From: Pseudomonadales bacterium
GTDB taxonomy: Bacteria > Patescibacteriota > Microgenomatia > UBA1400 > PJMF01
DNA length: 64,000 nt
Direction of reading: 5' to 3'
Assembly (NCBI GenBank): GCA_020632265.1
Contig: JACKFW010000001.1
Coordinates: 465,892 to 529,891, forward strand
Part shown: piece after piece, positions 1 through 64,000 of the stretch
Layout: each line of letters starts with the position of its first letter
Numbering within the stretch: the stretch's first letter is position 1
Program-made: the position numbers and the translations under genes
Notes under the pieces: generated by a model
Databases searched by the model: none
What the model was told of the DNA's origin: nothing
Seen by the model: the letters and a program-made list of their open reading frames with translations, nothing else

Positions 1-682
1 TCCAATGAACTTTAATTTTGGGATTATTTAAGACTCTCTCAATCATAATTTTACTAGCCTTAAATTGATCTCTTCGATGAACAATATGCACCTCAGAAGC
101 AAATTTTGCCAATGCCGTTGCCTCTTCCATAGCGCTATCTCCTCCACCAACAACATAAGTAATCTTTTCTTTGAAAAAAGCTGCATCACACACCGCACAT
201 GCACTGACTCCTTTTGCAAAAAATTCCTTTTCACCAGGAACATTCAGCATAATTGGTGAAGCGCCAGTAGCAATGATCACACTATCCGCCATAATGGCCG
301 GCTCATTTTGTTTAATCTTCTCAATTGCTTGAGTCATTTGATCTGAAGTTGCAGAATTGGCAAAATCTGCTGGATCTTGATCATTGGGAAGATTAGTCCA
401 AATTTTAAATGGCTTCTGGGAAAAATCAACGGCCGTCACATATTCGTCTTTAACGATAGTACCAAACTTCTGCGCCTGTTCACGCATACCAAACATTAAG
501 TCTGGACCCTGAATACCTTTGGAAAAACCTGCATAATTTTCAACCTCGGTGGTATTCATTAATTGACCCCCACTTTTCCAACCACCAAAAAGGATAGTTT
601 TCAGCTGAGCTCTAGAAGTATAAATTGCTGCAGAATAGCCTGCTGGACCCGAACCAATAATGACGATCTTTGATGTTTCCAT
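1..682 (-). CDS. trxB: thioredoxin-disulfide reductase (5' portion; 3' end runs off window)
   Basis: Minus-strand translation from ATG at complement 680-682 gives METSKIVIIGSGPAGYSAAIYTSRAQLKTILFGG... with a GSGPAG FAD-binding motif and a CAVCD redox-active disulfide. It is absent from the ORF track only because it has no stop within the window. The stop of trxA lies 2 nt upstream. Confidence 0.8.
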   Translation of the reverse strand, partial: METSKIVIIGSGPAGYSAAIYTSRAQLKTILFGGWKSGGQLMNTTEVENYAGFSKGIQGPDLMFGMREQAQKFGTIVKDEYVTAVDFSQKPFKIWTNLPNDQDPADFANSATSDQMTQAIEKIKQNEPAIMADSVIIATGASPIMLNVPGEKEFFAKGVSACAVCDAAFFKEKITYVVGGGDSAMEEATALAKFASEVHIVHRRDQFKASKIMIERVLNNPKIKVHW

Positions 683-683
683 T

Positions 684-1031
684 CTAGTTTTCTCCATCCA
701 TTGCATCTTTAATCATAGCCACATACCCATCTTTACCAGCAAATCCAATTTTTCTATCAACTTCTTGACCATTCACAAAAACAATCACAGTTGGAATACT
801 CATCACACCATGTTCAGCAGCAAGCTGATTTTGCTCATCAACATTTACTTTCGCAATCACTGCTTTGCCATCATACTCTACACCTAATTCTTCAATAATT
901 GGAGCTGCCAACTTGCATGGACCACACCACTCAGCATAGAAGTCTACCAAAACTGGCATTTTTGCTGCTTCATCAAGTGTTTTCTGAAAATCATTCTTAG
1001 TTAAATGGGCTACCCCTTTTGCATCTGTCAT
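684..1031 (-). CDS. trxA: thioredoxin
   Basis: 115 aa with the WCGPCK active site and a typical thioredoxin fold sequence. Confidence 0.9.
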   Translation of the reverse strand: MTDAKGVAHLTKNDFQKTLDEAAKMPVLVDFYAEWCGPCKLAAPIIEELGVEYDGKAVIAKVNVDEQNQLAAEHGVMSIPTVIVFVNGQEVDRKIGFAGKDGYVAMIKDAMDGEN

Positions 1032-1074
1032 AATTGACTCCTTATAATTAATATCTAAATACTTCCTTTAATAT

Positions 1075-1311
1075 CTAATATCTAAACACTTCTTTTAATA
1101 TTTCGTCCAATTCACCGATTTTTCTTTCTTTTGAACACCTGGTAGCTTCTCCTGATAATAAATCTCTTGAAACACGACCCAAAGAACTTCTTGCTGCAAT
1201 AACCTGACGAACTATATCCACACAACCTCTTTCTTCTTCATACATCCGTATAATTCCATCGAGTTGACCCCTAATTCTTTTGAGTTGAGTGATAACTTTA
1301 TCAGTTTCCAT
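1075..1311 (-). CDS. CsoR/RcnR/FrmR-family (DUF156) repressor, CstR-like (two Cys, no His ligands)
   Basis: 78 aa with a helical DUF156-like sequence (QLKRIRGQLDGIIRMYEEERGCVDIV...). Two Cys are spaced about 30 residues apart. It lacks the His of the metal-binding C-H-C triad and lacks His3 of RcnR/FrmR. Confidence 0.6.
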   Translation of the reverse strand: METDKVITQLKRIRGQLDGIIRMYEEERGCVDIVRQVIAARSSLGRVSRDLLSGEATRCSKERKIGELDEILKEVFRY

Positions 1312-1325
1312 GATTACATACTAGA

Positions 1326-1342
1326 ATACCCCTAGGGGGTAT
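1326..1342. promoter_or_regulatory. 17-bp perfect palindrome ATACCCC-TAG-GGGGTAT, candidate CsoR-family operator
   Basis: Perfect inverted repeat 15 bp upstream of the CsoR-family gene start. Operators of this family are GC-rich palindromes of the TACCC...GGGTA type. Confidence 0.55.
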
Positions 1343-1385
1343 AATTTGTCAATAGCAAAAAACTTAAAGAATATGTTATTGAAGA

Positions 1386-1775
1386 TTAATTTCCAGAAGC
1401 TGGTGAGGGAGTTTGTGATTGAGTTGAAGCTTGTGGAGGCATTGGAGCTGGCAATGGTTCTGGAGTCGAAACACTATTTGGTGGATTTACATCAGCGCCC
1501 ACAGTTGGAGTTGAAGTAACATTTGAATAATCACCAGTATTTCTAATAGGAGGTGGTGCCTCCATAGCATAACTTGGTGAAACCTCAGTAATTGGAGCAC
1601 CATTAACATTTGATCGATTATCGTTATTATCTTGTCTTCCAACTATTGGAGTACATCCACCAGCAAGTATCAATATAATCGCCATAAGCAATGGCTTGTA
1701 TTTATCAATAAATGGTGATAAGTGGATACTATAATCTATACCTTTTGGATTATCTTTATTGATTGTTCTACTCAT
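1386..1775 (-). CDS. hypothetical secreted/lipoprotein-like protein, Pro/Ser/Thr-rich
   Basis: 129 aa with an N-terminal hydrophobic segment containing Cys (LILAGGCTP) followed by a low-complexity P/S/T-rich tail. Confidence 0.45.
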   Translation of the reverse strand: MSRTINKDNPKGIDYSIHLSPFIDKYKPLLMAIILILAGGCTPIVGRQDNNDNRSNVNGAPITEVSPSYAMEAPPPIRNTGDYSNVTSTPTVGADVNPPNSVSTPEPLPAPMPPQASTQSQTPSPASGN

Positions 1776-1950
1776 TAGCTTAAAGCTCTCCTATTAAGAC
1801 GCTTAAATAAATATAAGTTATTTAAGTTGATCTCACAAGTTATAATATAAGTACAGAATAACATAGAGTCCTATAACTGTCAACTATTAACAAAAAAAAG
1901 CCATCACAGTTTCGCCCTCTATTCTAACAATTTAGTAAAAGTCTTAAACA

Positions 1951-3771
1951 TTATTTTTGTATTTTAACAATTTGTTTGAGTAAAAAATTTTGACGCTCTA
2001 GCTCATCTGGAGATTTATTATCTTTTTTATCTAGAAAACTAAGTTCTTTAGTAATTTGCGCTATTTGTTCTTTGACGATCATAGATTTAAGTTTTTTTAT
2101 CAATGTCGCCCATTCTTTTTCAATATTGATAGAGTTTAAACCATTTAATAAATTTTGATCTGAATAAATATCAAACAAAATCTCTTGAATATCTTCTGGT
2201 AATTTCGCTGTAAAAATTTTTAAATCAAAAATATTTTGGAATTTAACAAGTTGATTAATTATAAAATTGGCGCCACTTAGATTAAAAGAAATATCTTTCA
2301 AACTTTCAACTCGTTTTAATACTTTATTTGCAGAGGAGTGGAATAGTAAAAATAAAATATAATTCTCCAATTTTGCTCTTGGATCAAAATTGATTGTATC
2401 TTTTTCTGGCTTCTGAGTTTCGGAATTTTGAGTTTTCTTAAACTGCTGTTTATTTTTAAATTCATCGATATCTTCTTTAACACTGCTTGTTTTAACATCT
2501 AGTTGTTTAGCCAAGAATTTGATGTAATGTTCGAGAACAACTGCATGCTCAATTTCTGATAAAACAGGCGCAAGCTCTTTGATAATTGCTCTTTTTCCCT
2601 CTGGCTTTGTAGCATCATGTTGTTTTAGAGATGCTCTAATTAAAAATTCATGCGCTGGAATAGAAGCCTTAACTGCATCTCGCCATTTCTTAGGATTTGA
2701 TTTAATAAGCTCATCAGGATCCTTGCCATCTGGGATAACTACCACCCTAAGTTCGAGATCGGTTTCTTTCAAAGAGATAATTGCTTTTTTTGTGGCGTTA
2801 ACACCCGCTTCATCTGTGTCAAGTGATAACAAAACTTTTTCGACTGTACGTTTGAGCAACCTAGCATGATCAATAGTTAAAGCTGAACCTTTAATAGCCA
2901 CAATTGAATTCATATGGGCCTGAACTGAAGAAATCACATCAAACTCACCTTCTACAACTACAACTTGCTTTGAAGTTCTAATTTGTTGGTATAGTTCACT
3001 AAAACCAAAAAGCATTTTACTTTTGTGATAGAGAGCAGTTTCGGGAGAATTAATATATTTAGCATCTTTTTCATTACCAGCAAGAATTCTTCCAGAAAAA
3101 CCAACAGTCCTACCTCTATGATCATTCAGAGGAAAAATGATTCTACTTCTAAAACGATCATAATAACGACCATTTTTACTTTTAATAATCAGTCCAGCAT
3201 CAAAAAGCAACTGAAGATCATACTTCTTTTTTTTATGCAAATAATTGATTAGTCCATCCCAAGTTGGTAATGAATACCCTATCTGAAAAATTTTTATTGA
3301 TTCTTTGGTTACTAAGCGGTTTTTCAAATATTCTCTAGCAACTGCCCCAACTTCATGATCTGTTAATAAAAAATGATAATATTGCTTTGCCATACTCAAA
3401 ACTTCTAATATCATTTCGCGTCTAATATCATCGCTGGACTTGGTAAATTTTTGTAACACAATGCCGGCTCGTTTTGCTAAATCTTCTAAAGCTTCTACAA
3501 ATGTCATGCCGTCATATTTTTCCAAAAATGTGATCACATCCCCACTCTCACCACAACCAAAACATTTATAACGTTGCAAATTTTCATCAACAAAAAACGA
3601 TGGACTTTTTTCTGAATGAAAAGGACAAAGACCTCTCATGTAACTTCCGGATCTTTGTAATGAAAGCCTTGATCCAATTATCTCAACAATGTCACTCGCC
3701 TCTTTGACCTGCTGAATTTGTGACATATTTTCCATACCTCTCTTGGATAGTATTACCCCAATTTTAACCAA
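1951..3771 (-). CDS. dnaG: DNA primase
   Basis: 606 aa with an N-terminal CHC2 zinc finger (CPFHSEKSPSF, CFGCG) and a Toprim core (VVVVEGEFD, DTDEAG). Confidence 0.9.
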   Translation of the reverse strand: MVKIGVILSKRGMENMSQIQQVKEASDIVEIIGSRLSLQRSGSYMRGLCPFHSEKSPSFFVDENLQRYKCFGCGESGDVITFLEKYDGMTFVEALEDLAKRAGIVLQKFTKSSDDIRREMILEVLSMAKQYYHFLLTDHEVGAVAREYLKNRLVTKESIKIFQIGYSLPTWDGLINYLHKKKKYDLQLLFDAGLIIKSKNGRYYDRFRSRIIFPLNDHRGRTVGFSGRILAGNEKDAKYINSPETALYHKSKMLFGFSELYQQIRTSKQVVVVEGEFDVISSVQAHMNSIVAIKGSALTIDHARLLKRTVEKVLLSLDTDEAGVNATKKAIISLKETDLELRVVVIPDGKDPDELIKSNPKKWRDAVKASIPAHEFLIRASLKQHDATKPEGKRAIIKELAPVLSEIEHAVVLEHYIKFLAKQLDVKTSSVKEDIDEFKNKQQFKKTQNSETQKPEKDTINFDPRAKLENYILFLLFHSSANKVLKRVESLKDISFNLSGANFIINQLVKFQNIFDLKIFTAKLPEDIQEILFDIYSDQNLLNGLNSINIEKEWATLIKKLKSMIVKEQIAQITKELSFLDKKDNKSPDELERQNFLLKQIVKIQK

Positions 3772-3832
3772 AACTTCATCATTTTAGTAGTGCAAAATTC
3801 CAGATAAAGAATGTAGTCTAATAAAAGGAAAT

Positions 3833-5491
3833 TTGAACATGAATTTTAATAATTTAATAAAAAAAAACTATCCATTAATTTTTTTAGTTATATTTTTTTC
3901 TCTCTTTTATTTCAACTATATAATATTGCCAATTGCAGATTTGGGCAGACACATAATCAATGGTCAAGAAATCCTAAAAGGAAATTTTCAAGTTTTAAAT
4001 GAAAATTATTATTCTTATACTGAGCCAAATTTTCAATTTCCCAATCACCATTGGCTATTTGGAGTTATAGCATATTTAGTTCAACAAACCAGTGGATTTT
4101 CTGGTCTAACCCTACTCAACGCATCCTTTTATATACTAGCTTTTATTTTTAGCTTAGTTTTAGCTAAAAAGAAATCAAGCTTAAATTTCACACTCATTGC
4201 AGGAATTTTGGCAATGCCTCTCATTACAAGTCGTAGCGAAGTAAGACCTGAGTCAATCAGCTTGTTTATGTTTAGTGCATTCCATTACCTATTTTATCTA
4301 ATTTCACAAAATTTTGAAAATTTGAACAATAAAAAAATATTCAGAAAGGTTAATTATCAAGAACTGCAATTACTCATAATTTTTGTAGTACTTTTCTTGG
4401 GTCAAATTGTTTGGACAAATTCGCATCTTTTCTTTATTTTTGGACCACTCATATCGGGCATGTATTTATTAAACGAAATATTTATCACAGTTTTTACAAA
4501 AAAATCTAAAAACATATTTACCAAAGAAGTTCAGTTTTATCTCCTAATTACTTGCGCACTTCTCTTTACAACACTGATAAACCCACATGGATTAGAAGGT
4601 AGCTTGAGTCCATTTCATATTTTTGATAACTACAACTACAGAGTTGCAGAGAATCAATCAGTTTGGTTTATGATCAAAATTAAAAACAATATTTTCAAAT
4701 ATTACTATTTTGTTTTTTTAACAATCTTGGGATTAGCAACTTTTTTTTATAAAGACAAAGAAGCAAAAAGTCTTAAGATTTTAAAAGATAAAGATATAAT
4801 TGTGTCAATTCTTTCATTTTTTATTTTTGGACTATTATTTTTATTTATTAATAGAGCTTCATCATTTTTTGGAATAGTTTTTATTCCCATTGTTGCAAAA
4901 AATCTTTTGCATTTATTTCAAAATAATAAAAAACAAATTATACAATTATTAAACAAAAATATATTCTTAATGATTTTTTCACCAATATTTATTGGACTTT
5001 CAATTTTACTAGCATCAAAAAATGTGTTACTACCTAAGATTAGTAATATTGGAATTGGACTTGCTCCGCAAAGCAATAATTCCGTAAATTTTTTTATTAA
5101 CGAAAAATTATCGGGTCCAATTTTTAATAACTATGATTTGGGTGGATTTTTAATTTATCATTTATTTCCAAATCAAAAAATATTTATTGATAATAGACCG
5201 GAGTCATATTCTACGGATTTTATTAGCAATATTTACATTAAAGCTCAAGAGGATGAAAAAGTATGGCAAGAAGTATCAAATGATTATGGCTTTGAAACAA
5301 TCTATTTTTTTAGATTAGATATGACCGATTGGGCACAAGGATTTCTAAATCGAAGGATTAATGATCCAGAATGGATACCAGTATATGTTGATTTATATTC
5401 ACTTATTTTAGTAAAAAATGATGATGTTAACCAACAAATTATTGAAAATTTTGCACTACCTAATGAAATATTTTCTTATAAAGAACTTTAG
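3833..5491 (+). CDS. polytopic membrane protein, possible GT-C type glycosyltransferase
   Basis: 552 aa, extremely hydrophobic, with many predicted TM helices and a C-terminal soluble region. No specific motif was recognised. Confidence 0.35.
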   Translation: MNMNFNNLIKKNYPLIFLVIFFSLFYFNYIILPIADLGRHIINGQEILKGNFQVLNENYYSYTEPNFQFPNHHWLFGVIAYLVQQTSGFSGLTLLNASFYILAFIFSLVLAKKKSSLNFTLIAGILAMPLITSRSEVRPESISLFMFSAFHYLFYLISQNFENLNNKKIFRKVNYQELQLLIIFVVLFLGQIVWTNSHLFFIFGPLISGMYLLNEIFITVFTKKSKNIFTKEVQFYLLITCALLFTTLINPHGLEGSLSPFHIFDNYNYRVAENQSVWFMIKIKNNIFKYYYFVFLTILGLATFFYKDKEAKSLKILKDKDIIVSILSFFIFGLLFLFINRASSFFGIVFIPIVAKNLLHLFQNNKKQIIQLLNKNIFLMIFSPIFIGLSILLASKNVLLPKISNIGIGLAPQSNNSVNFFINEKLSGPIFNNYDLGGFLIYHLFPNQKIFIDNRPESYSTDFISNIYIKAQEDEKVWQEVSNDYGFETIYFFRLDMTDWAQGFLNRRINDPEWIPVYVDLYSLILVKNDDVNQQIIENFALPNEIFSYKEL

Positions 5492-5504
5492 TAAATAAAC
5501 AAGA

Positions 5505-5625
5505 AATTCTAGATCTCGAATTATTAAAACTATCTAGATCTGAATATATTTAGCACAAACTAGCAATGAATTTAGTCGATAATAAATCTAGCCCCAATGA
5601 ATTTAATCGACAATAAATCTAATGA
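5505..5625. repeat. two pairs of short direct repeats upstream of the iron permease gene
   Basis: tctagatctcgaa / atctagatctgaa at about 5510 and 5533. aatgaatttagtcgataataaatctag / aatgaatttaatcgacaataaatctaatg at 5565-5624. They contain GATAATAAATC, which is weakly Fur-box-like. Confidence 0.4.
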
Positions 5626-5766
5626 AGCAAGATAATAAGGTTACAAAATATGTGAGACTTTTGTAAACAATACTGAACTATAATAATAAAACATAATTTT
5701 CCAATAATAATGTTACAATCATAACTTGGCAATAAATTAACAAATTACCAAAGCAACAATTTACAA

Positions 5767-6687
5767 ATGTTTCCAAATTTCATAATTACCTTTAGAGAAA
5801 CCCTTGAAGCAACCTTAATAATTGGAATCGTTTTAAGTTTTCTTGCAAACACAAAACAAACAGCATACAATAATTCGGTTTTTCTTGGGTCAATTTTTGG
5901 AGTGATTGCCAGTTTGATTGGTGCCATAATATTTTCTACACTTGCAAATGGATTTTCTGGAGAAACTGAACAAATATTTGAAGGCATAACAATGATCTTC
6001 TCATCGACTTTAATTGCCACAATGATAATTTGGATGCAACATCAAAATGATATTGCCAAAAATTTAACAAAAAAAATTGCTCAAAAAATTGAACTTGCCA
6101 AAACAGTTGGAATTCCTATAAAGATTTATTTTGGTTGTACAATTGGAATTTTTAAGAAAATCAGTTCAGCCAAATCCATTGAATTTACCAAAAAAATTGA
6201 AATTTTTTTTCTGATATTTTTTGCAATACTTAGAGAAGGAATTGAAATTGTTTTATTCTTATCTACAATTAATTTAACTTCAAGAACATCCCATTTTTGG
6301 GCAAGCTTGAGTGGAATACTTATAGCTATAATAATTGGATACGCAGTATTTGCATCAAGCACAAAAATTAATGTTAAGTTATTTTTTAGACTTTCTACTG
6401 TTATTTTAATCCTATTCGGTGCAGGACTTTTTGCACATGGCATCCATGAACTACAAGATGCAAGGTTAATTCCAACTATTATAAAAGAAACTTGGGATAT
6501 AAATCCTAAAGTTACAACAAGCGAATCATACCCAATCCTTCACGAGAAAGGCTTTGTTGGCAATTTTCTTAAAGAGCTTTTTGGCTACAACGCCAATCCA
6601 TCATTACTAGAAAGTTTGGGTTACATAACTTATCTAACAGCTTTTTGGTTAATTTTAAAAAATCAAAATAAAAAAATAATTAAATAA
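5767..6687 (+). CDS. FTR1/EfeU-family high-affinity iron permease
   Basis: 306 aa polytopic protein with two RExxE motifs (RETLEA near the N-terminus and REGIEIV mid-protein), which are diagnostic of the FTR1 family. Confidence 0.65.
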   Translation: MFPNFIITFRETLEATLIIGIVLSFLANTKQTAYNNSVFLGSIFGVIASLIGAIIFSTLANGFSGETEQIFEGITMIFSSTLIATMIIWMQHQNDIAKNLTKKIAQKIELAKTVGIPIKIYFGCTIGIFKKISSAKSIEFTKKIEIFFLIFFAILREGIEIVLFLSTINLTSRTSHFWASLSGILIAIIIGYAVFASSTKINVKLFFRLSTVILILFGAGLFAHGIHELQDARLIPTIIKETWDINPKVTTSESYPILHEKGFVGNFLKELFGYNANPSLLESLGYITYLTAFWLILKNQNKKIIK

Positions 6688-6723
6688 TATTCTAACTCAA
6701 CTTCAAAAAAAATTAACTGTATA

Positions 6724-7107
6724 ATGAAAAAAATGAAAAACTATAAAAATGAAAAAATAGCCATTGTGGGTGTTTCACAAAATCAAGAAAAGTATGGACA
6801 CAAAATATTTAGAGATTTGATTCAAGCCAATTATAATGTATTAGGTATTAATCCAAAAGAAAAATTGATTTTAGGACAAACAATTTATCCAGATTTAGAT
6901 AGTCTGCCTTACATTCCGAATTTAGTGATTCTTGTTGTTCCACCAAAAATATCTTTAGAAATCTTAAATGAATGCGCTGTGTTAGGAATCAAAAAAGTAT
7001 GGCTTCAACCTGGTGCTGAATCTAGCGAAGCAATCATATTTGCCAAAAATAATAACATAAATTTATCAGTAAATTTATGTTTTATGGCTGAACAAGATCT
7101 CTGGTAG
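6724..7107 (+). CDS. CoA-binding domain protein (YccU/YneT-like)
   Basis: 127 aa with the (K)IAIVGVS...YG...NPK...G...Y..L pattern of the CoA_binding_2 family. Confidence 0.55.
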   Translation: MKKMKNYKNEKIAIVGVSQNQEKYGHKIFRDLIQANYNVLGINPKEKLILGQTIYPDLDSLPYIPNLVILVVPPKISLEILNECAVLGIKKVWLQPGAESSEAIIFAKNNNINLSVNLCFMAEQDLW

Positions 7108-7603
7108 ATTTCAATTTAAAAAACTGATTTGCATAAATTAATTTAAAAACTGATTTTATCGCAACAAATCCATATCCAAAAAATAAATCACCAATGAGTG
7201 TGTTCCTATAAAAAGGTATTGCTAACACATAACATGCTATCAATCCTGAAATTGAGTGTGGATATCTATACCACCAAACTCCAAAATTAGAAATAATAAA
7301 AAATGAAAAAGATGCAAAAGGCAATAAAAATATCTGTAATTTTTGGGTTTTAGCTAATTTCCCAAATAACCAATAACTAAAAAAACCAAAATAAGTAAAT
7401 ATAAATCCCGAATAAAATCCTCCTTTGAAAAAATCAAAGACTAAAATAGTTAGAAAATATAGAAATATATTTTGACCAAAAAAACCATAGCTTCCAAGAA
7501 CTGAAATATTCGGCGCAAAAAAACCAAATCTTGAAAAAAACACAAATATCGCAAAAATTATTTTAAAAAAAGGTTTGTTTTTGTAACTATTTAATTTCTT
7601 CAT
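7082..7603 (-). CDS. small polytopic membrane protein, possible ECF-type substrate-binding (S) component
   Basis: 173 aa with about 5 hydrophobic helices. It is overlapped and translationally coupled with the upstream DUF4430 gene. Confidence 0.3.
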   Translation of the reverse strand: MKKLNSYKNKPFFKIIFAIFVFFSRFGFFAPNISVLGSYGFFGQNIFLYFLTILVFDFFKGGFYSGFIFTYFGFFSYWLFGKLAKTQKLQIFLLPFASFSFFIISNFGVWWYRYPHSISGLIACYVLAIPFYRNTLIGDLFFGYGFVAIKSVFKLIYANQFFKLKSTRDLVQP

Positions 7604-8114
7604 ATCGCCACTCTACTAAATCACCTTTTTTTAAATCTGTTTTGTCGGCACCGGTTGGTGATTTTTCACCATTAACATAGAGTGCCCAAAAATGATTTTC
7701 ATCACCAATTATTCCATTAATAGAATTTACAAAAACACCAAAATCATATTGCTTAAATTCAATGTCTGCATTAATTTGTAATAAACTAAATGCATTATCG
7801 CCAGTATTTTCGGCAACGTATGTTATTGATTCAATTTCATTTGGTTCATCGATTGAATTCAATTCCATGTTGGAATCCAATTCCATGCTAGAATCCAAAT
7901 CCATGTTTTCTGAAAAATCATCAATTATTTGGGAGTCAGATCCAGGATTTGAAGTATTATCCGAATTATTCTTTGTTTCTTCTGCTTGCCTCTGATTTGG
8001 AGCAATTTTTTCAGCATTTTTGATAAATCCATATTTACCCAAAATTGAGTTTGCTAAAACCAATATTAACAAAATGATTACTAAAATAACAAATTTTGAT
8101 GCTAATTTTTTCAT
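7587..8114 (-). CDS. secreted DUF4430 (transcobalamin-like) domain protein
   Basis: 175 aa with a signal peptide. The C-terminal 90 aa (FSLLQINADIEFKQYDFGVFVNSINGIIGDENHFWALYVNGEKSPTGADKTDLKKGDLVEWRY) matches the DUF4430 pattern. Confidence 0.5.
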   Translation of the reverse strand: MKKLASKFVILVIILLILVLANSILGKYGFIKNAEKIAPNQRQAEETKNNSDNTSNPGSDSQIIDDFSENMDLDSSMELDSNMELNSIDEPNEIESITYVAENTGDNAFSLLQINADIEFKQYDFGVFVNSINGIIGDENHFWALYVNGEKSPTGADKTDLKKGDLVEWRYEEIK

Positions 8115-8158
8115 ATTTTTTTGTGTCTTCTATATTTTATTAATCTAGATCAAAAATG

Positions 8159-8243
8159 CGGAGGCAGTGGGATTCGGACCCACGAACCGGAAACCCGGTC
8201 AAGGTTAGCAACCTTGTGCAATTGGCCACTATGCGATGCCTCC
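8159..8243 (-). tRNA. tRNA-Ser (anticodon GCT)
   Basis: Manual fold gives acceptor GGAGGCA/TGCCTCC, anticodon stem CAAGG/CCTTG, loop TTGCTAA and a long variable arm. No CCA is encoded. Confidence 0.7.
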
Positions 8244-8310
8244 AATTAGTGTGAGAATTATAACATCGCTAAGTGTGCACTTCTAGAGGAGTTGTGAGAT
8301 AATACAAATT

Positions 8311-8790
8311 ATGTCTACTGATCAACGAATATTAGAAAAAAGAATGCGCCCTGGAGTAAAAGCACTGATTGTACATGACAATAAAATACTTTTAATTCAT
8401 GAGAATGTAATGAGAAACGGTCGTCCGGTTGAAATAACAGATTTTCCTGGTGGTGGGGTTGAGTTTGGAGAAGATTTAATACTTGCTCTGAAAAGAGAAG
8501 TTTTTGAAGAAGTTGGTCTACGAATTTCTGTAAAAAAAGTTGTTGGAGCATGGGATTTTGTTTTAGGTAAAATCGATCATGATAACCCAGAAAAAAGTGG
8601 TGTACATATCGTTTGCATTGGATACCAATGCAGTCTTTTAGGAGAACCAACTATTAATGTCAAAAATAATCCTGCAAAAGAAGACATTTATGATGCGCGT
8701 TGGTATACAGTAGAAGAATTATTAACTAACAATGAAAAATTGCTTGGTCATAAAGGAATGGTGCGAGCAGTTCAAAATTTAAATCTCTAA
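8311..8790 (+). CDS. NUDIX hydrolase
   Basis: 159 aa with the Nudix box GGGVEFGEDLILALKREVFEEVGL. Confidence 0.8.
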   Translation: MSTDQRILEKRMRPGVKALIVHDNKILLIHENVMRNGRPVEITDFPGGGVEFGEDLILALKREVFEEVGLRISVKKVVGAWDFVLGKIDHDNPEKSGVHIVCIGYQCSLLGEPTINVKNNPAKEDIYDARWYTVEELLTNNEKLLGHKGMVRAVQNLNL

Positions 8791-8824
8791 AAGCTCTGTT
8801 ATAATAATTCTTTATCGTTCAGGA

Positions 8825-8910
8825 GGAGGTGTCGCATAGTGGTCAATTGCACACGCCTGGAAAGCGTGATCCTTATGGATTCAAGGGTTCGAATCCCTTC
8901 ACCTCCGCCA
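8825..8910 (+). tRNA. tRNA-Ser (anticodon GGA)
   Basis: Acceptor GGAGGTG/CACCTCC, anticodon stem CACGC/GCGTG, loop CTGGAAA, long variable arm, T-arm AAGGGTTCGAATCCCTT and an encoded CCA. Its last 20 nt recur at 21791-21810. Confidence 0.75.
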
Positions 8911-10362
8911 TTTTTCTAAATCATGAGAATCATTAAGATTTTCAAGTGGTTTCCACAATTTTGTAAGTCTGGTATTGGTTATTTTTCCATCTTTAAAATC
9001 ACAGTTCCAAAGTACTGATTTTAATAAATCTCTTTTAACTTCATCATCTCCTTCTTCAAAAACTTTAGATAGCTGTACAGCGCTATTTTTTATTTCTTCA
9101 ACAAGTTCCAAAGTTTCTAGAGCCCCTTTGTTATTTTTTTGCTTAAGAAGTACAGAGAGCTGAGCAAGTTCATTTTCAAATTCAATCTTTCTTTCGTTAT
9201 AACGATCAAAAGAAATTTGTTCATCAATATAAATATTCTCAAGTCTTGTTAATTTTCTTTTAAGACCTGAAACTTGTTGTTTAATTGTGTCTTTGTTATC
9301 TTTTTTATTAGCATCCTCTTTTAATAAAGATTGTTTGTATAAATCAAATGATTTATTTGCTCTTTCTGGATCTAGCGTAAAACCTCCAAAGAAATCTTGA
9401 AACAAATCTGAAATATGTTTTTTATTCCAATAGGTTGTATGTTGGGAGCACTTTCCTTTTCCATTTGTGCATCTGTAATAAATATATTTTCCTTTAGCAA
9501 TTCCTGCTGTAACTTTACAACCACATTCAGCACAATTTAGAAAATCTCTAAAAACAAAATTAAGTTTCTGTTTTTTAGGTCTGCTTTTATTTTCAAATCT
9601 AGCTTGAACCTTATCGAACAAATCTTTAGAAATTAAAGGCTTGTGCTTGCCTTCATGGAGTTGTCCTTTTCTGTTAATCACTCCGTAATATTCAGGATTT
9701 ATTAGCTGTCTATATAAACTAGAAGTGCCAACTTTTTTACCACTTCTTGATCTATAACCTTCACTTGCCAATTTTTTAGCTAGAGTTTTAACCGAATGTT
9801 CACCACCAGAAAATAATTCAAACGCTCTTTTAATGAAAGGAGCTCTGATAGGATCTGGTTCAATTCCTTTTCCCGGCTGAATGTTTATGTAGCCGATTGG
9901 AACATAACTTGGATATTCTCCTTTTAATAGTTTGCTTTCATTCCCAGCTTTAACTTTTACTGATAGATCTCTTGAAAATTGAGATGCTAAAACAAAATCA
10001 AATCCCATGTAAAATAGTGAAGAAGCATCTTGAAAAACAGTGGTTAAAGTTCTAACTTCTTTGAGTAGTCCTGTTTCAATCATCTTAATTACGAAACCAG
10101 CATCTATTAAATTTCTAGCTAGTCTGTCAGTGTGTACCACCAAAATCGAATCTGCTTCTCCATTCTTGATTCTGTCCAACATGTTATAAAACAAAGGTCT
10201 ATTTTGATCTGTTTTAGCACTTTTTGATTCTTTGATAATATCAACAACTTCCAACTTCAAACTACTAGCTAAATCTAATAAAAGGCGTTGTTGAGTACCA
10301 AGAGATTGAGTTTGTCTAGAATCTTCTTCAGATGATTTTCTACAATAAATAAAATGTTTCAT
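8899..10362 (-). CDS. large serine recombinase (resolvase/invertase N-domain plus recombinase and zinc-ribbon domains)
   Basis: 487 aa with the N-terminal YCRKSSEEDSRQ catalytic-serine motif and ...VHTDRLARN. The C-terminal region has a Cys cluster (CAECGCK...YYRC). The 3' end overlaps the tRNA-Ser(GGA) 3' end by 12 bp. Confidence 0.8.
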   Translation of the reverse strand: MKHFIYCRKSSEEDSRQTQSLGTQQRLLLDLASSLKLEVVDIIKESKSAKTDQNRPLFYNMLDRIKNGEADSILVVHTDRLARNLIDAGFVIKMIETGLLKEVRTLTTVFQDASSLFYMGFDFVLASQFSRDLSVKVKAGNESKLLKGEYPSYVPIGYINIQPGKGIEPDPIRAPFIKRAFELFSGGEHSVKTLAKKLASEGYRSRSGKKVGTSSLYRQLINPEYYGVINRKGQLHEGKHKPLISKDLFDKVQARFENKSRPKKQKLNFVFRDFLNCAECGCKVTAGIAKGKYIYYRCTNGKGKCSQHTTYWNKKHISDLFQDFFGGFTLDPERANKSFDLYKQSLLKEDANKKDNKDTIKQQVSGLKRKLTRLENIYIDEQISFDRYNERKIEFENELAQLSVLLKQKNNKGALETLELVEEIKNSAVQLSKVFEEGDDEVKRDLLKSVLWNCDFKDGKITNTRLTKLWKPLENLNDSHDLEKWRR

Positions 10363-11237
10363 GATGAATCCTTAAGGGCAGGGAGATTTAAAGTATTATA
10401 CACACTATATTCGCAATCCCCATTTCTTTTTGTTTCAAATATATTTTTATAACTTGGTATTATTTCATTTAATCTTGTGAGAATCTTTTCTGCCTCATAT
10501 CCATATAAAGTAACAGGTTGTTTTAAATTTCTAGAACCAGAATATGCTCTTTTTCCATTGAGTCTCGGATCATCAACGCTTTTTGATAAGTACTTAGCCA
10601 TATATCCAGCTATCCTATCAAGAGTTTTTCTATTAATTTTAACAAAACCAAGCTTCCACCATTTTTCAAGTAATTTTTTAGGTATATAAGGCAAATTACA
10701 AGCTAAATGAAAATGAATAGCTCCTCGATTGTTTTTATCTTGAAATTCAATAACCCAAACATATTTTAAATTAGGATATTTATATTTTAGCAACCTTAAG
10801 AAGTTTTTTAAGTATGCTGTACACTCATCAACATTTGTAATATCTAATCCGCAATCATCTTTTAAGGTAAGAACTATTGATTTAAAAAATCCCTGAAAAT
10901 TAGTATTGATAATTCTTTTAACTTTGAAAGATCGTCTAGTTCCAGTTCTTTTTGAATATTCATCACTTCTATCTTTTTGAGATCCAAAATTATTTAAGTT
11001 TGTATGCGGGAGATTTACAACAATTGGATCTTGATAGATATACTTTTCAACAAAATCTCCTGAAACAATAATTTTTAAATTCGTAGCAAAGGGTTTTGGA
11101 ACATGAATATTGGCTGATATTCTTCGTTCTAGTTTGACGGTATTATCAAGTCTAGTAGTGTGCTCGGGCACACTAGGAAGAGCAAGACCTAAAGGTCTAG
11201 CACCAAGAATATCTTGAACATCATTTTTTAACAACAA
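10359..11237 (-). CDS. rolling-circle replication initiator, Rep_1 (pC194/pUB110-like) HUH family
   Basis: 292 aa with motif II GAIHFHLACNL (HUH) and motif III GYMAKYLSKSVDD (AKYxxK..D, active-site Tyr). Its start overlaps the recombinase start by 4 nt, suggesting an operon. Confidence 0.6.
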   Translation of the reverse strand: MLLKNDVQDILGARPLGLALPSVPEHTTRLDNTVKLERRISANIHVPKPFATNLKIIVSGDFVEKYIYQDPIVVNLPHTNLNNFGSQKDRSDEYSKRTGTRRSFKVKRIINTNFQGFFKSIVLTLKDDCGLDITNVDECTAYLKNFLRLLKYKYPNLKYVWVIEFQDKNNRGAIHFHLACNLPYIPKKLLEKWWKLGFVKINRKTLDRIAGYMAKYLSKSVDDPRLNGKRAYSGSRNLKQPVTLYGYEAEKILTRLNEIIPSYKNIFETKRNGDCEYSVYNTLNLPALKDSS

Positions 11238-11430
11238 TATTACTCCTTTCTTTTTGAAGGAGTGAATGACGATATAGCGCTCTACCTAAATAATATAAGG
11301 AACGATCAATTTCAAAATCAGAATTTTCTGGGGCAAGTATTTGTTGACTGGAATTTGTTTTAAGAGTTTTTTGTTTGTTAAGATCAACAGAAATTGCACC
11401 GCGCTTTAAGCGAGATGTATTTCTTTTCAT
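11221..11430 (-). CDS. small basic protein upstream of rep, hypothetical
   Basis: 69 aa, Lys/Arg-rich, translationally coupled to rep. Confidence 0.3.
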   Translation of the reverse strand: MKRNTSRLKRGAISVDLNKQKTLKTNSSQQILAPENSDFEIDRSLYYLGRALYRHSLLQKERSNIVVKK

Positions 11431-11540
11431 GTTTCATATTAGTCCATGAACGCAGACTCTTAATAATGAATATACAACATTTTTTTATAAACAAAAGAAT
11501 CAAAATGATTCAATCTGGGTTTTATTGAACAATAAATCCA

Positions 11541-11660
11541 GTGGTAAACCACGGGGAGGGGGAAACGATCCAGGGAGGTATCCGGCTTCGCTTCGCGAGC
11601 CTGCCTCCCTTCCATGCCCCTACGGGGCAACCAGGAAAGGAAAAAATCACATGCGAGCTA
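11541..11660. other. GC-rich highly structured element, candidate origin (dso/sso) or ncRNA of the integrated replicon
   Basis: ggggagggggaaacgatccagggaggtatccggcttcgcttcgcgagcctgcctcccttccatgcccctacgggg. A 7-bp stem agggagg/cctccct encloses a GGCT(t)CGC-TTC-GCG-AGCC hairpin, and there is a cccc-tac-gggg hairpin. Local GC is far above the surrounding DNA. Confidence 0.4.
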
Positions 11661-11758
11661 CGCTCGAAGTGATATAGAGGTAACTAACAAAAGTGAAATT
11701 TCAGAATTATGATAAAATTAAAACTGATATTTGAAATTATATAAAGAAATAAATGTGA

Positions 11759-12532
11759 ATGACAAAAATAAAAACAGAGACAGGAATATTGCCACACACT
11801 CTCTTAGTTCCAAATCCTGAAATAGAATCTTTATCAATTCATGAAAAAAACTTGCGTCAAAATTTTCCGAACTTTGAGAGAGTTTCTAATGATTACCTTG
11901 TTAATGAATTGAAAATGGGCAATCAATTTGCCGAAATAATGGATGAGCTGGGAAAAATGAAAAGAAGATTTGGCATTTGTGGAATTATTTCAGGAACAAG
12001 TTTGGCACTATTAACTAGCCCTGATTTTTATAATAATAGATTTAACTTTTCTCCAAAAGAATATAAAAGAATGTTTGATGAAAATATTAAAAAAGGTACA
12101 AAAAAACCTTTTGATTTATTTGCTGAACAATATCTTCTACAGGAGTTTTCCGTACCAGTACTACCTCCAATTATGTCAGCAGAAGGATTAAATAAAATAC
12201 TCTTTAATTTGAAAAGCAATCAGGGATTACATACTTGTGTTTTATGTGAATACGAGGAAGAAAAAGGAACACATACTCATTTTTTAGCTATTAAAAAAAT
12301 CGACCAAAAAAAACTTTTAGTTGTGGGTGACTTAAGCCCATTCGGTTTAAATTGTTGGGGTATTATAGTTCCAGTAGAAGATTATGCGGAGGCTTTAACA
12401 AAAGTAATTGGTGCGAGTTCAACAACAACTGTGAGTGATGCAATTATACAAACAAATATTAAATTTGGAGATGGATTGGATAATTCTAATATATTTGATA
12501 AAAATGCTTATATTTGGACTTTCGAAAACTAA
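11759..12532 (+). CDS. hypothetical protein (cassette 1), possible Cys/His peptidase-like
   Basis: 257 aa with conserved Cys (GICGIISG) and His (HTHFLAI) that could form a papain-like dyad. This is weak. Confidence 0.3.
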   Translation: MTKIKTETGILPHTLLVPNPEIESLSIHEKNLRQNFPNFERVSNDYLVNELKMGNQFAEIMDELGKMKRRFGICGIISGTSLALLTSPDFYNNRFNFSPKEYKRMFDENIKKGTKKPFDLFAEQYLLQEFSVPVLPPIMSAEGLNKILFNLKSNQGLHTCVLCEYEEEKGTHTHFLAIKKIDQKKLLVVGDLSPFGLNCWGIIVPVEDYAEALTKVIGASSTTTVSDAIIQTNIKFGDGLDNSNIFDKNAYIWTFEN

Positions 12533-12579
12533 TTTTATTGAAAATATAATGATTTATCAATATAAAGATTGCTTAAAAA

Positions 12580-12608
12580 AGTTCCAATTTCATCCCACAC
12601 TCTCCGCA
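12580..12608 (+). repeat. tRNA-Ser-3'-end-like cassette boundary repeat (variant B: AGTTCCAATTTCATCCCACnCTCTCCGCA)
   Basis: agttccaatttcatcccacactctccgca. It is nearly identical over 17 nt to the 3' end of tRNA-Ser(TGA), atccctcgctctccgca. Confidence 0.7.
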
Positions 12609-12611
12609 ATA

Positions 12612-13202
12612 TTAAAATAAATCTTTATACGCTACACTTCCCCAGATTGATTCCTGAGGAAATTCTGACTCTTTAATCTGTCTTACTGAAACACCATTAG
12701 TATCCATATGATCGAGTACAACACCACCTCCACTAGTTGCAACTTCTTCTAAAGAACTTACTATAACTATTTTTCCATTTGGGTTTATCTCATACATAGT
12801 TATAAATGTGTCTATATCGGTGGTCCACATTCGTTCTGGTTTTGGCTTATCTAGTGGATCAGTAATTCTATAAAGAACTACCAGTTTAGGATCTACACCT
12901 AACCTTTCTAACTCCTCAATTGGCAGTTGCTCCCCTTCTTCAAGGTCTTGTTGAGAAATTGAGGCACGATGTTCAATAGTTACCATGTGGAGTCCAGTCT
13001 CTTGGAGTTTGTGAACGATAATAGAAAAGTCATTTTGTTGCTTTACAAGATCAGCCACATTGACTCCAATTCTAGTTTCAATTATTTTAGCAAGTGATGG
13101 CATTCTTAAACCCTGAATTTCTGCGGCACCTTGGTCGACTAACCCTAATAAATTTTTTTTTCTAAATGTAGCATTAGTTGGTGATTCTGCAAAAAAAGTC
13201 AT
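12612..13202 (-). CDS. hypothetical protein (cassette 2)
   Basis: 196 aa with no recognisable motif. It is flanked on both sides by variant-B repeats. Confidence 0.4.
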   Translation of the reverse strand: MTFFAESPTNATFRKKNLLGLVDQGAAEIQGLRMPSLAKIIETRIGVNVADLVKQQNDFSIIVHKLQETGLHMVTIEHRASISQQDLEEGEQLPIEELERLGVDPKLVVLYRITDPLDKPKPERMWTTDIDTFITMYEINPNGKIVIVSSLEEVATSGGGVVLDHMDTNGVSVRQIKESEFPQESIWGSVAYKDLF

Positions 13203-13236
13203 AGTGAGATTGTATATTTTATGGCTAAATTAAAAA

Positions 13237-13330
13237 AGTTCCAATTTCATCCCACGCTCTCCGCATGTAGGGACTCCTGGCAGGAATTGTGTTAAAATTT
13301 GGATAGGTGTAGGGACTAGAGAACCTAAAC
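13237..13330 (+). repeat. full cassette junction unit (variant-B core plus promoter-like module)
   Basis: agttccaatttcatcccacgctctccgca then tgtagggactcctggcaggaattgtgttaaaatttggataggtgtagggactagagaacctaaac. It ends 10 bp before the next start codon. Confidence 0.7.
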
Positions 13331-13340
13331 ATATCTTATT

Positions 13341-14183
13341 ATGAAATTTTCAATTATTGTTCCAACTTATAACAGAGCATATATACTTCGAAATCTAATT
13401 AGATCAGTCTTAAACCAAACTTATAATGATTGGGAGTTACTAATAGTTGATGATGGTTCTACTGATTCCACTAAAGAAGTTGTGAAAAAAATTAGTGATA
13501 AAAGGATTATTTTCCTTGAACAAGAAAATCAAGGTCCTTCTGCTGCCAGAAATTATGCTTTAAGTAAATCTACTGGTAAATGGATTGCTTATATTGATAG
13601 TGATAATGAGTTATTGTCGAATTATCTTGATGTTTTATTAATCTTTATTCAAAAAAATCCGGAAGCATTGTTTAGTATTACTAAAGGTATTAGAACATTA
13701 GAACTATTTGAAAATGATCAGCTGGTCGACATTATTGATGATTCTGATAATTATCCTAAAACTGTTTCCGTTGAGGATGTCTATACAAGAAAAGTTAAGT
13801 TTGACATTAATGGATTCGCTCATTCAAAAAAAATATACAACGATGATTATCAGTGGAATGAAGATTTGTCCTTAATGGAAGATTGGGATTTTTTCATGCA
13901 GTTTGCTGATAAATACAAAGATGGACTTGTTTACATTAACATTCCAGTTTTTCACTATCACCAAAGATTTGGAACAGATGGTCTCGTATCAAATGCTAGT
14001 TATAAAGATTGGGCTAAAGCCTTTGAAACAATTTATCAAAGACATAAAAATTCAAAATATATTAAAAATCAAGAATGGTATCCACAAAGAGTTGAAAAAT
14101 ATATACAATTAGCAGTACAGGAAAAAAAAGGAGAAGCAAAACCTGCCTATCTTAAGTATTTCCCAAACTTTGTTTCAAGCTAG
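13341..14183 (+). CDS. family 2 glycosyltransferase (cassette 3)
   Basis: 280 aa with the N-terminal FSIIVPTYNRAYIL...LIVDDGSTD GT2 signature. Confidence 0.75.
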   Translation: MKFSIIVPTYNRAYILRNLIRSVLNQTYNDWELLIVDDGSTDSTKEVVKKISDKRIIFLEQENQGPSAARNYALSKSTGKWIAYIDSDNELLSNYLDVLLIFIQKNPEALFSITKGIRTLELFENDQLVDIIDDSDNYPKTVSVEDVYTRKVKFDINGFAHSKKIYNDDYQWNEDLSLMEDWDFFMQFADKYKDGLVYINIPVFHYHQRFGTDGLVSNASYKDWAKAFETIYQRHKNSKYIKNQEWYPQRVEKYIQLAVQEKKGEAKPAYLKYFPNFVSS

Positions 14184-14214
14184 GATTAAAAAGGTTATTT
14201 TGATTTGAATAGTA

Positions 14215-14308
14215 GGTTCTAACTTGGTACACACACCTCCGCAAGTCAGAACTCCAGGCAAAGAATGTGATAAAATTAGGATAGGTGTAGGGACAGTAGA
14301 ACCTACAT
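14215..14308 (+). repeat. full cassette junction unit (variant-A core GGTTCTAACTTGGTACACACACCTCCGCA plus promoter-like module)
   Basis: ggttctaacttggtacacacacctccgca then agtcagaactccaggcaaagaatgtgataaaattaggataggtgtagggacagtagaacctaca. The core resembles the tRNA-Ser(GGA) 3' end ggttcgaatcccttcacctccgcca. Confidence 0.7.
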
Positions 14309-14331
14309 TAAATTATCAATAGAATATACAT

Positions 14332-15186
14332 ATGTCAGTAGAAGGCTATCGACCAGAAAGAATTCCAACAAGAAGAATAGAAGGTTCTGAAATTAGTACT
14401 TTCAGAGAAATAACTATCGATGAAACTGATCCTGTTGATCTATTTGATATTAGCTGGCCAAATTATAATGCCGGAATTAAGTTTAAAAAAGTTGGATCTT
14501 ATTCTAAGAAACGCTATGGTGTTGAAGAAAGATACCCACTTTATGAAGCAATTGCAATTTTTAAAGATTTAAAGAATAAAGTTCATGAAATAAATTTAAC
14601 AAAGACAACGAGTAGAAAAAGATGCTTATTTACAGGATCAAATTCTGGTTTTTTTATGCATGATCCTGCTTGGGTAGGCATTGATTCGGATTATTATGTT
14701 GTTGGAATTAATCCACGGGAATTACAAGCAGATATTAGAAGACAGATAGCAACTTATCACGAACTTGGACATGCAGAAATTGTGGATCATGGATATGATA
14801 CTCAATTGCTTAAAGGATCTACAACTATGAAAGATAAAGATTTACCTGCTATTTCTATGATTAAAGCTTATGCTAAGAAAGTAAAAGATGCTTTAATTGG
14901 TGCAAGGTATGATATAGAAAAAATAAAAAACATTACTATTACACCACAGATATTATTTGCTCTAATGAATGATGATACTGAAATTGATTCAAGCATAAGA
15001 TTGTTTCATGAAAGAAATGCTTGGGCTGGTGGAGATAAACTTATAAGAAAGCATAAATTTCCAATTGGTTTTGAAAAGAAGAGCTCTTTAAGAGAATATA
15101 GTCAATTTTGTTTAGAAACATATGCAAGATATTATAGTGAAGCAAAATTTACAAAAGGTATGAGAGATCGGAAAAATAGGTTCTAA
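14332..15186 (+). CDS. hypothetical protein with HExxH zinc-metallopeptidase-like motif (cassette 4)
   Basis: 284 aa containing IATYHELGHAEIVDHGYD (HExxH). The TAA stop lies inside the TTCTAAC of the following repeat. Confidence 0.4.
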   Translation: MSVEGYRPERIPTRRIEGSEISTFREITIDETDPVDLFDISWPNYNAGIKFKKVGSYSKKRYGVEERYPLYEAIAIFKDLKNKVHEINLTKTTSRKRCLFTGSNSGFFMHDPAWVGIDSDYYVVGINPRELQADIRRQIATYHELGHAEIVDHGYDTQLLKGSTTMKDKDLPAISMIKAYAKKVKDALIGARYDIEKIKNITITPQILFALMNDDTEIDSSIRLFHERNAWAGGDKLIRKHKFPIGFEKKSSLREYSQFCLETYARYYSEAKFTKGMRDRKNRF

Positions 15187-15208
15187 CTTTGTACACACAC
15201 CTCCGCCA
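15179..15208 (+). repeat. variant-A core repeat overlapping the upstream stop codon
   Basis: ggttctaactttgtacacacacctccgcca, followed by an A-run/T-run hairpin aaaaaaaataacctttttgggtatttttttt. Confidence 0.7.
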
Positions 15209-15229
15209 TAAAAAAAATAACCTTTTTGG

Positions 15230-15400
15230 GTATTTTTTTTATGACGAAATGGCAAAAGGCATGGAGAAGATTGTTCACACCAGCACCTTCAGCACCTACT
15301 GAATGCATGTTCCCACAATTGCCTTACTTCGTATATCCTTGCTAGCTTCCTAGCGCAGCATTAAGTTGCAAACTTCAGAATATCTTGGACTACTCATATA
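15230..15400. repeat. internal copy of the tRNA-Ser(GGA) att-flank region
   Basis: caaaaggcatggagaagattgttcacaccagcacc...gcatgt... is homologous to 21690-21760 (tgcaaaaagattgttcgcaccagtaag...tagtgcatgtgag), which directly precedes the terminal att copy. Confidence 0.45.
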
Positions 15401-15411
15401 AAATAATTTTC

Positions 15412-16335
15412 TTACGCCCATACTAGTGGATGGTCAGAATCCTTCTTTCTCAGAATTGTTGAAAATAGTTTTTTTCCTTTGTTGGGACCAATTTCCACTT
15501 GTAAAATTCTGTTAAGATGAAAATCAGTTAATGCTCTTTCATAAGCAATATCAAAAGATGGCTTAGTTTCATAATTCATAAGAGAACTCTCATTTCCAAT
15601 GGGTGATGGTTCTCTTGATGAGAAAGAAGAATCAATAAAAATACCGTTTTGTGATAAAAGCTCAAAAATGCGTGGTACATGAAATTCTGGGATGTTACTA
15701 TGAACTAAAGACATTCTACTGTGAATCAAGTTAACATTCCCAATAAGTGGTATCACTCCACTCTCAGTTTTAATCTTTAATTGTCTAAATGATTTCACAT
15801 CTTTTGTATCATTGCCAGTTAGTTCTGCTTCCACATATTCAACTAAATTATTTTCTAAAGCATATATTATTGGAGACATATCTAAACCAACATTCGCAAG
15901 TCTAGATTCAGCTGCTAGATGTATATCAAAATTTTGCTCAATATTTGAAATGATAAGCTTTACTTTTCCTTCATTAATCTCATTTTCCAATATTCTTGCA
16001 ATTCTGCAAAAACTCAAACCCAGTCCTCCTCCAAAATCTAAAACTACAATAGGACCACCTCCATCTTTTTTCTCAAGTAGTTGAAGGATCATTTGTTCGA
16101 GACTTTTTTCTATACCTAATAGACTTTCTTTTGTTTCTTCTGTTCTATAAATACTTTCACTCACTCCCATGAGAGTTGATGTACCAAAATCTGCGCTGAA
16201 AACAGGCTTGCTGTAGTCACCAATAGCAAATGACCAAGCTTCACCTGATTCTTCCTTGCCCATTGAACGATATCTTTTATTTTCTAAATGTTGTCTTTTT
16301 AATCTTTTATGAAAATTTCTAAATTCTTGGTTCAT
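15412..16335 (-). CDS. class I SAM-dependent methyltransferase-like protein (cassette 5)
   Basis: 307 aa with motif I VVLDFGGGLGLSF and a downstream acidic residue pattern typical of the Rossmann-fold MTase. Confidence 0.5.
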   Translation of the reverse strand: MNQEFRNFHKRLKRQHLENKRYRSMGKEESGEAWSFAIGDYSKPVFSADFGTSTLMGVSESIYRTEETKESLLGIEKSLEQMILQLLEKKDGGGPIVVLDFGGGLGLSFCRIARILENEINEGKVKLIISNIEQNFDIHLAAESRLANVGLDMSPIIYALENNLVEYVEAELTGNDTKDVKSFRQLKIKTESGVIPLIGNVNLIHSRMSLVHSNIPEFHVPRIFELLSQNGIFIDSSFSSREPSPIGNESSLMNYETKPSFDIAYERALTDFHLNRILQVEIGPNKGKKLFSTILRKKDSDHPLVWA

Positions 16336-16475
16336 ATATATTATATATTACACAACTATATCAAGAAATGATAGGATAATTGGTATATATTGGTCTCATA
16401 TATAGATGGTTTTTTTGCAAGCAATATTTTTTCCAAAGTAAGTCCTCAAATTGGAGAAGTTATTTCTTTTAAAAA

Positions 16476-16569
16476 AGTTCCAATTTCATCCCATGCCCCC
16501 CGCAAGTCAGAACTCCAGGTTAGGAATGTGATAAAATTGGGACAGGTATAAGGAATTTAGAACCTAAAA
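16476..16569 (+). repeat. full cassette junction unit (variant-B core plus promoter-like module)
   Basis: agttccaatttcatcccatgccccccgca then agtcagaactccaggttaggaatgtgataaaattgggacaggtataaggaatttagaacctaaaat. Confidence 0.7.
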
Positions 16570-16573
16570 TACA

Positions 16574-17269
16574 ATGAACACAACTAATTTAACAATTAAT
16601 CTTCAAAAAATAATTAAAATTCTTTCTAAAAACAAACATTTAGAATTTTCTCATACCCAATTAGGAAAAATTTCGGAAAATGAAATTAATACTCCAATTG
16701 GAGACGCAATATCACTTTTTTCAAATAAAAAATGTAAACTTTCAAATGATTTGATTGATCTAGAGCTATTAGAAAAATTGGTTAGCCAGTTAACAAAAAA
16801 TAGCTCAATAATTCGTCCAAGTCATATAGGTTTTTGCTATAAAGTTTTATCAGTAAATGATGAGAAGATCAGAATATCTAATTTAGCAAAAGAATCAGAT
16901 TTAGATTTATACCAAGAGGAATCAAATGATGATGGTCTATGGCTTTTTGTTGGAGATGCAAATAAATGGGAAGAGCCAGTTATTGAATTAATTCCAATAG
17001 AATCCACAAATGATAAATATGTAGATTATTGGTTGCCTCACATTCAAATAGATATTGATACAAATTTAACTGGAGAAGAAATAGATAAAATTGTTAAATC
17101 TATTTTTGGAAACAAGATAATTCCATTTTTTATCAAAATTGATGGTGCAACTTATATTATTAGAAATAGGTTAGGTGTTATTGATGGAGTGAATATTTTT
17201 CTTGACTTAGCAACAAATTCTAGAAAAGTTAAATACTTAAGGCAAGAGTTGTGGAAGAAGATTGTATAA
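16574..17269 (+). CDS. hypothetical protein (cassette 6)
   Basis: 231 aa with no motif recognised. Confidence 0.4.
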   Translation: MNTTNLTINLQKIIKILSKNKHLEFSHTQLGKISENEINTPIGDAISLFSNKKCKLSNDLIDLELLEKLVSQLTKNSSIIRPSHIGFCYKVLSVNDEKIRISNLAKESDLDLYQEESNDDGLWLFVGDANKWEEPVIELIPIESTNDKYVDYWLPHIQIDIDTNLTGEEIDKIVKSIFGNKIIPFFIKIDGATYIIRNRLGVIDGVNIFLDLATNSRKVKYLRQELWKKIV

Positions 17270-17274
17270 AATAG

Positions 17275-17303
17275 GTTCTAACTTGGTACACACACCTCCG
17301 CAA
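17275..17303 (+). repeat. variant-A core repeat
   Basis: ggttctaacttggtacacacacctccgca, 5 bp after the stop of the upstream gene. Confidence 0.7.
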
Positions 17304-17372
17304 GTGATAACAGATCATTTTTTGTGATATACTAAAATTCAATTATTATTATCTACATAATAGGAACATTTT

Positions 17373-17765
17373 ATGAACACCTATGATCAATACAGTCCAA
17401 ATCAGGAAGAAGTAGAAGCATGGACTAACAAAGTTATATCATTAGATATTTTATCAGATGAACAAAAGGAAGAAATAAAAAGACTCAGAGAAAAAAATGG
17501 TTGGGAAGATTTACCTCAGGAATTAGCAGAGATTATTTATAAATTTATTCCTTATTCATTTGATTTATTATCCTTTTCTCGTTTCGTTAATTTATATTTA
17601 GATGCTAATGATCAAGAAAGAGATAAAGCTAAAGAATTAATTCTAAGTTTAGATAATGTGAAAATGACACGAAAACAAGCATTCGATTTTGTAATTTTCA
17701 CTCTAGATGGATCAATTAGTGAGGCTGTAGAAAAAATCAGGTCAGGACAGCCTATATATAGCTAA
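17373..17765 (+). CDS. hypothetical protein (cassette 7)
   Basis: 130 aa, acidic, with no motif. Confidence 0.4.
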   Translation: MNTYDQYSPNQEEVEAWTNKVISLDILSDEQKEEIKRLREKNGWEDLPQELAEIIYKFIPYSFDLLSFSRFVNLYLDANDQERDKAKELILSLDNVKMTRKQAFDFVIFTLDGSISEAVEKIRSGQPIYS

Positions 17766-17976
17766 GTTAAAAAATATTTTATTATATTGCTTTTATAATA
17801 ATTAGTTTATCAATAATTTATACTATCACTCAAGACAAATTTTTTTGCATATATGGGCTGTGGAGGACTACATTAATAGGCCTAGTAAATAAATGTATTA
17901 ACGGATTTGTTTGTGCGTCTAATCAGATTCCAAACTTTTCTGGATGTGGTGGTACTTGTAAACCCAAATAATAATA

Positions 17977-18006
17977 GGCTCTAAATTGGTACACACAGCT
18001 CCACCA
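17977..18006 (+). repeat. degenerate variant-A core repeat
   Basis: ggctctaaattggtacacacagctccacca. Confidence 0.5.
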
Positions 18007-18096
18007 AACAGGATAATACCCCCTTTATCAAAGTCGATATTAGTTTAATATATGTTGCTTAGTTTATGGTTTAATGTGTCGTTTTAATTTCAAGCT

Positions 18097-18558
18097 ATGA
18101 GTGATACTATTATAAACATGAGTCAATTTTTTCTTGCTTATTGGTGGTTATTGCTTTTAGTAATAATTATTATAGCAATTTTCACTAGAAATTTAATTAA
18201 ATTTCTAACTACAGTTATAATATTTATTTTTATATTTATCGTTTTTTGGCAAGTAATTATAAAATCAGGATTTACTCAATCAAATCAGTGTTTCACAAAT
18301 GACTTGAGTTCATCAATCTCTATTAATGAGCGTGCAAAACTTATGAATCCTGGCATAGAGAGAAATCAATATATATGTTCAGAAAGTGTAAAAAGTTTTA
18401 TTTTACTTGAAAACTGTTTAAATAATTCAAAGTTTTCAAACAAATTAAGCTTTACGATTTTTTCCAATCTACCTTGGTTTAAAAATACTATGAATGATGT
18501 TGTAACAACTCATAATCAAAATTGTCCTAATGATCGAATAGACACTCTAACTTATTAA
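18097..18558 (+). CDS. hypothetical membrane-anchored protein (cassette 8)
   Basis: 153 aa with two N-terminal TM helices. Confidence 0.4.
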   Translation: MSDTIINMSQFFLAYWWLLLLVIIIIAIFTRNLIKFLTTVIIFIFIFIVFWQVIIKSGFTQSNQCFTNDLSSSISINERAKLMNPGIERNQYICSESVKSFILLENCLNNSKFSNKLSFTIFSNLPWFKNTMNDVVTTHNQNCPNDRIDTLTY

Positions 18559-18598
18559 AAGCTTATATATTTTATTATTAAACAGTTATCTCAAACCA

Positions 18599-18689
18599 GG
18601 TTCTAACTTGGTACACACCTCCACATGTCAGAACTCTAGGTTAGAAATGTGCTAAAATTGGGATAGGTGTAGAGAATTTGATATCTAAT
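18599..18689 (+). repeat. full cassette junction unit (variant-A core plus promoter-like module)
   Basis: ggttctaacttggtacacacctccaca then tgtcagaactctaggttagaaatgtgctaaaattgggataggtgtagagaatttgatatctaattagaacctaat. Confidence 0.7.
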
Positions 18690-18743
18690 TAGAACCTAAT
18701 ATATATTAAATTGCATTAATAATTTTGTATTGTATTATAAGCA

Positions 18744-19013
18744 ATGTTGTATAAAAAAAAAGTTGTTATGTCACAAAAAATATCAAAATCATCATTACAG
18801 ACAAAAATGATTAAGATAATTGTTAAAAAATATGCTTTGGGTTATATAAATTCAATGAAGGCACGTAACCTAATGGCAGAGGTGTTATCAAAGCTTTCTC
18901 ATTCTACAATTGGACAACTTGATTATCACCAAGTTCTATATTTAACAAGAATAGATGCCATTTTTAGTGAGTTAAAAGATTTCTATTTATCAAAAAATAC
19001 AAAAGGGAATTGA
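18744..19013 (+). CDS. hypothetical small protein (cassette 9, first gene)
   Basis: 89 aa. Its stop overlaps the start of the next ORF. Confidence 0.35.
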   Translation: MLYKKKVVMSQKISKSSLQTKMIKIIVKKYALGYINSMKARNLMAEVLSKLSHSTIGQLDYHQVLYLTRIDAIFSELKDFYLSKNTKGN

Positions 19014-20647
19014 TGATGCATGAAAATTGGTCCATCCCGCCAAATGAAAAAATGACCTTCGGAGAAAGAGGAAGACGAATTAAAAGAAAAGTTATTAAAA
19101 CTTTAAATAGGTTTCAAACACTTTTTTGTATAAGAGATAAAACAGTTGCAGAGATTGCTAAAGCAGAAGATGAAAGTTCTAAAAATATTGATCCCATTAA
19201 TCAATTTGCTGTTACTATGATAAGTGCAGAACCAACTGATTGGATTAATATATTGACTAGTTTGAATGATGATGAATCAGTTGATCTAGATAAAACAATA
19301 GTTGCTCCAGAAAAAACTACTCATGAAAAAGTTCCTTTTGGTTATTTACAAATAGTAACTAAATTAGATCAGGAACAAGTTGAAGATGATGATTCTTTCC
19401 CAAGAATTGAAGGTAGTTTAGAACCTCTTTCAACAAAATATGCTGTTCAAGTTGCAGATTCTTCAACAACAAAGATAACAGATAATTTATCACATCATCG
19501 AATGATGATTGCTACACCACGTTCAGGGAGACAACTAAACGAACTACTTGATGCAGAAATTATATATGGTGGCAGAGCTATTTCTACAATAATGATTAAA
19601 GGTACTGGAGTTCCCAATATAGTCAGAGAAACTTGGGTTGATTATGCAGGGCAAGATGACCCATTTTTTTTCACAGAAAAACAGACTGGTGGTGAAACGG
19701 CAACAGGCTTGATTGCTAAAAATGAAATGATGGGACCAGCACTCAAAGAAGATCAAGTAGAAGATGCGCGAAATTCATTAGTTCTTCATAATGCTGGAGT
19801 AAAGGTAAGAATTCCTTTAGGTGGTTGGGAAGTTAAATCATTTGTTATTGCTGGAGAACAAAAAGATATTGCTTGGTTTAAAGAGCATGGATATGATGGA
19901 GAAGTGTTATATCAATCTGCTTGGGGAATGACATGTCCTTTGCGCATTGAAGATATCAATGATATGTTATCAGAAGCTGTTTATGTTAATAATAATCCAA
20001 AACTACTTGATGATTTACTCAAAGAATTACTTGTTTTTGCACAAAAAGATAAATCAAAACCCTATGTAGATCTCTCTAAAAAATGGAAAGATATTTTAGA
20101 TTTAGATAATTTTGAACTTGATGAAGATACCCGAGTACAGCTCTGGACAGATTTTGGCATTGCTCTCTGTGAAACTATGGGCAGTAATTTTGATTCAATG
20201 CATAAAGCTAATTTAAAGCATGGTAATGCTCATGATCAAAATATTTCATTTTTTGGTGAACTATGTGATAACTCAACTGTAAGTGAGGGTCTACTTGTGT
20301 CTGGAGGTGATCAAAAAATTGGTGATGATATTGATAGTTTTGCTGATGGCATGAGAAGATTCAATGATCGGGTATTAGCAATGAGTGGTGTAAATACCTT
20401 TGATGAGTTTGAATTAGTACAGGAAGCACTTGATAAATATAAACAGGCAGTTAGAAAAAACTGGATATCTTATGAAGAATGGGTGAAGACTAGTACTGGG
20501 TTGCTTGTTTCTGATAATGACAACAGAAATAGAGCTGAAAATGAATTAAATGAATATCAGAATGAAGTAGACGAGTATGATATAAGCAGACAAATACTCA
20601 GAAAAACTGGTGGAGAAAGACGATTTCGAATATATGGTGAAGATTAG
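19010..20647 (+). CDS. hypothetical protein (cassette 9, second gene)
   Basis: 545 aa, acidic, soluble, with no motif recognised. Confidence 0.45.
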   Translation: MMMHENWSIPPNEKMTFGERGRRIKRKVIKTLNRFQTLFCIRDKTVAEIAKAEDESSKNIDPINQFAVTMISAEPTDWINILTSLNDDESVDLDKTIVAPEKTTHEKVPFGYLQIVTKLDQEQVEDDDSFPRIEGSLEPLSTKYAVQVADSSTTKITDNLSHHRMMIATPRSGRQLNELLDAEIIYGGRAISTIMIKGTGVPNIVRETWVDYAGQDDPFFFTEKQTGGETATGLIAKNEMMGPALKEDQVEDARNSLVLHNAGVKVRIPLGGWEVKSFVIAGEQKDIAWFKEHGYDGEVLYQSAWGMTCPLRIEDINDMLSEAVYVNNNPKLLDDLLKELLVFAQKDKSKPYVDLSKKWKDILDLDNFELDEDTRVQLWTDFGIALCETMGSNFDSMHKANLKHGNAHDQNISFFGELCDNSTVSEGLLVSGGDQKIGDDIDSFADGMRRFNDRVLAMSGVNTFDEFELVQEALDKYKQAVRKNWISYEEWVKTSTGLLVSDNDNRNRAENELNEYQNEVDEYDISRQILRKTGGERRFRIYGED

Positions 20648-20754
20648 TGTATAAATGTATAAAATGAATGTTTTTATGGTTTAATACAGTTGAAGCATTA
20701 GAGCTTTATTTAGCTCAAGAAAGAAGTATTATCAGTGATCGACTAAGTAAAACA

Positions 20755-20783
20755 GGTTCTAACTTGGTACACACACCTCCGCA
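20755..20783 (+). repeat. variant-A core repeat
   Basis: ggttctaacttggtacacacacctccgca. The listed 61-aa ORF 20668..20853 spans it and is probably spurious. Confidence 0.7.
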
Positions 20784-20871
20784 TATTAAGAGACATATTA
20801 GTGCTTTAGAATTAAATTTGATGTTTCTTTTTAACAATTGTAAGAACGCATAGTTTTTCTATACTAGATAA

Positions 20872-21537
20872 ATGGATAAAGAAACAAAAACACACACTGA
20901 ATTTGGTATAAGATCTCAAGAAAATAAAAGGCTGATAAACCAGCTTCAGCTTCAGAAACTTAGTCCTGATATAGATTTTTTTCCCAAAGTCGTAGGCTTT
21001 AAAGATTTTGATAATTCTCAGGGATATGAAGTTGAACAAATTGTTGGACAAACATTTCAGGAACTCATGAGTAGTACTAGTAGCTCTGATTTTATTAGAC
21101 TTCTTCTTGTTGCAACTGAGCAGCAACAAAAACTTTTCAAAAATTATGGCATTTTAGTAAAAGATAGAAATAAAGATAATTTTATTTTTGGAGTAAAAGA
21201 TGAAAATTCAAATCTAAAAGTATATCAAGTAGATTTAGAATCTATTTATGATTCTGTTACAGATGCCGACTTTCTTGATATAAATGAACACTTATTATCA
21301 AGATCTAGTAACCCAATTAAAATTAGTAATGAAAATAAAACTGGCATAGAAATTGCAGATATATGTGATTCACTTCAAGAAATATTTATTGAATATTTAA
21401 AAAGAAAAAAAAGAACACAAATTGAGCAACAAGTTTATGTTAAATGGAATAAAAGACTTGGGACTATTAGGAGGATAAAAAACTTTGATAAACTAACTAT
21501 ACTTTTTGAAGATTTATTGAGAATTTTTGGAAATTAA
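20872..21537 (+). CDS. hypothetical protein (cassette 10)
   Basis: 221 aa with no motif. Confidence 0.4.
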   Translation: MDKETKTHTEFGIRSQENKRLINQLQLQKLSPDIDFFPKVVGFKDFDNSQGYEVEQIVGQTFQELMSSTSSSDFIRLLLVATEQQQKLFKNYGILVKDRNKDNFIFGVKDENSNLKVYQVDLESIYDSVTDADFLDINEHLLSRSSNPIKISNENKTGIEIADICDSLQEIFIEYLKRKKRTQIEQQVYVKWNKRLGTIRRIKNFDKLTILFEDLLRIFGN

Positions 21538-21600
21538 AAATTTGATAAATTGCTCATATCTGAAAATATGAACTAAAAGCCAACTTTTATTTAACTTAAT

Positions 21601-21632
21601 AAAGTTCCAATTTCATCCCACGCTCCCCCGCA
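21601..21632 (+). repeat. variant-B core repeat
   Basis: aaagttccaatttcatcccacgctcccccgca. Confidence 0.7.
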
Positions 21633-21790
21633 TATACAAAAAAGTCTCCTGAAAGGCGATGTTTTTGTATAATTGGGGTGTGGTTTGGTATGCAAAAAGA
21701 TTGTTCGCACCAGTAAGAAGTGAGCATCTGCGAACTTCCTGCTTAGTGCATGTGAGCTTCCTTAAGTAGATGCAAATTGCAGCGAATCGT

Positions 21791-21810
21791 GAATCCCTTC
21801 ACCTCCGCCA
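21791..21810 (+). repeat. terminal direct repeat (attR-like): exact 20-bp copy of the tRNA-Ser(GGA) 3' end
   Basis: gaatcccttcacctccgcca is identical to 8891-8910. It defines an island of about 12.9 kb downstream of the tRNA. Confidence 0.75.
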
Positions 21811-21819
21811 TCGTGTATG

Positions 21820-22920
21820 AAGAAGCCAAGAGATCTGTTAAATATGCCTGTCAATCGATCATTTTAGTCAATTCTAACCTTTGATATTCTCTTCGCAGTG
21901 CTGGTGCGTTGTGTTTGATGGGGACAAACCACTTCATTGGCTCAATATAGAGTTTCTCGCCTTGATTTTAGGATTTTATAGCCAAAATATCAAGCACCCT
22001 TTTTCGTAGACACGGTTTCTAATTAGTTAGCGTAGAATTTTGCAGGCGGCATTTTAAGTGCCGAATGAATTCTGCTATGGTTGTAGTTGTAAAGTGTGTA
22101 GTGAATTTCTTCGAGAAAATGACCTTCTGATTCGAAACGAGCAAATTCAAGACCTAAATCAGTTTTAAAGTTGTTATAAAATGATTCTTGAAATCCATTT
22201 TCTCAAGGCGAAGACTTGGTACTCATAGAAATAGTAACTCCAAAGTCTTGCACTGATTTTGTGTAATCTTGACTTATGTATTCAGAGCCCTGATCGGTGT
22301 GAATATAGATTGGTTTTTGAAAATCTCTTCTTTTTCTCCATCTGGCTTTTCTTTTATATGGCTTGATGCCAAATAACTGCATACATCTTCGAACTCGCTT
22401 TTTGCCAACATCCATCTCAATTGCAATTCTTCTGGACCCATAACTTGGTTGATTAACCAACACTGACTCCATTTGTTCCCTGAGTAAAGTATCTTTTTGT
22501 TTTTGTAAAAAGATCGTTTTGTATAGCCATTGTCGAGAAATACCAAGTGCTTTTGCAACAAACTTTTTATCTAACTAAAGATGAATCTGAGTTGCTTTTT
22601 TAGCTGTTTGTGTTTTTCTTTTTTTTTGATCTCTCCAACTCGAGTGTGACGACCCCCAAGATCTTTTTTAAATCTTCATTTTCCTTGAGCAACCGTTTAT
22701 ATTCTCGGTAATTGACTTGCTCGGTCACTTGACCTCGCAACCAACTATAAATTGTCTTGTCACTCACACCGTATTGTTTGGAAAGTTCCACTGCTTTCTA
22801 TCCAGAATTCACTTTTGCCAGTATTTCAGACTTCACCTCTTATGCTATTTCTACCATTTTTTTTCCTCTCGTTTACCATATTTTACTTAGAGTCTGTGTA
22901 AACTATAAGGGGAGTAAGTG
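21820..22920 (-). mobile_element. decayed IS3-family insertion sequence (transposase broken into at least 3 frames)
   Basis: The ORFs 22600..22791 (HTH OrfA-like MELSKQYGVSDKTIYSWL...), 22274..22561 and 22203..22472 (DDE core ...IHTDQGSEY...) are fragments, and C-terminal transposase sequence continues down to about 21.85 kb with internal stops. The end sequence gtaaactataaggggagtaag at about 22890 is repeated as solo ends elsewhere. Confidence 0.6.
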
Positions 22921-23124
22921 ACTTTGACGAAAAGCAAATTTTTAAATTAAATTTATAATTAATTTTTCTGATTTGTGTATTATACTAAAATAAATAAATC
23001 AATTTTAATAGTTAATTGTAGTAATTGAAAAATTAATCTTTATTATGGCAATACATCTTTGATATAATTTCTTCTCACAATTAAAGAGGATGCTTGCTCA
23101 TCATATAAGCACAGATAGTAGTAT

Positions 23125-24679
23125 ATGCGAGATATTAAAAGAATATATATATTTTTATTTATTATTAGTATAGCAACTATATTTCTAATCTTCAACAACA
23201 TACAATCAAAAAATATACCCTGGTTTTCTGATAATGCAAGAGATTATTTGGTAGCTAAAAATATTATTAAGCATCATGATTTCAAATATATTGCACCTTT
23301 TGCAGAGTTTCAAGAAAACACTTTAGCTAACAGTGTTTTTTACTATTACTTTCTATCAATCTTTTATTTATTTTCCTTTGATAATGAAAAAATATACTTA
23401 TTACTTTATATGGTCTTTTATGCTAGTACGATATTCATTTTTTCTTATTTACTCGGTCGAATATTTTTAGAAAAAAAAACTTTTTTCCATATTTCCAATT
23501 CTGATTTATTTTACCCCTACTATTTATGCTCACGGCAAGTTTATTTTTCAGCCTAATTTTATTTTTCCTATCTTTCTAGTTTGTCTTTACTTTCTTTTTT
23601 CTGCATTTAAAGAAAAATCAATTAAAAGGCTCTCGCTATCTACATTTTTATTTATAATATGTCTAAATATTCATCTCTCAGTTCTTGTATTAATTCCTTG
23701 GATCATTGTTAATAGTATTTATGTCAGAAGCAATTTTAAAAACGTTCATCCTTTTTGGATGATAGTTCCAGACTTAATATTTATTACTGGTATTTATTTC
23801 TTTTTTCTTAATCAAAAAATTATATCTCAATCAAAAAATTGGTTTGATTTCATAATTATTTTTTTCAAAAATATCTTAAATGGGAAGTCCGCTAATTTTG
23901 ATTTAATAGATAATGCCAAATTCTTAATGGAAGAAATAATGAGTAGTGATTTTCATATTAGAAAATTTCAAATAATCTTTTTTATTTTTGTGTTTATTTT
24001 ATCTATAATAATTTACATTAAAAAAAATAAAAATTACTATACTAATTCTTTGATGCTTGCTTTGGCTACTTACATGATAGTGTTCATCTCATTAACTGAT
24101 CTTAGGAATTTTTATTTTTTTCCTGCATACATTATATTAGTATGTTTTGTGATAATTAATATCTTAAAATTAAATCAAAAAGTAGTAATTTTGGTATTTT
24201 TAATATCAATATTTTTTAATTTTGGTATTATTTTTAATGACTTATCCTACAGGAATCGAGATGAGAACAAAAATAAATATCAATTAACTGCAGAGATAAT
24301 TGATAAAGATCTAGCAACTTTGTCAAAAAATGAGCCACATGCATTTTTAATATATTCTGTAGATGATACTCTAAATTTTTCAAATCCTGTTTATTGGTTA
24401 TATTTAGAAAAAAAACTTAATTATCAAATTGTAGAGAATGGAAATTTTTTTAGATTTAGTTTATTGCCCATAACAAAAAATTCAAACAATTTGTATCTTA
24501 TTTGTGATAACCCAAATACAAATTTTGAAGAACCGCCTGAAAAATATAAATGCTTAGAAAGAATTGAGATGCAAAAAGGAATAAAAAATTATTCTAAATT
24601 ATTTGATCAAAAAAATAACAATTTTTCTATATATAAAATTGATCTTATTGATAGCATGAGCAGATATGAGACTCTCTAA
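23125..24679 (+). pseudogene. frameshifted polytopic membrane glycosyltransferase-like gene (two ORFs 23125..23556 and 23759..24679)
   Basis: Both ORFs are extremely hydrophobic, and hydrophobic coding continues through 23560-23760 in another frame. It resembles the 3833..5491 membrane protein in composition. Confidence 0.35.
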
Positions 24680-24906
24680 AGAAACTATTTTACAATTTAG
24701 AAAACTTATTTTTTTTTAGGTTAAAATACAGAGTTATAAATATTGGTTAGATCATCCTAGAACATATTTCAAAGAGCAATTATTCAATTTAAAGATAAAC
24801 AAAAATATACTTATTACCAGAATTAGGTTATAATTTTATAATTACAGATCAAGAAACTCCCCACAATTGAAAAAAGCTCAAGTAGACAACTTTTTACCGC
24901 TGCAGT

Positions 24907-24937
24907 AAAGTTCCAAGTGCATCCCATACTGCTCGCA
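24907..24937 (+). repeat. degenerate variant-B core repeat
   Basis: aaagttccaagtgcatcccatactgctcgca. Confidence 0.5.
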
Positions 24938-24991
24938 AAATATATAAAAAGACCGATTTGATATTTAAAAAAATAAAGATTAAATTAAGAA

Positions 24992-25453
24992 TTATCTAAT
25001 GTTTTTTTGTGTATTCCGTTCATGATAGTCGTAATCAGCTTTTAATATTGCATCCATTCCATCAGTTCTATCAATTCTTTTTTGTTTTGCATTCAAATTA
25101 TAGTCATCAATTGAGAAATTACTAATTATATCCATGTTTACTAATGTAGTTCCACTTCCAATGACTCCAGCATAAATTTGTTCATCGATTTGTGTTAATA
25201 CCACCATTTTACGAATAGATACAGCTTTGTAAAAATATTGGATTGTTGGCAATTCACCATTTTCTCTGTAAATCATCGCAGATTTACCATTTATAAATTT
25301 AGCTAAAGAATTTGCTTGACCCTCAGTGAGGATTCCACTATCAACTAGGGATTTAATATCTTTTGATTTGCTAATTAACTCAAGATTGTCATTTTCAAGT
25401 GCTTTATTTAATAGGTTTATTGGTGATTCACCATCTATTATTTTTTCAGTCAT
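24992..25453 (-). CDS. hypothetical protein
   Basis: 153 aa with no motif. Confidence 0.4.
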   Translation of the reverse strand: MTEKIIDGESPINLLNKALENDNLELISKSKDIKSLVDSGILTEGQANSLAKFINGKSAMIYRENGELPTIQYFYKAVSIRKMVVLTQIDEQIYAGVIGSGTTLVNMDIISNFSIDDYNLNAKQKRIDRTDGMDAILKADYDYHERNTQKNIR

Positions 25454-25603
25454 AAGTTATATGGTATCACAAAATTTATTGGTTTTATACATAATTAATC
25501 AACTTCTTATTTATAATTCATATTGATTTTGAACAATTAAAGATTAAATATATTACTCATATCAGAAAAAAGGAACTAGCAGTCAACTTTTATTTCATTT
25601 AAT

Positions 25604-25755
25604 AAAGTTCCAACTTCATTCCACGCTCCCCGCATTTGACAGAAAGTGAGCTTTAGCTCAGTTTGTGTCAAATATGAATGGGATGAGAAGTTTATGCCCC
25701 ATCAAGCGAAATATAAAAATATAAATTTGAGCATGACCGGGCTTAAATCCCCCTC
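25604..25755 (+). repeat. module M copy 3 (diverged): variant-B core, hairpin, conserved about 60 bp, then a degenerate tRNA-Ser(CGA) 3'-end 17-mer
   Basis: aaagttccaacttcattccacgctccccgca...tatgaatgggatgagaagtttatgccccatcaagcgaa...aaatttgagcatgaccgggcttaaatccccctccctc aligns with the reverse complement of 54351-54515 and of 57741-57877. Confidence 0.6.
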
Positions 25756-25915
25756 CCTCTTAACAATCTGAAGATTTAATAGACTCAAACTTGCAACAGA
25801 AGAATACGAGGTCTCATTAAAGGATTAATCCTCAAAATAATCACTCTGCAAATCAAACATCATTTGGATTAATGGAGGTATTCAAGCCCCTTATAGGACT
25901 AAGTCAAGCCAAGTT

Positions 25916-26995
25916 CTACGGGCTTGATTGTGACTTTTCACTCTCTCGACCGTCTAAAATCCCATCACCATCTGAGTCCGGATTGATTGGGTCAGTACCA
26001 TGTCCAACTTCATAACCATCTAATAATCCGTCGCCATCTGAGTCCGGATTGAGTGGATTGGTGGGATAATAAAAAGTTTCATCACCATCTAATAATCCGT
26101 CGCCATCTGAGTCCGGACTGAGTGGATGGGTGTGAGCTTGAAAAAATTCAGTCCCATCAGCTGATCCATCACCATCAGTATCTTGATTATTTGGATCAGT
26201 ATGTAGAAGCTTAGTCTCCTCGTAGTCCATCAATCCGTCGCTATCTGAGTCCGGATTGAGTGGATCAGTACCATGTTGTTTAACTTCATCGCCATCTGAT
26301 AATAAGTCACCATCTGAGTCCGGATTGATTGGGTCAGTACCATGTCCAACTTCATCACCATCTAATAATCCGTCGCCATCTGAGTCCGGATTGAGTGGGT
26401 CAGTATGAAAATAATTTTCCTCATCAAAGTTCCACAACCCATCTCGATCTGTATCTGGATGAAGTAATCCAGAAAGATATTGGTTAAAATTTGGCAATTC
26501 TTGAGAAATCAGGCATATACCAAGGGAAGAGCTACCAAGTATGGCTACTAGAAAAAGCATACGCATCCTGTTTCTAAATCTTATTCCCCGCCTTCTCCTT
26601 CTCTCCCTATTTGTTTCCTCAGTAGGTGCTGTAATAGAAATTACTTCTGTCTGAGTAGAATTGCTATTTGGTGGTGGATAAATTTCAACTCTTTCTATAT
26701 CTTCTGGGAATCTCTCTCCTCCATAAATTAATAAAAGAAGTTTTTCTCTAACACCTTGCCGTAGACTTTGAGGAATAGTTTCTAGTGCATTCTCTAGTGA
26801 AGAGCCTAAATTGTGATTAGTTGACCGTCTGTAGTGTCCTGCAGCTGCGGGATTACCATGACAAATAATCAAATCTGCGGCATAATTCCATTCGAGGGAC
26901 CGCTGATTATTTGTAACATGATCGGTTGGTTCCAAAAGAGTTTCGTGATCAGGACTCAAAATTTTAATACGATGATCTAATGAACGTTGTATCAT
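25916..26995 (-). CDS. membrane-anchored protein with thrombospondin type-3-like calcium-binding repeats
   Basis: 359 aa. After an internal TM segment (LFLVAILGSSSLGICLI) it carries at least 8 tandem DP(L/I)NPDSDGDGLLDGDE repeats. Confidence 0.55.
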   Translation of the reverse strand: MIQRSLDHRIKILSPDHETLLEPTDHVTNNQRSLEWNYAADLIICHGNPAAAGHYRRSTNHNLGSSLENALETIPQSLRQGVREKLLLLIYGGERFPEDIERVEIYPPPNSNSTQTEVISITAPTEETNRERRRRRGIRFRNRMRMLFLVAILGSSSLGICLISQELPNFNQYLSGLLHPDTDRDGLWNFDEENYFHTDPLNPDSDGDGLLDGDEVGHGTDPINPDSDGDLLSDGDEVKQHGTDPLNPDSDSDGLMDYEETKLLHTDPNNQDTDGDGSADGTEFFQAHTHPLSPDSDGDGLLDGDETFYYPTNPLNPDSDGDGLLDGYEVGHGTDPINPDSDGDGILDGRESEKSQSSP

Positions 26996-27351
26996 AATTT
27001 GTGTTTACAAAAAAGTTTGATAGGTAATTAATAGTTAGTAATTAAGTAAGATAAAAAAACCACTATGATTAATCCTTATGAAATTATATCATTTTTTTTT
27101 AGTTGTGAAAATAATTGTGTCATTTAATGTTATTTAATGAGTTATAAAGATATATTATGAAAGAAATGAATAATTTTTTACTAAATGTATAAATATTTTC
27201 ATTGCATACTTTAATAATCTCCGCGAGAAAAAGATATTTTCTTTTATAACATTCGGCCCCAAATATTCTTCAGCTAATAAAACTAAGAGTAAGGTAAATT
27301 TTTATTATAAAATAGAACCTATTTCATAATCATCGAATAAAATTATAAATC

Positions 27352-27684
27352 CTATACTGTAAAGAGTTTAAGTTTTTTGGCAACTTTGTAAATTTGAAAA
27401 TATCCAGAAATGAGTAAGATTGCGCCAATAATACTTGAAAACATAAAAAATAATCTTATTTGCGTATCATCAAGCATACCTCTAAAACCAGTTTCTAAAA
27501 TATAGAATGTAACAATAACAATTGTGTGAATAACTGTACCACCCGAAATTTTTTTTAAACCAGATCCAAGAGTACCACCCAATTGTTTGGCAGACATCAA
27601 AGCAGTAACTATTATTAAAAATGTGGGAACTAGAACAACTAAATAAGATAGCTTATATAAAGATGAATAACTTAAAGGTTCCAT
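27352..27684 (-). CDS. small membrane protein
   Basis: 110 aa with 3 hydrophobic helices. Confidence 0.35.
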   Translation of the reverse strand: MEPLSYSSLYKLSYLVVLVPTFLIIVTALMSAKQLGGTLGSGLKKISGGTVIHTIVIVTFYILETGFRGMLDDTQIRLFFMFSSIIGAILLISGYFQIYKVAKKLKLFTV

Positions 27685-27781
27685 ACAAAAAAAATTATAA
27701 TATATTAAAAATGCAGTGGATAGCGTTGAAATAAACTACTGAAAATATCAAGCTAAATGTAAACTTTTATGCAACAACTAT

Positions 27782-29098
27782 TCAATCTCCAAATATAATC
27801 ACATACATGTTTTCTCCATGTCTTACGCAAGCATTTTTAAACTCCCTACTGAGCTGGGCCTCTCTATGACCTATGGTTGATGAATCAAAACACCATTCGA
27901 TAATTGATGTTCCGGTTTGTGCAATAAATGAATCACCCGTTTGCATATTTTTACAATTTTGAAAAGCCAAATTTTCTCCAATGTTTTTTCCAGGATAGTA
28001 TTTAATTTCGTCTGGAAGATTCTCCAAATCCGCAAAATCTTCAATAAATCCTGCATGATCATCCAAACCGCCAAATTCAATTAAGTCATTAACTCTTCTA
28101 GATGCATAATTACATAAATTTTTGTTAAAATTTAATGGAAAAATTTGATGTGACGCACGATAATCATTGAGAGCATTAAAGACTTCTTCGTCTGAAATAT
28201 CTGGGTAAACAGGTCCTTTGATTGCAACCTGCTGAGGAACAACGTTCACCTGCTTCATTGGTTTACCAAGAACTTGAACAACAACTCCAACAGTTCCTAA
28301 ATCCTTAATTTCAACAATTTTTGTAGCAAAACCTACATCCTCAAAGTCATCATCTTTTAATGCCTCAATTTGTTGAGCATCAGAGAACCAAGCATCAACT
28401 ATTGCTTGTTCAGTTTGTGGACCAATAACCATATTATGGCTAACGTGTAAATAATTATAGCCAACAGTCTTAAGTGCATTCTTTAATTCTTCTAAGAAGT
28501 CCTTCTTCTCTAAATCATAATCATACTTTTCAGCTTCAGCAATCAAAATGGCAGCAGCACTAGCAAGTTGATCACTATATTCTAGTTCTCCAACTTCCAA
28601 TGAAATTCTTTCAGAATTGAGTTTTTGAAAGATTACCTGTGGATCTAAATCAGTTTTAACCTCTTTTTGTATCTCTTCTGCTAGATATCCAACTTTTGGT
28701 TTTTCAATTAAGCCAGTTTGAGTGAGAAAATTTAAAAGTTCCTTTGGAATATGAAACGTGTTATTTTCAATAAAATATTTTCCCAAAACTATATTAACTC
28801 CAAGAAAAAAAGAAATAATTGTTATTTTAATAATTAAGGATACTTTTGGATCTTTAAAAAAATCACTTATTCTATTAAAAAAGAATTTTATTTTTATAAA
28901 TTTGGACAAAATAAATTTTGAAAATTTTTTTACTTTATTTATGAAAAGTTTTATTTTTATAGGAAAAATTTGAAGAGAATTAACAAACTTTTTATGTCTC
29001 AACTTACTCTTGGCTTTTAAATGATGATTCTGAATTGAGTTTTTTTGGTGAGATTTAATAATATTTGTTTCAATTTCTACTTTATTTTTTTTCATCAA
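27782..29098 (-). CDS. hypothetical membrane-anchored protein, possible C-terminal CAP/SCP-like domain
   Basis: 438 aa with an N-terminal basic region, one TM segment, and a C-terminal ...GENLAFQNC...IGHREAQL... weakly reminiscent of CAP-domain motifs. Confidence 0.3.
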   Translation of the reverse strand: MMKKNKVEIETNIIKSHQKNSIQNHHLKAKSKLRHKKFVNSLQIFPIKIKLFINKVKKFSKFILSKFIKIKFFFNRISDFFKDPKVSLIIKITIISFFLGVNIVLGKYFIENNTFHIPKELLNFLTQTGLIEKPKVGYLAEEIQKEVKTDLDPQVIFQKLNSERISLEVGELEYSDQLASAAAILIAEAEKYDYDLEKKDFLEELKNALKTVGYNYLHVSHNMVIGPQTEQAIVDAWFSDAQQIEALKDDDFEDVGFATKIVEIKDLGTVGVVVQVLGKPMKQVNVVPQQVAIKGPVYPDISDEEVFNALNDYRASHQIFPLNFNKNLCNYASRRVNDLIEFGGLDDHAGFIEDFADLENLPDEIKYYPGKNIGENLAFQNCKNMQTGDSFIAQTGTSIIEWCFDSSTIGHREAQLSREFKNACVRHGENMYVIIFGD

Positions 29099-29687
29099 AT
29101 ACTCCCGAATCTTCTAAAAGAGGTACTAAAAATTCCATGGGCAAACCATGTGTGAAACTACTTAAAGATCCTTTTATTGAAGCAATCAAATTAATTCCAG
29201 CTGGATAGGCAGGACAAAACGCCGCCGACCAGGTTGTAACTGGATTTTCTGCTACATATTTATTTATTTCATAATTTGTAAGTTGTCTAAATACCAATTC
29301 AGTTATTGCGGTTTTATATACTTCAATTTTATTTAAATTATCTATATAGGCGAATCCACTCAAACACTTTCCTTTTTTTCCAGACTGTTCGGATAACATT
29401 TGTATCGCTTCATTGTTATTGACAGGTTTTTCATAAGATTTTTCATTAAATATTGTAAAAGTATCAGCCGCGATCACTATGGAATTTGGATTTATAGAAG
29501 CAATTTTCCGAGCTTTTTTTTGAGCTATCAATTGAGCTCGAAGTTTCTGATTACTTTCAATGATAGATTTTTCATCAATATTAGCCGGCTGTATCTCAAA
29601 TTTGATTCCCAGAGCATCAAGAAGCAACCTTCTTTGAGGTGATTGAGATGCTAAAATAATTTTTTGCATAACTATTATTATTTCCAA
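29082..29687 (-). CDS. maf: Maf-like nucleoside triphosphate pyrophosphatase
   Basis: 201 aa with the N-terminal [23 protein letters not shown] signature of the Maf family. Confidence 0.7.
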
Positions 29688-30409
29688 CCATATTCACTAT
29701 AAAATATACCTTTTTGAAAATTATTAATAGCTTCTCTAATATAAGGAATCACATTTTTAGGTAATTTATTGATGTGAAACCAAGCCAATTCATCACATTT
29801 TTCCAATTCTAAATTTTTTGGTTCTCCCTCAAAATTTTCAACCAAATGAAAAACATCAACTCTTTGAGAACCATCGGTATCAGATTTTCTGTGCATAACA
29901 TGCACGGTTTTAATTTGATTTGGGTCAAAAATTAACCCCGACTCTTCTCTCGCTTCTCTTATCAGTGCGTCTGTAAAAGTTTCATCAAAATCTACATGTC
30001 CAGCCACCAAACTATACTGACCATCTTTATAGCCTGTATTGAATCTCCTTAACAATAAAATTAGATCTTCTCTCTTTAATATTAAATATGAAGCCGGAAT
30101 ATTTTGGTTTCGGATAACTTTTTTATTATTTATAAGTTTCATTTTTTCTAATCTAGATAATTTTTTTATTTCTGCTTCTCTTTTTGTTGCCAAGGACCTA
30201 CTAGAAAATTCTTCATAATATTTGAGACTTATCGGCAAGTGGCTTCTAGTATATTTGGCTCCCTTACCCGCCGAATGAACACGTAGTCTATTTTCCAAAT
30301 TATTAGTCGAACCTGTATATAAAGACTTGTCAACACATTCTAATATATATACAGTCCAGAGTAAATTTTTCATTATAACCAAACTAACTTTATCTATTTT
30401 CATCCCCAT
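29678..30409 (-). CDS. GIY-YIG domain / NUDIX hydrolase fusion protein
   Basis: 243 aa. The N-terminal [37 protein letters not shown] is a UPF0213-type GIY-YIG motif. The C-terminal [23 protein letters not shown] is a Nudix box. Confidence 0.65.
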
Positions 30410-30725
30410 GCTTATGTGGAAGAATTTTAATTCCCTTTAACCCAAAATAAAGTGATGTAATGATTATTACTTTTAAAATAAAATAGTCACTTGGATTCAA
30501 AAAATCTTCAGTCATTTTGGTCATTTGACCACTTAACAAATGAGCCAAAATTCCAATTGGCAATGTTAAATATAGCCAAACTTTTTTTGAAGTAGATATT
30601 TTAAATATTAAAAATAATTTAACCAAAAGTGGACTGAGTATATAAACCCCCAAAAATGATACAACAAAATCAAAAATTGCATACTCTCCGACTCTAAATG
30701 ACCTTAAATATTCAATGTTAAACAT
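30390..30725 (-). CDS. small membrane protein
   Basis: 111 aa with 3 TM helices. Confidence 0.35.
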
Positions 30726-30753
30726 AATTTTTCTTTCTCAAAAAACAAAATAA

Positions 30754-32076
30754 CTAATAACGATAATGATCCGATTTGAAAGGCCCATTTTTTTCAATTC
30801 CGAGATATTCAGCTTGCTCTTTACTAAGCTTGGTCAATTTAACTCCAATTTTATCAAGATGAAGTACGGCAACTTTTTCATCAAGATGCTTTGGTAATTG
30901 ATAAACGCCAACTTCATATGATTGATTGAATAATTCTATTTGGGCAAGAACCTGATTTGTAAATGAATTTGACATCACAAACGATGGATGACCCATCGCA
31001 CATCCTAAGTTAATCAATCTTCCTTCTGCTAATAAAATTACTCTATGACCATCAGGAAAAGTATAAATATCTACTTGCGGTTTCAATTGTTTTTTCTTAA
31101 TTTTTGGGTATTTATTTAGCTTGGCTACTTGAATTTCAATATCAAAATGACCTATGTTACACACAATAGCGGTATCCTTCATTTTTTCCAAGTGCTCAAT
31201 TCTAATAACATCTTTGCATCCCGTAGCAGTTACAAAAACATCAATTTCTTTTACAACATCCTCAATTCTTTTAACTTCATAACCTTCCATCGCAGCCTGC
31301 AAAGCACAAATTGGATCAACCTCGGCTACAATTACTCTTGCACCATTATTTCTTAACGACTGAGCACTACCTTTCCCCACATCTCCAAAACCAGCAACAA
31401 ATGCTACCTTGCCAGCAAGCATAATATCTGTGGCTCGACGAATTCCATCTACCAGAGATTCTCGACAACCATAAATATTATCAAATTTTGATTTAGTAAC
31501 CGAATCATTAACATTAATTGCTGGAATTTTTAACTGATGATTTTTCATCATTTTATATAAATGATGGACTCCGGTGGTAGTTTCCTCTGACACTCCTCTA
31601 ATATCCTTCAAAAGCTTTGGAAATTTTTCATGAACCAACGCAGTTAAATCACCACCATCGTCCAAAATCATATTTGGACCAACTTCTTTTCCTGATTTAT
31701 CCTTAAATTTTAGCGTCTGTTCTGTGCACCACCAATATTCTTTTTCAGTTTCCCCTTTCCAAGCAAAAACTGGAATTTTTTTTGTAGCTATTGCAGCTGC
31801 GGCATGATCTTGAGTTGAAAAAATATTACACGATGCCCATCTAACTTCAGCTCCCAAAGCAACTAAGGTTTCAATCAAAACTGCAGTCTGAATGGTCATA
31901 TGCAAAGAGCCAGCGATTCTCGCACCTTTAAGTGGCTTTTTCGTGCCATATTCTTCTCTTAGTGCCATTAATCCAGGCATTTCTTTTTCAGCTAATTCAA
32001 TCTCGTCCCTGCCCCAAGAAGATAACCTTATGTCTTTAATTTTATAATCTAATTTTGAAACGCTTGTTTTTGCCAT
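30754..32076 (-). CDS. ahcY: adenosylhomocysteinase
   Basis: 440 aa with strong family-level similarity, including the N-terminal substrate-binding region and the NAD-binding GxGxxG ([10 protein letters not shown]). Confidence 0.9.
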
Positions 32077-32088
32077 AATATTATTTTC

Positions 32089-33039
32089 CTAAATTTTTAG
32101 TACTTGATGATAATTCTCTTTATATCTAGATTTAATCATTTTCAATGTAAAATAATGTTCTTGCGTGCCATGTTTTTCTACTGCGAAAGCTGCAACCGTA
32201 GATGCTAGTTGTGTTGCTATTTGCAGGTCCCAGCCCTTTACATATCCATATATAAATCCGGCTCTATATGCGTCACCCGCTCCAGTTGGATCTACAACTT
32301 TTTTAACTTTAACAGCAGGGACCATCATGGGAATGTATTTATTGTTTTTGGCATAAACTGCTGAACCTTTTCCTCCCAAAGTAATAATTGAAACTAAAGT
32401 TTTCTCAACAATCAGTTGTCTATCTAGGCCCGTTTTTTTAGTTAATAAACCCATTTCGTAATCGTTTACAATCAAAACTTCACAAGCTTCAAGTCCTTTA
32501 ATCAAATTTTCTTTACTTAAGGCTAAGATTTGCTGGCCAATATCAAAAATCATTCTTTTTTTGTATTTTATACATTCTTTTGCTTGCACGACCATTTGAG
32601 CAGGATCATGTGCAGAAATCACCACTAAAACATTTTCATCTTTAAATTTTTTAATTGTTAAACTTTTGGAGTCAGCCATGGCACCTGGATAAAATCCGCC
32701 AACTTGACAATCATTGTTATCAGTCAAAACACTAAATGTTGCAGTTGGTAAATCTGAAAAATGAACATATTGGGTATTTACTCCAAGCTTTTTCAAATTT
32801 CCGATATAAGTCTGACTTTCATGTCCAACTGAACCATATAAAATTGGTTTTTCACCCAGCATTGCCAGAGAATAGGCAATATTTCCGGCAATACCACCCG
32901 GTGTTCTTTTCATGCTTTTTACTAAAGGAGAAATTGAAAGAACATGAAGTTTGTCGGGTTGAATCAAGTTCTCATATAATCCATCAAAATTCATAATTTG
33001 ATCAACAGAAAGAGAACCTGACAATAGTATCTTCATCAT
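32089..33039 (-). CDS. PfkB-family carbohydrate/nucleoside kinase (likely adenosine kinase given ahcY linkage)
   Basis: 316 aa with the ribokinase-family signature DPTGAGDAYRAGFIYG near the C-terminus. Confidence 0.7.
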   Translation of the reverse strand: MMKILLSGSLSVDQIMNFDGLYENLIQPDKLHVLSISPLVKSMKRTPGGIAGNIAYSLAMLGEKPILYGSVGHESQTYIGNLKKLGVNTQYVHFSDLPTATFSVLTDNNDCQVGGFYPGAMADSKSLTIKKFKDENVLVVISAHDPAQMVVQAKECIKYKKRMIFDIGQQILALSKENLIKGLEACEVLIVNDYEMGLLTKKTGLDRQLIVEKTLVSIITLGGKGSAVYAKNNKYIPMMVPAVKVKKVVDPTGAGDAYRAGFIYGYVKGWDLQIATQLASTVAAFAVEKHGTQEHYFTLKMIKSRYKENYHQVLKI

Positions 33040-33298
33040 GATAAATAGTTTATCACAGATCTGAAGAATTAAGTGATTATTTGGCCTTTAATGAAAGTTG
33101 TATTTACCTAACCTACTCAAGCCACTATTAAATAGCTTTTTTTCATGTAAAAATAATATTTGCACCGATAAAATATTTATATCAATTTGCGAGAATATTT
33201 GGAGAAATTTGTGGATAAAATTATTCAACGCTTCATCAACTTTTCAATTATAAAACAATTTATAATCTGGAGAATATGGCTATTTTTCCCATTAGTAC

Positions 33299-34405
33299 TT
33301 GGAATACTTTTTTTACAATTTAGACCAAATTATTTATATACTACAATTTGGCAATATACACAAAAAATATCAAATTGTCGAAAGTCCACTGATTTTCCCC
33401 TGGAGCAACTTCGATGGTGTTCATTACATGGCAATAGCATCTAGAGGTTATATTGATGAAGGCAGGTTTTTGCCTTTTTATCCAGCATTAATCAATACTT
33501 TTTCTCAACCAATTATTTATTTTCTGGGCAATAAACCTTACGGTCCAACCACATTTTGGACTGGATTAGTTATAAGCAATGGTTTATTTCTTGTAAGCTT
33601 ATTTTTATTACAAAAATTACTATTACTAGATTACAAAAAAATGTTTATTAATAAAATATTACTTTTGCTTCTAATTGCACCAACTTCATTTTTCTTTGTA
33701 AGTTTATATTCTGAAAGCCTATTTTTGCTTCTTAGTTTAGTTGCATTATTTTTTGCAAGAAAAAAAAGATGGTTATTGGCAATTCTTGTTTCAATGTTTT
33801 TGGCAATTACTAGATTGCCGGGGTTTTTGATTGCTATTCCATTATTATATGAATATTTTTTTGAGAACAAAATCAAGACTGATTTAAAAAAGACATTTGC
33901 CTCAATTGGTTTTTTGTTTATTCCCATTCTGTTAGTTGTTTATGCATTTTTTAATTACATAAAATGGGGTGATCCTTTATTTTTTATCAATGCCCATGGA
34001 CTACTTGGAAATGATCGCGTGGTAAATACATTTGTATTTCCATTAATCACACTTTTTAGATATGTAAAAATTTTCTTTGGAATTTCACCATTTCAATATG
34101 AATTCTATGTAGCGTTAATTGAATTTGGATCATTAATTTTTGCTTTAATTGGAATATTTTTTGGATTTAAAAATAAAATTAGAACATCTTATTTGATATA
34201 TACAGTCTTACTTTTATTTCTTCCACTCTTATCTGGAACACTAAGTGGATTCCCAAGATATATAATACCCGCTTTTCCAATTTTTATTGGCTTTGCACAT
34301 AAAATTAATTTCAAAAATATCAGTGGAAAAATATATTTTTTAATTAATCTAATTTTTCAAATAATATTTTTGGCATTATTTTCCAGAGGATATTTTATTG
34401 CTTAA
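33299..34405 (+). CDS. polytopic membrane protein, possible GT-C/mannosyltransferase-like
   Basis: About 368 aa with more than 8 predicted TM helices. The start is uncertain, with an alternative at 33187 in another frame. Confidence 0.35.
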   Translation: MEYFFYNLDQIIYILQFGNIHKKYQIVESPLIFPWSNFDGVHYMAIASRGYIDEGRFLPFYPALINTFSQPIIYFLGNKPYGPTTFWTGLVISNGLFLVSLFLLQKLLLLDYKKMFINKILLLLLIAPTSFFFVSLYSESLFLLLSLVALFFARKKRWLLAILVSMFLAITRLPGFLIAIPLLYEYFFENKIKTDLKKTFASIGFLFIPILLVVYAFFNYIKWGDPLFFINAHGLLGNDRVVNTFVFPLITLFRYVKIFFGISPFQYEFYVALIEFGSLIFALIGIFFGFKNKIRTSYLIYTVLLLFLPLLSGTLSGFPRYIIPAFPIFIGFAHKINFKNISGKIYFLINLIFQIIFLALFSRGYFIA

Positions 34406-34497
34406 TTCAATAAAAAGTTTAAATATTTTGAAATTTAATACATACATCATTTAGTTGTATATAGACAACAAATTTATGTACCTGCTAAGATTAGAAC

Positions 34498-35004
34498 ATG
34501 CTCATTTCTGAACTATACCACAAGCATGTAATCACAATCTCTCAAGACGCAACGGTTCTAGAAGCTCTCAAGGTCTTAATAGAAAAAAGAGTTAACGGTC
34601 TTATTGTTTTTGATAATGATAATAAAGTTACTGGAGTTCTCGCACTTCAAGATATAGCTGCTGCAACTATACCACGTCAATTCCGCCATAATATTCAAAT
34701 GGCTGCAGCGATGTATCGTCCTGGTTTTTTCAGCGAAAACTGTGAGGAGATTAAAAATAAGCCTGTTTACTCTGTAATGAGAAAAAAATTTACCATTACT
34801 AATCTAAATGACAATATTATGACCGTAGCAGCTGATTTTTTAAAAAATGATCTTTATATAGTACCAGTAATTGAAAAAGGTAAACTTCTAGGTGTAATTA
34901 CCCGTTCTGAAATCAAAAGAGCACTCGCCTACGGTATGAGAATACCTAAATTTTATAATCAGATGAAAGATTCTATAGATAAACCAAATAAGGAAAAGAA
35001 TTAG
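34498..35004 (+). CDS. CBS domain pair protein
   Basis: 168 aa with two CBS motifs (ITISQDATVLEAL...NGLIVFDNDNKVTGVLALQDI, and a second at 100-150). Confidence 0.6.
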   Translation: MLISELYHKHVITISQDATVLEALKVLIEKRVNGLIVFDNDNKVTGVLALQDIAAATIPRQFRHNIQMAAAMYRPGFFSENCEEIKNKPVYSVMRKKFTITNLNDNIMTVAADFLKNDLYIVPVIEKGKLLGVITRSEIKRALAYGMRIPKFYNQMKDSIDKPNKEKN

Positions 35005-35013
35005 AGTAAGCAC

Positions 35014-36345
35014 ATGCAATATTTTGGACTATCAATTTTTTCTATTATCTCCTTAGTTACATTAGCCATTGTCTATTTTTTTCTAATTAGTGAAAAACTT
35101 AATAAAGTAATTGTCTCAATTCTAGGAGCAACTATATTAATATTAATGCAAGTTTTTCGAACAGCTAGTCATACTTCACAGAAAAACGCTTTTGAATTTA
35201 TTGCTAATAATTTAGACATTTTAGGTTTCGTAATTGGTATGATGGTTTTAGTAGGAATTGTTAAAGATTCTGGAATTTTTGAAGCCCTTGCAATTTGGCT
35301 TGTAAAGTTAGTAAAAGGACATCCAATTTGGCTTCTAATTAGCTTAGGATATTTGACACTTTTTATGACTGCAGTATTTTCAAATATTCCTACAATCTTG
35401 ATAATAATTCCAATTCTAGTAGTTCTAATCAAAACATTTAAATTGCCATATATGCCATATTTTTTTGTAGCAGTAATGATGTCAAATATTGGTGGAGCCA
35501 TGACGCCAATCTCCGACCCAACTACTTATTATCAGGCAAGAGTTGTTGGACTAAGCTTCGCCGAAGTAATATCAAATTCTGGCATAATCGTACTAATTCT
35601 TTCTGTTGTAACTTTAATCTATAGCATAATTATTTTTAAAAAAGATCTAAACTCAGTCGTTGTTGATAAAAAGAGTGTGGAATTTTTTAAACCAAAAGCA
35701 GCTATTAAAAATAAAAAACTTCTTTACAAAGGACTGCCGATATTAATTATTGTAATTCTTTTAATGATATTTAAAGAACAAATTAGCAATTCTTTTGGAA
35801 TTACAATTGATAATGCTACATTAACAATTGGCGGTGCATTTTTTGCAATGATGATTTTCCATAGAAAACCTCACAAAGTTATTAGTGATTTGATTGACTG
35901 GGAAATAATCTTTTTTTTCATGGGCTTATTTATCATCGTTGGTTCACTTGAATTCACACATGTAATTGAAATTCTAGCAGATCAACTAGTTAAATTATCT
36001 GGAGGAAATATTAGTTACTTAACCCTCATGATTTCGACAGGGTCTGCATTACTTTCGACATTTATTGATAATGTTCCTTATAACATCACTATGGTTGGGG
36101 CAATAAAAGCTATGGAAACTGCTGGAATTACTGTTTACCCTCTATGGTGGGCATTAAATCTCGGAACATCGATAGGTGGCGCTGGTTCTCCAATTGCCGC
36201 AGCATGTAATGTTATTGCATTTGGGCAAGCAGAAAAAGAAGGATGGAAAACATCATTCTTCAAATATTTGAGTTTGGCACTACCGCTAGTTTTGATAAAT
36301 AGTTTAATTACTTTTGGACTTATTTGGCTTAGATATATTGCTTAG
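35014..36345 (+). CDS. ArsB/NhaD/SLC13-superfamily anion permease
   Basis: 443 aa with about 10-12 TM segments in an internally duplicated arrangement. It lies downstream of the CBS protein. Confidence 0.5.
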   Translation: MQYFGLSIFSIISLVTLAIVYFFLISEKLNKVIVSILGATILILMQVFRTASHTSQKNAFEFIANNLDILGFVIGMMVLVGIVKDSGIFEALAIWLVKLVKGHPIWLLISLGYLTLFMTAVFSNIPTILIIIPILVVLIKTFKLPYMPYFFVAVMMSNIGGAMTPISDPTTYYQARVVGLSFAEVISNSGIIVLILSVVTLIYSIIIFKKDLNSVVVDKKSVEFFKPKAAIKNKKLLYKGLPILIIVILLMIFKEQISNSFGITIDNATLTIGGAFFAMMIFHRKPHKVISDLIDWEIIFFFMGLFIIVGSLEFTHVIEILADQLVKLSGGNISYLTLMISTGSALLSTFIDNVPYNITMVGAIKAMETAGITVYPLWWALNLGTSIGGAGSPIAAACNVIAFGQAEKEGWKTSFFKYLSLALPLVLINSLITFGLIWLRYIA

Positions 36346-36469
36346 GCTATTAATATTTCAAATATTAGCAAAATGATTTTTATTGGTAAGGACTAAAAGC
36401 AACAAGATTTGTTACTACATATGAGAGAATTAATCAATTAGTTAAAAAAATTATTACCCCAAACATGAA

Positions 36470-36600
36470 TACTCGTTTATATTCCAGGTGACTTATTTGT
36501 TCGGTCGTCTGCGCGCATTCAACTACATATTGTCTTATCACTCGCCCCATATTTTTTGATTAGAATCTTTGTGAACTATATGGGGAGCAGGTCTTGCGAT
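36470..36600. mobile_element. solo IS3-family end remnant
   Basis: ttgttcggtcgtctgcgcgcattcaactacatattgtcttatcactcgcc...gtgaactatatggggagcag is homologous to 22700-22920 of the decayed IS. Confidence 0.5.
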
Positions 36601-36727
36601 ATTTTCTAAAAAATATTTTATTTCCTAAGAATTTAAAATATTTTTCATCAATAGTATTGACGATTCCTATTTTTAAATATATAGATAACAATATTCAATA
36701 AAAAATTGTTATAATAAGATAATTTAT

Positions 36728-38155
36728 ATGCAGAAAACCGAAATAAATCCAATAGCACTTTTGAAGAAGATTGTATATCCTATTGATTTAATTGCAGGAT
36801 ATCCTGAAAGAAATCAAGGTCTGAATTCTCCAAATGTTTTAGAAAATCTTACTATGGAGTTATGGGAACAAGCTGAATCCGGTATACCACTCCCAGATGC
36901 CAATATTGTTTTGTTTAAAATTTTTGAAACTCTTGCTGATGCAATCACTCCTAATAGTGATGGCAAACAAGTAATCATTGGTTCCACAGGTGTAGAATAT
37001 GATATTGAAATAATTAAAGATCAGATTAATAAGATCTTTAATGAATTAGGTCTTATAACAGTAAATTCTGCAAGGCCGGCAAGTAGACTTATGAAAATGA
37101 TTGAAGGTAAGAAAAGTGCTAAAAATACTATTACAAAAGCTGATCTTCAAATAGCAATCAATCAATGTACTGCCATCACAAGAAATTTTGGTTTGAGAAA
37201 TTCCATTCAAATTATTGTTGGGCTACTTCTAATTGATCAAGTTTCAAACAGAAATAAAGCAGAAAATGTTACTAATGAAATACTGAGAGACACACCAGAA
37301 ATATTACCTACCGCCACATTTTCATTCTCCTCTCCATATCATGAGAATCATGATGTTTACGGACATTCTAGTTTTCAAAGAGCCGGTCAAGATGGAACAG
37401 TTGATAGGTATGTAGTAGGTGATGGATCAGGTGGATCGGGCGCAACAGATATTCAAACTCAGAAAAAGATGACTGCCATGAGAGATGTGGTAATGAATGC
37501 TAGTTTGAAAGACATTCATGAAGCAATCATACTAGCAGATAAAGCTGGCAAAATTTTGGATGAAGAGAGCAATAGATCTTACGGAGTTATGGTGGGAGTT
37601 GATGTGATTAGAAATAAAAATGGAAAAATCGAAGCAGTAAATACTGCAAATGTAGGAGACGCAGTTGTGTTGGGTTGGAGGCCAAATGGATTTACACACA
37701 GAAGAAGTAGCACGTATCCTAATCGAGGTGACGAATCAAATATTACTTTATATAGTGATGTTGATAATCTAGCAAGTGTATTAAAACAGTCTGAACTAGA
37801 CAATATTAAGACTGGTAGCTTAGATACTGATGCAAGGGCAAATGTCATATTGCATTCAATGGGAAGTACTGATAAGCAATGTGAGCCAAAAAGATATCAA
37901 ATCGATCAAGATGCTGATGACTTTCCACAAATATTAATTCTTTGCACTGATGGATTACAACCAAATAAAATGACTGTTCCAGAAGAAGCTTATTCTAGAT
38001 ACGTTAATAAACTATTGACTGATTACACGACAGGTCAAGGACATCTCACTTTAGATGAAATTGCAAAAAATATTGCTATTTTTGCAAGAAATAAACTTTT
38101 TGATGAAGATGATATTACTATTACACTGATAGATCTTAGATCAAATAACGAATGA
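36728..38155 (+). CDS. hypothetical protein with C-terminal PP2C-like phosphatase domain
   Basis: 475 aa. The C-terminal region has VGDGSGG and LILCTDGL motifs resembling PP2C metal-binding motifs. Confidence 0.4.
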   Translation: MQKTEINPIALLKKIVYPIDLIAGYPERNQGLNSPNVLENLTMELWEQAESGIPLPDANIVLFKIFETLADAITPNSDGKQVIIGSTGVEYDIEIIKDQINKIFNELGLITVNSARPASRLMKMIEGKKSAKNTITKADLQIAINQCTAITRNFGLRNSIQIIVGLLLIDQVSNRNKAENVTNEILRDTPEILPTATFSFSSPYHENHDVYGHSSFQRAGQDGTVDRYVVGDGSGGSGATDIQTQKKMTAMRDVVMNASLKDIHEAIILADKAGKILDEESNRSYGVMVGVDVIRNKNGKIEAVNTANVGDAVVLGWRPNGFTHRRSSTYPNRGDESNITLYSDVDNLASVLKQSELDNIKTGSLDTDARANVILHSMGSTDKQCEPKRYQIDQDADDFPQILILCTDGLQPNKMTVPEEAYSRYVNKLLTDYTTGQGHLTLDEIAKNIAIFARNKLFDEDDITITLIDLRSNNE

Positions 38156-38165
38156 TTAAAAACAC

Positions 38166-39242
38166 CTAATCATTTGATAATTTGACATTATTGCTAATTT
38201 CGATTTTGGGCTTTCTTTTGTTCAAAACTCTCAAACTTAAATAAATAACAGTCAACCATAAAACAATTATCATCATTAGAATGTCAATTCTCAACTGATT
38301 TGTGAAAATTGCATAAATAATTCTTAAACCAATAGTATGAGATAAAAAAATGATGTAGGAATTTTTTCCAAACCAAACAAGCAAACGAGAAGAAAAGTTT
38401 ATAGTTGCAAAACTCAAATTTGCTAACAAGCCAAAAGGTATGATTAAAATCTTGGTAAACTTCAGAGCTGGTAATGGATCAAGTCCATTATTAATTTGTT
38501 GAAGACTAAAAAAAACTATCAAAACAAATGAGAAAACACTACCTATTGGAGCCAGCTTTATCAACATTTTTGGCAATTCTTTTGATTTCAAATATATACC
38601 AAAAATAAAGTAAACAATCCAAGATAAAAATAAAGTGTATTCCAAACGGTCACTATTATTGAGCTTAAAATAAAAATAGATATAAAGAATTATTTGCGCA
38701 AACAAAGCTATAAAAAGGATTAACTTTAGATTTTTTCTATGAAACCAAATTACAGGAAAGATTGCATATAGTTGAAAAATGACAGGTAAAAAATACAACT
38801 GATAATCGGCTTGACCAATTAAGAGTTGAACTAATAAAGACTTCGGTTGGTTGCCAAAAGACCATGTTGGAATTGAGTTAATAATTAGAATTGAAAAAAT
38901 ACTCCAAACTAAATAAAGCGGAATTAACTTCAAGATTCTTGTTTTGAAAAATTTCCAATAATTAATTTTTTTGCTTTCATACTTCGTGGCGAGACCATAA
39001 CCAGAAAGAATAATGAAAGCTGGCATGCAAAAACGAGCAAATTGATCTAAAGAAATGTATAAAATTTGTTGATTGGAATTATATATTCCTGGAAGATAAG
39101 CTAAGATATGAAGAAAAATAACAGCAATAATAGCCAAACCTCTAATGGTGTTGGTTTTTTGGATTGTTATTAAAATTTTTGACACAAATAAGTATGTATT
39201 TTTTTGCCTACTATAAAAAATGTCTATCACATATTTCTTCAA
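38166..39242 (-). CDS. acyltransferase family 3 (OafA-like) membrane protein
   Basis: 358 aa with 10 TM helices and the N-terminal IRGLAIIAVIFLHI signature. Confidence 0.65.
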   Translation of the reverse strand: MKKYVIDIFYSRQKNTYLFVSKILITIQKTNTIRGLAIIAVIFLHILAYLPGIYNSNQQILYISLDQFARFCMPAFIILSGYGLATKYESKKINYWKFFKTRILKLIPLYLVWSIFSILIINSIPTWSFGNQPKSLLVQLLIGQADYQLYFLPVIFQLYAIFPVIWFHRKNLKLILFIALFAQIILYIYFYFKLNNSDRLEYTLFLSWIVYFIFGIYLKSKELPKMLIKLAPIGSVFSFVLIVFFSLQQINNGLDPLPALKFTKILIIPFGLLANLSFATINFSSRLLVWFGKNSYIIFLSHTIGLRIIYAIFTNQLRIDILMMIIVLWLTVIYLSLRVLNKRKPKIEISNNVKLSND

Positions 39243-39261
39243 ATCTCTCTAACTATGTATT

Positions 39262-40248
39262 TTATTTAGTCCTCTTAAACAAAAGAAAAAATAAAATAAA
39301 ACTGGTAAAAATGAGTCCAGCAATGATAATTAAAACAATGGGAGACACAAGTATATTGCGTTTTTTAATAGTTATAGTCAGATCAAATTGTTGAACTTCA
39401 CCATTTAACTGCAGGCTTTGTTCACCCTCATAATTGTCATAAGCAATTAACACACGATGCTCACCAGGATCAATATTATTAAATATTACTAAACCATTAT
39501 CATCTGTCAGAGCCTCACTAACTTTGGAATATATAGTAACTTTGGCGCCTTCGACTGGTTGTTCGTGCTCATCAATAACTTTTATGCGCACTATATAATA
39601 ACCTTCATTATCAGTTTCAATCACTGCACTGTTCTTAGTTGAATCACTGATTGCCTCAATCGATTCTTCAGAATTTTTTTTGGAATCTGCAATTGAAACC
39701 AAAGAAATGTTTTTTGTCTCAAACTGTTTGAAACTCACTGCACTTTTTGTCTTTGCTGAAAGTTCATTACTCCATTCTCCTGGAGCACATCCATTACCTG
39801 CTCTAACCTTAAAAAAATAAGTAGTATTGGGTTGCAAAGAATTTACTAAATATGTCCTAGATCCTCCTGAGCCAATATCTGTCAAACCCCAAATATATTT
39901 GCCAGATTCTGTACCAAATTCAACCGCATAGTAACTAACAGGATCATCTGCTGGAGTAAAATAAAGAAGAATTGCAGTACCACTCTGGGCAGTTGCTGCA
40001 TACAACCAAGGATTTTTATCACCGGGTTTTTGGTCACCACAGCTTGGAGACACTGAATTTGATAGCGAAGAAACAGAGTTATTATCCATAGAAGTAACTG
40101 AGGTTTGTTGTATCTCTCCCTCATTAAACAAGCCGGTGTCATACGAACCCGACCCATATGTAGTCGCAAATACAGATTTCGAGAACGCAAAAAGAGTCAG
40201 TGTACTCAAAATAAATAAACTTACAGCTTGATTTATATAATACTTCAT
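39262..40248 (-). CDS. secreted, C-terminally membrane-anchored surface protein with FN3/Ig-like beta domains
   Basis: The signal peptide is MKYYINQAVSLFILSTLTLFAFS. The more upstream start at 40305 would overlap tatA. There is a C-terminal TM anchor. Confidence 0.45.
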   Translation of the reverse strand: MKYYINQAVSLFILSTLTLFAFSKSVFATTYGSGSYDTGLFNEGEIQQTSVTSMDNNSVSSLSNSVSPSCGDQKPGDKNPWLYAATAQSGTAILLYFTPADDPVSYYAVEFGTESGKYIWGLTDIGSGGSRTYLVNSLQPNTTYFFKVRAGNGCAPGEWSNELSAKTKSAVSFKQFETKNISLVSIADSKKNSEESIEAISDSTKNSAVIETDNEGYYIVRIKVIDEHEQPVEGAKVTIYSKVSEALTDDNGLVIFNNIDPGEHRVLIAYDNYEGEQSLQLNGEVQQFDLTITIKKRNILVSPIVLIIIAGLIFTSFILFFLLFKRTK

Positions 40249-40286
40249 TGTTATAGTTACTATAGATAAAAAAAGGGATAAATTCA

Positions 40287-40466
40287 ATGTTCGGACTTGG
40301 CGCACAAGAACTATTACTTATTTTGGCAATTATATTGCTTCTTTTCGGTGGGAAGAAACTCCCTGAGTTGTCCCGAAGCATGGGACAGGCTATCAAGGAA
40401 CTCAGAAAAGGCTTCACCGATGAAATTTCAGAAAAAAATACCAAAAACAAAAAGTCAAAAGACTAA
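40287..40466 (+). CDS. tatA: twin-arginine translocase subunit TatA/E
   Basis: 59 aa, MFGLGAQELLLILAIILLLFGGKKLPELSRSMGQAIKELRKGF. It is not listed in the ORF track (under 60 aa). ATG is at 40287 and TAA at 40464-40466. Confidence 0.8.
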   Translation: MFGLGAQELLLILAIILLLFGGKKLPELSRSMGQAIKELRKGFTDEISEKNTKNKKSKD

Positions 40467-41181
40467 TTCATCAACCTTCGCAGACCATTTGTCTGAACTT
40501 CAGAACAGAATTTTAATTGTCTTCTTAATTTTTGTTTTGGGTTCACTTATCGGATACCTTATTCATCAAGATATTTTTAATTTATTGATTATTCCTTTAA
40601 ATCAGCCTATTTATTATACTTCTCCAGCCGGTGGTTTCGAGTTTACATTTCAATTATCTCTTTTTTTTGGCTTTTTGCTCTCATTACCAGTTTTTGTATA
40701 TCAAACAATTCGGTTTGTTGAACCTGCCCTTCCTCAAAAATTCCCTCATCTTCTTAGTAAAATACTATTTGCTTCAAATATATTAATGTTAATGGGTATA
40801 AGCTTTGCATACTTTGTAAGTTTGCCTGCCGCATTGTATTTTTTAAACACATATTCTACGGATCAAATTAAAGCACTCATATCAACATCTGAATACTTTT
40901 CATTTATAACTAGATATCTTATGGGTTTTGGCATTATTTTTCAATTACCCTTGGTACTAATCGCAGTTAATAAAGTCCATAAAATTGCTATTTCCTCCTT
41001 ATTTTCTAAAGAAAAATATGTTGTTCTTTCTGCTTTCATTTTTGCAGGCATTCTCACTCCAACTCCTGATATATTTAACCAACTTGTCATGGCAATACCA
41101 ATAATCCTGCTCTACCAAATATCAATATTATTAGTGTGGATAATGCAAAAAAAACCATCGACAATCATTGACAACAACTAA
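40420..41181 (+). CDS. tatC: twin-arginine translocase subunit TatC
   Basis: The ORF 40297..41181 contains FADHLSELQNRIL (the TatC HLxELRxR motif) and 6 TM helices. The likely start is MKFQKK at about 40420, overlapping the tatA 3' end. Confidence 0.7.
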   Translation: MKFQKKIPKTKSQKTNSSTFADHLSELQNRILIVFLIFVLGSLIGYLIHQDIFNLLIIPLNQPIYYTSPAGGFEFTFQLSLFFGFLLSLPVFVYQTIRFVEPALPQKFPHLLSKILFASNILMLMGISFAYFVSLPAALYFLNTYSTDQIKALISTSEYFSFITRYLMGFGIIFQLPLVLIAVNKVHKIAISSLFSKEKYVVLSAFIFAGILTPTPDIFNQLVMAIPIILLYQISILLVWIMQKKPSTIIDNN

Positions 41182-41205
41182 TCAACTACTCTATATTTAA
41201 AGAAT

Positions 41206-41409
41206 ATGGATTTACCAACATTTGACACATTATTTTCTAAAGAAATGAATAGAAAAGAGTTTCTTCTACATATTGGAGTCGTTTTATTAACTCTTTTTGG
41301 TATTTCGGGAATACTTAGAACACTATCAAATCCTCACATACTCAGTTCTTCCAAACAACATTTATCTACATTTGGTTCTGGAACATATGGAGGAATAAAA
41401 AAAGTTTAA
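41206..41409 (+). CDS. small membrane protein
   Basis: 67 aa with one TM helix. It is the first gene of a three-gene translationally coupled operon. Confidence 0.35.
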   Translation: MDLPTFDTLFSKEMNRKEFLLHIGVVLLTLFGISGILRTLSNPHILSSSKQHLSTFGSGTYGGIKKV

Positions 41410-41410
41410 T

Positions 41411-41860
41411 ATGTCTAGATTACCTACTGTTGGCGGAGATGAGAATAACTGGGGAATAGTTCTAAATGACTTTCTGCAGGTAGCTCACAACGCTGATGGC
41501 TCTCCTAAAAATGCAGCGCTTACAACTCATGAAGCTTTGAATGACACAGCTCATAATCTAACCGACAAAGTTGACAAATCTACTTCAATTATTGAAGTGT
41601 CTTCTACTTATGAGGTGCAAGCTAGCGATAGAGCAAAAACTATAGAAGCAAATGGTACATTTACAATAACCTTTCCAGATGGATTGGCAACTGGATTTCA
41701 GGTTGTAATTGTTAATGTGGGTAGCGGCACAATCACACTATCAGCTGCAACTTCACTACAAAGCGCTGGTGGTGCTACCACAATCACCTCGCAATATTCG
41801 GGAGCTGTTGTATATCATCGTGGAACTAATATCTGGCTAGCTATGGGAAATCTATCATAA
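41411..41860 (+). CDS. hypothetical protein (beta-rich, Thr/Ser/Gly-rich)
   Basis: 149 aa. Its stop overlaps the next start. Confidence 0.4.
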   Translation: MSRLPTVGGDENNWGIVLNDFLQVAHNADGSPKNAALTTHEALNDTAHNLTDKVDKSTSIIEVSSTYEVQASDRAKTIEANGTFTITFPDGLATGFQVVIVNVGSGTITLSAATSLQSAGGATTITSQYSGAVVYHRGTNIWLAMGNLS

Positions 41861-42450
41861 TGTCATGGCCAATGATATATGGTCCTCTAGCGGCAACGTT
41901 TGGACCAACCGAATTATTCAATTTTGACTTCGAAGAATATGTTGATGGAGCTAACTGGTCTGAAACAGGCTGGAATTCTGGCGTTAATTGGAAAATTTAT
42001 GATGACATGGGAGATAATATTATTTATCCGTCTTCTGCAAACGAATGGTGGAATACTTATGATGTTGCCTTATCAAACGTTGTCATGATTGCTGGAATCA
42101 AAGAATCAAACTCAAATACTTTAAGTGGAGTGGTTGCGAGATATTTAAACAATTCTAATTTTCTCCTCCTAGAAGCCGTCAGAAATGAAAGTAAAGTAAA
42201 AATGTATATTAGACAAAGCGGAACTTGGTCACTTCTTGATGAAACGGATGCGAATATTAGCTTCTTAAATGAATCAGTGATTGAATATCGTATTGAATGC
42301 AAAGGTAACACAATTCTTGGATTCAGAAATAACGTACAAGTAACTTCAGCCATTCTAGTCGGTTCAGAATTACTTGGAACTCAAGTTGGCATCTATTGTG
42401 GCACCTCTCAACCCAACTTTAGCTACATGTCGGCAACAACGGCACCATAG
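41860..42450 (+). CDS. hypothetical protein, possible lectin/jelly-roll fold
   Basis: 196 aa, Asn/Ser-rich. No motif was recognised. Confidence 0.35.
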   Translation: MSWPMIYGPLAATFGPTELFNFDFEEYVDGANWSETGWNSGVNWKIYDDMGDNIIYPSSANEWWNTYDVALSNVVMIAGIKESNSNTLSGVVARYLNNSNFLLLEAVRNESKVKMYIRQSGTWSLLDETDANISFLNESVIEYRIECKGNTILGFRNNVQVTSAILVGSELLGTQVGIYCGTSQPNFSYMSATTAP

Positions 42451-42465
42451 ATAAATGCACCTTAA

Positions 42466-42963
42466 TTAGAGTTTCCTAGAATCGTAAGCCCAATGTAAAA
42501 GAGCTTGACGTTGCCGAGGCCTACAACTCAAATCTCCCTTTGCACAATTGTGTTTAAGCTGAGTAACGTGTCGACGCATTGCTTTCCATCTTTTTATTTG
42601 CCGCTCATCATCTATCGATCGTCTTCCCATGTAATAGCGACAATACCATTGAAACCACCCCCTAGGATCATTTGGATGTATCCAACCTTTTTTTTTCCAA
42701 AACAACAGACTCTGACTTGCATTTACCTTAAAATAATTTACATTTGGATTTTTTTCTAGAGAAAGCTTTGCATTGATAAACCAATCTTTTGGAAATTCTT
42801 TGGGATAGTCAGAAAAATATTTACCTCCAAACACTCCTAACTCCAATAATTGTTTAGGTGATAATTCTGGTCGAAAATCTGGGTCGTAGTTTGAACCGAC
42901 CTTCTCAGTAAGAAAATACACATAATTTTGCTGAAAAGCATCATTGACTATAATTTTCTTCAT
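42466..42963 (-). CDS. hypothetical conserved protein (Trp-rich GWFQWYCRYYMGRR motif)
   Basis: 165 aa. The family could not be named. Confidence 0.4.
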   Translation of the reverse strand: MKKIIVNDAFQQNYVYFLTEKVGSNYDPDFRPELSPKQLLELGVFGGKYFSDYPKEFPKDWFINAKLSLEKNPNVNYFKVNASQSLLFWKKKGWIHPNDPRGWFQWYCRYYMGRRSIDDERQIKRWKAMRRHVTQLKHNCAKGDLSCRPRQRQALLHWAYDSRKL

Positions 42964-43326
42964 AGATTAATTATACATTAACGTTCTAAAATATTTTCCA
43001 ATTTATTGACATAAACATTACTCATTAATAATAATCAATTCATTTGCCAAATCCAACCAAACTTAATTTTTTTGTATTGCTAAGTTATTTTGACTTTGTT
43101 TTTCAATACCGTTTGTCTCCAAGAATTTGTAATTATTTCAGAAAATATCTGAATTTCTTCTTGCGCAATACTTCCTTTTATCGAGCGCATTCGATGCCAA
43201 CCTATAAGTAGTTTGTCGCAATTGTATTATTATACAGTGCTTAGCACGTGAATCTGCAACCAGTGAGTCGTTGTAACAAATTAATTTTTAAATGTCATTA
43301 AATACTATCACTTCATACATAGCTTT

Positions 43327-43725
43327 TCATTTCTTAAGTCTTATAAAATATTTAATTATTATTCCTGAAATATAGATTTCAAGTAAACTTAGTGGAATTG
43401 CAAAAAGTAGTAGTGTAAACGGAAGAACTTGTAGATTATACATTGTTATCCACATCATCAAAAATGCAGGAATCCACGATAAAAAAATAGTTTCTTTGAA
43501 AGAGAATTTTTGTAATAATTTTAAAATTAGAAAAGCTAAACAAAAACTCCAGATTACCCATAAAAAACCATTAATAACCAAAGTTTTAAAAATTAATCCT
43601 AGTGATTCAAAGTGGTTTATCCAATAAGACTTGAACAATAATTCATTTCTTAAAAACTCAGAAAATGATATCCAAAGAGTTGTAAATACTAAAGCAAGTA
43701 CAATTTTTTTTAAGTTGTGTGTCAT
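43327..43725 (-). CDS. small membrane protein
   Basis: 132 aa with 4 TM helices. Confidence 0.35.
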   Translation of the reverse strand: MTHNLKKIVLALVFTTLWISFSEFLRNELLFKSYWINHFESLGLIFKTLVINGFLWVIWSFCLAFLILKLLQKFSFKETIFLSWIPAFLMMWITMYNLQVLPFTLLLFAIPLSLLEIYISGIIIKYFIRLKK

Positions 43726-43969
43726 ATAATTATTCTTTAATTTAGAGTTGATAAATTTTCTTGAAAGATTGTCCTAACTAATAAATTTAGCCAATAGTAA
43801 ATATTACACCCAACTTTTCGGTGTAAATGACGTTGCGATTGATACAATCTTATTTTATATTAATCGGGAAATTTAGATCTAGCAACGGCAAAAGCGAGCT
43901 AGATATATTGTGTTGTCCTAGTCTAAGCGTTAACAAAAGTGCAATTTCCCCATGAGTATTCTAAAAAAA

Positions 43970-44524
43970 TTATTTTCCGTCTTTGTTTTTAGACAAATAT
44001 CTCTTTAATTCTATCGCTGTTTTTAATATTTCTTCCGCTTCCTCATCACTAAGTTTTTCCATAGTTCGAATTTGAGTTAATCCCGAAACATTGTAAGAAG
44101 AAGTGATTCTATAAACATCTCCGTTGACATCTATAATACAATAGTAAGGTGTAAACTTTTCAGGCCAATGACGACCATCATTTATACTATAGACATTTAC
44201 ATTAAGAACTAAGTAATGCACTTCATAAGCATTGCCTATTAAATCTGTTAGAGTGAAATTTCTTGAATCTGAAAGAGAAATATCTTTAATAACATATTCG
44301 GCCCTTTGTCCAGAATCAAGATTCAAACCTTTAGCCAACCCAGAATCAATTTGATTAATGGGAACACTAATAACAGGAGAAACAAAACCCAAACTAAAAA
44401 ATTCTTGAGCTAATCTAAATATTCTTAATAATTCATCATTCTGAATAAGAAGATGAGGGTCGTGATAAGGAAGTTTTTCTAGCATTTTTCTTAATGAGAA
44501 ATTATAAAAGAGTTGATAATACAA
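43970..44524 (-). CDS. hypothetical protein
   Basis: 184 aa with no motif. Confidence 0.35.
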   Translation of the reverse strand: MYYQLFYNFSLRKMLEKLPYHDPHLLIQNDELLRIFRLAQEFFSLGFVSPVISVPINQIDSGLAKGLNLDSGQRAEYVIKDISLSDSRNFTLTDLIGNAYEVHYLVLNVNVYSINDGRHWPEKFTPYYCIIDVNGDVYRITSSYNVSGLTQIRTMEKLSDEEAEEILKTAIELKRYLSKNKDGK

Positions 44525-44795
44525 GTCAATCGACAGAAGCCATATAATTATGACCGGCTTTATCAGTTTATAGAATATTTGTAAATGTCCCTTGACTCAA
44601 AATATCTAGATTAGATTTTTGGGGAAACTAGAGAAGCGCATATTGTGTGTGGTACATGCTTTTGCGAAAAAGAGCGCGGATAACAAAATTTTTGCAAAAT
44701 ATGCATTAAGTTCAAAAACTCACTGATTTATATGCCAAATTTTTTATTAGTTAATTTTCACCGCCATAGACAACGGATATCTATAAATGTTTTTG

Positions 44796-46523
44796 TTAGC
44801 CATAAACAATCTTCTCTAGCGCTTCTTCTTTGCTGAGGACTACTGATTCCTGAGATTGGCGCGCTTTATACTCCACTCTTCTTTCATTTCGAGGCGAAAC
44901 AACAAGGCGGTTTGGCATTCCTAATAAATCTGCATCGGCAAACTTACGACCAGCAGACTCTGAACGATCATCCCAGAGGACTTCTACATTATTATTGATT
45001 AAATAATCATAGACTTCTTGTGCCACCTCTTCTGCTCCATTGAGGGATATGAGATGGACGGCAAATGGGGCAATTGTTTTGGGCCAAATAATACCGGCAT
45101 CATCGTGATGTTTTTCCACAATTGTAGCCATAGTTCTGCCCAAGCCAATACCGTAGCAACCCATGTAATATGGTTTAGCTTTGCCATCAGAGTCAATAAA
45201 TGTGGCGTTTTTCATTAAGTTTGAGTAATGATATCCAAGTTGGAAGATATTGCCAACTTCAATACCTCGTTCTTCTCTAAGCACACTGCTCCCGTCCGGG
45301 CTGAGGAAGCCATCTTGTGCCAATGCTACGTCAGCTTCTATCTCATGGGTAAAATCACGACCATAGTTGACATTAATTGAGTCGGTAGTTTCCTCTTTTT
45401 GACCGCCAATAAAGTTAGTGACAGTTTTAAGTGAGTAGTCAGCTACGTAGATGACGCGACAATCTCGATTTTCGCTAGCCGCTTTTCGAGGGGTTACAAA
45501 CTTGTGTCCCCAACTGTGCACATATCCTGGTTGGGTGCCAATAGCAGTAAGATCTTCTACGGTAGCTTCTTCAAGCTGGCCAACTAAATTTAGTACTCTT
45601 TCTAACTTAATTTTGTTGACCTCTAAGTCTCCGCGAATTGTCACAATTATGATATCACCCTGCTCTGAACGATAAACGACATTTTTAAGGAAAAACTGGG
45701 CGGGCTTCTGATAGTTTTTTTGATTATCTTCCATGGTTTTAACCCATTTTGGCTGTTCAATGAATTCTATTTTAGCTGGAGTTTCTTCTGGATTGATGGG
45801 CTTGAGTTGAAAAGTTGCAATGTCCTCATGAGAAACGTATTTGTTATCTTCAGAAACAAAGAATCGACCTTCACCCTTTGGGTGAACTACTTGAAACTCG
45901 TGACAATACTCACCGCCAATGTAGCCATTGTCAGCCTCGACTTTGAGTGTTTTTAACCCCAATCGCTCAAAAATACGGTGGTAAACCTCAGACATTTTTT
46001 GGTACTCGAGTTTAAAGTTTTCTTCATTAGGGTGGAATGAGTAAGCATCTTTCATGGTGAACTCGCGAACTCTGAGTAAGCCGCCTCGTGCTCGTGCTTC
46101 ATCTCGAAACTTGGTAGAAAATTGATAAATGTTGAACGGCAAATCTTTGTAAGTGTGCTGGAATTTGCGAACGACATCTACCATCATTTCTTCAGCAGTG
46201 CCACCCAAGGCGAATTTACCACCACGACGATCGGTAACCTGCATCAGCTCGAAACCAGTGGTATTAGTGCGGTTTGTTTCTTGCCATAACTCAAGAGGGT
46301 GTAATACAGGAGTAATCATTTCTTGTGCACCCGCTGCATTCATTTCCTCGGCAATAATCGCTTTAATCTTTTCATGAACTCTCCAGCCAAGGGGAAGGAA
46401 AAAGTATCTGCCGGCAACTGACTCAGCAATGAAACCACCGCGAGTTAAATATTGATGGCTGATCAGATCTGAGCCACCAATTTTTGTTTTGCTAGTTTTA
46501 CCAAAGAGCTGTGAATATTTCAT
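44796..46523 (-). CDS. proS: proline--tRNA ligase (bacterial type with editing domain)
   Basis: 575 aa with N-terminal class II aaRS motifs (FIAESVAGRYFFLPLGWRV) and a C-terminal anticodon-binding region. Confidence 0.9.
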   Translation of the reverse strand: MKYSQLFGKTSKTKIGGSDLISHQYLTRGGFIAESVAGRYFFLPLGWRVHEKIKAIIAEEMNAAGAQEMITPVLHPLELWQETNRTNTTGFELMQVTDRRGGKFALGGTAEEMMVDVVRKFQHTYKDLPFNIYQFSTKFRDEARARGGLLRVREFTMKDAYSFHPNEENFKLEYQKMSEVYHRIFERLGLKTLKVEADNGYIGGEYCHEFQVVHPKGEGRFFVSEDNKYVSHEDIATFQLKPINPEETPAKIEFIEQPKWVKTMEDNQKNYQKPAQFFLKNVVYRSEQGDIIIVTIRGDLEVNKIKLERVLNLVGQLEEATVEDLTAIGTQPGYVHSWGHKFVTPRKAASENRDCRVIYVADYSLKTVTNFIGGQKEETTDSINVNYGRDFTHEIEADVALAQDGFLSPDGSSVLREERGIEVGNIFQLGYHYSNLMKNATFIDSDGKAKPYYMGCYGIGLGRTMATIVEKHHDDAGIIWPKTIAPFAVHLISLNGAEEVAQEVYDYLINNNVEVLWDDRSESAGRKFADADLLGMPNRLVVSPRNERRVEYKARQSQESVVLSKEEALEKIVYG

Positions 46524-46535
46524 TTTTTCCTCTCA

Positions 46536-46566
46536 GAAGACAGGACAATAAAATGTCCTTGTCTTC
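46536..46566. promoter_or_regulatory. inverted repeat abutting the proS ribosome-binding site
   Basis: agaagacaggaca-ataaaa-tgtccttgtcttc, 12 bp upstream of the proS start codon on the coding strand. Confidence 0.3.
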
Positions 46567-46789
46567 CAATCATACTACTGATTGTGACAAGGACAAAGCA
46601 TTAATTCGTATTATCACCTTGTTTTTCTGAGCAAATTACCAGACTCAGACTTAGAAACTATTGATAAATACCATAATCGAATTCTAGATTGCGGACAGCG
46701 ACCGAATGTTTTAGAGTAGTTGTTATGACAAATGCCGAGCCGTAGCAGCCTTTTTCTTTTCTGAAGCTATTGGTTAGGAGCCGACGTAG

Positions 46790-46910
46790 CTAAAAGTTAA
46801 ACAAATTCAAATTTTATCTCTCGTGCTATTCCTACCATTTTTCCTCATCATGTTTAACGTATTTTACTTAAAAACTGTGCAAACTATAAGCATAGCATGT
46901 GAGTCTGGGA
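46790..46910. mobile_element. solo IS3-family end remnant
   Basis: ctattcctaccatttttcctcatcatgtttaacgtattttacttaaaaactgtgcaaactataagcatagcatg is homologous to 22820-22920. Confidence 0.5.
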
Positions 46911-47208
46911 CCCCAATGCTCTTAAAAGTAATTCTGTAATTATAAATGATTGTGTCGAAATACTATCAATGGAATACCATTAAGAGTGGTAATTTGTAGT
47001 AACAATGTTAAAAGATAAAACACATTTTTTTTGTTATTAATAGGAACATTTGTTTTTTCACTAATTTTTTATAAAACCCAAATTAACAATTTAAGCTGGC
47101 TTTCTGACAATGTAAAGCTCTTCTTTATGCACCTTTTTTTCTATAAAAATTCTCCTTATTTGCTAAAATAAATCAAAAAACCTGAAGAATTAATTTTACC
47201 CAGTTTTT

Positions 47209-47427
47209 CTAAGTATTCTTCCTAGAAAGAAAAAACCCACTGGATGATTTGCTTCCTCGTAGGAAGAGGTCTATAACACTTCCGTCTTCCAAAACAGTGT
47301 AATAATGTTTGGGAATCATAATAAATCTAGTTGTTTTCTTTTCTGATTTAACTTCTAAGCTCGTTAAAATTTTTTCAGTAAGCACGGCTATATCAAAACA
47401 AATAGAACTTGGCTTGAATACTTCCAT
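47209..47427 (-). CDS. small hypothetical protein
   Basis: 72 aa. It sits in the gap downstream of the giant gene. Confidence 0.2.
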   Translation of the reverse strand: MEVFKPSSICFDIAVLTEKILTSLEVKSEKKTTRFIMIPKHYYTVLEDGSVIDLFLRGSKSSSGFFLSRKNT

Positions 47428-47541
47428 TAATCAAAAATTTTATATGTTTGGTTATCGAAAAACATTTAAATGTTTGGTAACTACATGTACATTATGATAA
47501 AGTTTAGGGAGTGTGTTAAAGTTTTTGCCTCCATTACCCGC

Positions 47542-50500
47542 TTACACCTGATAATTTTTTGCTGCCATCTCTAACAGTCTATCTGAAATAAACCTAAATG
47601 GCGTTGCCTTTGAGTCGGTGTGTGTTTGCATATAAACCTTGCGTTCTTCTGGCATTAATACCATTCTACGAATTGCCGCCAGTGCTTGATTTTCAGTCAT
47701 TTCACCAAATCTAACCTGGTTCCATAGGCCTGGTCTGACATGTTCAATGAAAGCTTCAACTAGTGGAGTTGCATTTCTGCCCCGCTCTGAATAAAAACTA
47801 ATTGCTTCAATTATGTGAGTCAACTCTTCTATATAGGTGTCAACAAACTCTTTAAATGGTTTTTCATCTAAAGATTGAGATAGTTTAATTCGTAAACTGC
47901 TTTTATCTGCAAAGCTTCTATCTCCGGTGATGATATCAATTGGTACAATTATGCCAGTCGCACGCTGGAACAAGTCTATTCTCCTGTATAACTCATAAAG
48001 AGATTCGTTTGCTGCCACAGGTGTTTCATCAAATTTCATCATGGTCTCTACCATCTCGCGGGAAAGAGGCGTACCGCTAGAAGCCACGTTACGAAAGTCA
48101 TCTATAATTGATTGGCGTATTTCATTCAAGCTTCTGCCATCAGGTAGTTTAATGTTCATTAGTAAATGCTCTAAGTTGTATACCGATTCATCAGTGTACT
48201 TACCCATCTCAATTGCATCTGCAGTTTGTGTGCTCCCTGCTAATAGTTGATCAAATAACTCAGCTTCTGTTTTTATGTCATAATCAGGTCTGTAATATTG
48301 ATTATATAGTGCATCATTTGCTAGCATCGGAACATACCAGGATCCTTTTCTATATCGTTGGGCTAATTCGCGGTACACAGTAGCTGCCACAGTTTTCTTT
48401 AACCTATCAATTTCTTGTTTTGAAACTGCTAATCCAGCCCTAACTCTGGTGGGAGGTAGCCAGGTAGGAACATCCACCTGCAAAACCAAACCCTGATTTT
48501 CCAAGAGTTGAACAATTGTCGGATGAATATAGTCAGTTAATCCAAAATTTCGATCTTCTACTTCACCTAGTGACATATTTCTTCTTCGAACATCTGCCCA
48601 TGGATAGTCTTGTCTTTGAGCTAGAGCAACTCTTAGAGTGCCAGATCTTTGCTTCCCAGTAGCTGTTTCACCAGAGTAGCTAATCTCACCAATGACTTCT
48701 TGCTGTGGAGGCTCTAAATTTTCGGATTGATATGATATAGGCATCAGCTCTGAAATTGGACGAGCATAATGTTCAACAGCATTGCGAACAATCTTTTCTT
48801 GCCATTCTGGGGGAAGATCTTGAGTCAATTTTACTCTGACAGTGCTTCCTGGATACTTGTCCGAGGGATGTTGCTCATCAGCCAATATCACAATATCAGT
48901 TACCATGTCATTTTCTCTTACAATACCAAGGCGAGTGATTGATTCCACTCCATTTTTTACTGCAACTACATCAATTTCATCCGCAACCAAAGCCACAGTT
49001 CCAAATCCCCAACCAATGCCCCCTTCAACAAGTGGGTTTGCTGCTTTCTCAAGATCTCTAGTATTGAATTGGAGTAATTTGTTTTTGATTACATCTATGT
49101 CCATACCAATCCCTTGATCTGAAATTTCAAAAACTCCATGCGTAATGTTGTCACCTTCCATTTCTCGATACATTCTCATATCAATCTGTCCGCCTTCAAC
49201 CTCAAAACCGTTCATAATGACTGCGTCACGAGCATTTTGTAGCAGTTCACGTACAAAAGTGTCCCATCGCACCGATTGTGAGTGAACAGCTTTCATAACT
49301 GACTCGGTATCTGCTTCAACCACTCTTGTAGTATCAAATGGATCAGCACCTCGTTTTTTACGAGCAATCATTTGACCTACAGTAACTCCACTCAGCCGAC
49401 CTTGTGATAATTCTTGTTTTGCTTCTTCTGCAAGTACTCGAACATCACTCGATAAAAAGTCAATCATTTCATCTGTTTGTCGGCTTAAGCTTCCAGGATT
49501 ATCAACTATGTCTATATACATCTGATTGAATAATGTTCTAAGTGAAGTTTCACTCATCATCATTTGAACATTTTTAAGCAAAGATTCTTGATCACTAGCT
49601 CCATGTTTAATGACTGTCGCAACTATTTTGGCAAAAGCATACTCTTCAAAAGGATCTTCTGGTACTGTAAACTGGCCTCTCTTTGCTAGTTTTGATATTT
49701 GCTCTGCCAATTCTGGAGTTAGAACTTCCTCATACAAAAGCAGTGGAATAATGCGGATTGTGCATAAGCTATCTGCAAGCTCAGGATTTTCTCTGGATAT
49801 TTTTGTCAATTGATAAAGCATTTGTATTTCATCAAACTCTCCACCAAGTACGTTTCGCAGATCGCGAACCCTGTCTGCAACCATAGCAACCGACTGAGCA
49901 TTTTCGTGAATAGGCAATAGGCCAGGTAGATATGCCCCTTGAGGTAAGAAGAAGTCTCTTGCAAATGTACAACCAGCTTGTTCAAGTTGAGAAACTGCTT
50001 GTTGTACATGTTGAGGCGGGGATTGTAGATTCTCGTTCAATGATGGATTTTTCACTAAAGTTGTAATGGCGAGGTTTGCCATTTCTGGATTCTTGAGTCT
50101 GTATTTCATCAGGTTTGCCATAACATTTTGAAATAAAGTTTGAACTTGTGGATCAGAAAAATCCCAGCTTGGGTTTTTGCAGCAAGCGATAAAGGTTTCT
50201 CCAACCAATGTGGTAGCCCAATTATTTTGTTGTTCATGAGAAGCTAAGCGTTCTTCGACTTTGTCAATAACAAATGATTGGGAAATTTCGACGATCTGCT
50301 CCAATATTTGACTGTAATTTCTCACTAAATTCACACTTACAGGAATGTTAGGATGAGAGAAAAAATCCTTAATAGCAATTGGAATTGAAGCTGAAAGCAC
50401 TATAGACTTTGATTGTTGATGTTTTTTTGTGTAGTCAAGACCTTCAAAAATTGCATTGGTCAATTCGATTAGTACTTCTTCATCAACATTTGTACTTTCT

Positions 50501-53500
50501 GGGTTTGAAAAGATTGATAGTAATTTATATGTAGTATTTCCTGGATATCCAACTTGAATTTCAGGGTTATTTCTATCTTTAATCTGTTGAATCAAATTAA
50601 CCATAGTCTCACTGTCAAAATGTGCTAGATTAGGAGAATTGAATATGTTTACTCCATTGTCTCTGAAGAAGAACCTCACAAAATTTTTAGAATAACTAGC
50701 AAGCCAGTAATTAAGGGATTCATTTCCCAGGACGAGTGCGCCAGAATTAATTAAAAACTGTTCATAGACTAAACCTAAATGATGTATGTAACCTGATTCC
50801 AAAAGTTGTGGAGACAGTCTAATTAGTTCATCATGTATTTGTGAATAAATGTTTGCCCAATCATCCCCAATGTTTGGGTTGGTTGCCAAACCTTCGAATG
50901 ATGCAACTAGGCAAGTTGGAAATTGTTGGTCAATAATACCAGATTTATGAAGATAATCCCAATAACTCTTAATCCTTTCTTTAGCCCAATTAGTAACATC
51001 GGGATTATCAAGTTGAAATTTTTGACTAGCAGCATTAAATATATTAATATATTTTAAGTGCCTGAAAATATCTATTTTCCAAAGATTTTTACCAGACTTT
51101 TTTATTCTATGGTGTTGGGCAGTTTCAAAATCAAGGAGTAGCTGAGAGTTTTTTAAACACTGTTCAACTTTTTTTCTTACCCAATCATCTTCAAAATTAA
51201 GTTTTTTTGTTAGAAAATATTCGGATAATTCAGCATAGCCATATGACATTAGGTCATCTGACTCCTCTTTAATTAATCTAATTAATTCTGTTCTTTGAGT
51301 CTCAAAAACATTATCGATCAATCCCCGCACCCACGGATCAGAAAGATCTAACCATTCCTTCTTAACCAGTTTCGTTCCCAATCTAATTAACCGTTCTCCT
51401 TTAAATGTTTCAAAGGCATGGGTTATGTGCTCTCGAATCCAAGGGTTATCTACTGTGTCTATGCCTCGAAGCAATTCCTGATAGCCTTCAAATAGACCTT
51501 GCTGAGTATTATCAGGTAGCTTTTGACCATCCCTCATCAATGTTTTTTCTAACCTAATGTATCTGTCTAACATCTCTTGTCCAAATTTAGTCTCCCAGAA
51601 AACTGAAGATATGTTATCCGCACCGAATTTTTCTTCACGTTTATCGTACATCTGAAAATAAAGATCCATATATTTGACAACTAAATCTCGACACCATTGA
51701 TGATCGAAGTCCCAAGGTAAGCCAAATATCAGCATTGGTATAGATTGAGATAACAACTGGCGCTTGATTTCATCCAATTCGTTTTTTGATAGATGACGAC
51801 CGCTTCGATCAGTACCTGTATCTAAGGCTAGTAAGTCTTGTCGAATATTTTGTTGAATGCTGTGTAGCAATTCTCTTAGAGTAGTTCGTTCCATTTCCGA
51901 TCTATCATGGTGATCTCTACGTCCATTTTCTCTCATCATCACATGCATTTCTATCACGTCCATATATCTTGAACCGCTCATAAACTCATCCATGGTTTGG
52001 TCCCAATCAAAACTTTTTTCAATATCTCGAGAGGATTCGGCAGATTCTTCAATCTGTTGAGATGCAGACCTCTGCATTGGTACAAATTCTCCCGCTTTGA
52101 TTGAGGCAAAACCCTTAAATGAAGCTGGTTGAGGATAGCCAACGTCAATGCCATTTATCAATGCATTAAGGATGTCTATGCCTTCACTAGTTTGAATAAG
52201 TCTGTCATATACAGCACGATCTAAAAATAGGACTCCTTCATGTTCAAAATGCAGCGGATGGTATTGGTCGTCATTCTTAAATTTGGCTAGATAAAGCTGA
52301 TAAACTCTGGAACCACGCCAACGATCTGACATTTCACCGATTGATCTTGGAGAAAAATCAAACAAGGCTTCGTCAACATGAACAAAACCCTCTGCATCTA
52401 GATGAGAAAAGTCATCAGTGTTTGGAACAAACTGCGCTCCTTGTTTTTTTTCAAGTATCTCTAAATCACCTTTAATTAGTGGCCTTATTCTCCGTGATAC
52501 CATCGATACAAACATTTTGTAATCTTCTGACTTAGTGTTTCCAATATCTTTAGCAATGGCTCTAAGGACAGCTGTAAGCAGATTAGCATACCTTATTCTG
52601 TCAATTGGTTCTTCAATAGCTTTGATTTGGTCAATGATAACTTCTAGATTATATTCATATTCCTTATCTTTAAGTATTCGAGTCCAACTCTCGTCCAATG
52701 TAACAGTGTCCAGCGAAATGACTGCTTTATCTGCGGGAAAGCTACCCCTTATTCTGCCTTTAATTTGATATTGCTCTACTGTAATTCCACTAACTTGAAT
52801 ACTGAATGTTGGTTCAACAGAATTTGAAGTTGTTTCTCCTACAAGGATTTGAGCATTACTTTTCCTATCTCGACGATTAAATCTTTTTGTACCACGTCCA
52901 GGAACTAAAAATTTTTCGTATAAAACTTCTGTAGCTGTTTTTTTAGGTTGAGTAAGACCTGAGCCTCGGTCTAATACAATATAACCCTCGTCAGAGAGAT
53001 AGATATAAATATTTCCTCTTGATTTTCGTGATTCGTTATTATTAATACCTCGCAACTTATCTGCTTCTTTATTTATTCGCATTTTTCTGCCATCTGCAGT
53101 GGCGCACCAAATGTTAAAGCCTTGTGAATCAGCAAAACGCCATTTGACTTCAGCAAGCAATTTATCAGCATTCATTGGAGCATCGACTCTAATAACAGTT
53201 CCATGATTCAAGTTTCCTTCTAGCCCAAAGGGTTCGAGGACCAATTTTGCCTGTCTTTGCAATTCTTGGTCAGGATTTTGATCAGGAGCAAATAAGAACT
53301 CACCGCCACTTGCGCGAACATATCCACCAGTTGTCTCTCCAGCTTGATTTTTGCTCAGTACACTAAAGCGAGCATCTCTACGTTTAGTGAGCCACTGCCA
53401 TGTTGAAACAATTCCTTTCCCAAATCGTCCAGTTGTATCTTCTAGGTGAGCATCGCGGGCATTTGTCACAGCTTCAACTACTGTTTGTTCTAGGATAGCC

Positions 53501-54117
53501 TGTTGAAAAACATGACTAGCTTCATCAAAGGGTGTGTATTCCAGTCGTCGACGTTTCAAGATATCACCATCAACTCGACCTTCTCTTTGCCATTTATCAT
53601 ATTCCGCAGCATCTCCATGCCCGCCCTCAACATAACCAATTATTTGTTTAATAGGGTAATAGGTTTGGCTCTTTGGAAGTTGACGAGCTGTTTCAACAAG
53701 TTTTCTTCGTTGAGCGAAGGGTAGCACTCCCACCAATTCTTTTAGAGTTCTTGTATCATTCTTATCTGTGGATTTAATAAGTTTTTCAATGATTCTTAAA
53801 CTTTTTAGTAAAAATGATCTTACAAATGCCTCACCAAGTACGTCGATTATCTCCTCACCTGTTGGTTGTTGATCTTTAGTGGCTTCAGTCCTTTGGCGAT
53901 AAAGAGAGAAAAGTTGCTGATTTTCAGGGTCCAGTAAATCATGGCCAACAATTAAAACGAGATCATCATTACTAGTAATGTTTTCTATGAGTCTCTGTTT
54001 ATCAAACAAAAAGCCATGATAATAATCGACAAGTCTAGGAAGCGCATCTTCTAGTTTTGTGTTTCGCTCGGCTGACCTTGTGGATGGTAAGTATTCATTA
54101 TTTGGATTATATGACAC
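47542..54117 (-). CDS. giant (2191 aa) cytoplasmic protein with GHKL/Hsp90-like ATPase domain
   Basis: An uninterrupted 6.6-kb ORF. Residues about 1600-1800 (nt about 48700-49300) carry Bergerat-fold boxes: N-box RELLQNARDAV, G1 DQGIGMD and G2 GGIGWGFGTVAL. There is no signal peptide or TM segment. Confidence 0.7.
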   Translation of the reverse strand: MSYNPNNEYLPSTRSAERNTKLEDALPRLVDYYHGFLFDKQRLIENITSNDDLVLIVGHDLLDPENQQLFSLYRQRTEATKDQQPTGEEIIDVLGEAFVRSFLLKSLRIIEKLIKSTDKNDTRTLKELVGVLPFAQRRKLVETARQLPKSQTYYPIKQIIGYVEGGHGDAAEYDKWQREGRVDGDILKRRRLEYTPFDEASHVFQQAILEQTVVEAVTNARDAHLEDTTGRFGKGIVSTWQWLTKRRDARFSVLSKNQAGETTGGYVRASGGEFLFAPDQNPDQELQRQAKLVLEPFGLEGNLNHGTVIRVDAPMNADKLLAEVKWRFADSQGFNIWCATADGRKMRINKEADKLRGINNNESRKSRGNIYIYLSDEGYIVLDRGSGLTQPKKTATEVLYEKFLVPGRGTKRFNRRDRKSNAQILVGETTSNSVEPTFSIQVSGITVEQYQIKGRIRGSFPADKAVISLDTVTLDESWTRILKDKEYEYNLEVIIDQIKAIEEPIDRIRYANLLTAVLRAIAKDIGNTKSEDYKMFVSMVSRRIRPLIKGDLEILEKKQGAQFVPNTDDFSHLDAEGFVHVDEALFDFSPRSIGEMSDRWRGSRVYQLYLAKFKNDDQYHPLHFEHEGVLFLDRAVYDRLIQTSEGIDILNALINGIDVGYPQPASFKGFASIKAGEFVPMQRSASQQIEESAESSRDIEKSFDWDQTMDEFMSGSRYMDVIEMHVMMRENGRRDHHDRSEMERTTLRELLHSIQQNIRQDLLALDTGTDRSGRHLSKNELDEIKRQLLSQSIPMLIFGLPWDFDHQWCRDLVVKYMDLYFQMYDKREEKFGADNISSVFWETKFGQEMLDRYIRLEKTLMRDGQKLPDNTQQGLFEGYQELLRGIDTVDNPWIREHITHAFETFKGERLIRLGTKLVKKEWLDLSDPWVRGLIDNVFETQRTELIRLIKEESDDLMSYGYAELSEYFLTKKLNFEDDWVRKKVEQCLKNSQLLLDFETAQHHRIKKSGKNLWKIDIFRHLKYINIFNAASQKFQLDNPDVTNWAKERIKSYWDYLHKSGIIDQQFPTCLVASFEGLATNPNIGDDWANIYSQIHDELIRLSPQLLESGYIHHLGLVYEQFLINSGALVLGNESLNYWLASYSKNFVRFFFRDNGVNIFNSPNLAHFDSETMVNLIQQIKDRNNPEIQVGYPGNTTYKLLSIFSNPESTNVDEEVLIELTNAIFEGLDYTKKHQQSKSIVLSASIPIAIKDFFSHPNIPVSVNLVRNYSQILEQIVEISQSFVIDKVEERLASHEQQNNWATTLVGETFIACCKNPSWDFSDPQVQTLFQNVMANLMKYRLKNPEMANLAITTLVKNPSLNENLQSPPQHVQQAVSQLEQAGCTFARDFFLPQGAYLPGLLPIHENAQSVAMVADRVRDLRNVLGGEFDEIQMLYQLTKISRENPELADSLCTIRIIPLLLYEEVLTPELAEQISKLAKRGQFTVPEDPFEEYAFAKIVATVIKHGASDQESLLKNVQMMMSETSLRTLFNQMYIDIVDNPGSLSRQTDEMIDFLSSDVRVLAEEAKQELSQGRLSGVTVGQMIARKKRGADPFDTTRVVEADTESVMKAVHSQSVRWDTFVRELLQNARDAVIMNGFEVEGGQIDMRMYREMEGDNITHGVFEISDQGIGMDIDVIKNKLLQFNTRDLEKAANPLVEGGIGWGFGTVALVADEIDVVAVKNGVESITRLGIVRENDMVTDIVILADEQHPSDKYPGSTVRVKLTQDLPPEWQEKIVRNAVEHYARPISELMPISYQSENLEPPQQEVIGEISYSGETATGKQRSGTLRVALAQRQDYPWADVRRRNMSLGEVEDRNFGLTDYIHPTIVQLLENQGLVLQVDVPTWLPPTRVRAGLAVSKQEIDRLKKTVAATVYRELAQRYRKGSWYVPMLANDALYNQYYRPDYDIKTEAELFDQLLAGSTQTADAIEMGKYTDESVYNLEHLLMNIKLPDGRSLNEIRQSIIDDFRNVASSGTPLSREMVETMMKFDETPVAANESLYELYRRIDLFQRATGIIVPIDIITGDRSFADKSSLRIKLSQSLDEKPFKEFVDTYIEELTHIIEAISFYSERGRNATPLVEAFIEHVRPGLWNQVRFGEMTENQALAAIRRMVLMPEERKVYMQTHTDSKATPFRFISDRLLEMAAKNYQV

Positions 54118-54350
54118 AAGATAAGTATAGCAAAATTATCTTCAATGACTTGACTATAATCTGTGTTAAAGAATTAATAAATTAAATGATATAAAATTTT
54201 TCATCTTCCTTACCCATATTTTTGTGCCAAGCAAACAAACGAATAATCCTGAGGTTGTTAAATTATTAGATCGAGATATAAAAGTTTGTATAAATGAAAA
54301 ATATATAACTCAATGGGGATATTTACTTTCACTAAGCGATGATGTTGAGG

Positions 54351-54515
54351 ATTTCCTCTCTTAGAGGACATAACACTGCGTAGGGAGGGGGATTTACCCT
54401 CGTCATGCTCAAATTTATATCTGCTTTGCGAATTCGCTTGATCGGGCATAAACTTTCTCATCCCCACTCATATCTGTAAAAAAATAGGCTTACAGCCTAC
54501 TTTTTTACAGATGCG
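54351..54515 (-). repeat. module M copy 2: tRNA-Ser(CGA) 3'-end 17-mer, conserved about 118 bp with hairpin, then a variant-B core in place of the tRNA
   Basis: 54351-54486 is nearly identical to 57741-57875. It is then followed (reverse complement) by aaagttccaatttcatcccatgctccccgca where the genuine tRNA end sits in copy 1. The listed ORF 54258..54467 is probably spurious. Confidence 0.7.
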
Positions 54516-54658
54516 GGGAGCATGGGATGAAATTGGAACTTTTTTCTCTCAATAAACATAAGCCTATATATTTTATATTGAGTTTTTAGAAACAGCGAAA
54601 TCTTTCAGATTCATAACTAATATAAAATAACAAATTTCAATTAAAAATAGTATTAATA

Positions 54659-55450
54659 TTAAATGGGGAAAGAACAAAAAGATAGATCAGATTCAATTGC
54701 CATAAAATTTATGAAGTCCTTTTTCAAATTATCAATAGAAATACCCAATTTGTTACTTAATAGTTCTATACTTTTCTCTGGCATAAGACTATTAAGTTTC
54801 AATTTATTAGTTACATCATCCATTGACAAACCTTTATGCAAACCAAAATATGCTACTCCCAAAACTAAGTTTTGGTAGTCAGGATGGACATTAATTTTGA
54901 AAGTATTTTCACCAGCTTGAGAAACACCTTCTGAATCTAATCCTAAAACAGTTCTAACCTCTTTCTCATTTATTATAGAATTTTGATTTCCCATTTTGTT
55001 ACAAAGAAGCTTAATTGCTCTAGCAGTTCTTCCATTCCCATTTTTGTATTTATGCAACAAAATTTCCATTAAATAAAATCCATTTGCAAATCTATCCCAA
55101 TCTGAATCTTCAAAAACCTTATCAACTAAAGATCTAACTATTTCATTATAAATAACTTGATCTTTTGATGGTTTTTTCCAAACAGTAAGACCAACCTTAA
55201 ATGCAATAATAGTATCTTTACTAGAATGAATATCTGTTTTTTTATCTATATTTAAAAGTTTTCTATTAAGCAAATCATCAAAACCGCTAATAATCCCCAC
55301 TAACCCTTGAATATCTCCCTCACTTAAGAAAGCTTTTAATATTTTTAAAGTGAATTGTAATGTCTCTGTCATGCGAAGAACAGATTCTTCACGAAACTCT
55401 TTTGAGTCTTGATCATATCTACTACTTATTTTTTCATCTTCATTTATCAT
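54659..55450 (-). CDS. Fic/Doc-family protein (cassette cargo)
   Basis: 263 aa with HKYKNGNGRTARA matching the Fic core HxFx(D/E)GNGRxxR, with N at the acidic position. It is preceded directly by a full junction unit. Confidence 0.6.
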   Translation of the reverse strand: MINEDEKISSRYDQDSKEFREESVLRMTETLQFTLKILKAFLSEGDIQGLVGIISGFDDLLNRKLLNIDKKTDIHSSKDTIIAFKVGLTVWKKPSKDQVIYNEIVRSLVDKVFEDSDWDRFANGFYLMEILLHKYKNGNGRTARAIKLLCNKMGNQNSIINEKEVRTVLGLDSEGVSQAGENTFKINVHPDYQNLVLGVAYFGLHKGLSMDDVTNKLKLNSLMPEKSIELLSNKLGISIDNLKKDFINFMAIESDLSFCSFPI

Positions 55451-55610
55451 AAAAATTTTTAGGTTCTAAATTCCCTACACCTATCCCAATTTTATCACAT
55501 TTCTAGCCTGGAGTTCCATCATGCGGAGGTGAAGGGATTCACGATTCGCTCGTTTCACTCACTCACATGCACTAGGCAGGCTCGCTTTGTTCGCTTGCCG
55601 TCGCGAACCA
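55451..55610 (-). repeat. junction unit whose core is the genuine tRNA-Ser(GGA) 3' end plus att flank (inverted relative to the tRNA-Ser(GGA) locus)
   Basis: The reverse complement reads ...tagtgcatgtgag...gcgaatcgtgaatcccttcacctccgca-tgatggaactccaggctagaaatgtgataaaattgggataggtgtagggaatttagaacctaaaaattttt-ATG(Fic). It is homologous to 21745-21810. Confidence 0.7.
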
Positions 55611-55639
55611 TAAATATTTAATCAACATTCAACCTACAC

Positions 55640-55707
55640 AAACGTACAAAAAAATAGGCTTACAGCCTACTTTTTTACAGACGCGGAGCATACGGGTCTG
55701 GAACCCG
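55640..55707 (-). repeat. partial module M hairpin plus variant-C core repeat (GGTTCCAGACCCnnATGCTCCGC)
   Basis: aaaaataggcttacagcctacttttttacagacgcggagcatacgggtctggaacccg. Confidence 0.6.
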
Positions 55708-55714
55708 TGCGTCG

Positions 55715-56137
55715 TTATAAATTCAAAGTGACATCTTCTAAGTTTTCAAATCTTCCATCCTGATATGGTGGATAACAAATTTCAAAAACAACTAAGTTCT
55801 CATCTGATTGCCACTGCATGATATCTCCTACTTCAATTGTGTGTGAAAATCCTTCGGTTTCTGGGCTTACTTCAAATACTAATTTTTCACCATTTGGCTT
55901 AAGTATAATAAGTCTACCCTTTCCAGAAATATAACCTTCTATTGTTTCTTGGCCAGTAAGAACTTTTTGAGGTTTAGTTTTTTTACCAGACTCAATATAA
56001 ATAACTCCCAGATCTCTTTCTTTTGTTTCTGGGTGAAGATATACGTCACAGACAACTCCAGGAAAAACTTCGGATGAAACAATAAATTTAGTTATGAGCG
56101 TTTTGTGCTTATACGTAAAGGTCTCAAGTCTTTTCAT
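55715..56137 (-). CDS. hypothetical protein, possible cupin-like (cassette)
   Basis: 140 aa, beta-rich, with no confident motif. Confidence 0.35.
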   Translation of the reverse strand: MKRLETFTYKHKTLITKFIVSSEVFPGVVCDVYLHPETKERDLGVIYIESGKKTKPQKVLTGQETIEGYISGKGRLIILKPNGEKLVFEVSPETEGFSHTIEVGDIMQWQSDENLVVFEICYPPYQDGRFENLEDVTLNL

Positions 56138-56173
56138 TGGGAATATTTTATCATGAATAAATCACACTCTTCG

Positions 56174-56275
56174 TCACTGTAGTTAGAATACTAGGATGCG
56201 GAGCATGTGGGTCTGGAACCCGGTTATCACTATAGTTCGAATCCTAGGATGCGGAGCATGTGGGTCTGGAACCCA
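56174..56275 (-). repeat. two tandem variant-C junction repeats
   Basis: gtcactgtagttagaatactaggatgcggagcatgtgggtctggaaccc and tcactatagttcgaatcctaggatgcggagcatgtgggtctggaaccc. The reverse complement core is ggttccagacccacatgctccgca. Confidence 0.7.
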
Positions 56276-56296
56276 GATATCTATGTAGCACTATTC

Positions 56297-56491
56297 TTAT
56301 GCTTCTGAAATATTTCCCATTTTTTCGTAGTTTATGAATGCCTGCTTACTTACTGTAATAGATTCATTTGTTTTATCTTGAACTACAGTATATGAATCAG
56401 AATATTCAGATTCACTAACAGATAAATATCGAAGAGGTTCTAATTTAAGTGAACCCCAATCAAAATGCTTTTTAACCTGGTATTTTTTCAT
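56297..56491 (-). CDS. small hypothetical protein (cassette)
   Basis: 64 aa, bounded by variant-C repeats. Confidence 0.3.
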   Translation of the reverse strand: MKKYQVKKHFDWGSLKLEPLRYLSVSESEYSDSYTVVQDKTNESITVSKQAFINYEKMGNISEA

Positions 56492-56502
56492 TTTTTTAAG
56501 TC

Positions 56503-56560
56503 CGTCACTGTAGTTAGAATCCTAGGATGCGGAGCATGTGGGTCTGGAACCAGTGTGTCG
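56503..56560 (-). repeat. variant-C junction repeat
   Basis: gtcactgtagttagaatcctaggatgcggagcatgtgggtctggaaccagtgtgtcgctata. Confidence 0.7.
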
Positions 56561-57229
56561 CTATAACTGATAACAATTTCCACCCACATCTACATAATTA
56601 CCGTCGTACGGCTTTGCATGAATTACTGAACCCTGCCCATGCATAATTGTTAATTCACTCTGTAGTAGATGTGCTAGCTGCATTGATCCAGATCCATTAG
56701 CTTCATCTTCAGAAATTCCCCAATCAGGAGCAAAAGTTCTGGCTCTAATGATCTTGTTTTTTTTATCTTGCCATGCCCATACTAAGGAATGTTTGTAATC
56801 TTGTATTTGTTTTTGCGTTAGATTTTCAACTTCTTCATAACTCTTAATTTGAATGTGTTGCCAATTAGGAGTAATTGACAATGGACCTCGAATCCAAAAA
56901 AAGTCATTTTGGTATATAGAAACTTTTTCATCAGAACAAATAAGATTTTTGGGTGGATTTTTAGTGTGTTGATATAAAAACCAAGCTGTTCCTAAAATTG
57001 CATGACCAGCAAATTTAACTGGTTTAAGTGGATTGAAAATTTGAACTTTACCTTGATTGATATTATCTATAAATACGGTTTCACTATAGTTTAGTTGTTT
57101 GGCAATTTTTTGACGTTGAGATGGTTCCAACTTTTCTTGCTCATCAATAATAATACCCACAGGATTACCAAAATTGTTGTCTGAGTTAACAAATACACTA
57201 ACAGTAAAAACATTTTGTTTTTCGAGCAT
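56561..57229 (-). CDS. PhzF/DapF-fold isomerase-like protein (cassette)
   Basis: 222 aa with the N-terminal FTVSVFVNSDNNFGNPVGIIID and FAGHAILGTAWFL resembling the PhzF-family signatures. Confidence 0.45.
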   Translation of the reverse strand: MLEKQNVFTVSVFVNSDNNFGNPVGIIIDEQEKLEPSQRQKIAKQLNYSETVFIDNINQGKVQIFNPLKPVKFAGHAILGTAWFLYQHTKNPPKNLICSDEKVSIYQNDFFWIRGPLSITPNWQHIQIKSYEEVENLTQKQIQDYKHSLVWAWQDKKNKIIRARTFAPDWGISEDEANGSGSMQLAHLLQSELTIMHGQGSVIHAKPYDGNYVDVGGNCYQL

Positions 57230-57261
57230 CTGAAGTCATTATATAACTACAAAGAAGATTT

Positions 57262-57323
57262 ATCACTGTAATTCGAATCCTAGGATGCGGAGCATGTGGG
57301 TCTGGAACCAGTGTGTCGCTATA
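57262..57323 (-). repeat. variant-C junction repeat
   Basis: tcactgtaattcgaatcctaggatgcggagcatgtgggtctggaaccagtgtgtcgctata. Confidence 0.7.
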
Positions 57324-57326
57324 GTT

Positions 57327-57524
57327 TTATTTGAAAATCGCAACCATACTTACCAACAAAGCTAGCCCACTAATAATTACAGCTATCCAGGATCTCAAGG
57401 AATCCATTTTTTCAGTTTCTTCGTTTACCCTAATAAGATTGAGCGTTGCCTCTATCTCATTAGGTTGTTCGCCTTGTTGTTCCAACAATTTTTTTATAGC
57501 AAGAATTTTTTTACTATCTTTCAT
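57327..57524 (-). CDS. small membrane-anchored protein (cassette)
   Basis: 65 aa with a C-terminal TM helix. The strand was chosen to match the array orientation, though a plus-strand ORF of equal length overlaps. Confidence 0.25.
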   Translation of the reverse strand: MKDSKKILAIKKLLEQQGEQPNEIEATLNLIRVNEETEKMDSLRSWIAVIISGLALLVSMVAIFK

Positions 57525-57647
57525 AGATTAACACTAATTTGCATTTGAATTCAAAAGTTGTTGTCCCGTGTGCAAATGCGCCCAGCAGAGGTAATTGTAC
57601 TTGAAATGGTACAAATGGGACAGTATAAAAAGGGAGTGTCTCACAAT

Positions 57648-57680
57648 AAAAACACCTCAGAGAATTTCTGAGGTGTTTTT
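57648..57680. terminator. bidirectional rho-independent terminator
   Basis: aaaaacacctcagagaatttctgaggtgttttt is a perfect 11-bp stem flanked by an A-run and a T-run. Confidence 0.6.
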
Positions 57681-57740
57681 ACATAGATCACCAACCCATT
57701 CAACCATATTAGACGGGTCTGACATAACTTTTCAACTATT

Positions 57741-57875
57741 GCGGAGGGAGGGGGATTTACCCTCGTCATGCTCAAATTTATATCTGCTTTGCGAATTCGC
57801 TTGATCGGGCATAAACTTTCTCATCCCCACTCATATCTGTAAAAAAATAGGCTTACAGCCTACTTTTTTACAGAC
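57741..57875 (-). repeat. module M copy 1 immediately downstream of tRNA-Ser(CGA), ending in a 17-bp direct copy of the tRNA 3' end
   Basis: Reading 5' to 3' on the minus strand, the tRNA 3' end ...ccccctccctccgc is followed by gtctgtaaaaaagtaggctgtaagcctattttttt (hairpin), then about 80 bp, then aaatccccctccctccgc (57741-57758). Confidence 0.7.
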
Positions 57876-57876
57876 G

Positions 57877-57962
57877 CGGAGGGAGGGGGATTCGAACCCC
57901 CGTGAGTAAAATACTCCCAAGCTTTTCGAGAGCTGGCCGTTAAACCACTCCGACATCCCTCC
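57877..57962 (-). tRNA. tRNA-Ser (anticodon CGA)
   Basis: Acceptor GGAGGGA/TCCCTCC, anticodon loop CTCGAAA on a 4-5 bp stem, long variable arm, and T-arm GGGGGTTCGAATCCCCC. Confidence 0.6.
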
Positions 57963-58074
57963 TCTATTTATTTTTTAAATTTTCGCTGTTAACATAACAA
58001 ATTCCACTAAAAATTTTAGTCATGATATCTAAAGCATATTTCAATTATATATAGTTAAATTTACTAAACAATTG

Positions 58075-58147
58075 TGCACCCAGTGCGACTTGAACGCACG
58101 ACCTTCTGTTCCGCAAACAGATGCTCTATCCACTGAGCTATGGGTGC
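58075..58147 (-). tRNA. tRNA-Arg with unusual anticodon GCG (predicted)
   Basis: 73-nt cloverleaf with acceptor GCACCCA/TGGGTGC, D-stem GCTC/GAGC, anticodon stem TCTGT/ACAGA, loop TTGCGGA and T-arm GTGCG-TTCAAGT-CGCAC. All stems are Watson-Crick. Confidence 0.6.
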
Positions 58148-58213
58148 AATATATTCAATGAAACTTATGTATTATACCAGAGATATTGACAAAGAATTTG
58201 AATGAGTCACGAG

Positions 58214-58819
58214 TTATGAATCAAGATCTAAAGGGACTTTCTTTTTAAGCCAAATAGCAAATTTCTCAGTAGAAGTTAATGCTGGTTTTTGTTTTAACAA
58301 AACCTCCGACAAAATTTCAGTTAATGTATCTTCGGAAGCTTCACCTAATACAAGTGTTAACCTATGAGGAAATCGAGCAACTTCAACAAATAAAAGAGTT
58401 TCATCAAACTTTTTTTCAAACCAAAATCTGCCTAACTCTTCCCAATAATATAAATTGTTCTCAGTTCTAATTCCATAATTGGTTAATTTATTTTCTATCT
58501 CATGAGGAGGAATGGTCGACATTACATATCCTAAAAATACTACCGAGATCACTACTGCTATAGTCAAGATCTGCCCAGCAAAAAATAAAATCAGTGACAG
58601 CAAGAGCGCTATTGTAATGACAGTTGTGTGATATTGCTTATTCCTTTTTTTAAATGGTCTACTTGTAGCCTTCCACTCAAAAATAACTTCCTCAGGAATT
58701 GGTTTCATAACATTTTGAAAATAATCTGAATACTGATTATCGCTTTGAGAATATTGATTATTGCTTCGTGAATTCTTATCATTGTCACCTGGTAGAAAAT
58801 CTTGTGATTCTTGATTCAT
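58214..58819 (-). CDS. hypothetical membrane protein
   Basis: 201 aa with an N-terminal Q/S/N-rich region and two TM helices. Confidence 0.4.
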   Translation of the reverse strand: MNQESQDFLPGDNDKNSRSNNQYSQSDNQYSDYFQNVMKPIPEEVIFEWKATSRPFKKRNKQYHTTVITIALLLSLILFFAGQILTIAVVISVVFLGYVMSTIPPHEIENKLTNYGIRTENNLYYWEELGRFWFEKKFDETLLFVEVARFPHRLTLVLGEASEDTLTEILSEVLLKQKPALTSTEKFAIWLKKKVPLDLDS

Positions 58820-59002
58820 AGTTTTTTTGAATTATTACATAATATACGAGTAATCATGCTTATCTTTAAGTGTACACCAAAAAAAACCACACAAAAAGAT
58901 TTAATTGAATGGTATAATGTTCACTCTTGAGGAAAGAGATGTTTTTAAAAAAACCTAAATGATATTTTTTCTCAGATCTTATATACTAAGAAGTTGATAA
59001 GT

Positions 59003-59086
59003 GGAGAGCTGGCAGAGTGGTCAATCGCAACGGTCTTGAAAACCGTGACCTTTATGGTCTCGTGGGTTCGAATCCCTCGCTCTCCG
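59003..59086 (+). tRNA. tRNA-Ser (anticodon TGA)
   Basis: Acceptor GGAGAGC/GCTCTCC, anticodon stem ACGGT/ACCGT, loop CTTGAAA, long variable arm, and a T-arm with one T-T mismatch. Confidence 0.6.
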
Positions 59087-59094
59087 CAAATAAC

Positions 59095-59769
59095 ATGACT
59101 ACACATCAACTCACAGAAAAATTAGTTGCAGATATTGAAAAAAAGTCTGATGATCATTCATTGTTTATTGTTGCCATCAGTGGACTAGATGCTTCAGGAA
59201 AATCTCAAATAGCTGAAGTTTTAGCAAGGAAACTTGAAGATAGAAAAAAAAATGTTCTCAGTGTGTCAGGGGATTCATTTCAATTTCCACGTGAGTACAA
59301 GGAGGATTTTCAGGAAAAAGACTGGACCACTCAACACATAAGAAGAACAATCAATTTTGAAAAAATGACCACTGAATTATTCCAGCCTCTGCAAGCTTTG
59401 CCAAATACTTTGCAATTAGATATTGTCAATTATGACACAAAAGAAAAAGTAAAAACTGCTGTCTCATTACAATACCCGCTAATTCTCATTGTTGAGAGTA
59501 TTTATCTCTTTTCTCATAAAATGATGCCATACTTTGATTATAAAATTTTTCTTGATATTTCAATTGCAGAAGCTTTAAAGAGAGCAACTTTACGAAAAAG
59601 AGATTTGGAGCTTTATGGTAGTGCAGATGGGATTCAGCAAAAATATGAAACTAAAAACTTTCCGGGATATCTCGAATTTGATAAGCAGGAGAACCCAAAA
59701 AGCCTTTCAGATGTTGTCATAGATAATAATGATTGGCAAAACCCAGTAATAATTAAAGGTGAGTTATAA
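59095..59769 (+). CDS. uridine kinase/phosphoribulokinase-family P-loop kinase
   Basis: The listed ORF 59017..59769 begins inside the tRNA. The likely start is ATG 59095 (MTTHQLTEK...) with Walker A ISGLDASGKSQ. Confidence 0.55.
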   Translation: MTTHQLTEKLVADIEKKSDDHSLFIVAISGLDASGKSQIAEVLARKLEDRKKNVLSVSGDSFQFPREYKEDFQEKDWTTQHIRRTINFEKMTTELFQPLQALPNTLQLDIVNYDTKEKVKTAVSLQYPLILIVESIYLFSHKMMPYFDYKIFLDISIAEALKRATLRKRDLELYGSADGIQQKYETKNFPGYLEFDKQENPKSLSDVVIDNNDWQNPVIIKGEL

Positions 59770-59777
59770 CGACGCAC

Positions 59778-59802
59778 GGGTTCCAGAACTGGGTGATCCG
59801 CA
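59778..59802 (+). repeat. variant-C core repeat (plus orientation)
   Basis: gggttccagaactgggtgatccgca. The preceding ttataacgacgcacgggttccaga is identical to the reverse complement of 55687-55710. Confidence 0.6.
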
Positions 59803-59821
59803 ACAATAAACAAATTTACAT

Positions 59822-60310
59822 TTATTGTGATATTTTATTTAAAACTCCCTTTTCCAAACGATCAATAAGCAACCAAATAACCATAGATACTATCATCGCA
59901 ATCCAAAGCATAAAAAACAAGAAAGTAAATTCTATACCTTGAGTAATTGTAATAATGAAAAATCCTACAATATTTAATACAAATATGAATCCAATAACTA
60001 ACTTTTTAGAAACTTTAATATTAATATTAAAAACTCGTTCAGCGATAAATAAAAATATTGCATAAATAAAGTATAATTTATAAAAAATATTCATTACATC
60101 ATCTTTAGTGTGCAGACCATCAGGAACATGTAATTGCTTAAAGAATAAAGTATCTGCACCAAGTATATTTAATGACATAAGAATAATGACAAAATTAGTA
60201 ATAACTATGAAAGTTTCTGGAGCTTTTTTTAAAAAAAATAAAAAATATGAAAAAATATTTAATAACAACTTTATGCCAGAATTTAGTGAATCTAATTTTA
60301 TTGAAACCAT
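59822..60310 (-). CDS. hypothetical polytopic membrane protein
   Basis: 162 aa with 4 TM helices. Confidence 0.4.
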   Translation of the reverse strand: MVSIKLDSLNSGIKLLLNIFSYFLFFLKKAPETFIVITNFVIILMSLNILGADTLFFKQLHVPDGLHTKDDVMNIFYKLYFIYAIFLFIAERVFNINIKVSKKLVIGFIFVLNIVGFFIITITQGIEFTFLFFMLWIAMIVSMVIWLLIDRLEKGVLNKISQ

Positions 60311-60393
60311 ATAAAATCAGTATAACATTGCTTTAGACTAACTCTAAGTAAGTTTTGACTCAGATATTGAAAACAACTTTTTCCCAATTGATT

Positions 60394-60426
60394 AAAGTTC
60401 TAATTTCATCCCATGCTCCCTAGCAC
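60394..60426 (+). repeat. variant-B core repeat
   Basis: aaagttctaatttcatcccatgctccctagca. Confidence 0.6.
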
Positions 60427-60452
60427 ATACATCTTTATGCTACAATTTTTAT

Positions 60453-61091
60453 ATGAAAACAGCACGCATCTACGTTTTTGGTGATAGTTTGACTTACGGA
60501 GCGTGGGATAGCCAAGGTGGTTGGTGCGATAGAATCAAGCGCAAACTCCACGAGCTAAAACTTACTCCAAATTCTGATCATAAATTTCAAATGTTTAATT
60601 TGGGTATTGGTGGAGAAAACTCCAGATCTTTATCTAAAAGATTTGAAAGCGAACTTACCAATAGATGCCGTGAAGATTGGCCTGCCGTGATAATAATAGC
60701 TACTGGAGCAAATAATTCCCTTTTCACCAAATCGGACAAAAATCCTGTTGTATCTATTGAAGAATTTCAACAAGACTTAGAAAAAATCATCAATACTGCA
60801 AAAAAATATACAAATAAAATCTTATTTGTAGGAATAGCACCTGTTGAGAATGACCTTCAACCATTTAAAAACTCACTACATAGCAATGAGCTACTAAAAA
60901 AATACGATGATGTAGTAACTTTTGTCACTAACAATTACTACATATCGAAGATTAATGTCTGGGAAAAGTTCAAGTCTGCAACTGAGCATTTGTATTCAAT
61001 AGACAGTGTTCATCCAAATGACAATGGTCATAAAATAATTGAACAACTTGTTTGGGCAGAATTATCAAAAATTCTTCTAGAAAAGGGTTGA
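60453..61091 (+). CDS. SGNH/GDSL-family hydrolase
   Basis: 212 aa with block I IYVFGDSLTYGAWD (catalytic Ser) and a C-terminal DSVHPN (DxxH). Confidence 0.7.
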   Translation: MKTARIYVFGDSLTYGAWDSQGGWCDRIKRKLHELKLTPNSDHKFQMFNLGIGGENSRSLSKRFESELTNRCREDWPAVIIIATGANNSLFTKSDKNPVVSIEEFQQDLEKIINTAKKYTNKILFVGIAPVENDLQPFKNSLHSNELLKKYDDVVTFVTNNYYISKINVWEKFKSATEHLYSIDSVHPNDNGHKIIEQLVWAELSKILLEKG

Positions 61092-61141
61092 TTTTTCTTC
61101 AGGAAATACTCCAATTTTATCCCCCACTCTTTGTAAATGAA

Positions 61142-61954
61142 TTAGTAAGAAAATGTTTCTAAAATTTTCAATGCTGTATTAACATCTGTTGAATTAACAA
61201 ATTTATCTGACATCATATAAACACTTTCCATCCCATTTATTTTTGAAACAAATTCACCAGTTATCATTGTAGTTCCTTGAGTATTTAAACCATCAAACCC
61301 ATAGCAAATGTTGTTCCAACAACGCTGAGCAGGAATAACGTTGAAACGAATGTTTCCAGTAGAACTAAATTCTTTGTTTGGCTGAAGTCCATTCAACACT
61401 ACATATAGTGGCTTATTATAAAAGTTTAATGTCGCTAATGTTTGATTTTCAATGTTATTTTTTTGACATTCTTCATCACATCCACCTCCTAAACCATCAA
61501 TATTAGTCCTTATTCTTAATAAAAAATTATTAGGAGACAATAATTGAATATCACCCATGCTCCACTCAGAATTAGAATTTTCAACGTTATTTTCTTCTAA
61601 CTTCCAGTCGGGCGGATAATTAAAGCTAAGTTTTTCATTAAATATTTTGTATGATTTCCACTCATCATTTGAAGTAATATCTTGCATATTTTTTAACTCA
61701 GATTCAATATTTTGATTATCTATAAATGAATTAGAACTGTCATTAATTTTGTCAAAATCTAAAACTGAATTATGCAAATCAGATAATTTTAATTCTAAAT
61801 TTGATATTTTTTGTCTTATTAAAATATTTTGAAAAAACAAATAGGAGATTCCAAATATTAGCAAGAAAAAAACTACGATTGTTAAATATAATCGTATATT
61901 ATTTTTCTTTGAATCACTAACTTTGCTGGAATTATCTTCAAAACTGTCGCTCAT
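61142..61954 (-). CDS. hypothetical secreted/membrane-anchored protein
   Basis: 270 aa with an N-terminal TM/signal segment and 4 Cys in the C-terminal half. Confidence 0.4.
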   Translation of the reverse strand: MSDSFEDNSSKVSDSKKNNIRLYLTIVVFFLLIFGISYLFFQNILIRQKISNLELKLSDLHNSVLDFDKINDSSNSFIDNQNIESELKNMQDITSNDEWKSYKIFNEKLSFNYPPDWKLEENNVENSNSEWSMGDIQLLSPNNFLLRIRTNIDGLGGGCDEECQKNNIENQTLATLNFYNKPLYVVLNGLQPNKEFSSTGNIRFNVIPAQRCWNNICYGFDGLNTQGTTMITGEFVSKINGMESVYMMSDKFVNSTDVNTALKILETFSY

Positions 61955-62012
61955 AAAAACTTGTTGATTTTCATTTATTTTATAATTTTACATGATTTAT
62001 TTGACAAAACGC

Positions 62013-62040
62013 AATTCCAATTTGATCCCACACTCTCTTC
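62013..62040 (+). repeat. degenerate variant-B core repeat
   Basis: aattccaatttgatcccacactctcttc. Confidence 0.45.
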
Positions 62041-62293
62041 AAGAACAAAAAGTATTTTTGACACGTCAAATACTACTAAATTATCAATTTTTTGTCCAAA
62101 ATTGACTAACTTTTCAAAATAATAGAGCCATATTTGCTAAGAAAGAATTGGAAAAAATGCTAGAAGATCAGAAAACTCAAGAAAGCTAATAATTCTCAGT
62201 TCTCTTTCAGTTTCATAAGTTATATTACCAATACTGTTAACAGTATTAATTATCATTAGATGTAATTCATCTGAGACACAAAGGTATAAAATT

Positions 62294-62734
62294 ATGAAAA
62301 TGAAAACAGCATTACTAGGAGTTGTTTTAGTCGGTGGAGTAATGAGCATATCTCCAAGTTTAGTTTCCGCTTATCAAGGTAATCCAAATGTCCAAGGACC
62401 AAATTATTCATCAGTAAGACATGAGGCAATAAACCAAGCTTTCAGCAATGGTGATTACAATTCATGGAAACAACAAATGGAAGGAAACGGGGCTACCAAT
62501 CGAATAACTGAAACTAACTTCCTTCGCTTTGCAGAAGCTCACAAACTAGCAACTCAAGGAGATCTTGAGGGCGCGAAAAAAATCAGAGAAGAACTTGGAT
62601 TAGGACTTAAAGATGGCTCTGGTCAAAAGAATGGTTTAAATCGAAACCACGATATGAATCAAAACCAAAATTCTGGTCAGCATAAACAAAACAGCATTGG
62701 TCTTAAAAGAAGCTTTAATCAAGATAAAAACTAA
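62294..62734 (+). CDS. small secreted protein
   Basis: 146 aa with a signal peptide (MKMKTALLGVVLVGGVMSISPSLVSA), Gln/Asn-rich. Confidence 0.45.
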   Translation: MKMKTALLGVVLVGGVMSISPSLVSAYQGNPNVQGPNYSSVRHEAINQAFSNGDYNSWKQQMEGNGATNRITETNFLRFAEAHKLATQGDLEGAKKIREELGLGLKDGSGQKNGLNRNHDMNQNQNSGQHKQNSIGLKRSFNQDKN

Positions 62735-62769
62735 TTTATTTTTACTCTTAAATAAGTAAATTAGTGTTT

Positions 62770-62796
62770 AAAAACCTCCACAAATGTGGAGGTTTT
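62770..62796 (+). terminator. rho-independent terminator
   Basis: aaaacctccacaaatgtggaggttttt. Confidence 0.6.
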
Positions 62797-62835
62797 TATT
62801 TGATAGTTTGTGGCATAATATAATACATCAATCGT

Positions 62836-64000
62836 ATGAAGAAATTACTAATAATTATAAATACATTTTTAATTTGTTTTTTCTTAAGTTTTTGTTACAA
62901 CAACAATTTCATAAATGCACAAACATCAGATTTAGAAACGAATGCTATTGAACCGCAAGTACTAAATTTATTGGCAAACGATACTAAATCACAAACAACA
63001 GAAAATATATTAGATGATAATTCAAAGCAAACATCACAAATAAATGAAACATATGAGCTTGCCAAAGTAACTGAAATTATAAGTCAAAAAATAATCCCAA
63101 TTGAAGGTCAATATTTTTACATTCAAAATGTAAAAATTAAGCCCAATTCTTCCGAAAATGAACAAGAGCTTACTATTGGTAGTGAATTTCAACCTTTAAA
63201 CGAAAATCAATTATTATCAGTTGGATCAAAAGTAATTATTTCTCAACAAACATCAATGGAAAATCAAACAGAATTAGTCATAAATGATGTATATCGTATT
63301 CCAGTTTTAATTATACTTACTATTATATTCATTATTTTAGTTGTGATGATTGGAGGAAGACAAGGAGCTTTATCAATTGCTGGTATGATTTTTAGTTTAT
63401 TTGTATTAGTTTTATTTATTGTCCCTCGTATTTTGAATGGAGAGAATCCATTTTTTATAACTCTAATTGGAGCTACATTAACTTCGGTAGTAACCATGTA
63501 TGTATCTCATGGGGTTAAAAGACAAACTCATATAGCACTTATTTCAATGCTAATTTGCTTGGGACTTGCAGCAGTTTTGTCAATGAGCGCCGTTCAGCTT
63601 GGTCGTTTTGTGGGTTTAGGATCAGAAGATGCGGCCTATTTACAATTTGGTACCACTCAAAAAATCAACCTGCAAGGACTGTTGTTAGCAGGAATTCTAT
63701 TGGGAACGCTAGGAATTCTGGATGATATTACCTTAGCTCAAACCTCTGTTATTGAACAACTACGAGCTGTAAATAATAAATTAAGTTTTTCTGAATTATA
63801 CTCCAGAGGCTTGGAAGTTGGAAAAGACCATGTGGCATCATTAGTAAATACTCTGATATTTGCTTATGCCGGAACTAGTCTGCCGTTGTTTCTTTTATTT
63901 ACACTCTACAGAACACAACCAACTTGGGTAATAATAAATTCCGAAATCATTGCTGAAGAAATTATTAGAACCCTAGTCGGATCAATTGCTCTAGTAATGG
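62836..64000 (+). CDS. YibE/F-like polytopic membrane protein (3' end beyond window)
   Basis: An open frame runs from ATG 62836 to the window end. It has a signal/TM segment, an extracellular region of about 170 aa, then at least 6 TM helices. It is absent from the ORF track because no stop lies in the window. Confidence 0.5.
   Translation, partial: MKKLLIIINTFLICFFLSFCYNNNFINAQTSDLETNAIEPQVLNLLANDTKSQTTENILDDNSKQTSQINETYELAKVTEIISQKIIPIEGQYFYIQNVKIKPNSSENEQELTIGSEFQPLNENQLLSVGSKVIISQQTSMENQTELVINDVYRIPVLIILTIIFIILVVMIGGRQGALSIAGMIFSLFVLVLFIVPRILNGENPFFITLIGATLTSVVTMYVSHGVKRQTHIALISMLICLGLAAVLSMSAVQLGRFVGLGSEDAAYLQFGTTQKINLQGLLLAGILLGTLGILDDITLAQTSVIEQLRAVNNKLSFSELYSRGLEVGKDHVASLVNTLIFAYAGTSLPLFLLFTLYRTQPTWVIINSEIIAEEIIRTLVGSIALVM

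Follow-up and report, generated by a model that had tools for sequence, protein, structure and literature searches.

The window, by which we mean the whole stretch of 64,000 nucleotides that was analysed, has ~32% G+C and contains five tRNA genes, four of which are tRNA-Ser genes: tRNA-Ser(GCT) at 8158-8243 (minus strand), tRNA-Ser(GGA) at 8825-8910 (plus strand), tRNA-Ser(CGA) at 57876-57962 (minus strand) and tRNA-Ser(TGA) at 59003-59087 (plus strand). Downstream of all of them except tRNA-Ser(GCT) lie arrays of short sites that resemble the 3' end of a tRNA-Ser gene and end in YCCGC. Five types of site were distinguished: A-left (GTTCCAAYTTCATCCCAYGCTCYCCGC), B-left (GGTTCTAACTTGGTACACACACCTCCGC), C-left (GGGTTCCAGACCCACATGCTCCGC), D-left, which is the site at the junction studied here, and CGA-partial, which repeats part of the tRNA-Ser(CGA) 3' end. 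All the sites of an array have the polarity of its tRNA, whatever strand the intervening genes use.

The junction studied here, at 55.5 kb, lies in the array headed by tRNA-Ser(CGA), as a preliminary description of the region had proposed, and the array is indeed downstream of that tRNA. On the minus strand, the tRNA is followed by an H-unit (a terminator hairpin plus a CGA-partial site) that ends at 57746, and then by units that end in C-left at 57292, 56534, 56256, 56203 and 55688. The distal part is made of a copy of a second unit (D-unit copy 2), a head module named P, a Fic-like gene, an A-left site, another H-unit and chromosomal genes. The C-left site immediately upstream of D-unit copy 2 (55683-55705, minus strand) resembles part of a tRNA 3' end, GGGTTCCAGACCCGTATGCTCCGC, and has the spacing of a tRNA. 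The A-left site that forms the tail of the Fic cassette (GTTCCAATTTCATCCCATGCTCCCCGC; 54513-54539, minus strand) has the motif found at the far end of the Rep-LSR element described below. The second H-unit (54378-54512, minus strand) is a duplicate of the native tRNA-Ser(CGA) flank, with 95% identity over 152 nt, and makes up the distal end of the array.

D-unit copy 2 occupies positions 55523-55682 of the minus strand and harbors no gene. Its last 28 nt, the D-left block, end in the YCCGC core, and the sequence switches there to P, a module of 72 nt (55451-55522, minus strand) that joins the core to the ATG at 55450. When the site plus the P module was used as an nhmmer query, five matches were obtained, at 13217, 14194, 16466 and 18588 on the plus strand and at 55568-55454 on the minus strand (E=1.6e-31). 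The shared sequence had been described as fused to a canonical promoter. The fusion stands, as it takes place at YCCGC and involves a head module; for the promoter, the evidence is an extended -10 motif, TGATAAAAT (55489-55497), which suggests that P may be promoter-like. A scan with the sigma-70 consensus did not call the P module as a promoter.

The gene that starts at 55450 (54659-55450, minus strand) encodes a protein of 263 amino acids that had been described as Fic. The ATG does follow the module directly, and the assignment itself is a distant one: the protein contains the motif HKYKNGNGRTAR, which fits the Fic/Doc active-site motif HxFx(D/E)GNGRxxR with Y replacing F and N replacing D/E, and residues H133, N139, G140, R141 and R144 are invariant across 22 homologues in the family alignment. 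No Pfam family was matched at E<=0.01, and a phmmer comparison with PDB sequences yielded no Fic chain at E<=10. An AlphaFold2 (AF2) model was obtained with a pLDDT of 85, and a Foldseek search of the PDB with it returned top matches that are nearly all Fic/Doc and weak, the best being 3cuc_B (E=0.056, probability 0.97, TM 0.38). "Distant Fic-like" seems a fair description. A homologue 54% identical is located among A-left sites in locus L017 (loci used for comparison are given L numbers). Other homologues (L018-L020) are found in ordinary chromosomal neighbourhoods without such sites.

The D-unit and its shared blocks

About 50 bp had been noted as shared between the 55.5-kb junction and the region at 21.7 kb. 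Pairwise alignment of the two segments upholds this observation and resolves it into two shared blocks. One is the 28-nt D-left block, AGCGAATCGTGAATCCCTTCACCTCCGC, present in exact copies at 21781-21808 (plus strand) and 55523-55550 (minus strand). The other, CCTGCYTAGTGCATGTGAG, is a 19-nt block found at 21738-21756 (plus strand) and, as CCTGCCTAGTGCATGTGAG, at 55562-55580 (minus strand), with one Y difference; within it, three D-units have the same 13-nt core, TAGTGCATGTGAG. The gap between the blocks is 24 nt in the 21.7-kb copy and 11 nt in the 55.5-kb copy. The terminal 18 nt of the 28-nt block, GAATCCCTTCACCTCCGC, equal the 3' end of tRNA-Ser(GGA) at 8891-8908, and this sequence occurs three times in the window, against zero occurrences expected from 100 shuffles. 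After the core, the 21.8-kb copy reads ...CCGCCA and the 55.5-kb copy ...CCGCAT. The two tRNAs lie on opposite strands and each copy keeps the polarity of its own tRNA; hence, the earlier observation that the shared sequence is inverted at 55.5 kb is trivial, as the same can be said of every site.

Both blocks belong to the D-unit, a gene-less segment of ~165 nt in which a spacer separates a terminator hairpin from a repeat of the final 18 nt of tRNA-Ser(GGA). Copy 1 (21632-21808, plus strand) lies beyond the tRNA-Ser(GGA) array, which is a native kind of location for the unit. Copy 2, with a terminator-like hairpin at its head (55645-55679, minus strand), is homologous over its full length to the unit downstream of tRNA-Ser(GGA). 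The shared sequence had been regarded as of the tRNA-Ser(GGA)-locus type, and locus L007 bears this out. This locus, retrieved by a metagenome scan with the D-left block, belongs to the same organism as L005, Candidatus Pacebacteria bacterium CG_4_9_14_0_2_um_filter_40_15, and shows a NUDIX gene, tRNA-Ser(GGA) and, with nothing between, a D-unit whose final 28 nt are the same block. The D-unit comes after the last A-left site of the GGA array both in the window and in L008, a syntenic locus. As the D-unit in this lineage thus natively follows the GGA tRNA, either directly or after an array, it is the conserved downstream unit of tRNA-Ser(GGA), and the 12.7-kb array of the window sits as an insertion between that tRNA and its D-unit. 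Analogous native units that carry a second partial tRNA end are found at tRNA-Ser(CGA) in the window and at tRNA-Ser(GCT) in L015.

A four-way alignment of D-units revealed homology along the entire unit. Both blocks are invariant in the two D-units of the window and in L007; the D-left copy of L008 has decayed, which weakens the case for strict selection on the blocks. The upstream side of D-left is homologous among genomes, and a different sequence follows in each genome straight after the core. Explanations of the D-unit as a gene were considered and rejected. Rfam at gathering thresholds matched only the five tRNAs, and RNA folds of two D-units gave z values of -0.8 and -1.1, so a structured RNA or tRNA-like gene was discarded; a short ORF read in one copy does not keep its frame in the others.

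The head of D-unit copy 2 has a peculiarity of its own: its hairpin and the CCGCG junction make up 39 nt that recur without change in the flank next to tRNA-Ser(CGA), on its downstream side. As one precise site-specific event would not account for this identity, homologous recombination or gene conversion acted too.

Rep-LSR elements and the spacing of half-sites

Immediately downstream of tRNA-Ser(GGA), the window harbors a small element (8909-12607) with two genes of interest. The first encodes a large serine recombinase (LSR) of 487 amino acids (8899-10362, minus strand), and its 3' end overlaps the 3' end of tRNA-Ser(GGA) by 12 nt. The Pfam domains Resolvase (PF00239, 1.4e-14), Recombinase (PF07508, 7.6e-15) and Zn_ribbon_recom (PF13408, 7.4e-08) were all detected above their cut-offs. 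The adjoining gene encodes a rolling-circle-type Rep (REP_ORF2-G2P; 10359-11237, minus strand) that also matches the Pfam model RepSA weakly. At its far end, the element has an A-left site (12581-12607, plus strand). Pfam scans covered ~60 of the 93 listed window ORFs of at least 70 aa; within these, the LSR is the sole site-specific recombinase besides an IS3 fragment, and no tyrosine recombinase of the Phage_integrase type was found.

The LSR has hundreds of homologues, and its pairing with Rep is kept in every context that was fetched, even where the homologue is only 36% identical. The LSR gene and a tRNA-Ser gene on the opposite strand adjoin each other by their 3' ends in six independent lineages. 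The tRNA is tRNA-Ser(GGA) in the window, tRNA-Ser(ACT) in L008-L011, tRNA-Ser(CGA) in L013/L014, and tRNA-Ser(GCT) in L012, in L015/L016 and in L022, a Moranbacteria locus whose LSR is 36% identical. The closest lineages, those of the window and L008, show a near-identical junction in which CTCCGCCA is followed by TTTTTCTAAAT. At the far end of Rep-LSR elements, A-left is followed by a terminator-type flank (L008:6046, L012:5770, L015:1392). This location indicates that A-left is the left half of the attP of the element, left behind as attR. In L021, whose LSR is 47% identical, the LSR end is joined to an A-left-like site and no tRNA is present there, an arrangement that is the expected product when a later unit enters next to the tRNA and separates it from an older element. 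None of the B-left/P cassettes seen had an LSR of its own beside it.

Viral relatives were also sought. Protein search alone found no viral relative of the LSR; a search with the LSR alignment retrieved relatives that are only 23-38% identical, some of them beside tRNA-Gly, tRNA-Gln or tRNA-Thr genes, not tRNA-Ser. As pattern scans of IMG/VR for the P module, A-left and B-left gave 0 matches, a viral origin of the site motifs was rejected.

When the sites were sorted by what follows them, one right module turned out to occur behind several left arms. P follows A-left (13259, 16498), B-left (14237, 18618 and L005:4396), D-left (55528) and a true tRNA-Ser(GCT) gene (L005:1596). H, the tRNA-Ser(CGA) flank, follows tRNA-Ser(CGA), C-left (55688) and A-left (54518). 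A third module, R, follows D-left in L007 and both C-left and B-left in L005. The switch from left arm to right module is always at YCCGC; in a tRNA gene, these letters cover the acceptor stem end, the discriminator base and the C that comes first after it.

The left arms fall into two classes according to the distance from a GTTC motif to the end of CCGC. This distance is 27 nt in 22 of 22 A-left sites, in 9 of 9 B-left sites and in the diverged variants of L015 and L021, compared with 22 nt for 11 tRNA-Ser genes and for 6 C-left sites. In serine integrases, the motif bound by the zinc ribbon domain (ZD) is 5 bp nearer the centre in attB than in attP (Rutherford et al. 2013, PMC3783163). If GTTC is read as the ZD motif, as we do, A-left and B-left would be left half-sites of attP type, and tRNA-Ser ends and C-left would be of attB type. 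D-left, which has no GTTC motif at either spacing (22 or 27 nt), is probably an attB-type left half-site as well. The crossover is bracketed no finer than the shared YCCGC; the symmetry of an attP reconstructed from A-left plus CATTTTTCTAAATCATGAGAATC... suggests that it occurs at CC. Serine integrases cross over with a 2-bp stagger and recombine attP with attB in one direction, under the control of a recombination directionality factor (RDF); no RDF was identified here.

Probable exchange of units between tRNA-Ser loci

The occurrence of a D-unit in the CGA array has a reciprocal case, as a CGA-type H-unit, diverged, is found at the distal end of the GGA array (25634-25762, plus strand). Alignment of the three H-unit copies gave a mean column identity of 84%, the copy in the GGA array being markedly diverged. 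The presence of a D-unit in the CGA array and of an H-unit in the GGA array indicates that units have been exchanged between tRNA-Ser loci. In addition, the CGA array and the GCT array of L008 have a gene in common, orf140 in the former, with 74% identity between the two versions.

Altogether, we read 55451-55682 as a recombinant att junction, in arrays that would be built by the LSR and would exchange units between tRNA-Ser loci; we estimate the probability of this reading, which is based on sequence comparison, at roughly 0.6. Small Rep-LSR elements would carry the large serine recombinases that build the arrays, and these enzymes would target tRNA-Ser genes of any kind, with the 3' end of the gene serving as left half of attB. 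Recombination at the core would then insert, excise and reshuffle units in a fixed polarity, and units from one tRNA-Ser locus, captured native flanks included, could in this manner reach another. At 55.5 kb, the outcome would be a D-unit joined at the core to a cassette with P as its head, the Fic-like gene, and A-left as its tail. Observation covers the anatomy of the arrays, the places where the junctions fall, the LSR-tRNA-Ser association and the spacing; catalysis of these joins by the LSR, the crossover dinucleotide and the sequence of events are inferred. To our knowledge, recombination among attL, attR and attP sites is not carried out by canonical serine integrases; hence, repeated insertion at the tRNA-head and A-left/P-type junctions would need rules that are relaxed compared with those of canonical integrases. 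Recombination itself was not seen: for the Fic cassette, neither an excised circle nor an empty site turned up, nor did any presence/absence polymorphism.

A more ambitious proposal is that the arrays are an analogue of integrons in CPR bacteria, based on a serine recombinase: the 3' ends of all tRNA-Ser genes would be capture sites, attI-like in role and of attB type, and the Rep-associated LSR would insert, excise and shuffle single-gene cassettes in trans. Each cassette would have its own promoter head and an attP-type tail with 27-nt spacing (A-left or B-left), and hybrid sites would be reusable if the LSR typed a site by one half-site only. We consider this proposal tentative and its odds clearly below even. 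A somewhat weaker statement is that the arrays look more integron-style than like decayed complete elements. Locus L017 contains at least 10 near-identical A-left sites of 29 nt, all on the same strand of a 9-kb stretch; neighbouring sites are separated by about one gene, and the genes use either strand. Among the P-headed units of the window and L005, 5 of 7 are made of one gene or gene pair that ends in B-left.

The same data bear on the possibility that the arrays are passive, in other words, debris of complete Rep-LSR or other elements that integrated one after another at the tRNA and lost their recombinase and replication genes, with single-gene cassettes that were never mobile. The junction between D-left and P would then result from deletion or from homologous recombination between repeated modules. 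Some observations are in line with this account: tycheposon-type islands show tandem integrations, decayed remnants and scattered partial tRNAs; the sites of array 3 (59-62 kb) are degenerate; an IS3 fragment lies within array 1; and the 39-nt identity at the head of D-unit copy 2 indicates homologous exchange. It is difficult, however, to obtain the L017 arrangement, with its near-identical sites and mostly single genes, from the independent decay of 4-6-kb elements. Furthermore, 5 of the 7 P-headed units share not only the head but also the tail, and the switches occur exactly at the core instead of randomly within modules. We therefore regard a passive origin as unlikely.

A simpler history would be a recent transfer within this genome, in which a site half moved straight from its own GGA locus at 21.7 kb into the CGA array. 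The 47 identical nucleotides of the two blocks and the location of both loci in one 64-kb window might be taken in its support, and the preliminary description had indeed proposed movement between the two tRNA-Ser loci. The proposal holds as exchange, given the reciprocal H-unit, but not as a recent move from the resident GGA locus. Outside the blocks, D-unit copy 2 is only 61% identical to the window's own copy, with a 13-nt indel between them, and 64-65% identical to other copies. The sequence TTCGCGACGG is common to the D-unit of the CGA array, L007 and L008, and is absent from the window's own GGA-locus copy. Likewise, the P module at 55.5 kb is 91% identical to copies in L005 and L008, compared with 82-85% to the four modules of the first array of the window. 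As the units differ outside the blocks and the P module is closer to other genomes, this is not a recent internal duplication, and we give a direct transfer little credence. Most likely, D-unit copy 2 came in with a composite unit that was either imported or old.

Chromosomal inversion between the oppositely oriented arrays, with a swap of their distal parts, would have the merit of accounting for polarity, since recombination between inverted sites keeps it and gives precisely a reciprocal pattern of D-unit and H-unit. A rearrangement of the region is also hinted at by the CoA_binding and CAP/Maf genes, adjacent in L008 and located on opposite sides of the tRNA cluster in the window. Yet both loci still possess native units of their own (D-unit copy 1 at 21.6 kb; H-units at 57.8 and 54.4 kb). 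Divergence of the foreign copies, 61% identity for the D-unit and marked for the H-unit, shows moreover that they are not the two halves of one recent exchange. An inversion is thus very improbable as the source of the junction.

We also contemplated a different enzymology, either attC-like hairpins of the integron type or a tyrosine integrase encoded elsewhere in the genome. The right end of P is an imperfect inverted repeat of the tRNA-Ser-like 3' end, so B-left plus P can form a long imperfect hairpin; D-left, C-left and CGA-partial are plain direct repeats of partial tRNAs, as left by tyrosine integrases, and an identity of 18-21 nt between tRNA and D-left is atypical for serine integrases. 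When single-stranded DNA folds were computed for both strands of six att-plus-P modules, dG values ranged from -7 to -12.5 kcal/mol and z from +0.45 to -2.5. No fold was common to the A-left and B-left versions, and A-left alone formed no hairpin. The attC-like hairpin was accordingly rejected, as the folds are weak and not conserved between module types. With no tyrosine recombinase among the window ORFs scanned and with A-left associated with the LSR in every locus examined, an explanation of this kind is hardly to be expected.

Finally, a chimeric assembly join at a collapsed repeat can be set aside even in this repeat-rich region, where Logan contigs break at repeats, because an independent Logan contig found in 2 samples (L001) matches the window at 100% from 54482 to 55677, across the junction, and because the sequences that flank the shared blocks on both sides differ between the 21.7-kb and 55.5-kb loci; a repeat of 28 nt is besides, in our judgement, below the usual assembly k-mer size.

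Comparison with known systems

The system that we propose, in which the LSR builds the arrays, shares traits with several known systems. The closest resemblance in overall architecture is with the tycheposons and related tRNA-targeting elements of Prochlorococcus; 910 of 937 such elements have a tyrosine recombinase, and an LSR is found in a minority (Hackl et al., bioRxiv 10.1101/2020.12.28.424599). In both cases, small elements that integrate at tRNA genes carry an integrase and replication genes, tandem elements are separated by partial tRNA copies, and remnants and cargo build up an island at the tRNA. The differences are, however, substantial. A deep-branching tyrosine recombinase is the hallmark of tycheposons, while an LSR and a rolling-circle-type Rep are found here; since there is no tyrosine recombinase among the ORFs scanned, the hallmark is lacking. 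The host is of CPR type, and the target is the whole tRNA-Ser class (GGA, GCT, CGA, ACT) rather than a single tRNA. Many units contain a single gene between conserved heads and tails, and the sites are tRNA-like with 5 nt of additional spacing, not plain partial tRNAs.

In the logic of the arrays, integrons come closest, and the resemblance lies in the cassettes. Units are mostly single-gene, have a short repeated site at each 3' end and share one polarity; arrays are anchored at one fixed primary site, and units are shared among arrays. Unlike in integrons, the cassettes would have promoter-like heads of their own instead of depending on Pc, a tRNA gene serves as anchor, and the candidate enzyme is a serine recombinase that would act on double-stranded sites. 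Neither an IntI (among the window ORFs scanned) nor a convincing attC hairpin was found, and the arrays are therefore not integrons by definition.

With the serine integrases of A118/LI, phiC31 and Bxb1, the nearest systems as to enzyme and site geometry, the LSR shares its domain architecture, two half-site classes in which the outer motif is shifted by exactly 5 bp, and the location of the recombinase gene at the element end, beside the att site. It departs from them in having a target within the 3' end of a tRNA and a shared identity that exceeds the usual 2-8 bp. The sites form tandem arrays and their right halves are poorly conserved; such tandem arrays imply reuse of hybrid sites, which canonical integrases do not perform. 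Actinomycete integrative elements (AICEs) of the pSAM2 type integrate at tRNA genes as well. The likeness in this case involves small size, a rolling-circle Rep combined with a site-specific recombinase, and a tRNA target; pSAM2, however, has a tyrosine integrase and transfer genes, and no transfer genes were seen here. We class the system as a variant of tRNA-linked integrative islands that may be integron-like.

Gene acquisition is poorly understood in the CPR/Patescibacteria, a group with very small genomes. Our search of the CPR/Patescibacteria literature retrieved no description of a cassette system based on tRNA-Ser genes and a serine recombinase, and an LSR of the kind proposed, which would insert DNA at the 3' end of whichever tRNA-Ser gene, appears to be undescribed. 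A paper on horizontal gene transfer in Patescibacteria (PMC12455944) makes no mention of tRNA, recombinase or cassette.

If the LSR does build and reshuffle these arrays, a large share of the flexible genes of CPR bacteria would be gained and exchanged at tRNA-Ser genes, by a mechanism of gene flow that is directly testable in CPR/Patescibacteria. The enzymes would define a clade of serine integrases with a tRNA class as target, simple sites, and attB and attP halves that differ by 5 bp. As natural enzymes of this family able to work on hybrid sites and at more than one genomic target, they would also be a possible source of enzymes for genome engineering. The site motifs could in turn serve to find pools of flexible genes in metagenomes.

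Anatomy of sites and small units in the arrays

The promoter-like P module that heads the cassettes, to the right of the YCCGC core, has a right end (GGATAGGTGTAGGGA..TAGAACCTA) that is an imperfect inverted copy of a tRNA-Ser-like 3' end, both at 55457-55490 (minus strand) in the window and in the other P modules. Together with B-left, one of the array sites that resemble a tRNA-Ser 3' end, it forms a long imperfect palindrome. Another such site, C-left, is present within the stretches 56174-56287, 56505-56565 and 57263-57323, each time followed by ATCCTAGGATTCGAACTAYAGTGA. Two of the copies lie just 53 nt apart and make up a mini-unit that carries no gene. The same tail follows a site similar to CGA-partial in a related contig (L005:4560-4615). 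A different mini-unit, designated R, is 45 nt long (CAAGAATGAACGTAGTGAATTCCTGGCGGATGGCCTACGAGCTACCGC), has a CCGC terminus of its own, and is found at L005:4951-5000, L005:5985-6035 and, on the minus strand, L007 1829-1785. In one case a P-like module comes after it.

Array borders and gene order

tRNA-Ser(TGA) likewise has an array downstream of it, the third in the window and a more decayed one (59003-62050), with a degenerate C-like site (59764-59813) and degenerate A-left sites (approximately 60394-60420 and 62010-62038). In the array downstream of tRNA-Ser(GGA), D-left is directly followed by fragments of an IS3-family transposase with rve and HTH_21 domains (22203-22561, minus strand). 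Immediately beyond the end of this array is a gene with bacterial TSP3 repeats (25916-26995, minus strand), inside which 69-nt tandem repeats occupy 25965-26459. The distal end of the array downstream of tRNA-Ser(CGA) is bordered by a 2191-aa ORF (47542-54117, minus strand) whose sole match is a weak one to HATPase_c.

When gene order was compared with that of the syntenic locus L008, the CoA_binding and CAP/NUDIX/Maf genes were found side by side in the latter (L008:18699-21315), whereas in the window (6724-7107 and 27782-30409) they flank the tRNA-GCT/NUDIX/tRNA-GGA block on opposite sides. The difference is suggestive of an inversion or rearrangement whose end points fall in the oppositely oriented arrays.

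Large serine recombinases and their tRNA neighbors

At L008:11453-11540 (minus strand) and L015:6080-6169 (plus strand), ARAGORN predicts tRNA-Ser genes that are complete but have an unusual anticodon, ACT (A34). The former lies in the middle of an array, directly abutted by the gene for the large serine recombinase (LSR). In L008, L012, L013 and L015, the LSR ORFs as called run on across the antisense strand of the tRNA, and gene callers produce spurious C-termini such as ...WRRERDSNPRY; the real C-terminus lies at about ...KLWKPLENL..EKW.

LSR relatives with 30-38% identity are located at the ends of viral contigs from IMG/VR, of about 5 to 60 kb overall (5 kb in L023, 30-60 kb in L025-L031). 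They adjoin tRNA-Gln, tRNA-Gly or tRNA-Thr genes with the same tail-to-tail geometry, and tRNA targeting may be a general trait of the wider LSR clade.

Host label

Proteins identical to P0001 and P0121 are recorded under 'MAG: Pseudomonadales bacterium', on a 1.08-Mb contig with locus tags H6772_... This label is probably wrong: the G+C content of the window is about 32%, and every related locus comes from a CPR lineage (Pacebacteria, Gottesmanbacteria, Moranbacteria).

Follow-up and report, generated by a model that had tools for sequence, protein, structure and literature searches.

How did a row of genes interrupted by copies of a tRNA 3' end come to lie behind tRNA-Ser(TGA)? The question reaches beyond this locus: Patescibacteria (CPR) have genomes of about 1 Mb, and little is known about the ways in which they acquire genes. 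In the following, the window is the whole stretch of 64,000 nucleotides that was analysed, and array 3 denotes the three cassettes that follow tRNA-Ser(TGA), each of which ends with a repeat copying the 3' end of tRNA-Ser.

Three cassettes behind tRNA-Ser(TGA)

The tRNA-Ser(TGA) gene was located at 59003–59087 (+) with ARAGORN and Rfam. It has the layout of an attB-type left arm, with the T-loop motif GTTCGAAT starting at 59066 and the core CCGC at 59084–59087, 18 nt apart. The cargo of cassette 1 is a P-loop nucleoside/nucleotide kinase-like gene (59095–59769, +). Its ATG at 59095 lies 7 nt past the tRNA end, close to the 8 bp given by an earlier, sequence-only reading of this DNA. The ORF matches Pfam PRK/APS_kinase and an NCBIfam uridine-kinase family, in all cases below the curated cut-offs. 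A PSTK/KTI12-like identity, which would have tied the gene functionally to tRNA-Ser, was considered and rejected, as the KTI12 match is weak and the uridine-kinase-family matches are better. The kinase gene is probably transcribed by read-through from the tRNA promoter. A promoter/terminator scan of array 3 was uninformative, returning fewer promoter-like matches than shuffled sequence did.

Cassette 1 ends in a C-type site (59764–59801, +) in which GTTC starts at 59780 and an intact core CCGC occupies 59798–59801, the 18-nt, attB-type spacing. The C-type repeat itself is GGGTTCCAGAACTGGGTGATCCGC (59778–59801). The 24 nt TTATAACGACGCACGGGTTCCAGA (59764–59787) recur unchanged in the array-2 copy at 55683–55720, as the earlier report of a flank shared with array 2 had indicated. 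Over 23 positions, the inner part of this copy has 6 mismatches to the C consensus, and for this reason the copy was missed by a search allowing three mismatches.

The next site belongs to cassette 2, whose cargo is a 162-aa multi-pass membrane protein (59822–60310, −), visibly hydrophobic and without a family match; the sequence-only reading had likewise taken it for a membrane gene. The site is of B type, AAAGTTCTAATTTCATCCCATGCTCC (60394–60425, +), with the 23-nt, attP-type spacing and a core mutated to CTAG (60420–60423); its stretch 60396–60418 has one mismatch to the B consensus, which bears out the variant-B repeat noted there before. Cassette 3 carries the GDSL/SGNH hydrolase that had been noted before (60453–61091, +; Pfam 2e-18) and a 270-aa protein (61142–61954, −) that matches no family and has a membrane anchor at its N-terminus. 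The latter had been described as secreted. Given the hydrophobic anchor, the protein is better named membrane-anchored or exported than simply secreted. The cassette closes with the degenerate B-type site AATTCCAATTTGATCCCACACTCT (62013–62042, +). Its first 23 nt (62013–62035) differ from the B consensus at two positions and its core is mutated to CTTC (62037–62040), which agrees with the degenerate repeat proposed at this place. The core CCGC is therefore mutated in both B copies of array 3 and intact only in its C copy.

A gene for a 146-aa exported protein lies past the last site (62294–62734, +) and may or may not belong to the island. In relatives no homolog of it occurs close to tRNA-Ser(TGA), and the window has no further site beyond 62042. 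The conserved downstream blocks of relatives, sought as the far border of array 3, are absent from the window. Array 3 has no recombinase gene. Contigs from at least six other samples carry it unchanged, and so it gives no sign of current mobility.

Repeat sites and the 5-bp shift

The repeats are far more frequent than expected by chance, with nine matches to the B pattern in the window against none expected (100 shuffles) and five to the C pattern, again against none. All copies share the orientation of the adjacent tRNA. In array 2, four C-type junctions are identical over about 60 nt between unrelated genes. Left and right arms occur in varying combinations, and promoter-like left ends of X type abut a core in every case, in three species. 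Several ORFs terminate within or just before a repeat. Nearly every base of the B and C variants is kept even between species in which the anchor protein (encoded by the gene next to tRNA-Ser(TGA), see below) is only 50–70% identical.

The site types differ in the distance from GTTC to CCGC. Of 169 distinct tRNA-Ser 3' ends, 165 have a distance of 18 nt, as do all seven C sites; 23 nt separate the two motifs in 22 of 29 B sites and four of six A sites. The T-loop-like motif GTTCnAA is thus moved by 5 bp between tRNA and B sites, with the inner TCCC equidistant in both. In serine integrases, the motif contacted by the zinc-ribbon domain lies 5 bp nearer the centre in attB than in attP, at bp 11–19 rather than 16–24 of the half-site (Rutherford et al. 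2013, PMC3783163). Judged from the sequences, and on the left half-sites for which the comparison was made, spacings of 18 and 23 nt correspond to this published attB versus attP rule for large serine recombinases (LSRs). With the 5-bp shift carried by their A and B arms, the repeats are not plain tRNA fragments.

The centre of the site was approached by comparing junctions, which places the putative crossover within CCGC, where CC is the sole non-palindromic choice. The C-type junctions form a quasi-palindrome of about 40 bp, 19+CC+19. Comparison of the right half-sites of tRNA, A and B junctions revealed no conserved motif. We also considered an A-type arm and an X-type flank as the two halves of one symmetric LSR site. 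This was rejected: the inverted GTTCTRACTTG motifs have one base as their centre, 7 nt to the left of CC, and do not fit a dinucleotide centre.

A Rep-LSR family at tRNA-Ser genes

The only candidate enzyme in the 64-kb window, from a genome of about 1.08 Mb, is an LSR encoded outside array 3, in array 1 (8899–10362, −). It has the domains Resolvase (PF00239), Recombinase (PF07508) and Zn_ribbon_recom (PF13408), and matches the PHROG integrase family phrog_95 at 7e-78; R8 and S10 are invariant among 40 homologs. Its partner is a rolling-circle Rep gene (10359–11237, −). The LSR gene ends antisense to tRNA-Ser(GGA), its final codons overlapping the tRNA 3' end, and the C-terminal consensus of the family, WRRxxDSNPR, is the antisense reading of CCTCCGCCA...GGGTTCGAATCC.

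More than 400 homologs of this LSR were found. In the 79 metagenome loci retrieved with the LSR, most homologs with at least 42% identity and enough flank overlap a tRNA-Ser 3' end, with the anticodons called as cga, tga, gga, gct and act; the rest at this identity overlap tRNA-Gln or tRNA-Pro, or lie within tandem arrays. More than 40 loci have an LSR gene that physically overlaps the core. At the far end of the Rep-LSR element a B arm is present in more than 20 loci, often followed by further B sites separated by single small ORFs. In two loci with tandem LSR elements (L106 and L119), A-like or B-like arms stand directly against the next LSR gene, and hence serial insertion occurs in the family. 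LSRs that are 92% identical are found in different isoacceptors, GGA in the window and CGA in L089. Between these two elements the sequence left of CTCCGC is tRNA-specific and the sequence right of it element-specific. One element of the family lies on tRNA-Ser(TGA) itself (L090), and the core of its last B site is mutated, as in array 3. No LSR relatives were found in viral contigs (IMG/VR). Terminal overlap detected no free circular forms among short LSR contigs and no empty attB was seen in a sister strain, all strain-level contigs being identical; both results come from assemblies and are weak evidence.

Around array 3, the neighbourhood of tRNA-Ser(TGA), a 201-aa anchor gene, tRNA-Arg and tRNA-Ser(CGA) is kept in most of 80 related species. 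None of the array-3 genes occurs near it in these species, and between the tRNA and the conserved blocks the relatives have zero to eight species-specific ORFs. Island gene content therefore varies among related genomes while the tRNA surroundings are conserved. The sequence-only reading had seen here a third array of cassettes behind a tRNA-Ser gene, and had named conserved tRNA-kinase-hydrolase synteny without repeats as the finding that would speak against it. No such synteny was found in the relatives; different genes follow tRNA-Ser(TGA) there. In loci L009–L088, retrieved with the anchor gene from the 80 species, all significant B and C sites lie at most about 2 kb downstream of a tRNA-Ser gene and in its orientation, wherever the locus includes upstream sequence. 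The sole exception, L020, has no tRNA-Ser gene in its locus.

Homologs of the kinase are rare (19 found); one lies 4 nt past tRNA-Ser(GGA) in both L184 and L185, one about 100 nt past tRNA-Ser(GCT) in L187, and one behind an internal B site of a Rep-containing array in L190. For the other array cargo proteins, local tblastn against all fetched loci gave just generic GT2 matches and one small ORF, and hence no sign that they move.

The tRNA-Ser(GCT) gene of the window had been noted as lacking an array. It indeed has no downstream repeat in the window, but it is not spared as a rule, being a frequent target in relatives (L036, L096, L098–L101, L104, L107 and L120) and carrying B sites in L053 and L062. 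The T-loop of the window copy reads GTCCGAAT instead of GTTCGAAT. This variant lies in the proposed recombinase contact and may explain why the gene is empty; the emptiness may also be due to chance.

Origin of the island and known systems

Based on these observations, we think it likely that array 3 is a fossil accretion island built from tRNA-Ser-targeting Rep-LSR elements, possibly together with recombinase-less cassettes. Small circular Rep-LSR elements would integrate site-specifically at the 3' end of tRNA-Ser genes, and recombinase-less cassettes, if they move autonomously, may use the same sites. The T-loop of the tRNA, GGTTCGAAT, 18 nt from CCGC, would provide the attB-type contact, and the element's own arm (variants A and B) would present the same motif 5 bp further out, at 23 nt, as in attP. 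The crossover would fall inside the core CCGC, the last bases of the acceptor stem, most likely at the non-palindromic CC, so that the tRNA would be left intact at any serine isoacceptor. Every insertion would deposit an attP-derived arm and core at its far end. Newer insertions at the tRNA would displace older ones outward, producing a row of cargo genes with a repeat behind each. Some observations count against this reading. With canonical LSRs, recombination is confined to attP and attB as partners, and serial insertion at an occupied tRNA would need attL or another hybrid site as target. Right half-sites lack conservation at most junctions, the C sites have the attB-type spacing, and free circular forms, which would show attP directly, were not detected. 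In array 3 the recombinase module and the two distal cores would since have been lost, and the arrangement would have become fixed in the sampled population. Array 3 is decayed, not live. We infer that the LSR family of the window made it; array 3 being without a recombinase, this tie rests on the shared site types and on the other loci.

A more far-reaching proposal, which we put forward tentatively and hold to be somewhat doubtful, is integron-like gene capture in Microgenomatia-type Patescibacteria, with a serine integrase in place of the tyrosine enzyme and single-gene cassettes mobilised in trans into any tRNA-Ser. Non-autonomous cassettes with A, B or C right arms and promoter-bearing X-type left ends would be moved by Rep-LSR elements, the T-loop would be the outer recognition motif, and the tRNA promoter would drive the first cassette, here the kinase. 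The same kinase cassette is found beside the TGA, GGA and GCT tRNA genes as well as at an internal site, which is compatible with this proposal, as are the X-type ends at cores and the identical C junctions of array 2.

The same sites could be the work of a different recombinase, for example a tyrosine or integron-like integrase encoded elsewhere in the genome, with the LSR association incidental. The recombinase scan covers 64 kb of about 1.08 Mb, which leaves room for such an enzyme, and tRNA 3' ends are classical targets of tyrosine integrases (Islander; tycheposons, bioRxiv 10.1101/2020.12.28.424599). The acceptor-like part of some arms equals the local tRNA over at least 14 nt (L012), resembling the identity blocks of these integrases. 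Nevertheless, a Pfam scan of roughly 60 ORFs of the window turned up no tyrosine recombinase, and the overlap of the LSR gene with the core in so many loci speaks against another enzyme. An outer motif displaced by 5 bp follows the LSR rule, whereas for a tyrosine recombinase it would put the core-binding sites in the wrong place. Folding of five sites as RNA gave z-scores from −0.65 to +1.0, no excess structure over shuffles and no attC-like fold, which counts against an integron-like integrase. We regard this alternative as unlikely.

Two further alternatives concern the repeats themselves. Inert debris of duplicated or decayed tRNA-Ser genes, with neighbour differences from ordinary rearrangement, would account for repeats that look like tRNA 3' halves, for the degeneracy of two of the three array-3 copies and for the invariance of array 3 in the sampled population. 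It sits poorly with a constant 5-nt insertion, with left and right arms combined differently, with B and C variants near-identical across species whose anchor proteins have diverged, and with sites always at gene-cassette boundaries and far ends of LSR elements; we judge it very unlikely. Alternatively, the repeats could function in the RNA, giving cassette transcripts a tRNA-like 3' tag, a processing signal or a terminator. This idea draws on the derivation of the repeats from T-arm and acceptor strand and on the ORFs that end inside or just before a repeat. The z-scores above reveal no stable or unusual fold, B arms are incapable of forming a T-stem, and two of the four array-3 cargo genes are antisense to the repeats. 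At gathering and relaxed thresholds alike, Rfam matched tRNAs only and returned no family for the repeats or the 100-nt module. An RNA role is thus extremely improbable.

The accretion of Rep-LSR elements suggests one concrete route of gene gain: widespread small elements with a Rep and a serine integrase land at the invariant end of tRNA-Ser and leave rows of single accessory genes, such as those for kinase, hydrolase, membrane and exported proteins and glycosyltransferases. The site anatomy offers testable attB/attP pairs for many new serine integrases. An attB made of tRNA T-arm and acceptor end is present in practically every bacterium and could interest builders of integration tools. Array 3 is chiefly of interest as a decayed end-state, for how such islands get fixed.

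The principle of serial islands at tRNA or gene ends is already known from tycheposons and SCC composite islands; its form with an LSR and tRNA-Ser in Patescibacteria appears to be undescribed. Known LSRs mostly target protein-coding genes. The window LSR shares with serine integrases (Listeria phage A118 integrase, phiC31, Bxb1) the three-domain architecture, an outer motif shifted 5 bp between chromosomal and element arm with the inner motif fixed, a short common core, and a recombinase gene beside the site. It differs in that the target is a tRNA gene 3' end with the T-loop as outer motif, all serine isoacceptors are used, a rolling-circle Rep takes the place of a phage genome as partner, and a tandem pile-up arises that the strict attP × attB rule does not predict.

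In Prochlorococcus tycheposons, insertion at one tRNA is serial and newcomers shift older elements deeper; 910 of 937 use tyrosine recombinases (bioRxiv 10.1101/2020.12.28.424599). As in those islands, array 3 lies directly past the tRNA, and repeats that stem from the tRNA 3' end and are oriented like the tRNA delimit it and divide it up. Partial-tRNA repeats and degenerate remnants throughout the island, replication genes and cargo on the elements, and a small streamlined host genome are common to both. Unlike tycheposons, whose repeats are true partial tRNAs, the system described here has an LSR and modified arms with a 5-bp insertion, and its units are mostly single genes of 0.6–1.6 kb.

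In staphylococcal SCC, the LSRs CcrAB and CcrC insert at the 3' end of rlmH, and composite islands form tandem arrays with short direct repeats at their bounds and recombinase-less pseudo-SCC units inside. Common to both systems are an LSR that inserts DNA behind a conserved gene, at its 3' end, and tandem arrays. By its sequence the window LSR is not a Ccr orthologue: its NCBIfam CcrB match is weak, with 67.9 bits where the cut-off is 900. Further differences are a tRNA as target in place of rlmH, a host from another phylum and much smaller units. Unlike integrons, the window has no IntI-type tyrosine recombinase, attI or attC-like folded site, and cassettes stand in both orientations, some with a promoter-like X-type left end. 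The likeness to integrons lies in cassettes that are mostly single genes, often promoterless, each closed by a recombination site, and in a first cassette that abuts a resident promoter, here the tRNA promoter in front of the kinase.

Array 3 and the locus behind tRNA-Ser(TGA)

The window is chromosomal DNA (G+C ~30%) with housekeeping genes for DnaG, ProRS, TatC, AdoHcy hydrolase and Maf, and five tRNA genes were identified with ARAGORN: Ser-GCT, Ser-GGA, Ser-CGA, Arg-GCG and Ser-TGA. The 201-aa anchor protein encoded beside array 3 matches H6772_02600 exactly; because its relatives come from MAGs of Pacebacteria, Woesebacteria and Microgenomates, the host is a Patescibacteria (CPR) bacterium. 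Many MAGs of this clade (L011, L013, L015, L016, P0001 and others) were deposited as 'Pseudomonadales bacterium' or 'uncultured Gammaproteobacteria', names contradicted by their gene content and relatives.

All features that the sequence-only reading had named for array 3 were found where it placed them. The P-loop kinase gene directly follows tRNA-Ser(TGA), with the tRNA ending at 59087 and the ATG at 59095. The C-type repeat (59778–59801) has the predicted flank in common with array 2, its outer 24 nt (from 59764) being identical to the copy at 55683, and retains the core CCGC. A B-type repeat follows the membrane gene at 60394–60425, and a degenerate B-type copy lies at 62013–62042. The core, common to all other copies, is lost from both, replaced by CTAG at 60420 and by CTTC at 62037. 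All three repeats are oriented as tRNA-Ser(TGA). Allowing up to three mismatches, the B consensus has nine matches in the window, including both array-3 B copies, with none expected from shuffled sequence. The C consensus has five matches against none expected; the array-3 C copy is not among them, its inner half being too diverged. Array 3 recurs at 99.98–100% identity in contigs of at least six other samples. With no recombinase gene and two dead cores, it reads as a fixed remnant.

Most of the 80 related species fetched through the anchor gene keep the order tRNA-Ser(TGA), anchor gene, tRNA-Arg, tRNA-Ser(CGA). None of the array-3 genes was found near this neighborhood in these 80 species, and the 43 with enough sequence carry 0 to 8 species-specific ORFs between tRNA-Ser(TGA) and the conserved syntenic blocks, so that different genes do follow this tRNA in relatives, the comparison proposed earlier. 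Significant B or C sites in the 80 species all lie within ~2 kb downstream of a tRNA-Ser, in the same orientation, where the locus extends far enough upstream; the locus of one C site (L020) contains no tRNA ahead of it. Among these sites are some at tRNA-Ser(TGA) (L012, L016, L072) and some at tRNA-Ser(GCT) (L053, L062). The claim that tRNA-Ser(GCT) is spared thus holds in the window, where it is the only serine tRNA without insertions, but not in relatives. The T-loop of the window gene (8158–8243, minus strand) reads TCCGAAT, with C where the other three serine tRNAs and the GCT genes of relatives have T.

The kinase gene is the clearest sign of cassette-level movement. Only 19 homologs were found in 5.8 billion proteins. 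In L184 and L185/186 the homolog lies 4 nt after tRNA-Ser(GGA). In L187 it is 78% identical, lies ~100 nt after tRNA-Ser(GCT) and is followed by a window-like TTATAA...CTGCTCCGCAAC end. In L190 it directly follows an internal B site, spaced at 23 nt, in an array with a rolling-circle replication (Rep) gene. In three further contexts (L182/183, L188, L189) no tRNA was found near the homolog.

The recombinase, its targets and its probable sites

A large serine recombinase (LSR) gene (8899–10362, minus) sits directly on tRNA-Ser(GGA), followed by a Rep gene (10359–11237, minus). The LSR gene ends in codons antisense to the tRNA-Ser(GGA) sequence CCTCCGCCA. The family has more than 400 homologs with a Rep neighbor throughout, and its C-terminal consensus, WRRxxDSNPR, is what a tRNA 3' end encodes when translated antisense. 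This motif is encoded by CCTCCGCCA and GGGTTCGAATCC, and the reading frame crosses the tRNA 3' end at 8899–8910. Because the frame runs antisense through the tRNA, the C-terminus would differ between the integrated and excised states.

Searching with the LSR yielded 79 metagenome loci. Most of their homologs that reach 42% identity and have sufficient flanking sequence overlap a tRNA-Ser 3' end, with anticodons cga, tga, gga, gct and act (ARAGORN). The remainder at that identity overlap tRNA-Gln or tRNA-Pro or lie within tandem arrays. One Rep-LSR element sits on tRNA-Ser(TGA) itself, the tRNA of array 3 (L090). More distant branches (31–46% identity; L105, L111, L112, L125, L126, L131–L135, L138, L143–L165) lie at or beside the 3' ends of tRNA-Gln, tRNA-Pro, tRNA-Ile and tRNA-Ala. 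The distribution suggests LSR subfamilies specialized for different tRNAs.

LSRs that are 92% identical sit on tRNA-Ser(GGA) in the window and on tRNA-Ser(CGA) in L089, and the two junctions are tRNA-specific to the left of CTCCGC and element-specific to the right. The flanks of CCGC vary among partners on both sides. Because these bases differ, strand exchange must, as judged from the junctions, fall inside CCGC. A directional serine integrase requires a non-palindromic crossover dinucleotide; since CC is the only one in CCGC, we infer that CC is the crossover dinucleotide. A cut within CCGC would leave the tRNA whole, which accounts for the use of every serine isoacceptor.

All repeats in the window are variants of the 3' half of tRNA-Ser, with a T-loop-like GTTCnAA, an acceptor-like stretch and C(T/C)CCGC, and they are more than simple tRNA fragments. 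We measured the spacing from GTTC to CCGC in the window and 190 fetched loci. Of 169 distinct tRNA-Ser genes, 165 have a spacing of 18 nt, as do all seven C sites; the spacing is 23 nt for 22 of the 29 B sites and four of the six A sites. In the B consensus, AAAGTTCCAAtTtCaTCCCAcGCtCtCCGC, and the tRNA consensus, GGGTTCGAATCCC.CccccTCCGC, the inner TCCC is equidistant from the core, and the outer motif alone is displaced, by 5 bp. In serine-integrase sites, the zinc-ribbon-domain motif occupies bp 16–24 of the half-site in attP (element site) and bp 11–19 in attB (target site), and the recombinase-domain motif has the same place in both (Rutherford et al., 2013, PMC3783163). The layout of B repeats relative to the tRNA matches this published architecture. 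Because the 5-bp shift fits it, we read tRNA and C sites as attB-type arms, and the repeats of types A and B as attP-type ones. Right half-sites are unconserved except at C-type junctions, which form a 19+CC+19 quasi-palindrome whose two sides both have attB-type spacing. Four C junctions in array 2 are identical over ~60 nt, with the quasi-palindrome centered on CC. A pair of complete C-type sites, 53 nt apart, encloses nothing and so amounts to an 'empty cassette' (56198–56290, minus).

Serial insertion and cassette ends

More than 20 loci have a B-type arm at the far end of their Rep-LSR element. Additional B sites frequently come after it, each interval containing one small ORF: five in L090, the last with a ruined core, and three in L089. 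L106/L119 contain a tandem series of three different LSR elements in which A-like or B-like arms lie immediately against the following LSR gene, so serial insertion does occur in this family. Internal junctions read 'arm of element n / core / start of element n+1', and the left arms (A, B, C) are paired with right flanks in differing combinations, as would be expected of exchange at the core. To our knowledge, attL, the hybrid site, is not a target of canonical serine integrases; stacking at the tRNA needs attL as a target or some alternative.

One recurrent left end, the 75-nt X-type flank, combines a promoter-like TGTGATAAAAT box with an inverted GGTTCTA motif. It occurs at 13265–13338, 14243–14316, 16504–16571, 18625–18706 and 55449–55522 (minus), and also in L089 and L172, always directly abutting a site core; the partner arm is A, B or tRNA-like. 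Cassettes without a recombinase could be what deletions left of full elements, or independent units mobilized in trans. Independent units are favored by the X-type ends common to three species and by the four identical C junctions between unrelated genes; for some units, deletion is favored because a B-site flank in L089 resembles an LSR-side arm. No circular form was found by terminal overlap of short LSR contigs, nor were LSR relatives found in IMG/VR viral contigs.

Array 2 stands at tRNA-Ser(CGA), yet in its site at 55523–55545 (minus) the 3' 17 nt equal the tRNA-Ser(GGA) 3' end (AATCCCTTCACCTCCGC), a sign of inter-array exchange. The ~90 nt ahead of it resemble a ~135-nt module found right after tRNA-Ser(CGA) (57738–57875, minus) and at the distal ends of array 2 (54375–54512, minus) and array 1 (25634–25763, plus). 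This module consists of a terminator hairpin, ATGAGTGGGGATGAGAAAGTTTATGCCCGATCAAGCGAA...TTTGAGCATGACGAGGGTAAAT and a tRNA-Ser 3'-end copy. Nine other loci conserve it after tRNA-Ser(CGA) or tRNA-Ser(TGA), where its final ~14 nt co-vary with the acceptor strand of the adjacent tRNA, and it causes assembly breaks at ~57852. It has no Rfam match at gathering or relaxed thresholds and may represent a degraded copy of tRNA-Ser, a mini-element free of coding sequence or a small RNA. A giant ORF (2191 aa; 47542–54117, minus), whose sole Pfam match is a weak HATPase_c, starts ~260 nt past the distal end of array 2. Just outside array 1 lies a 359-aa protein of bacterial TSP3 repeats (25916–26995, minus), whose coding repeats are the DNA repeats D1 (25965–26459, 69-nt period).

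Other explanations and known systems

There is no support for a recombinase of the tyrosine or integron type acting at the sites: the window encodes none, no folding was seen at the sites, and the 5-bp rule indicates an LSR. The idea that the repeats are inert tRNA debris is contradicted by B and C motifs that stay near-identical in species whose anchor proteins are 50–70% identical. A role at the RNA level conflicts with the lack of structure at the sites, the lack of Rfam matches for the repeats and the antisense orientation of some cargo genes.

Serial site-specific insertion at tRNA genes has been described for tDNA islands in general, and SCC composite islands show such serial insertion by LSRs, at the 3' end of rlmH. 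Tycheposons likewise insert serially and site-specifically at tRNAs, leaving partial-tRNA repeats and decayed units (bioRxiv 10.1101/2020.12.28.424599). The principle of serial tRNA insertion with partial-tRNA repeats is therefore already known. We found no prior description of LSR/tRNA-Ser arrays in CPR in the open-access papers searched. Compared with tycheposons, tDNA islands and SCC, the present system is distinguished by an LSR family that is specialized for tRNA 3' ends and has the T-loop for its outer recognition motif, array repeats that correspond to attP-type arms, the use of all serine isoacceptors, mostly single-gene units and a CPR host.
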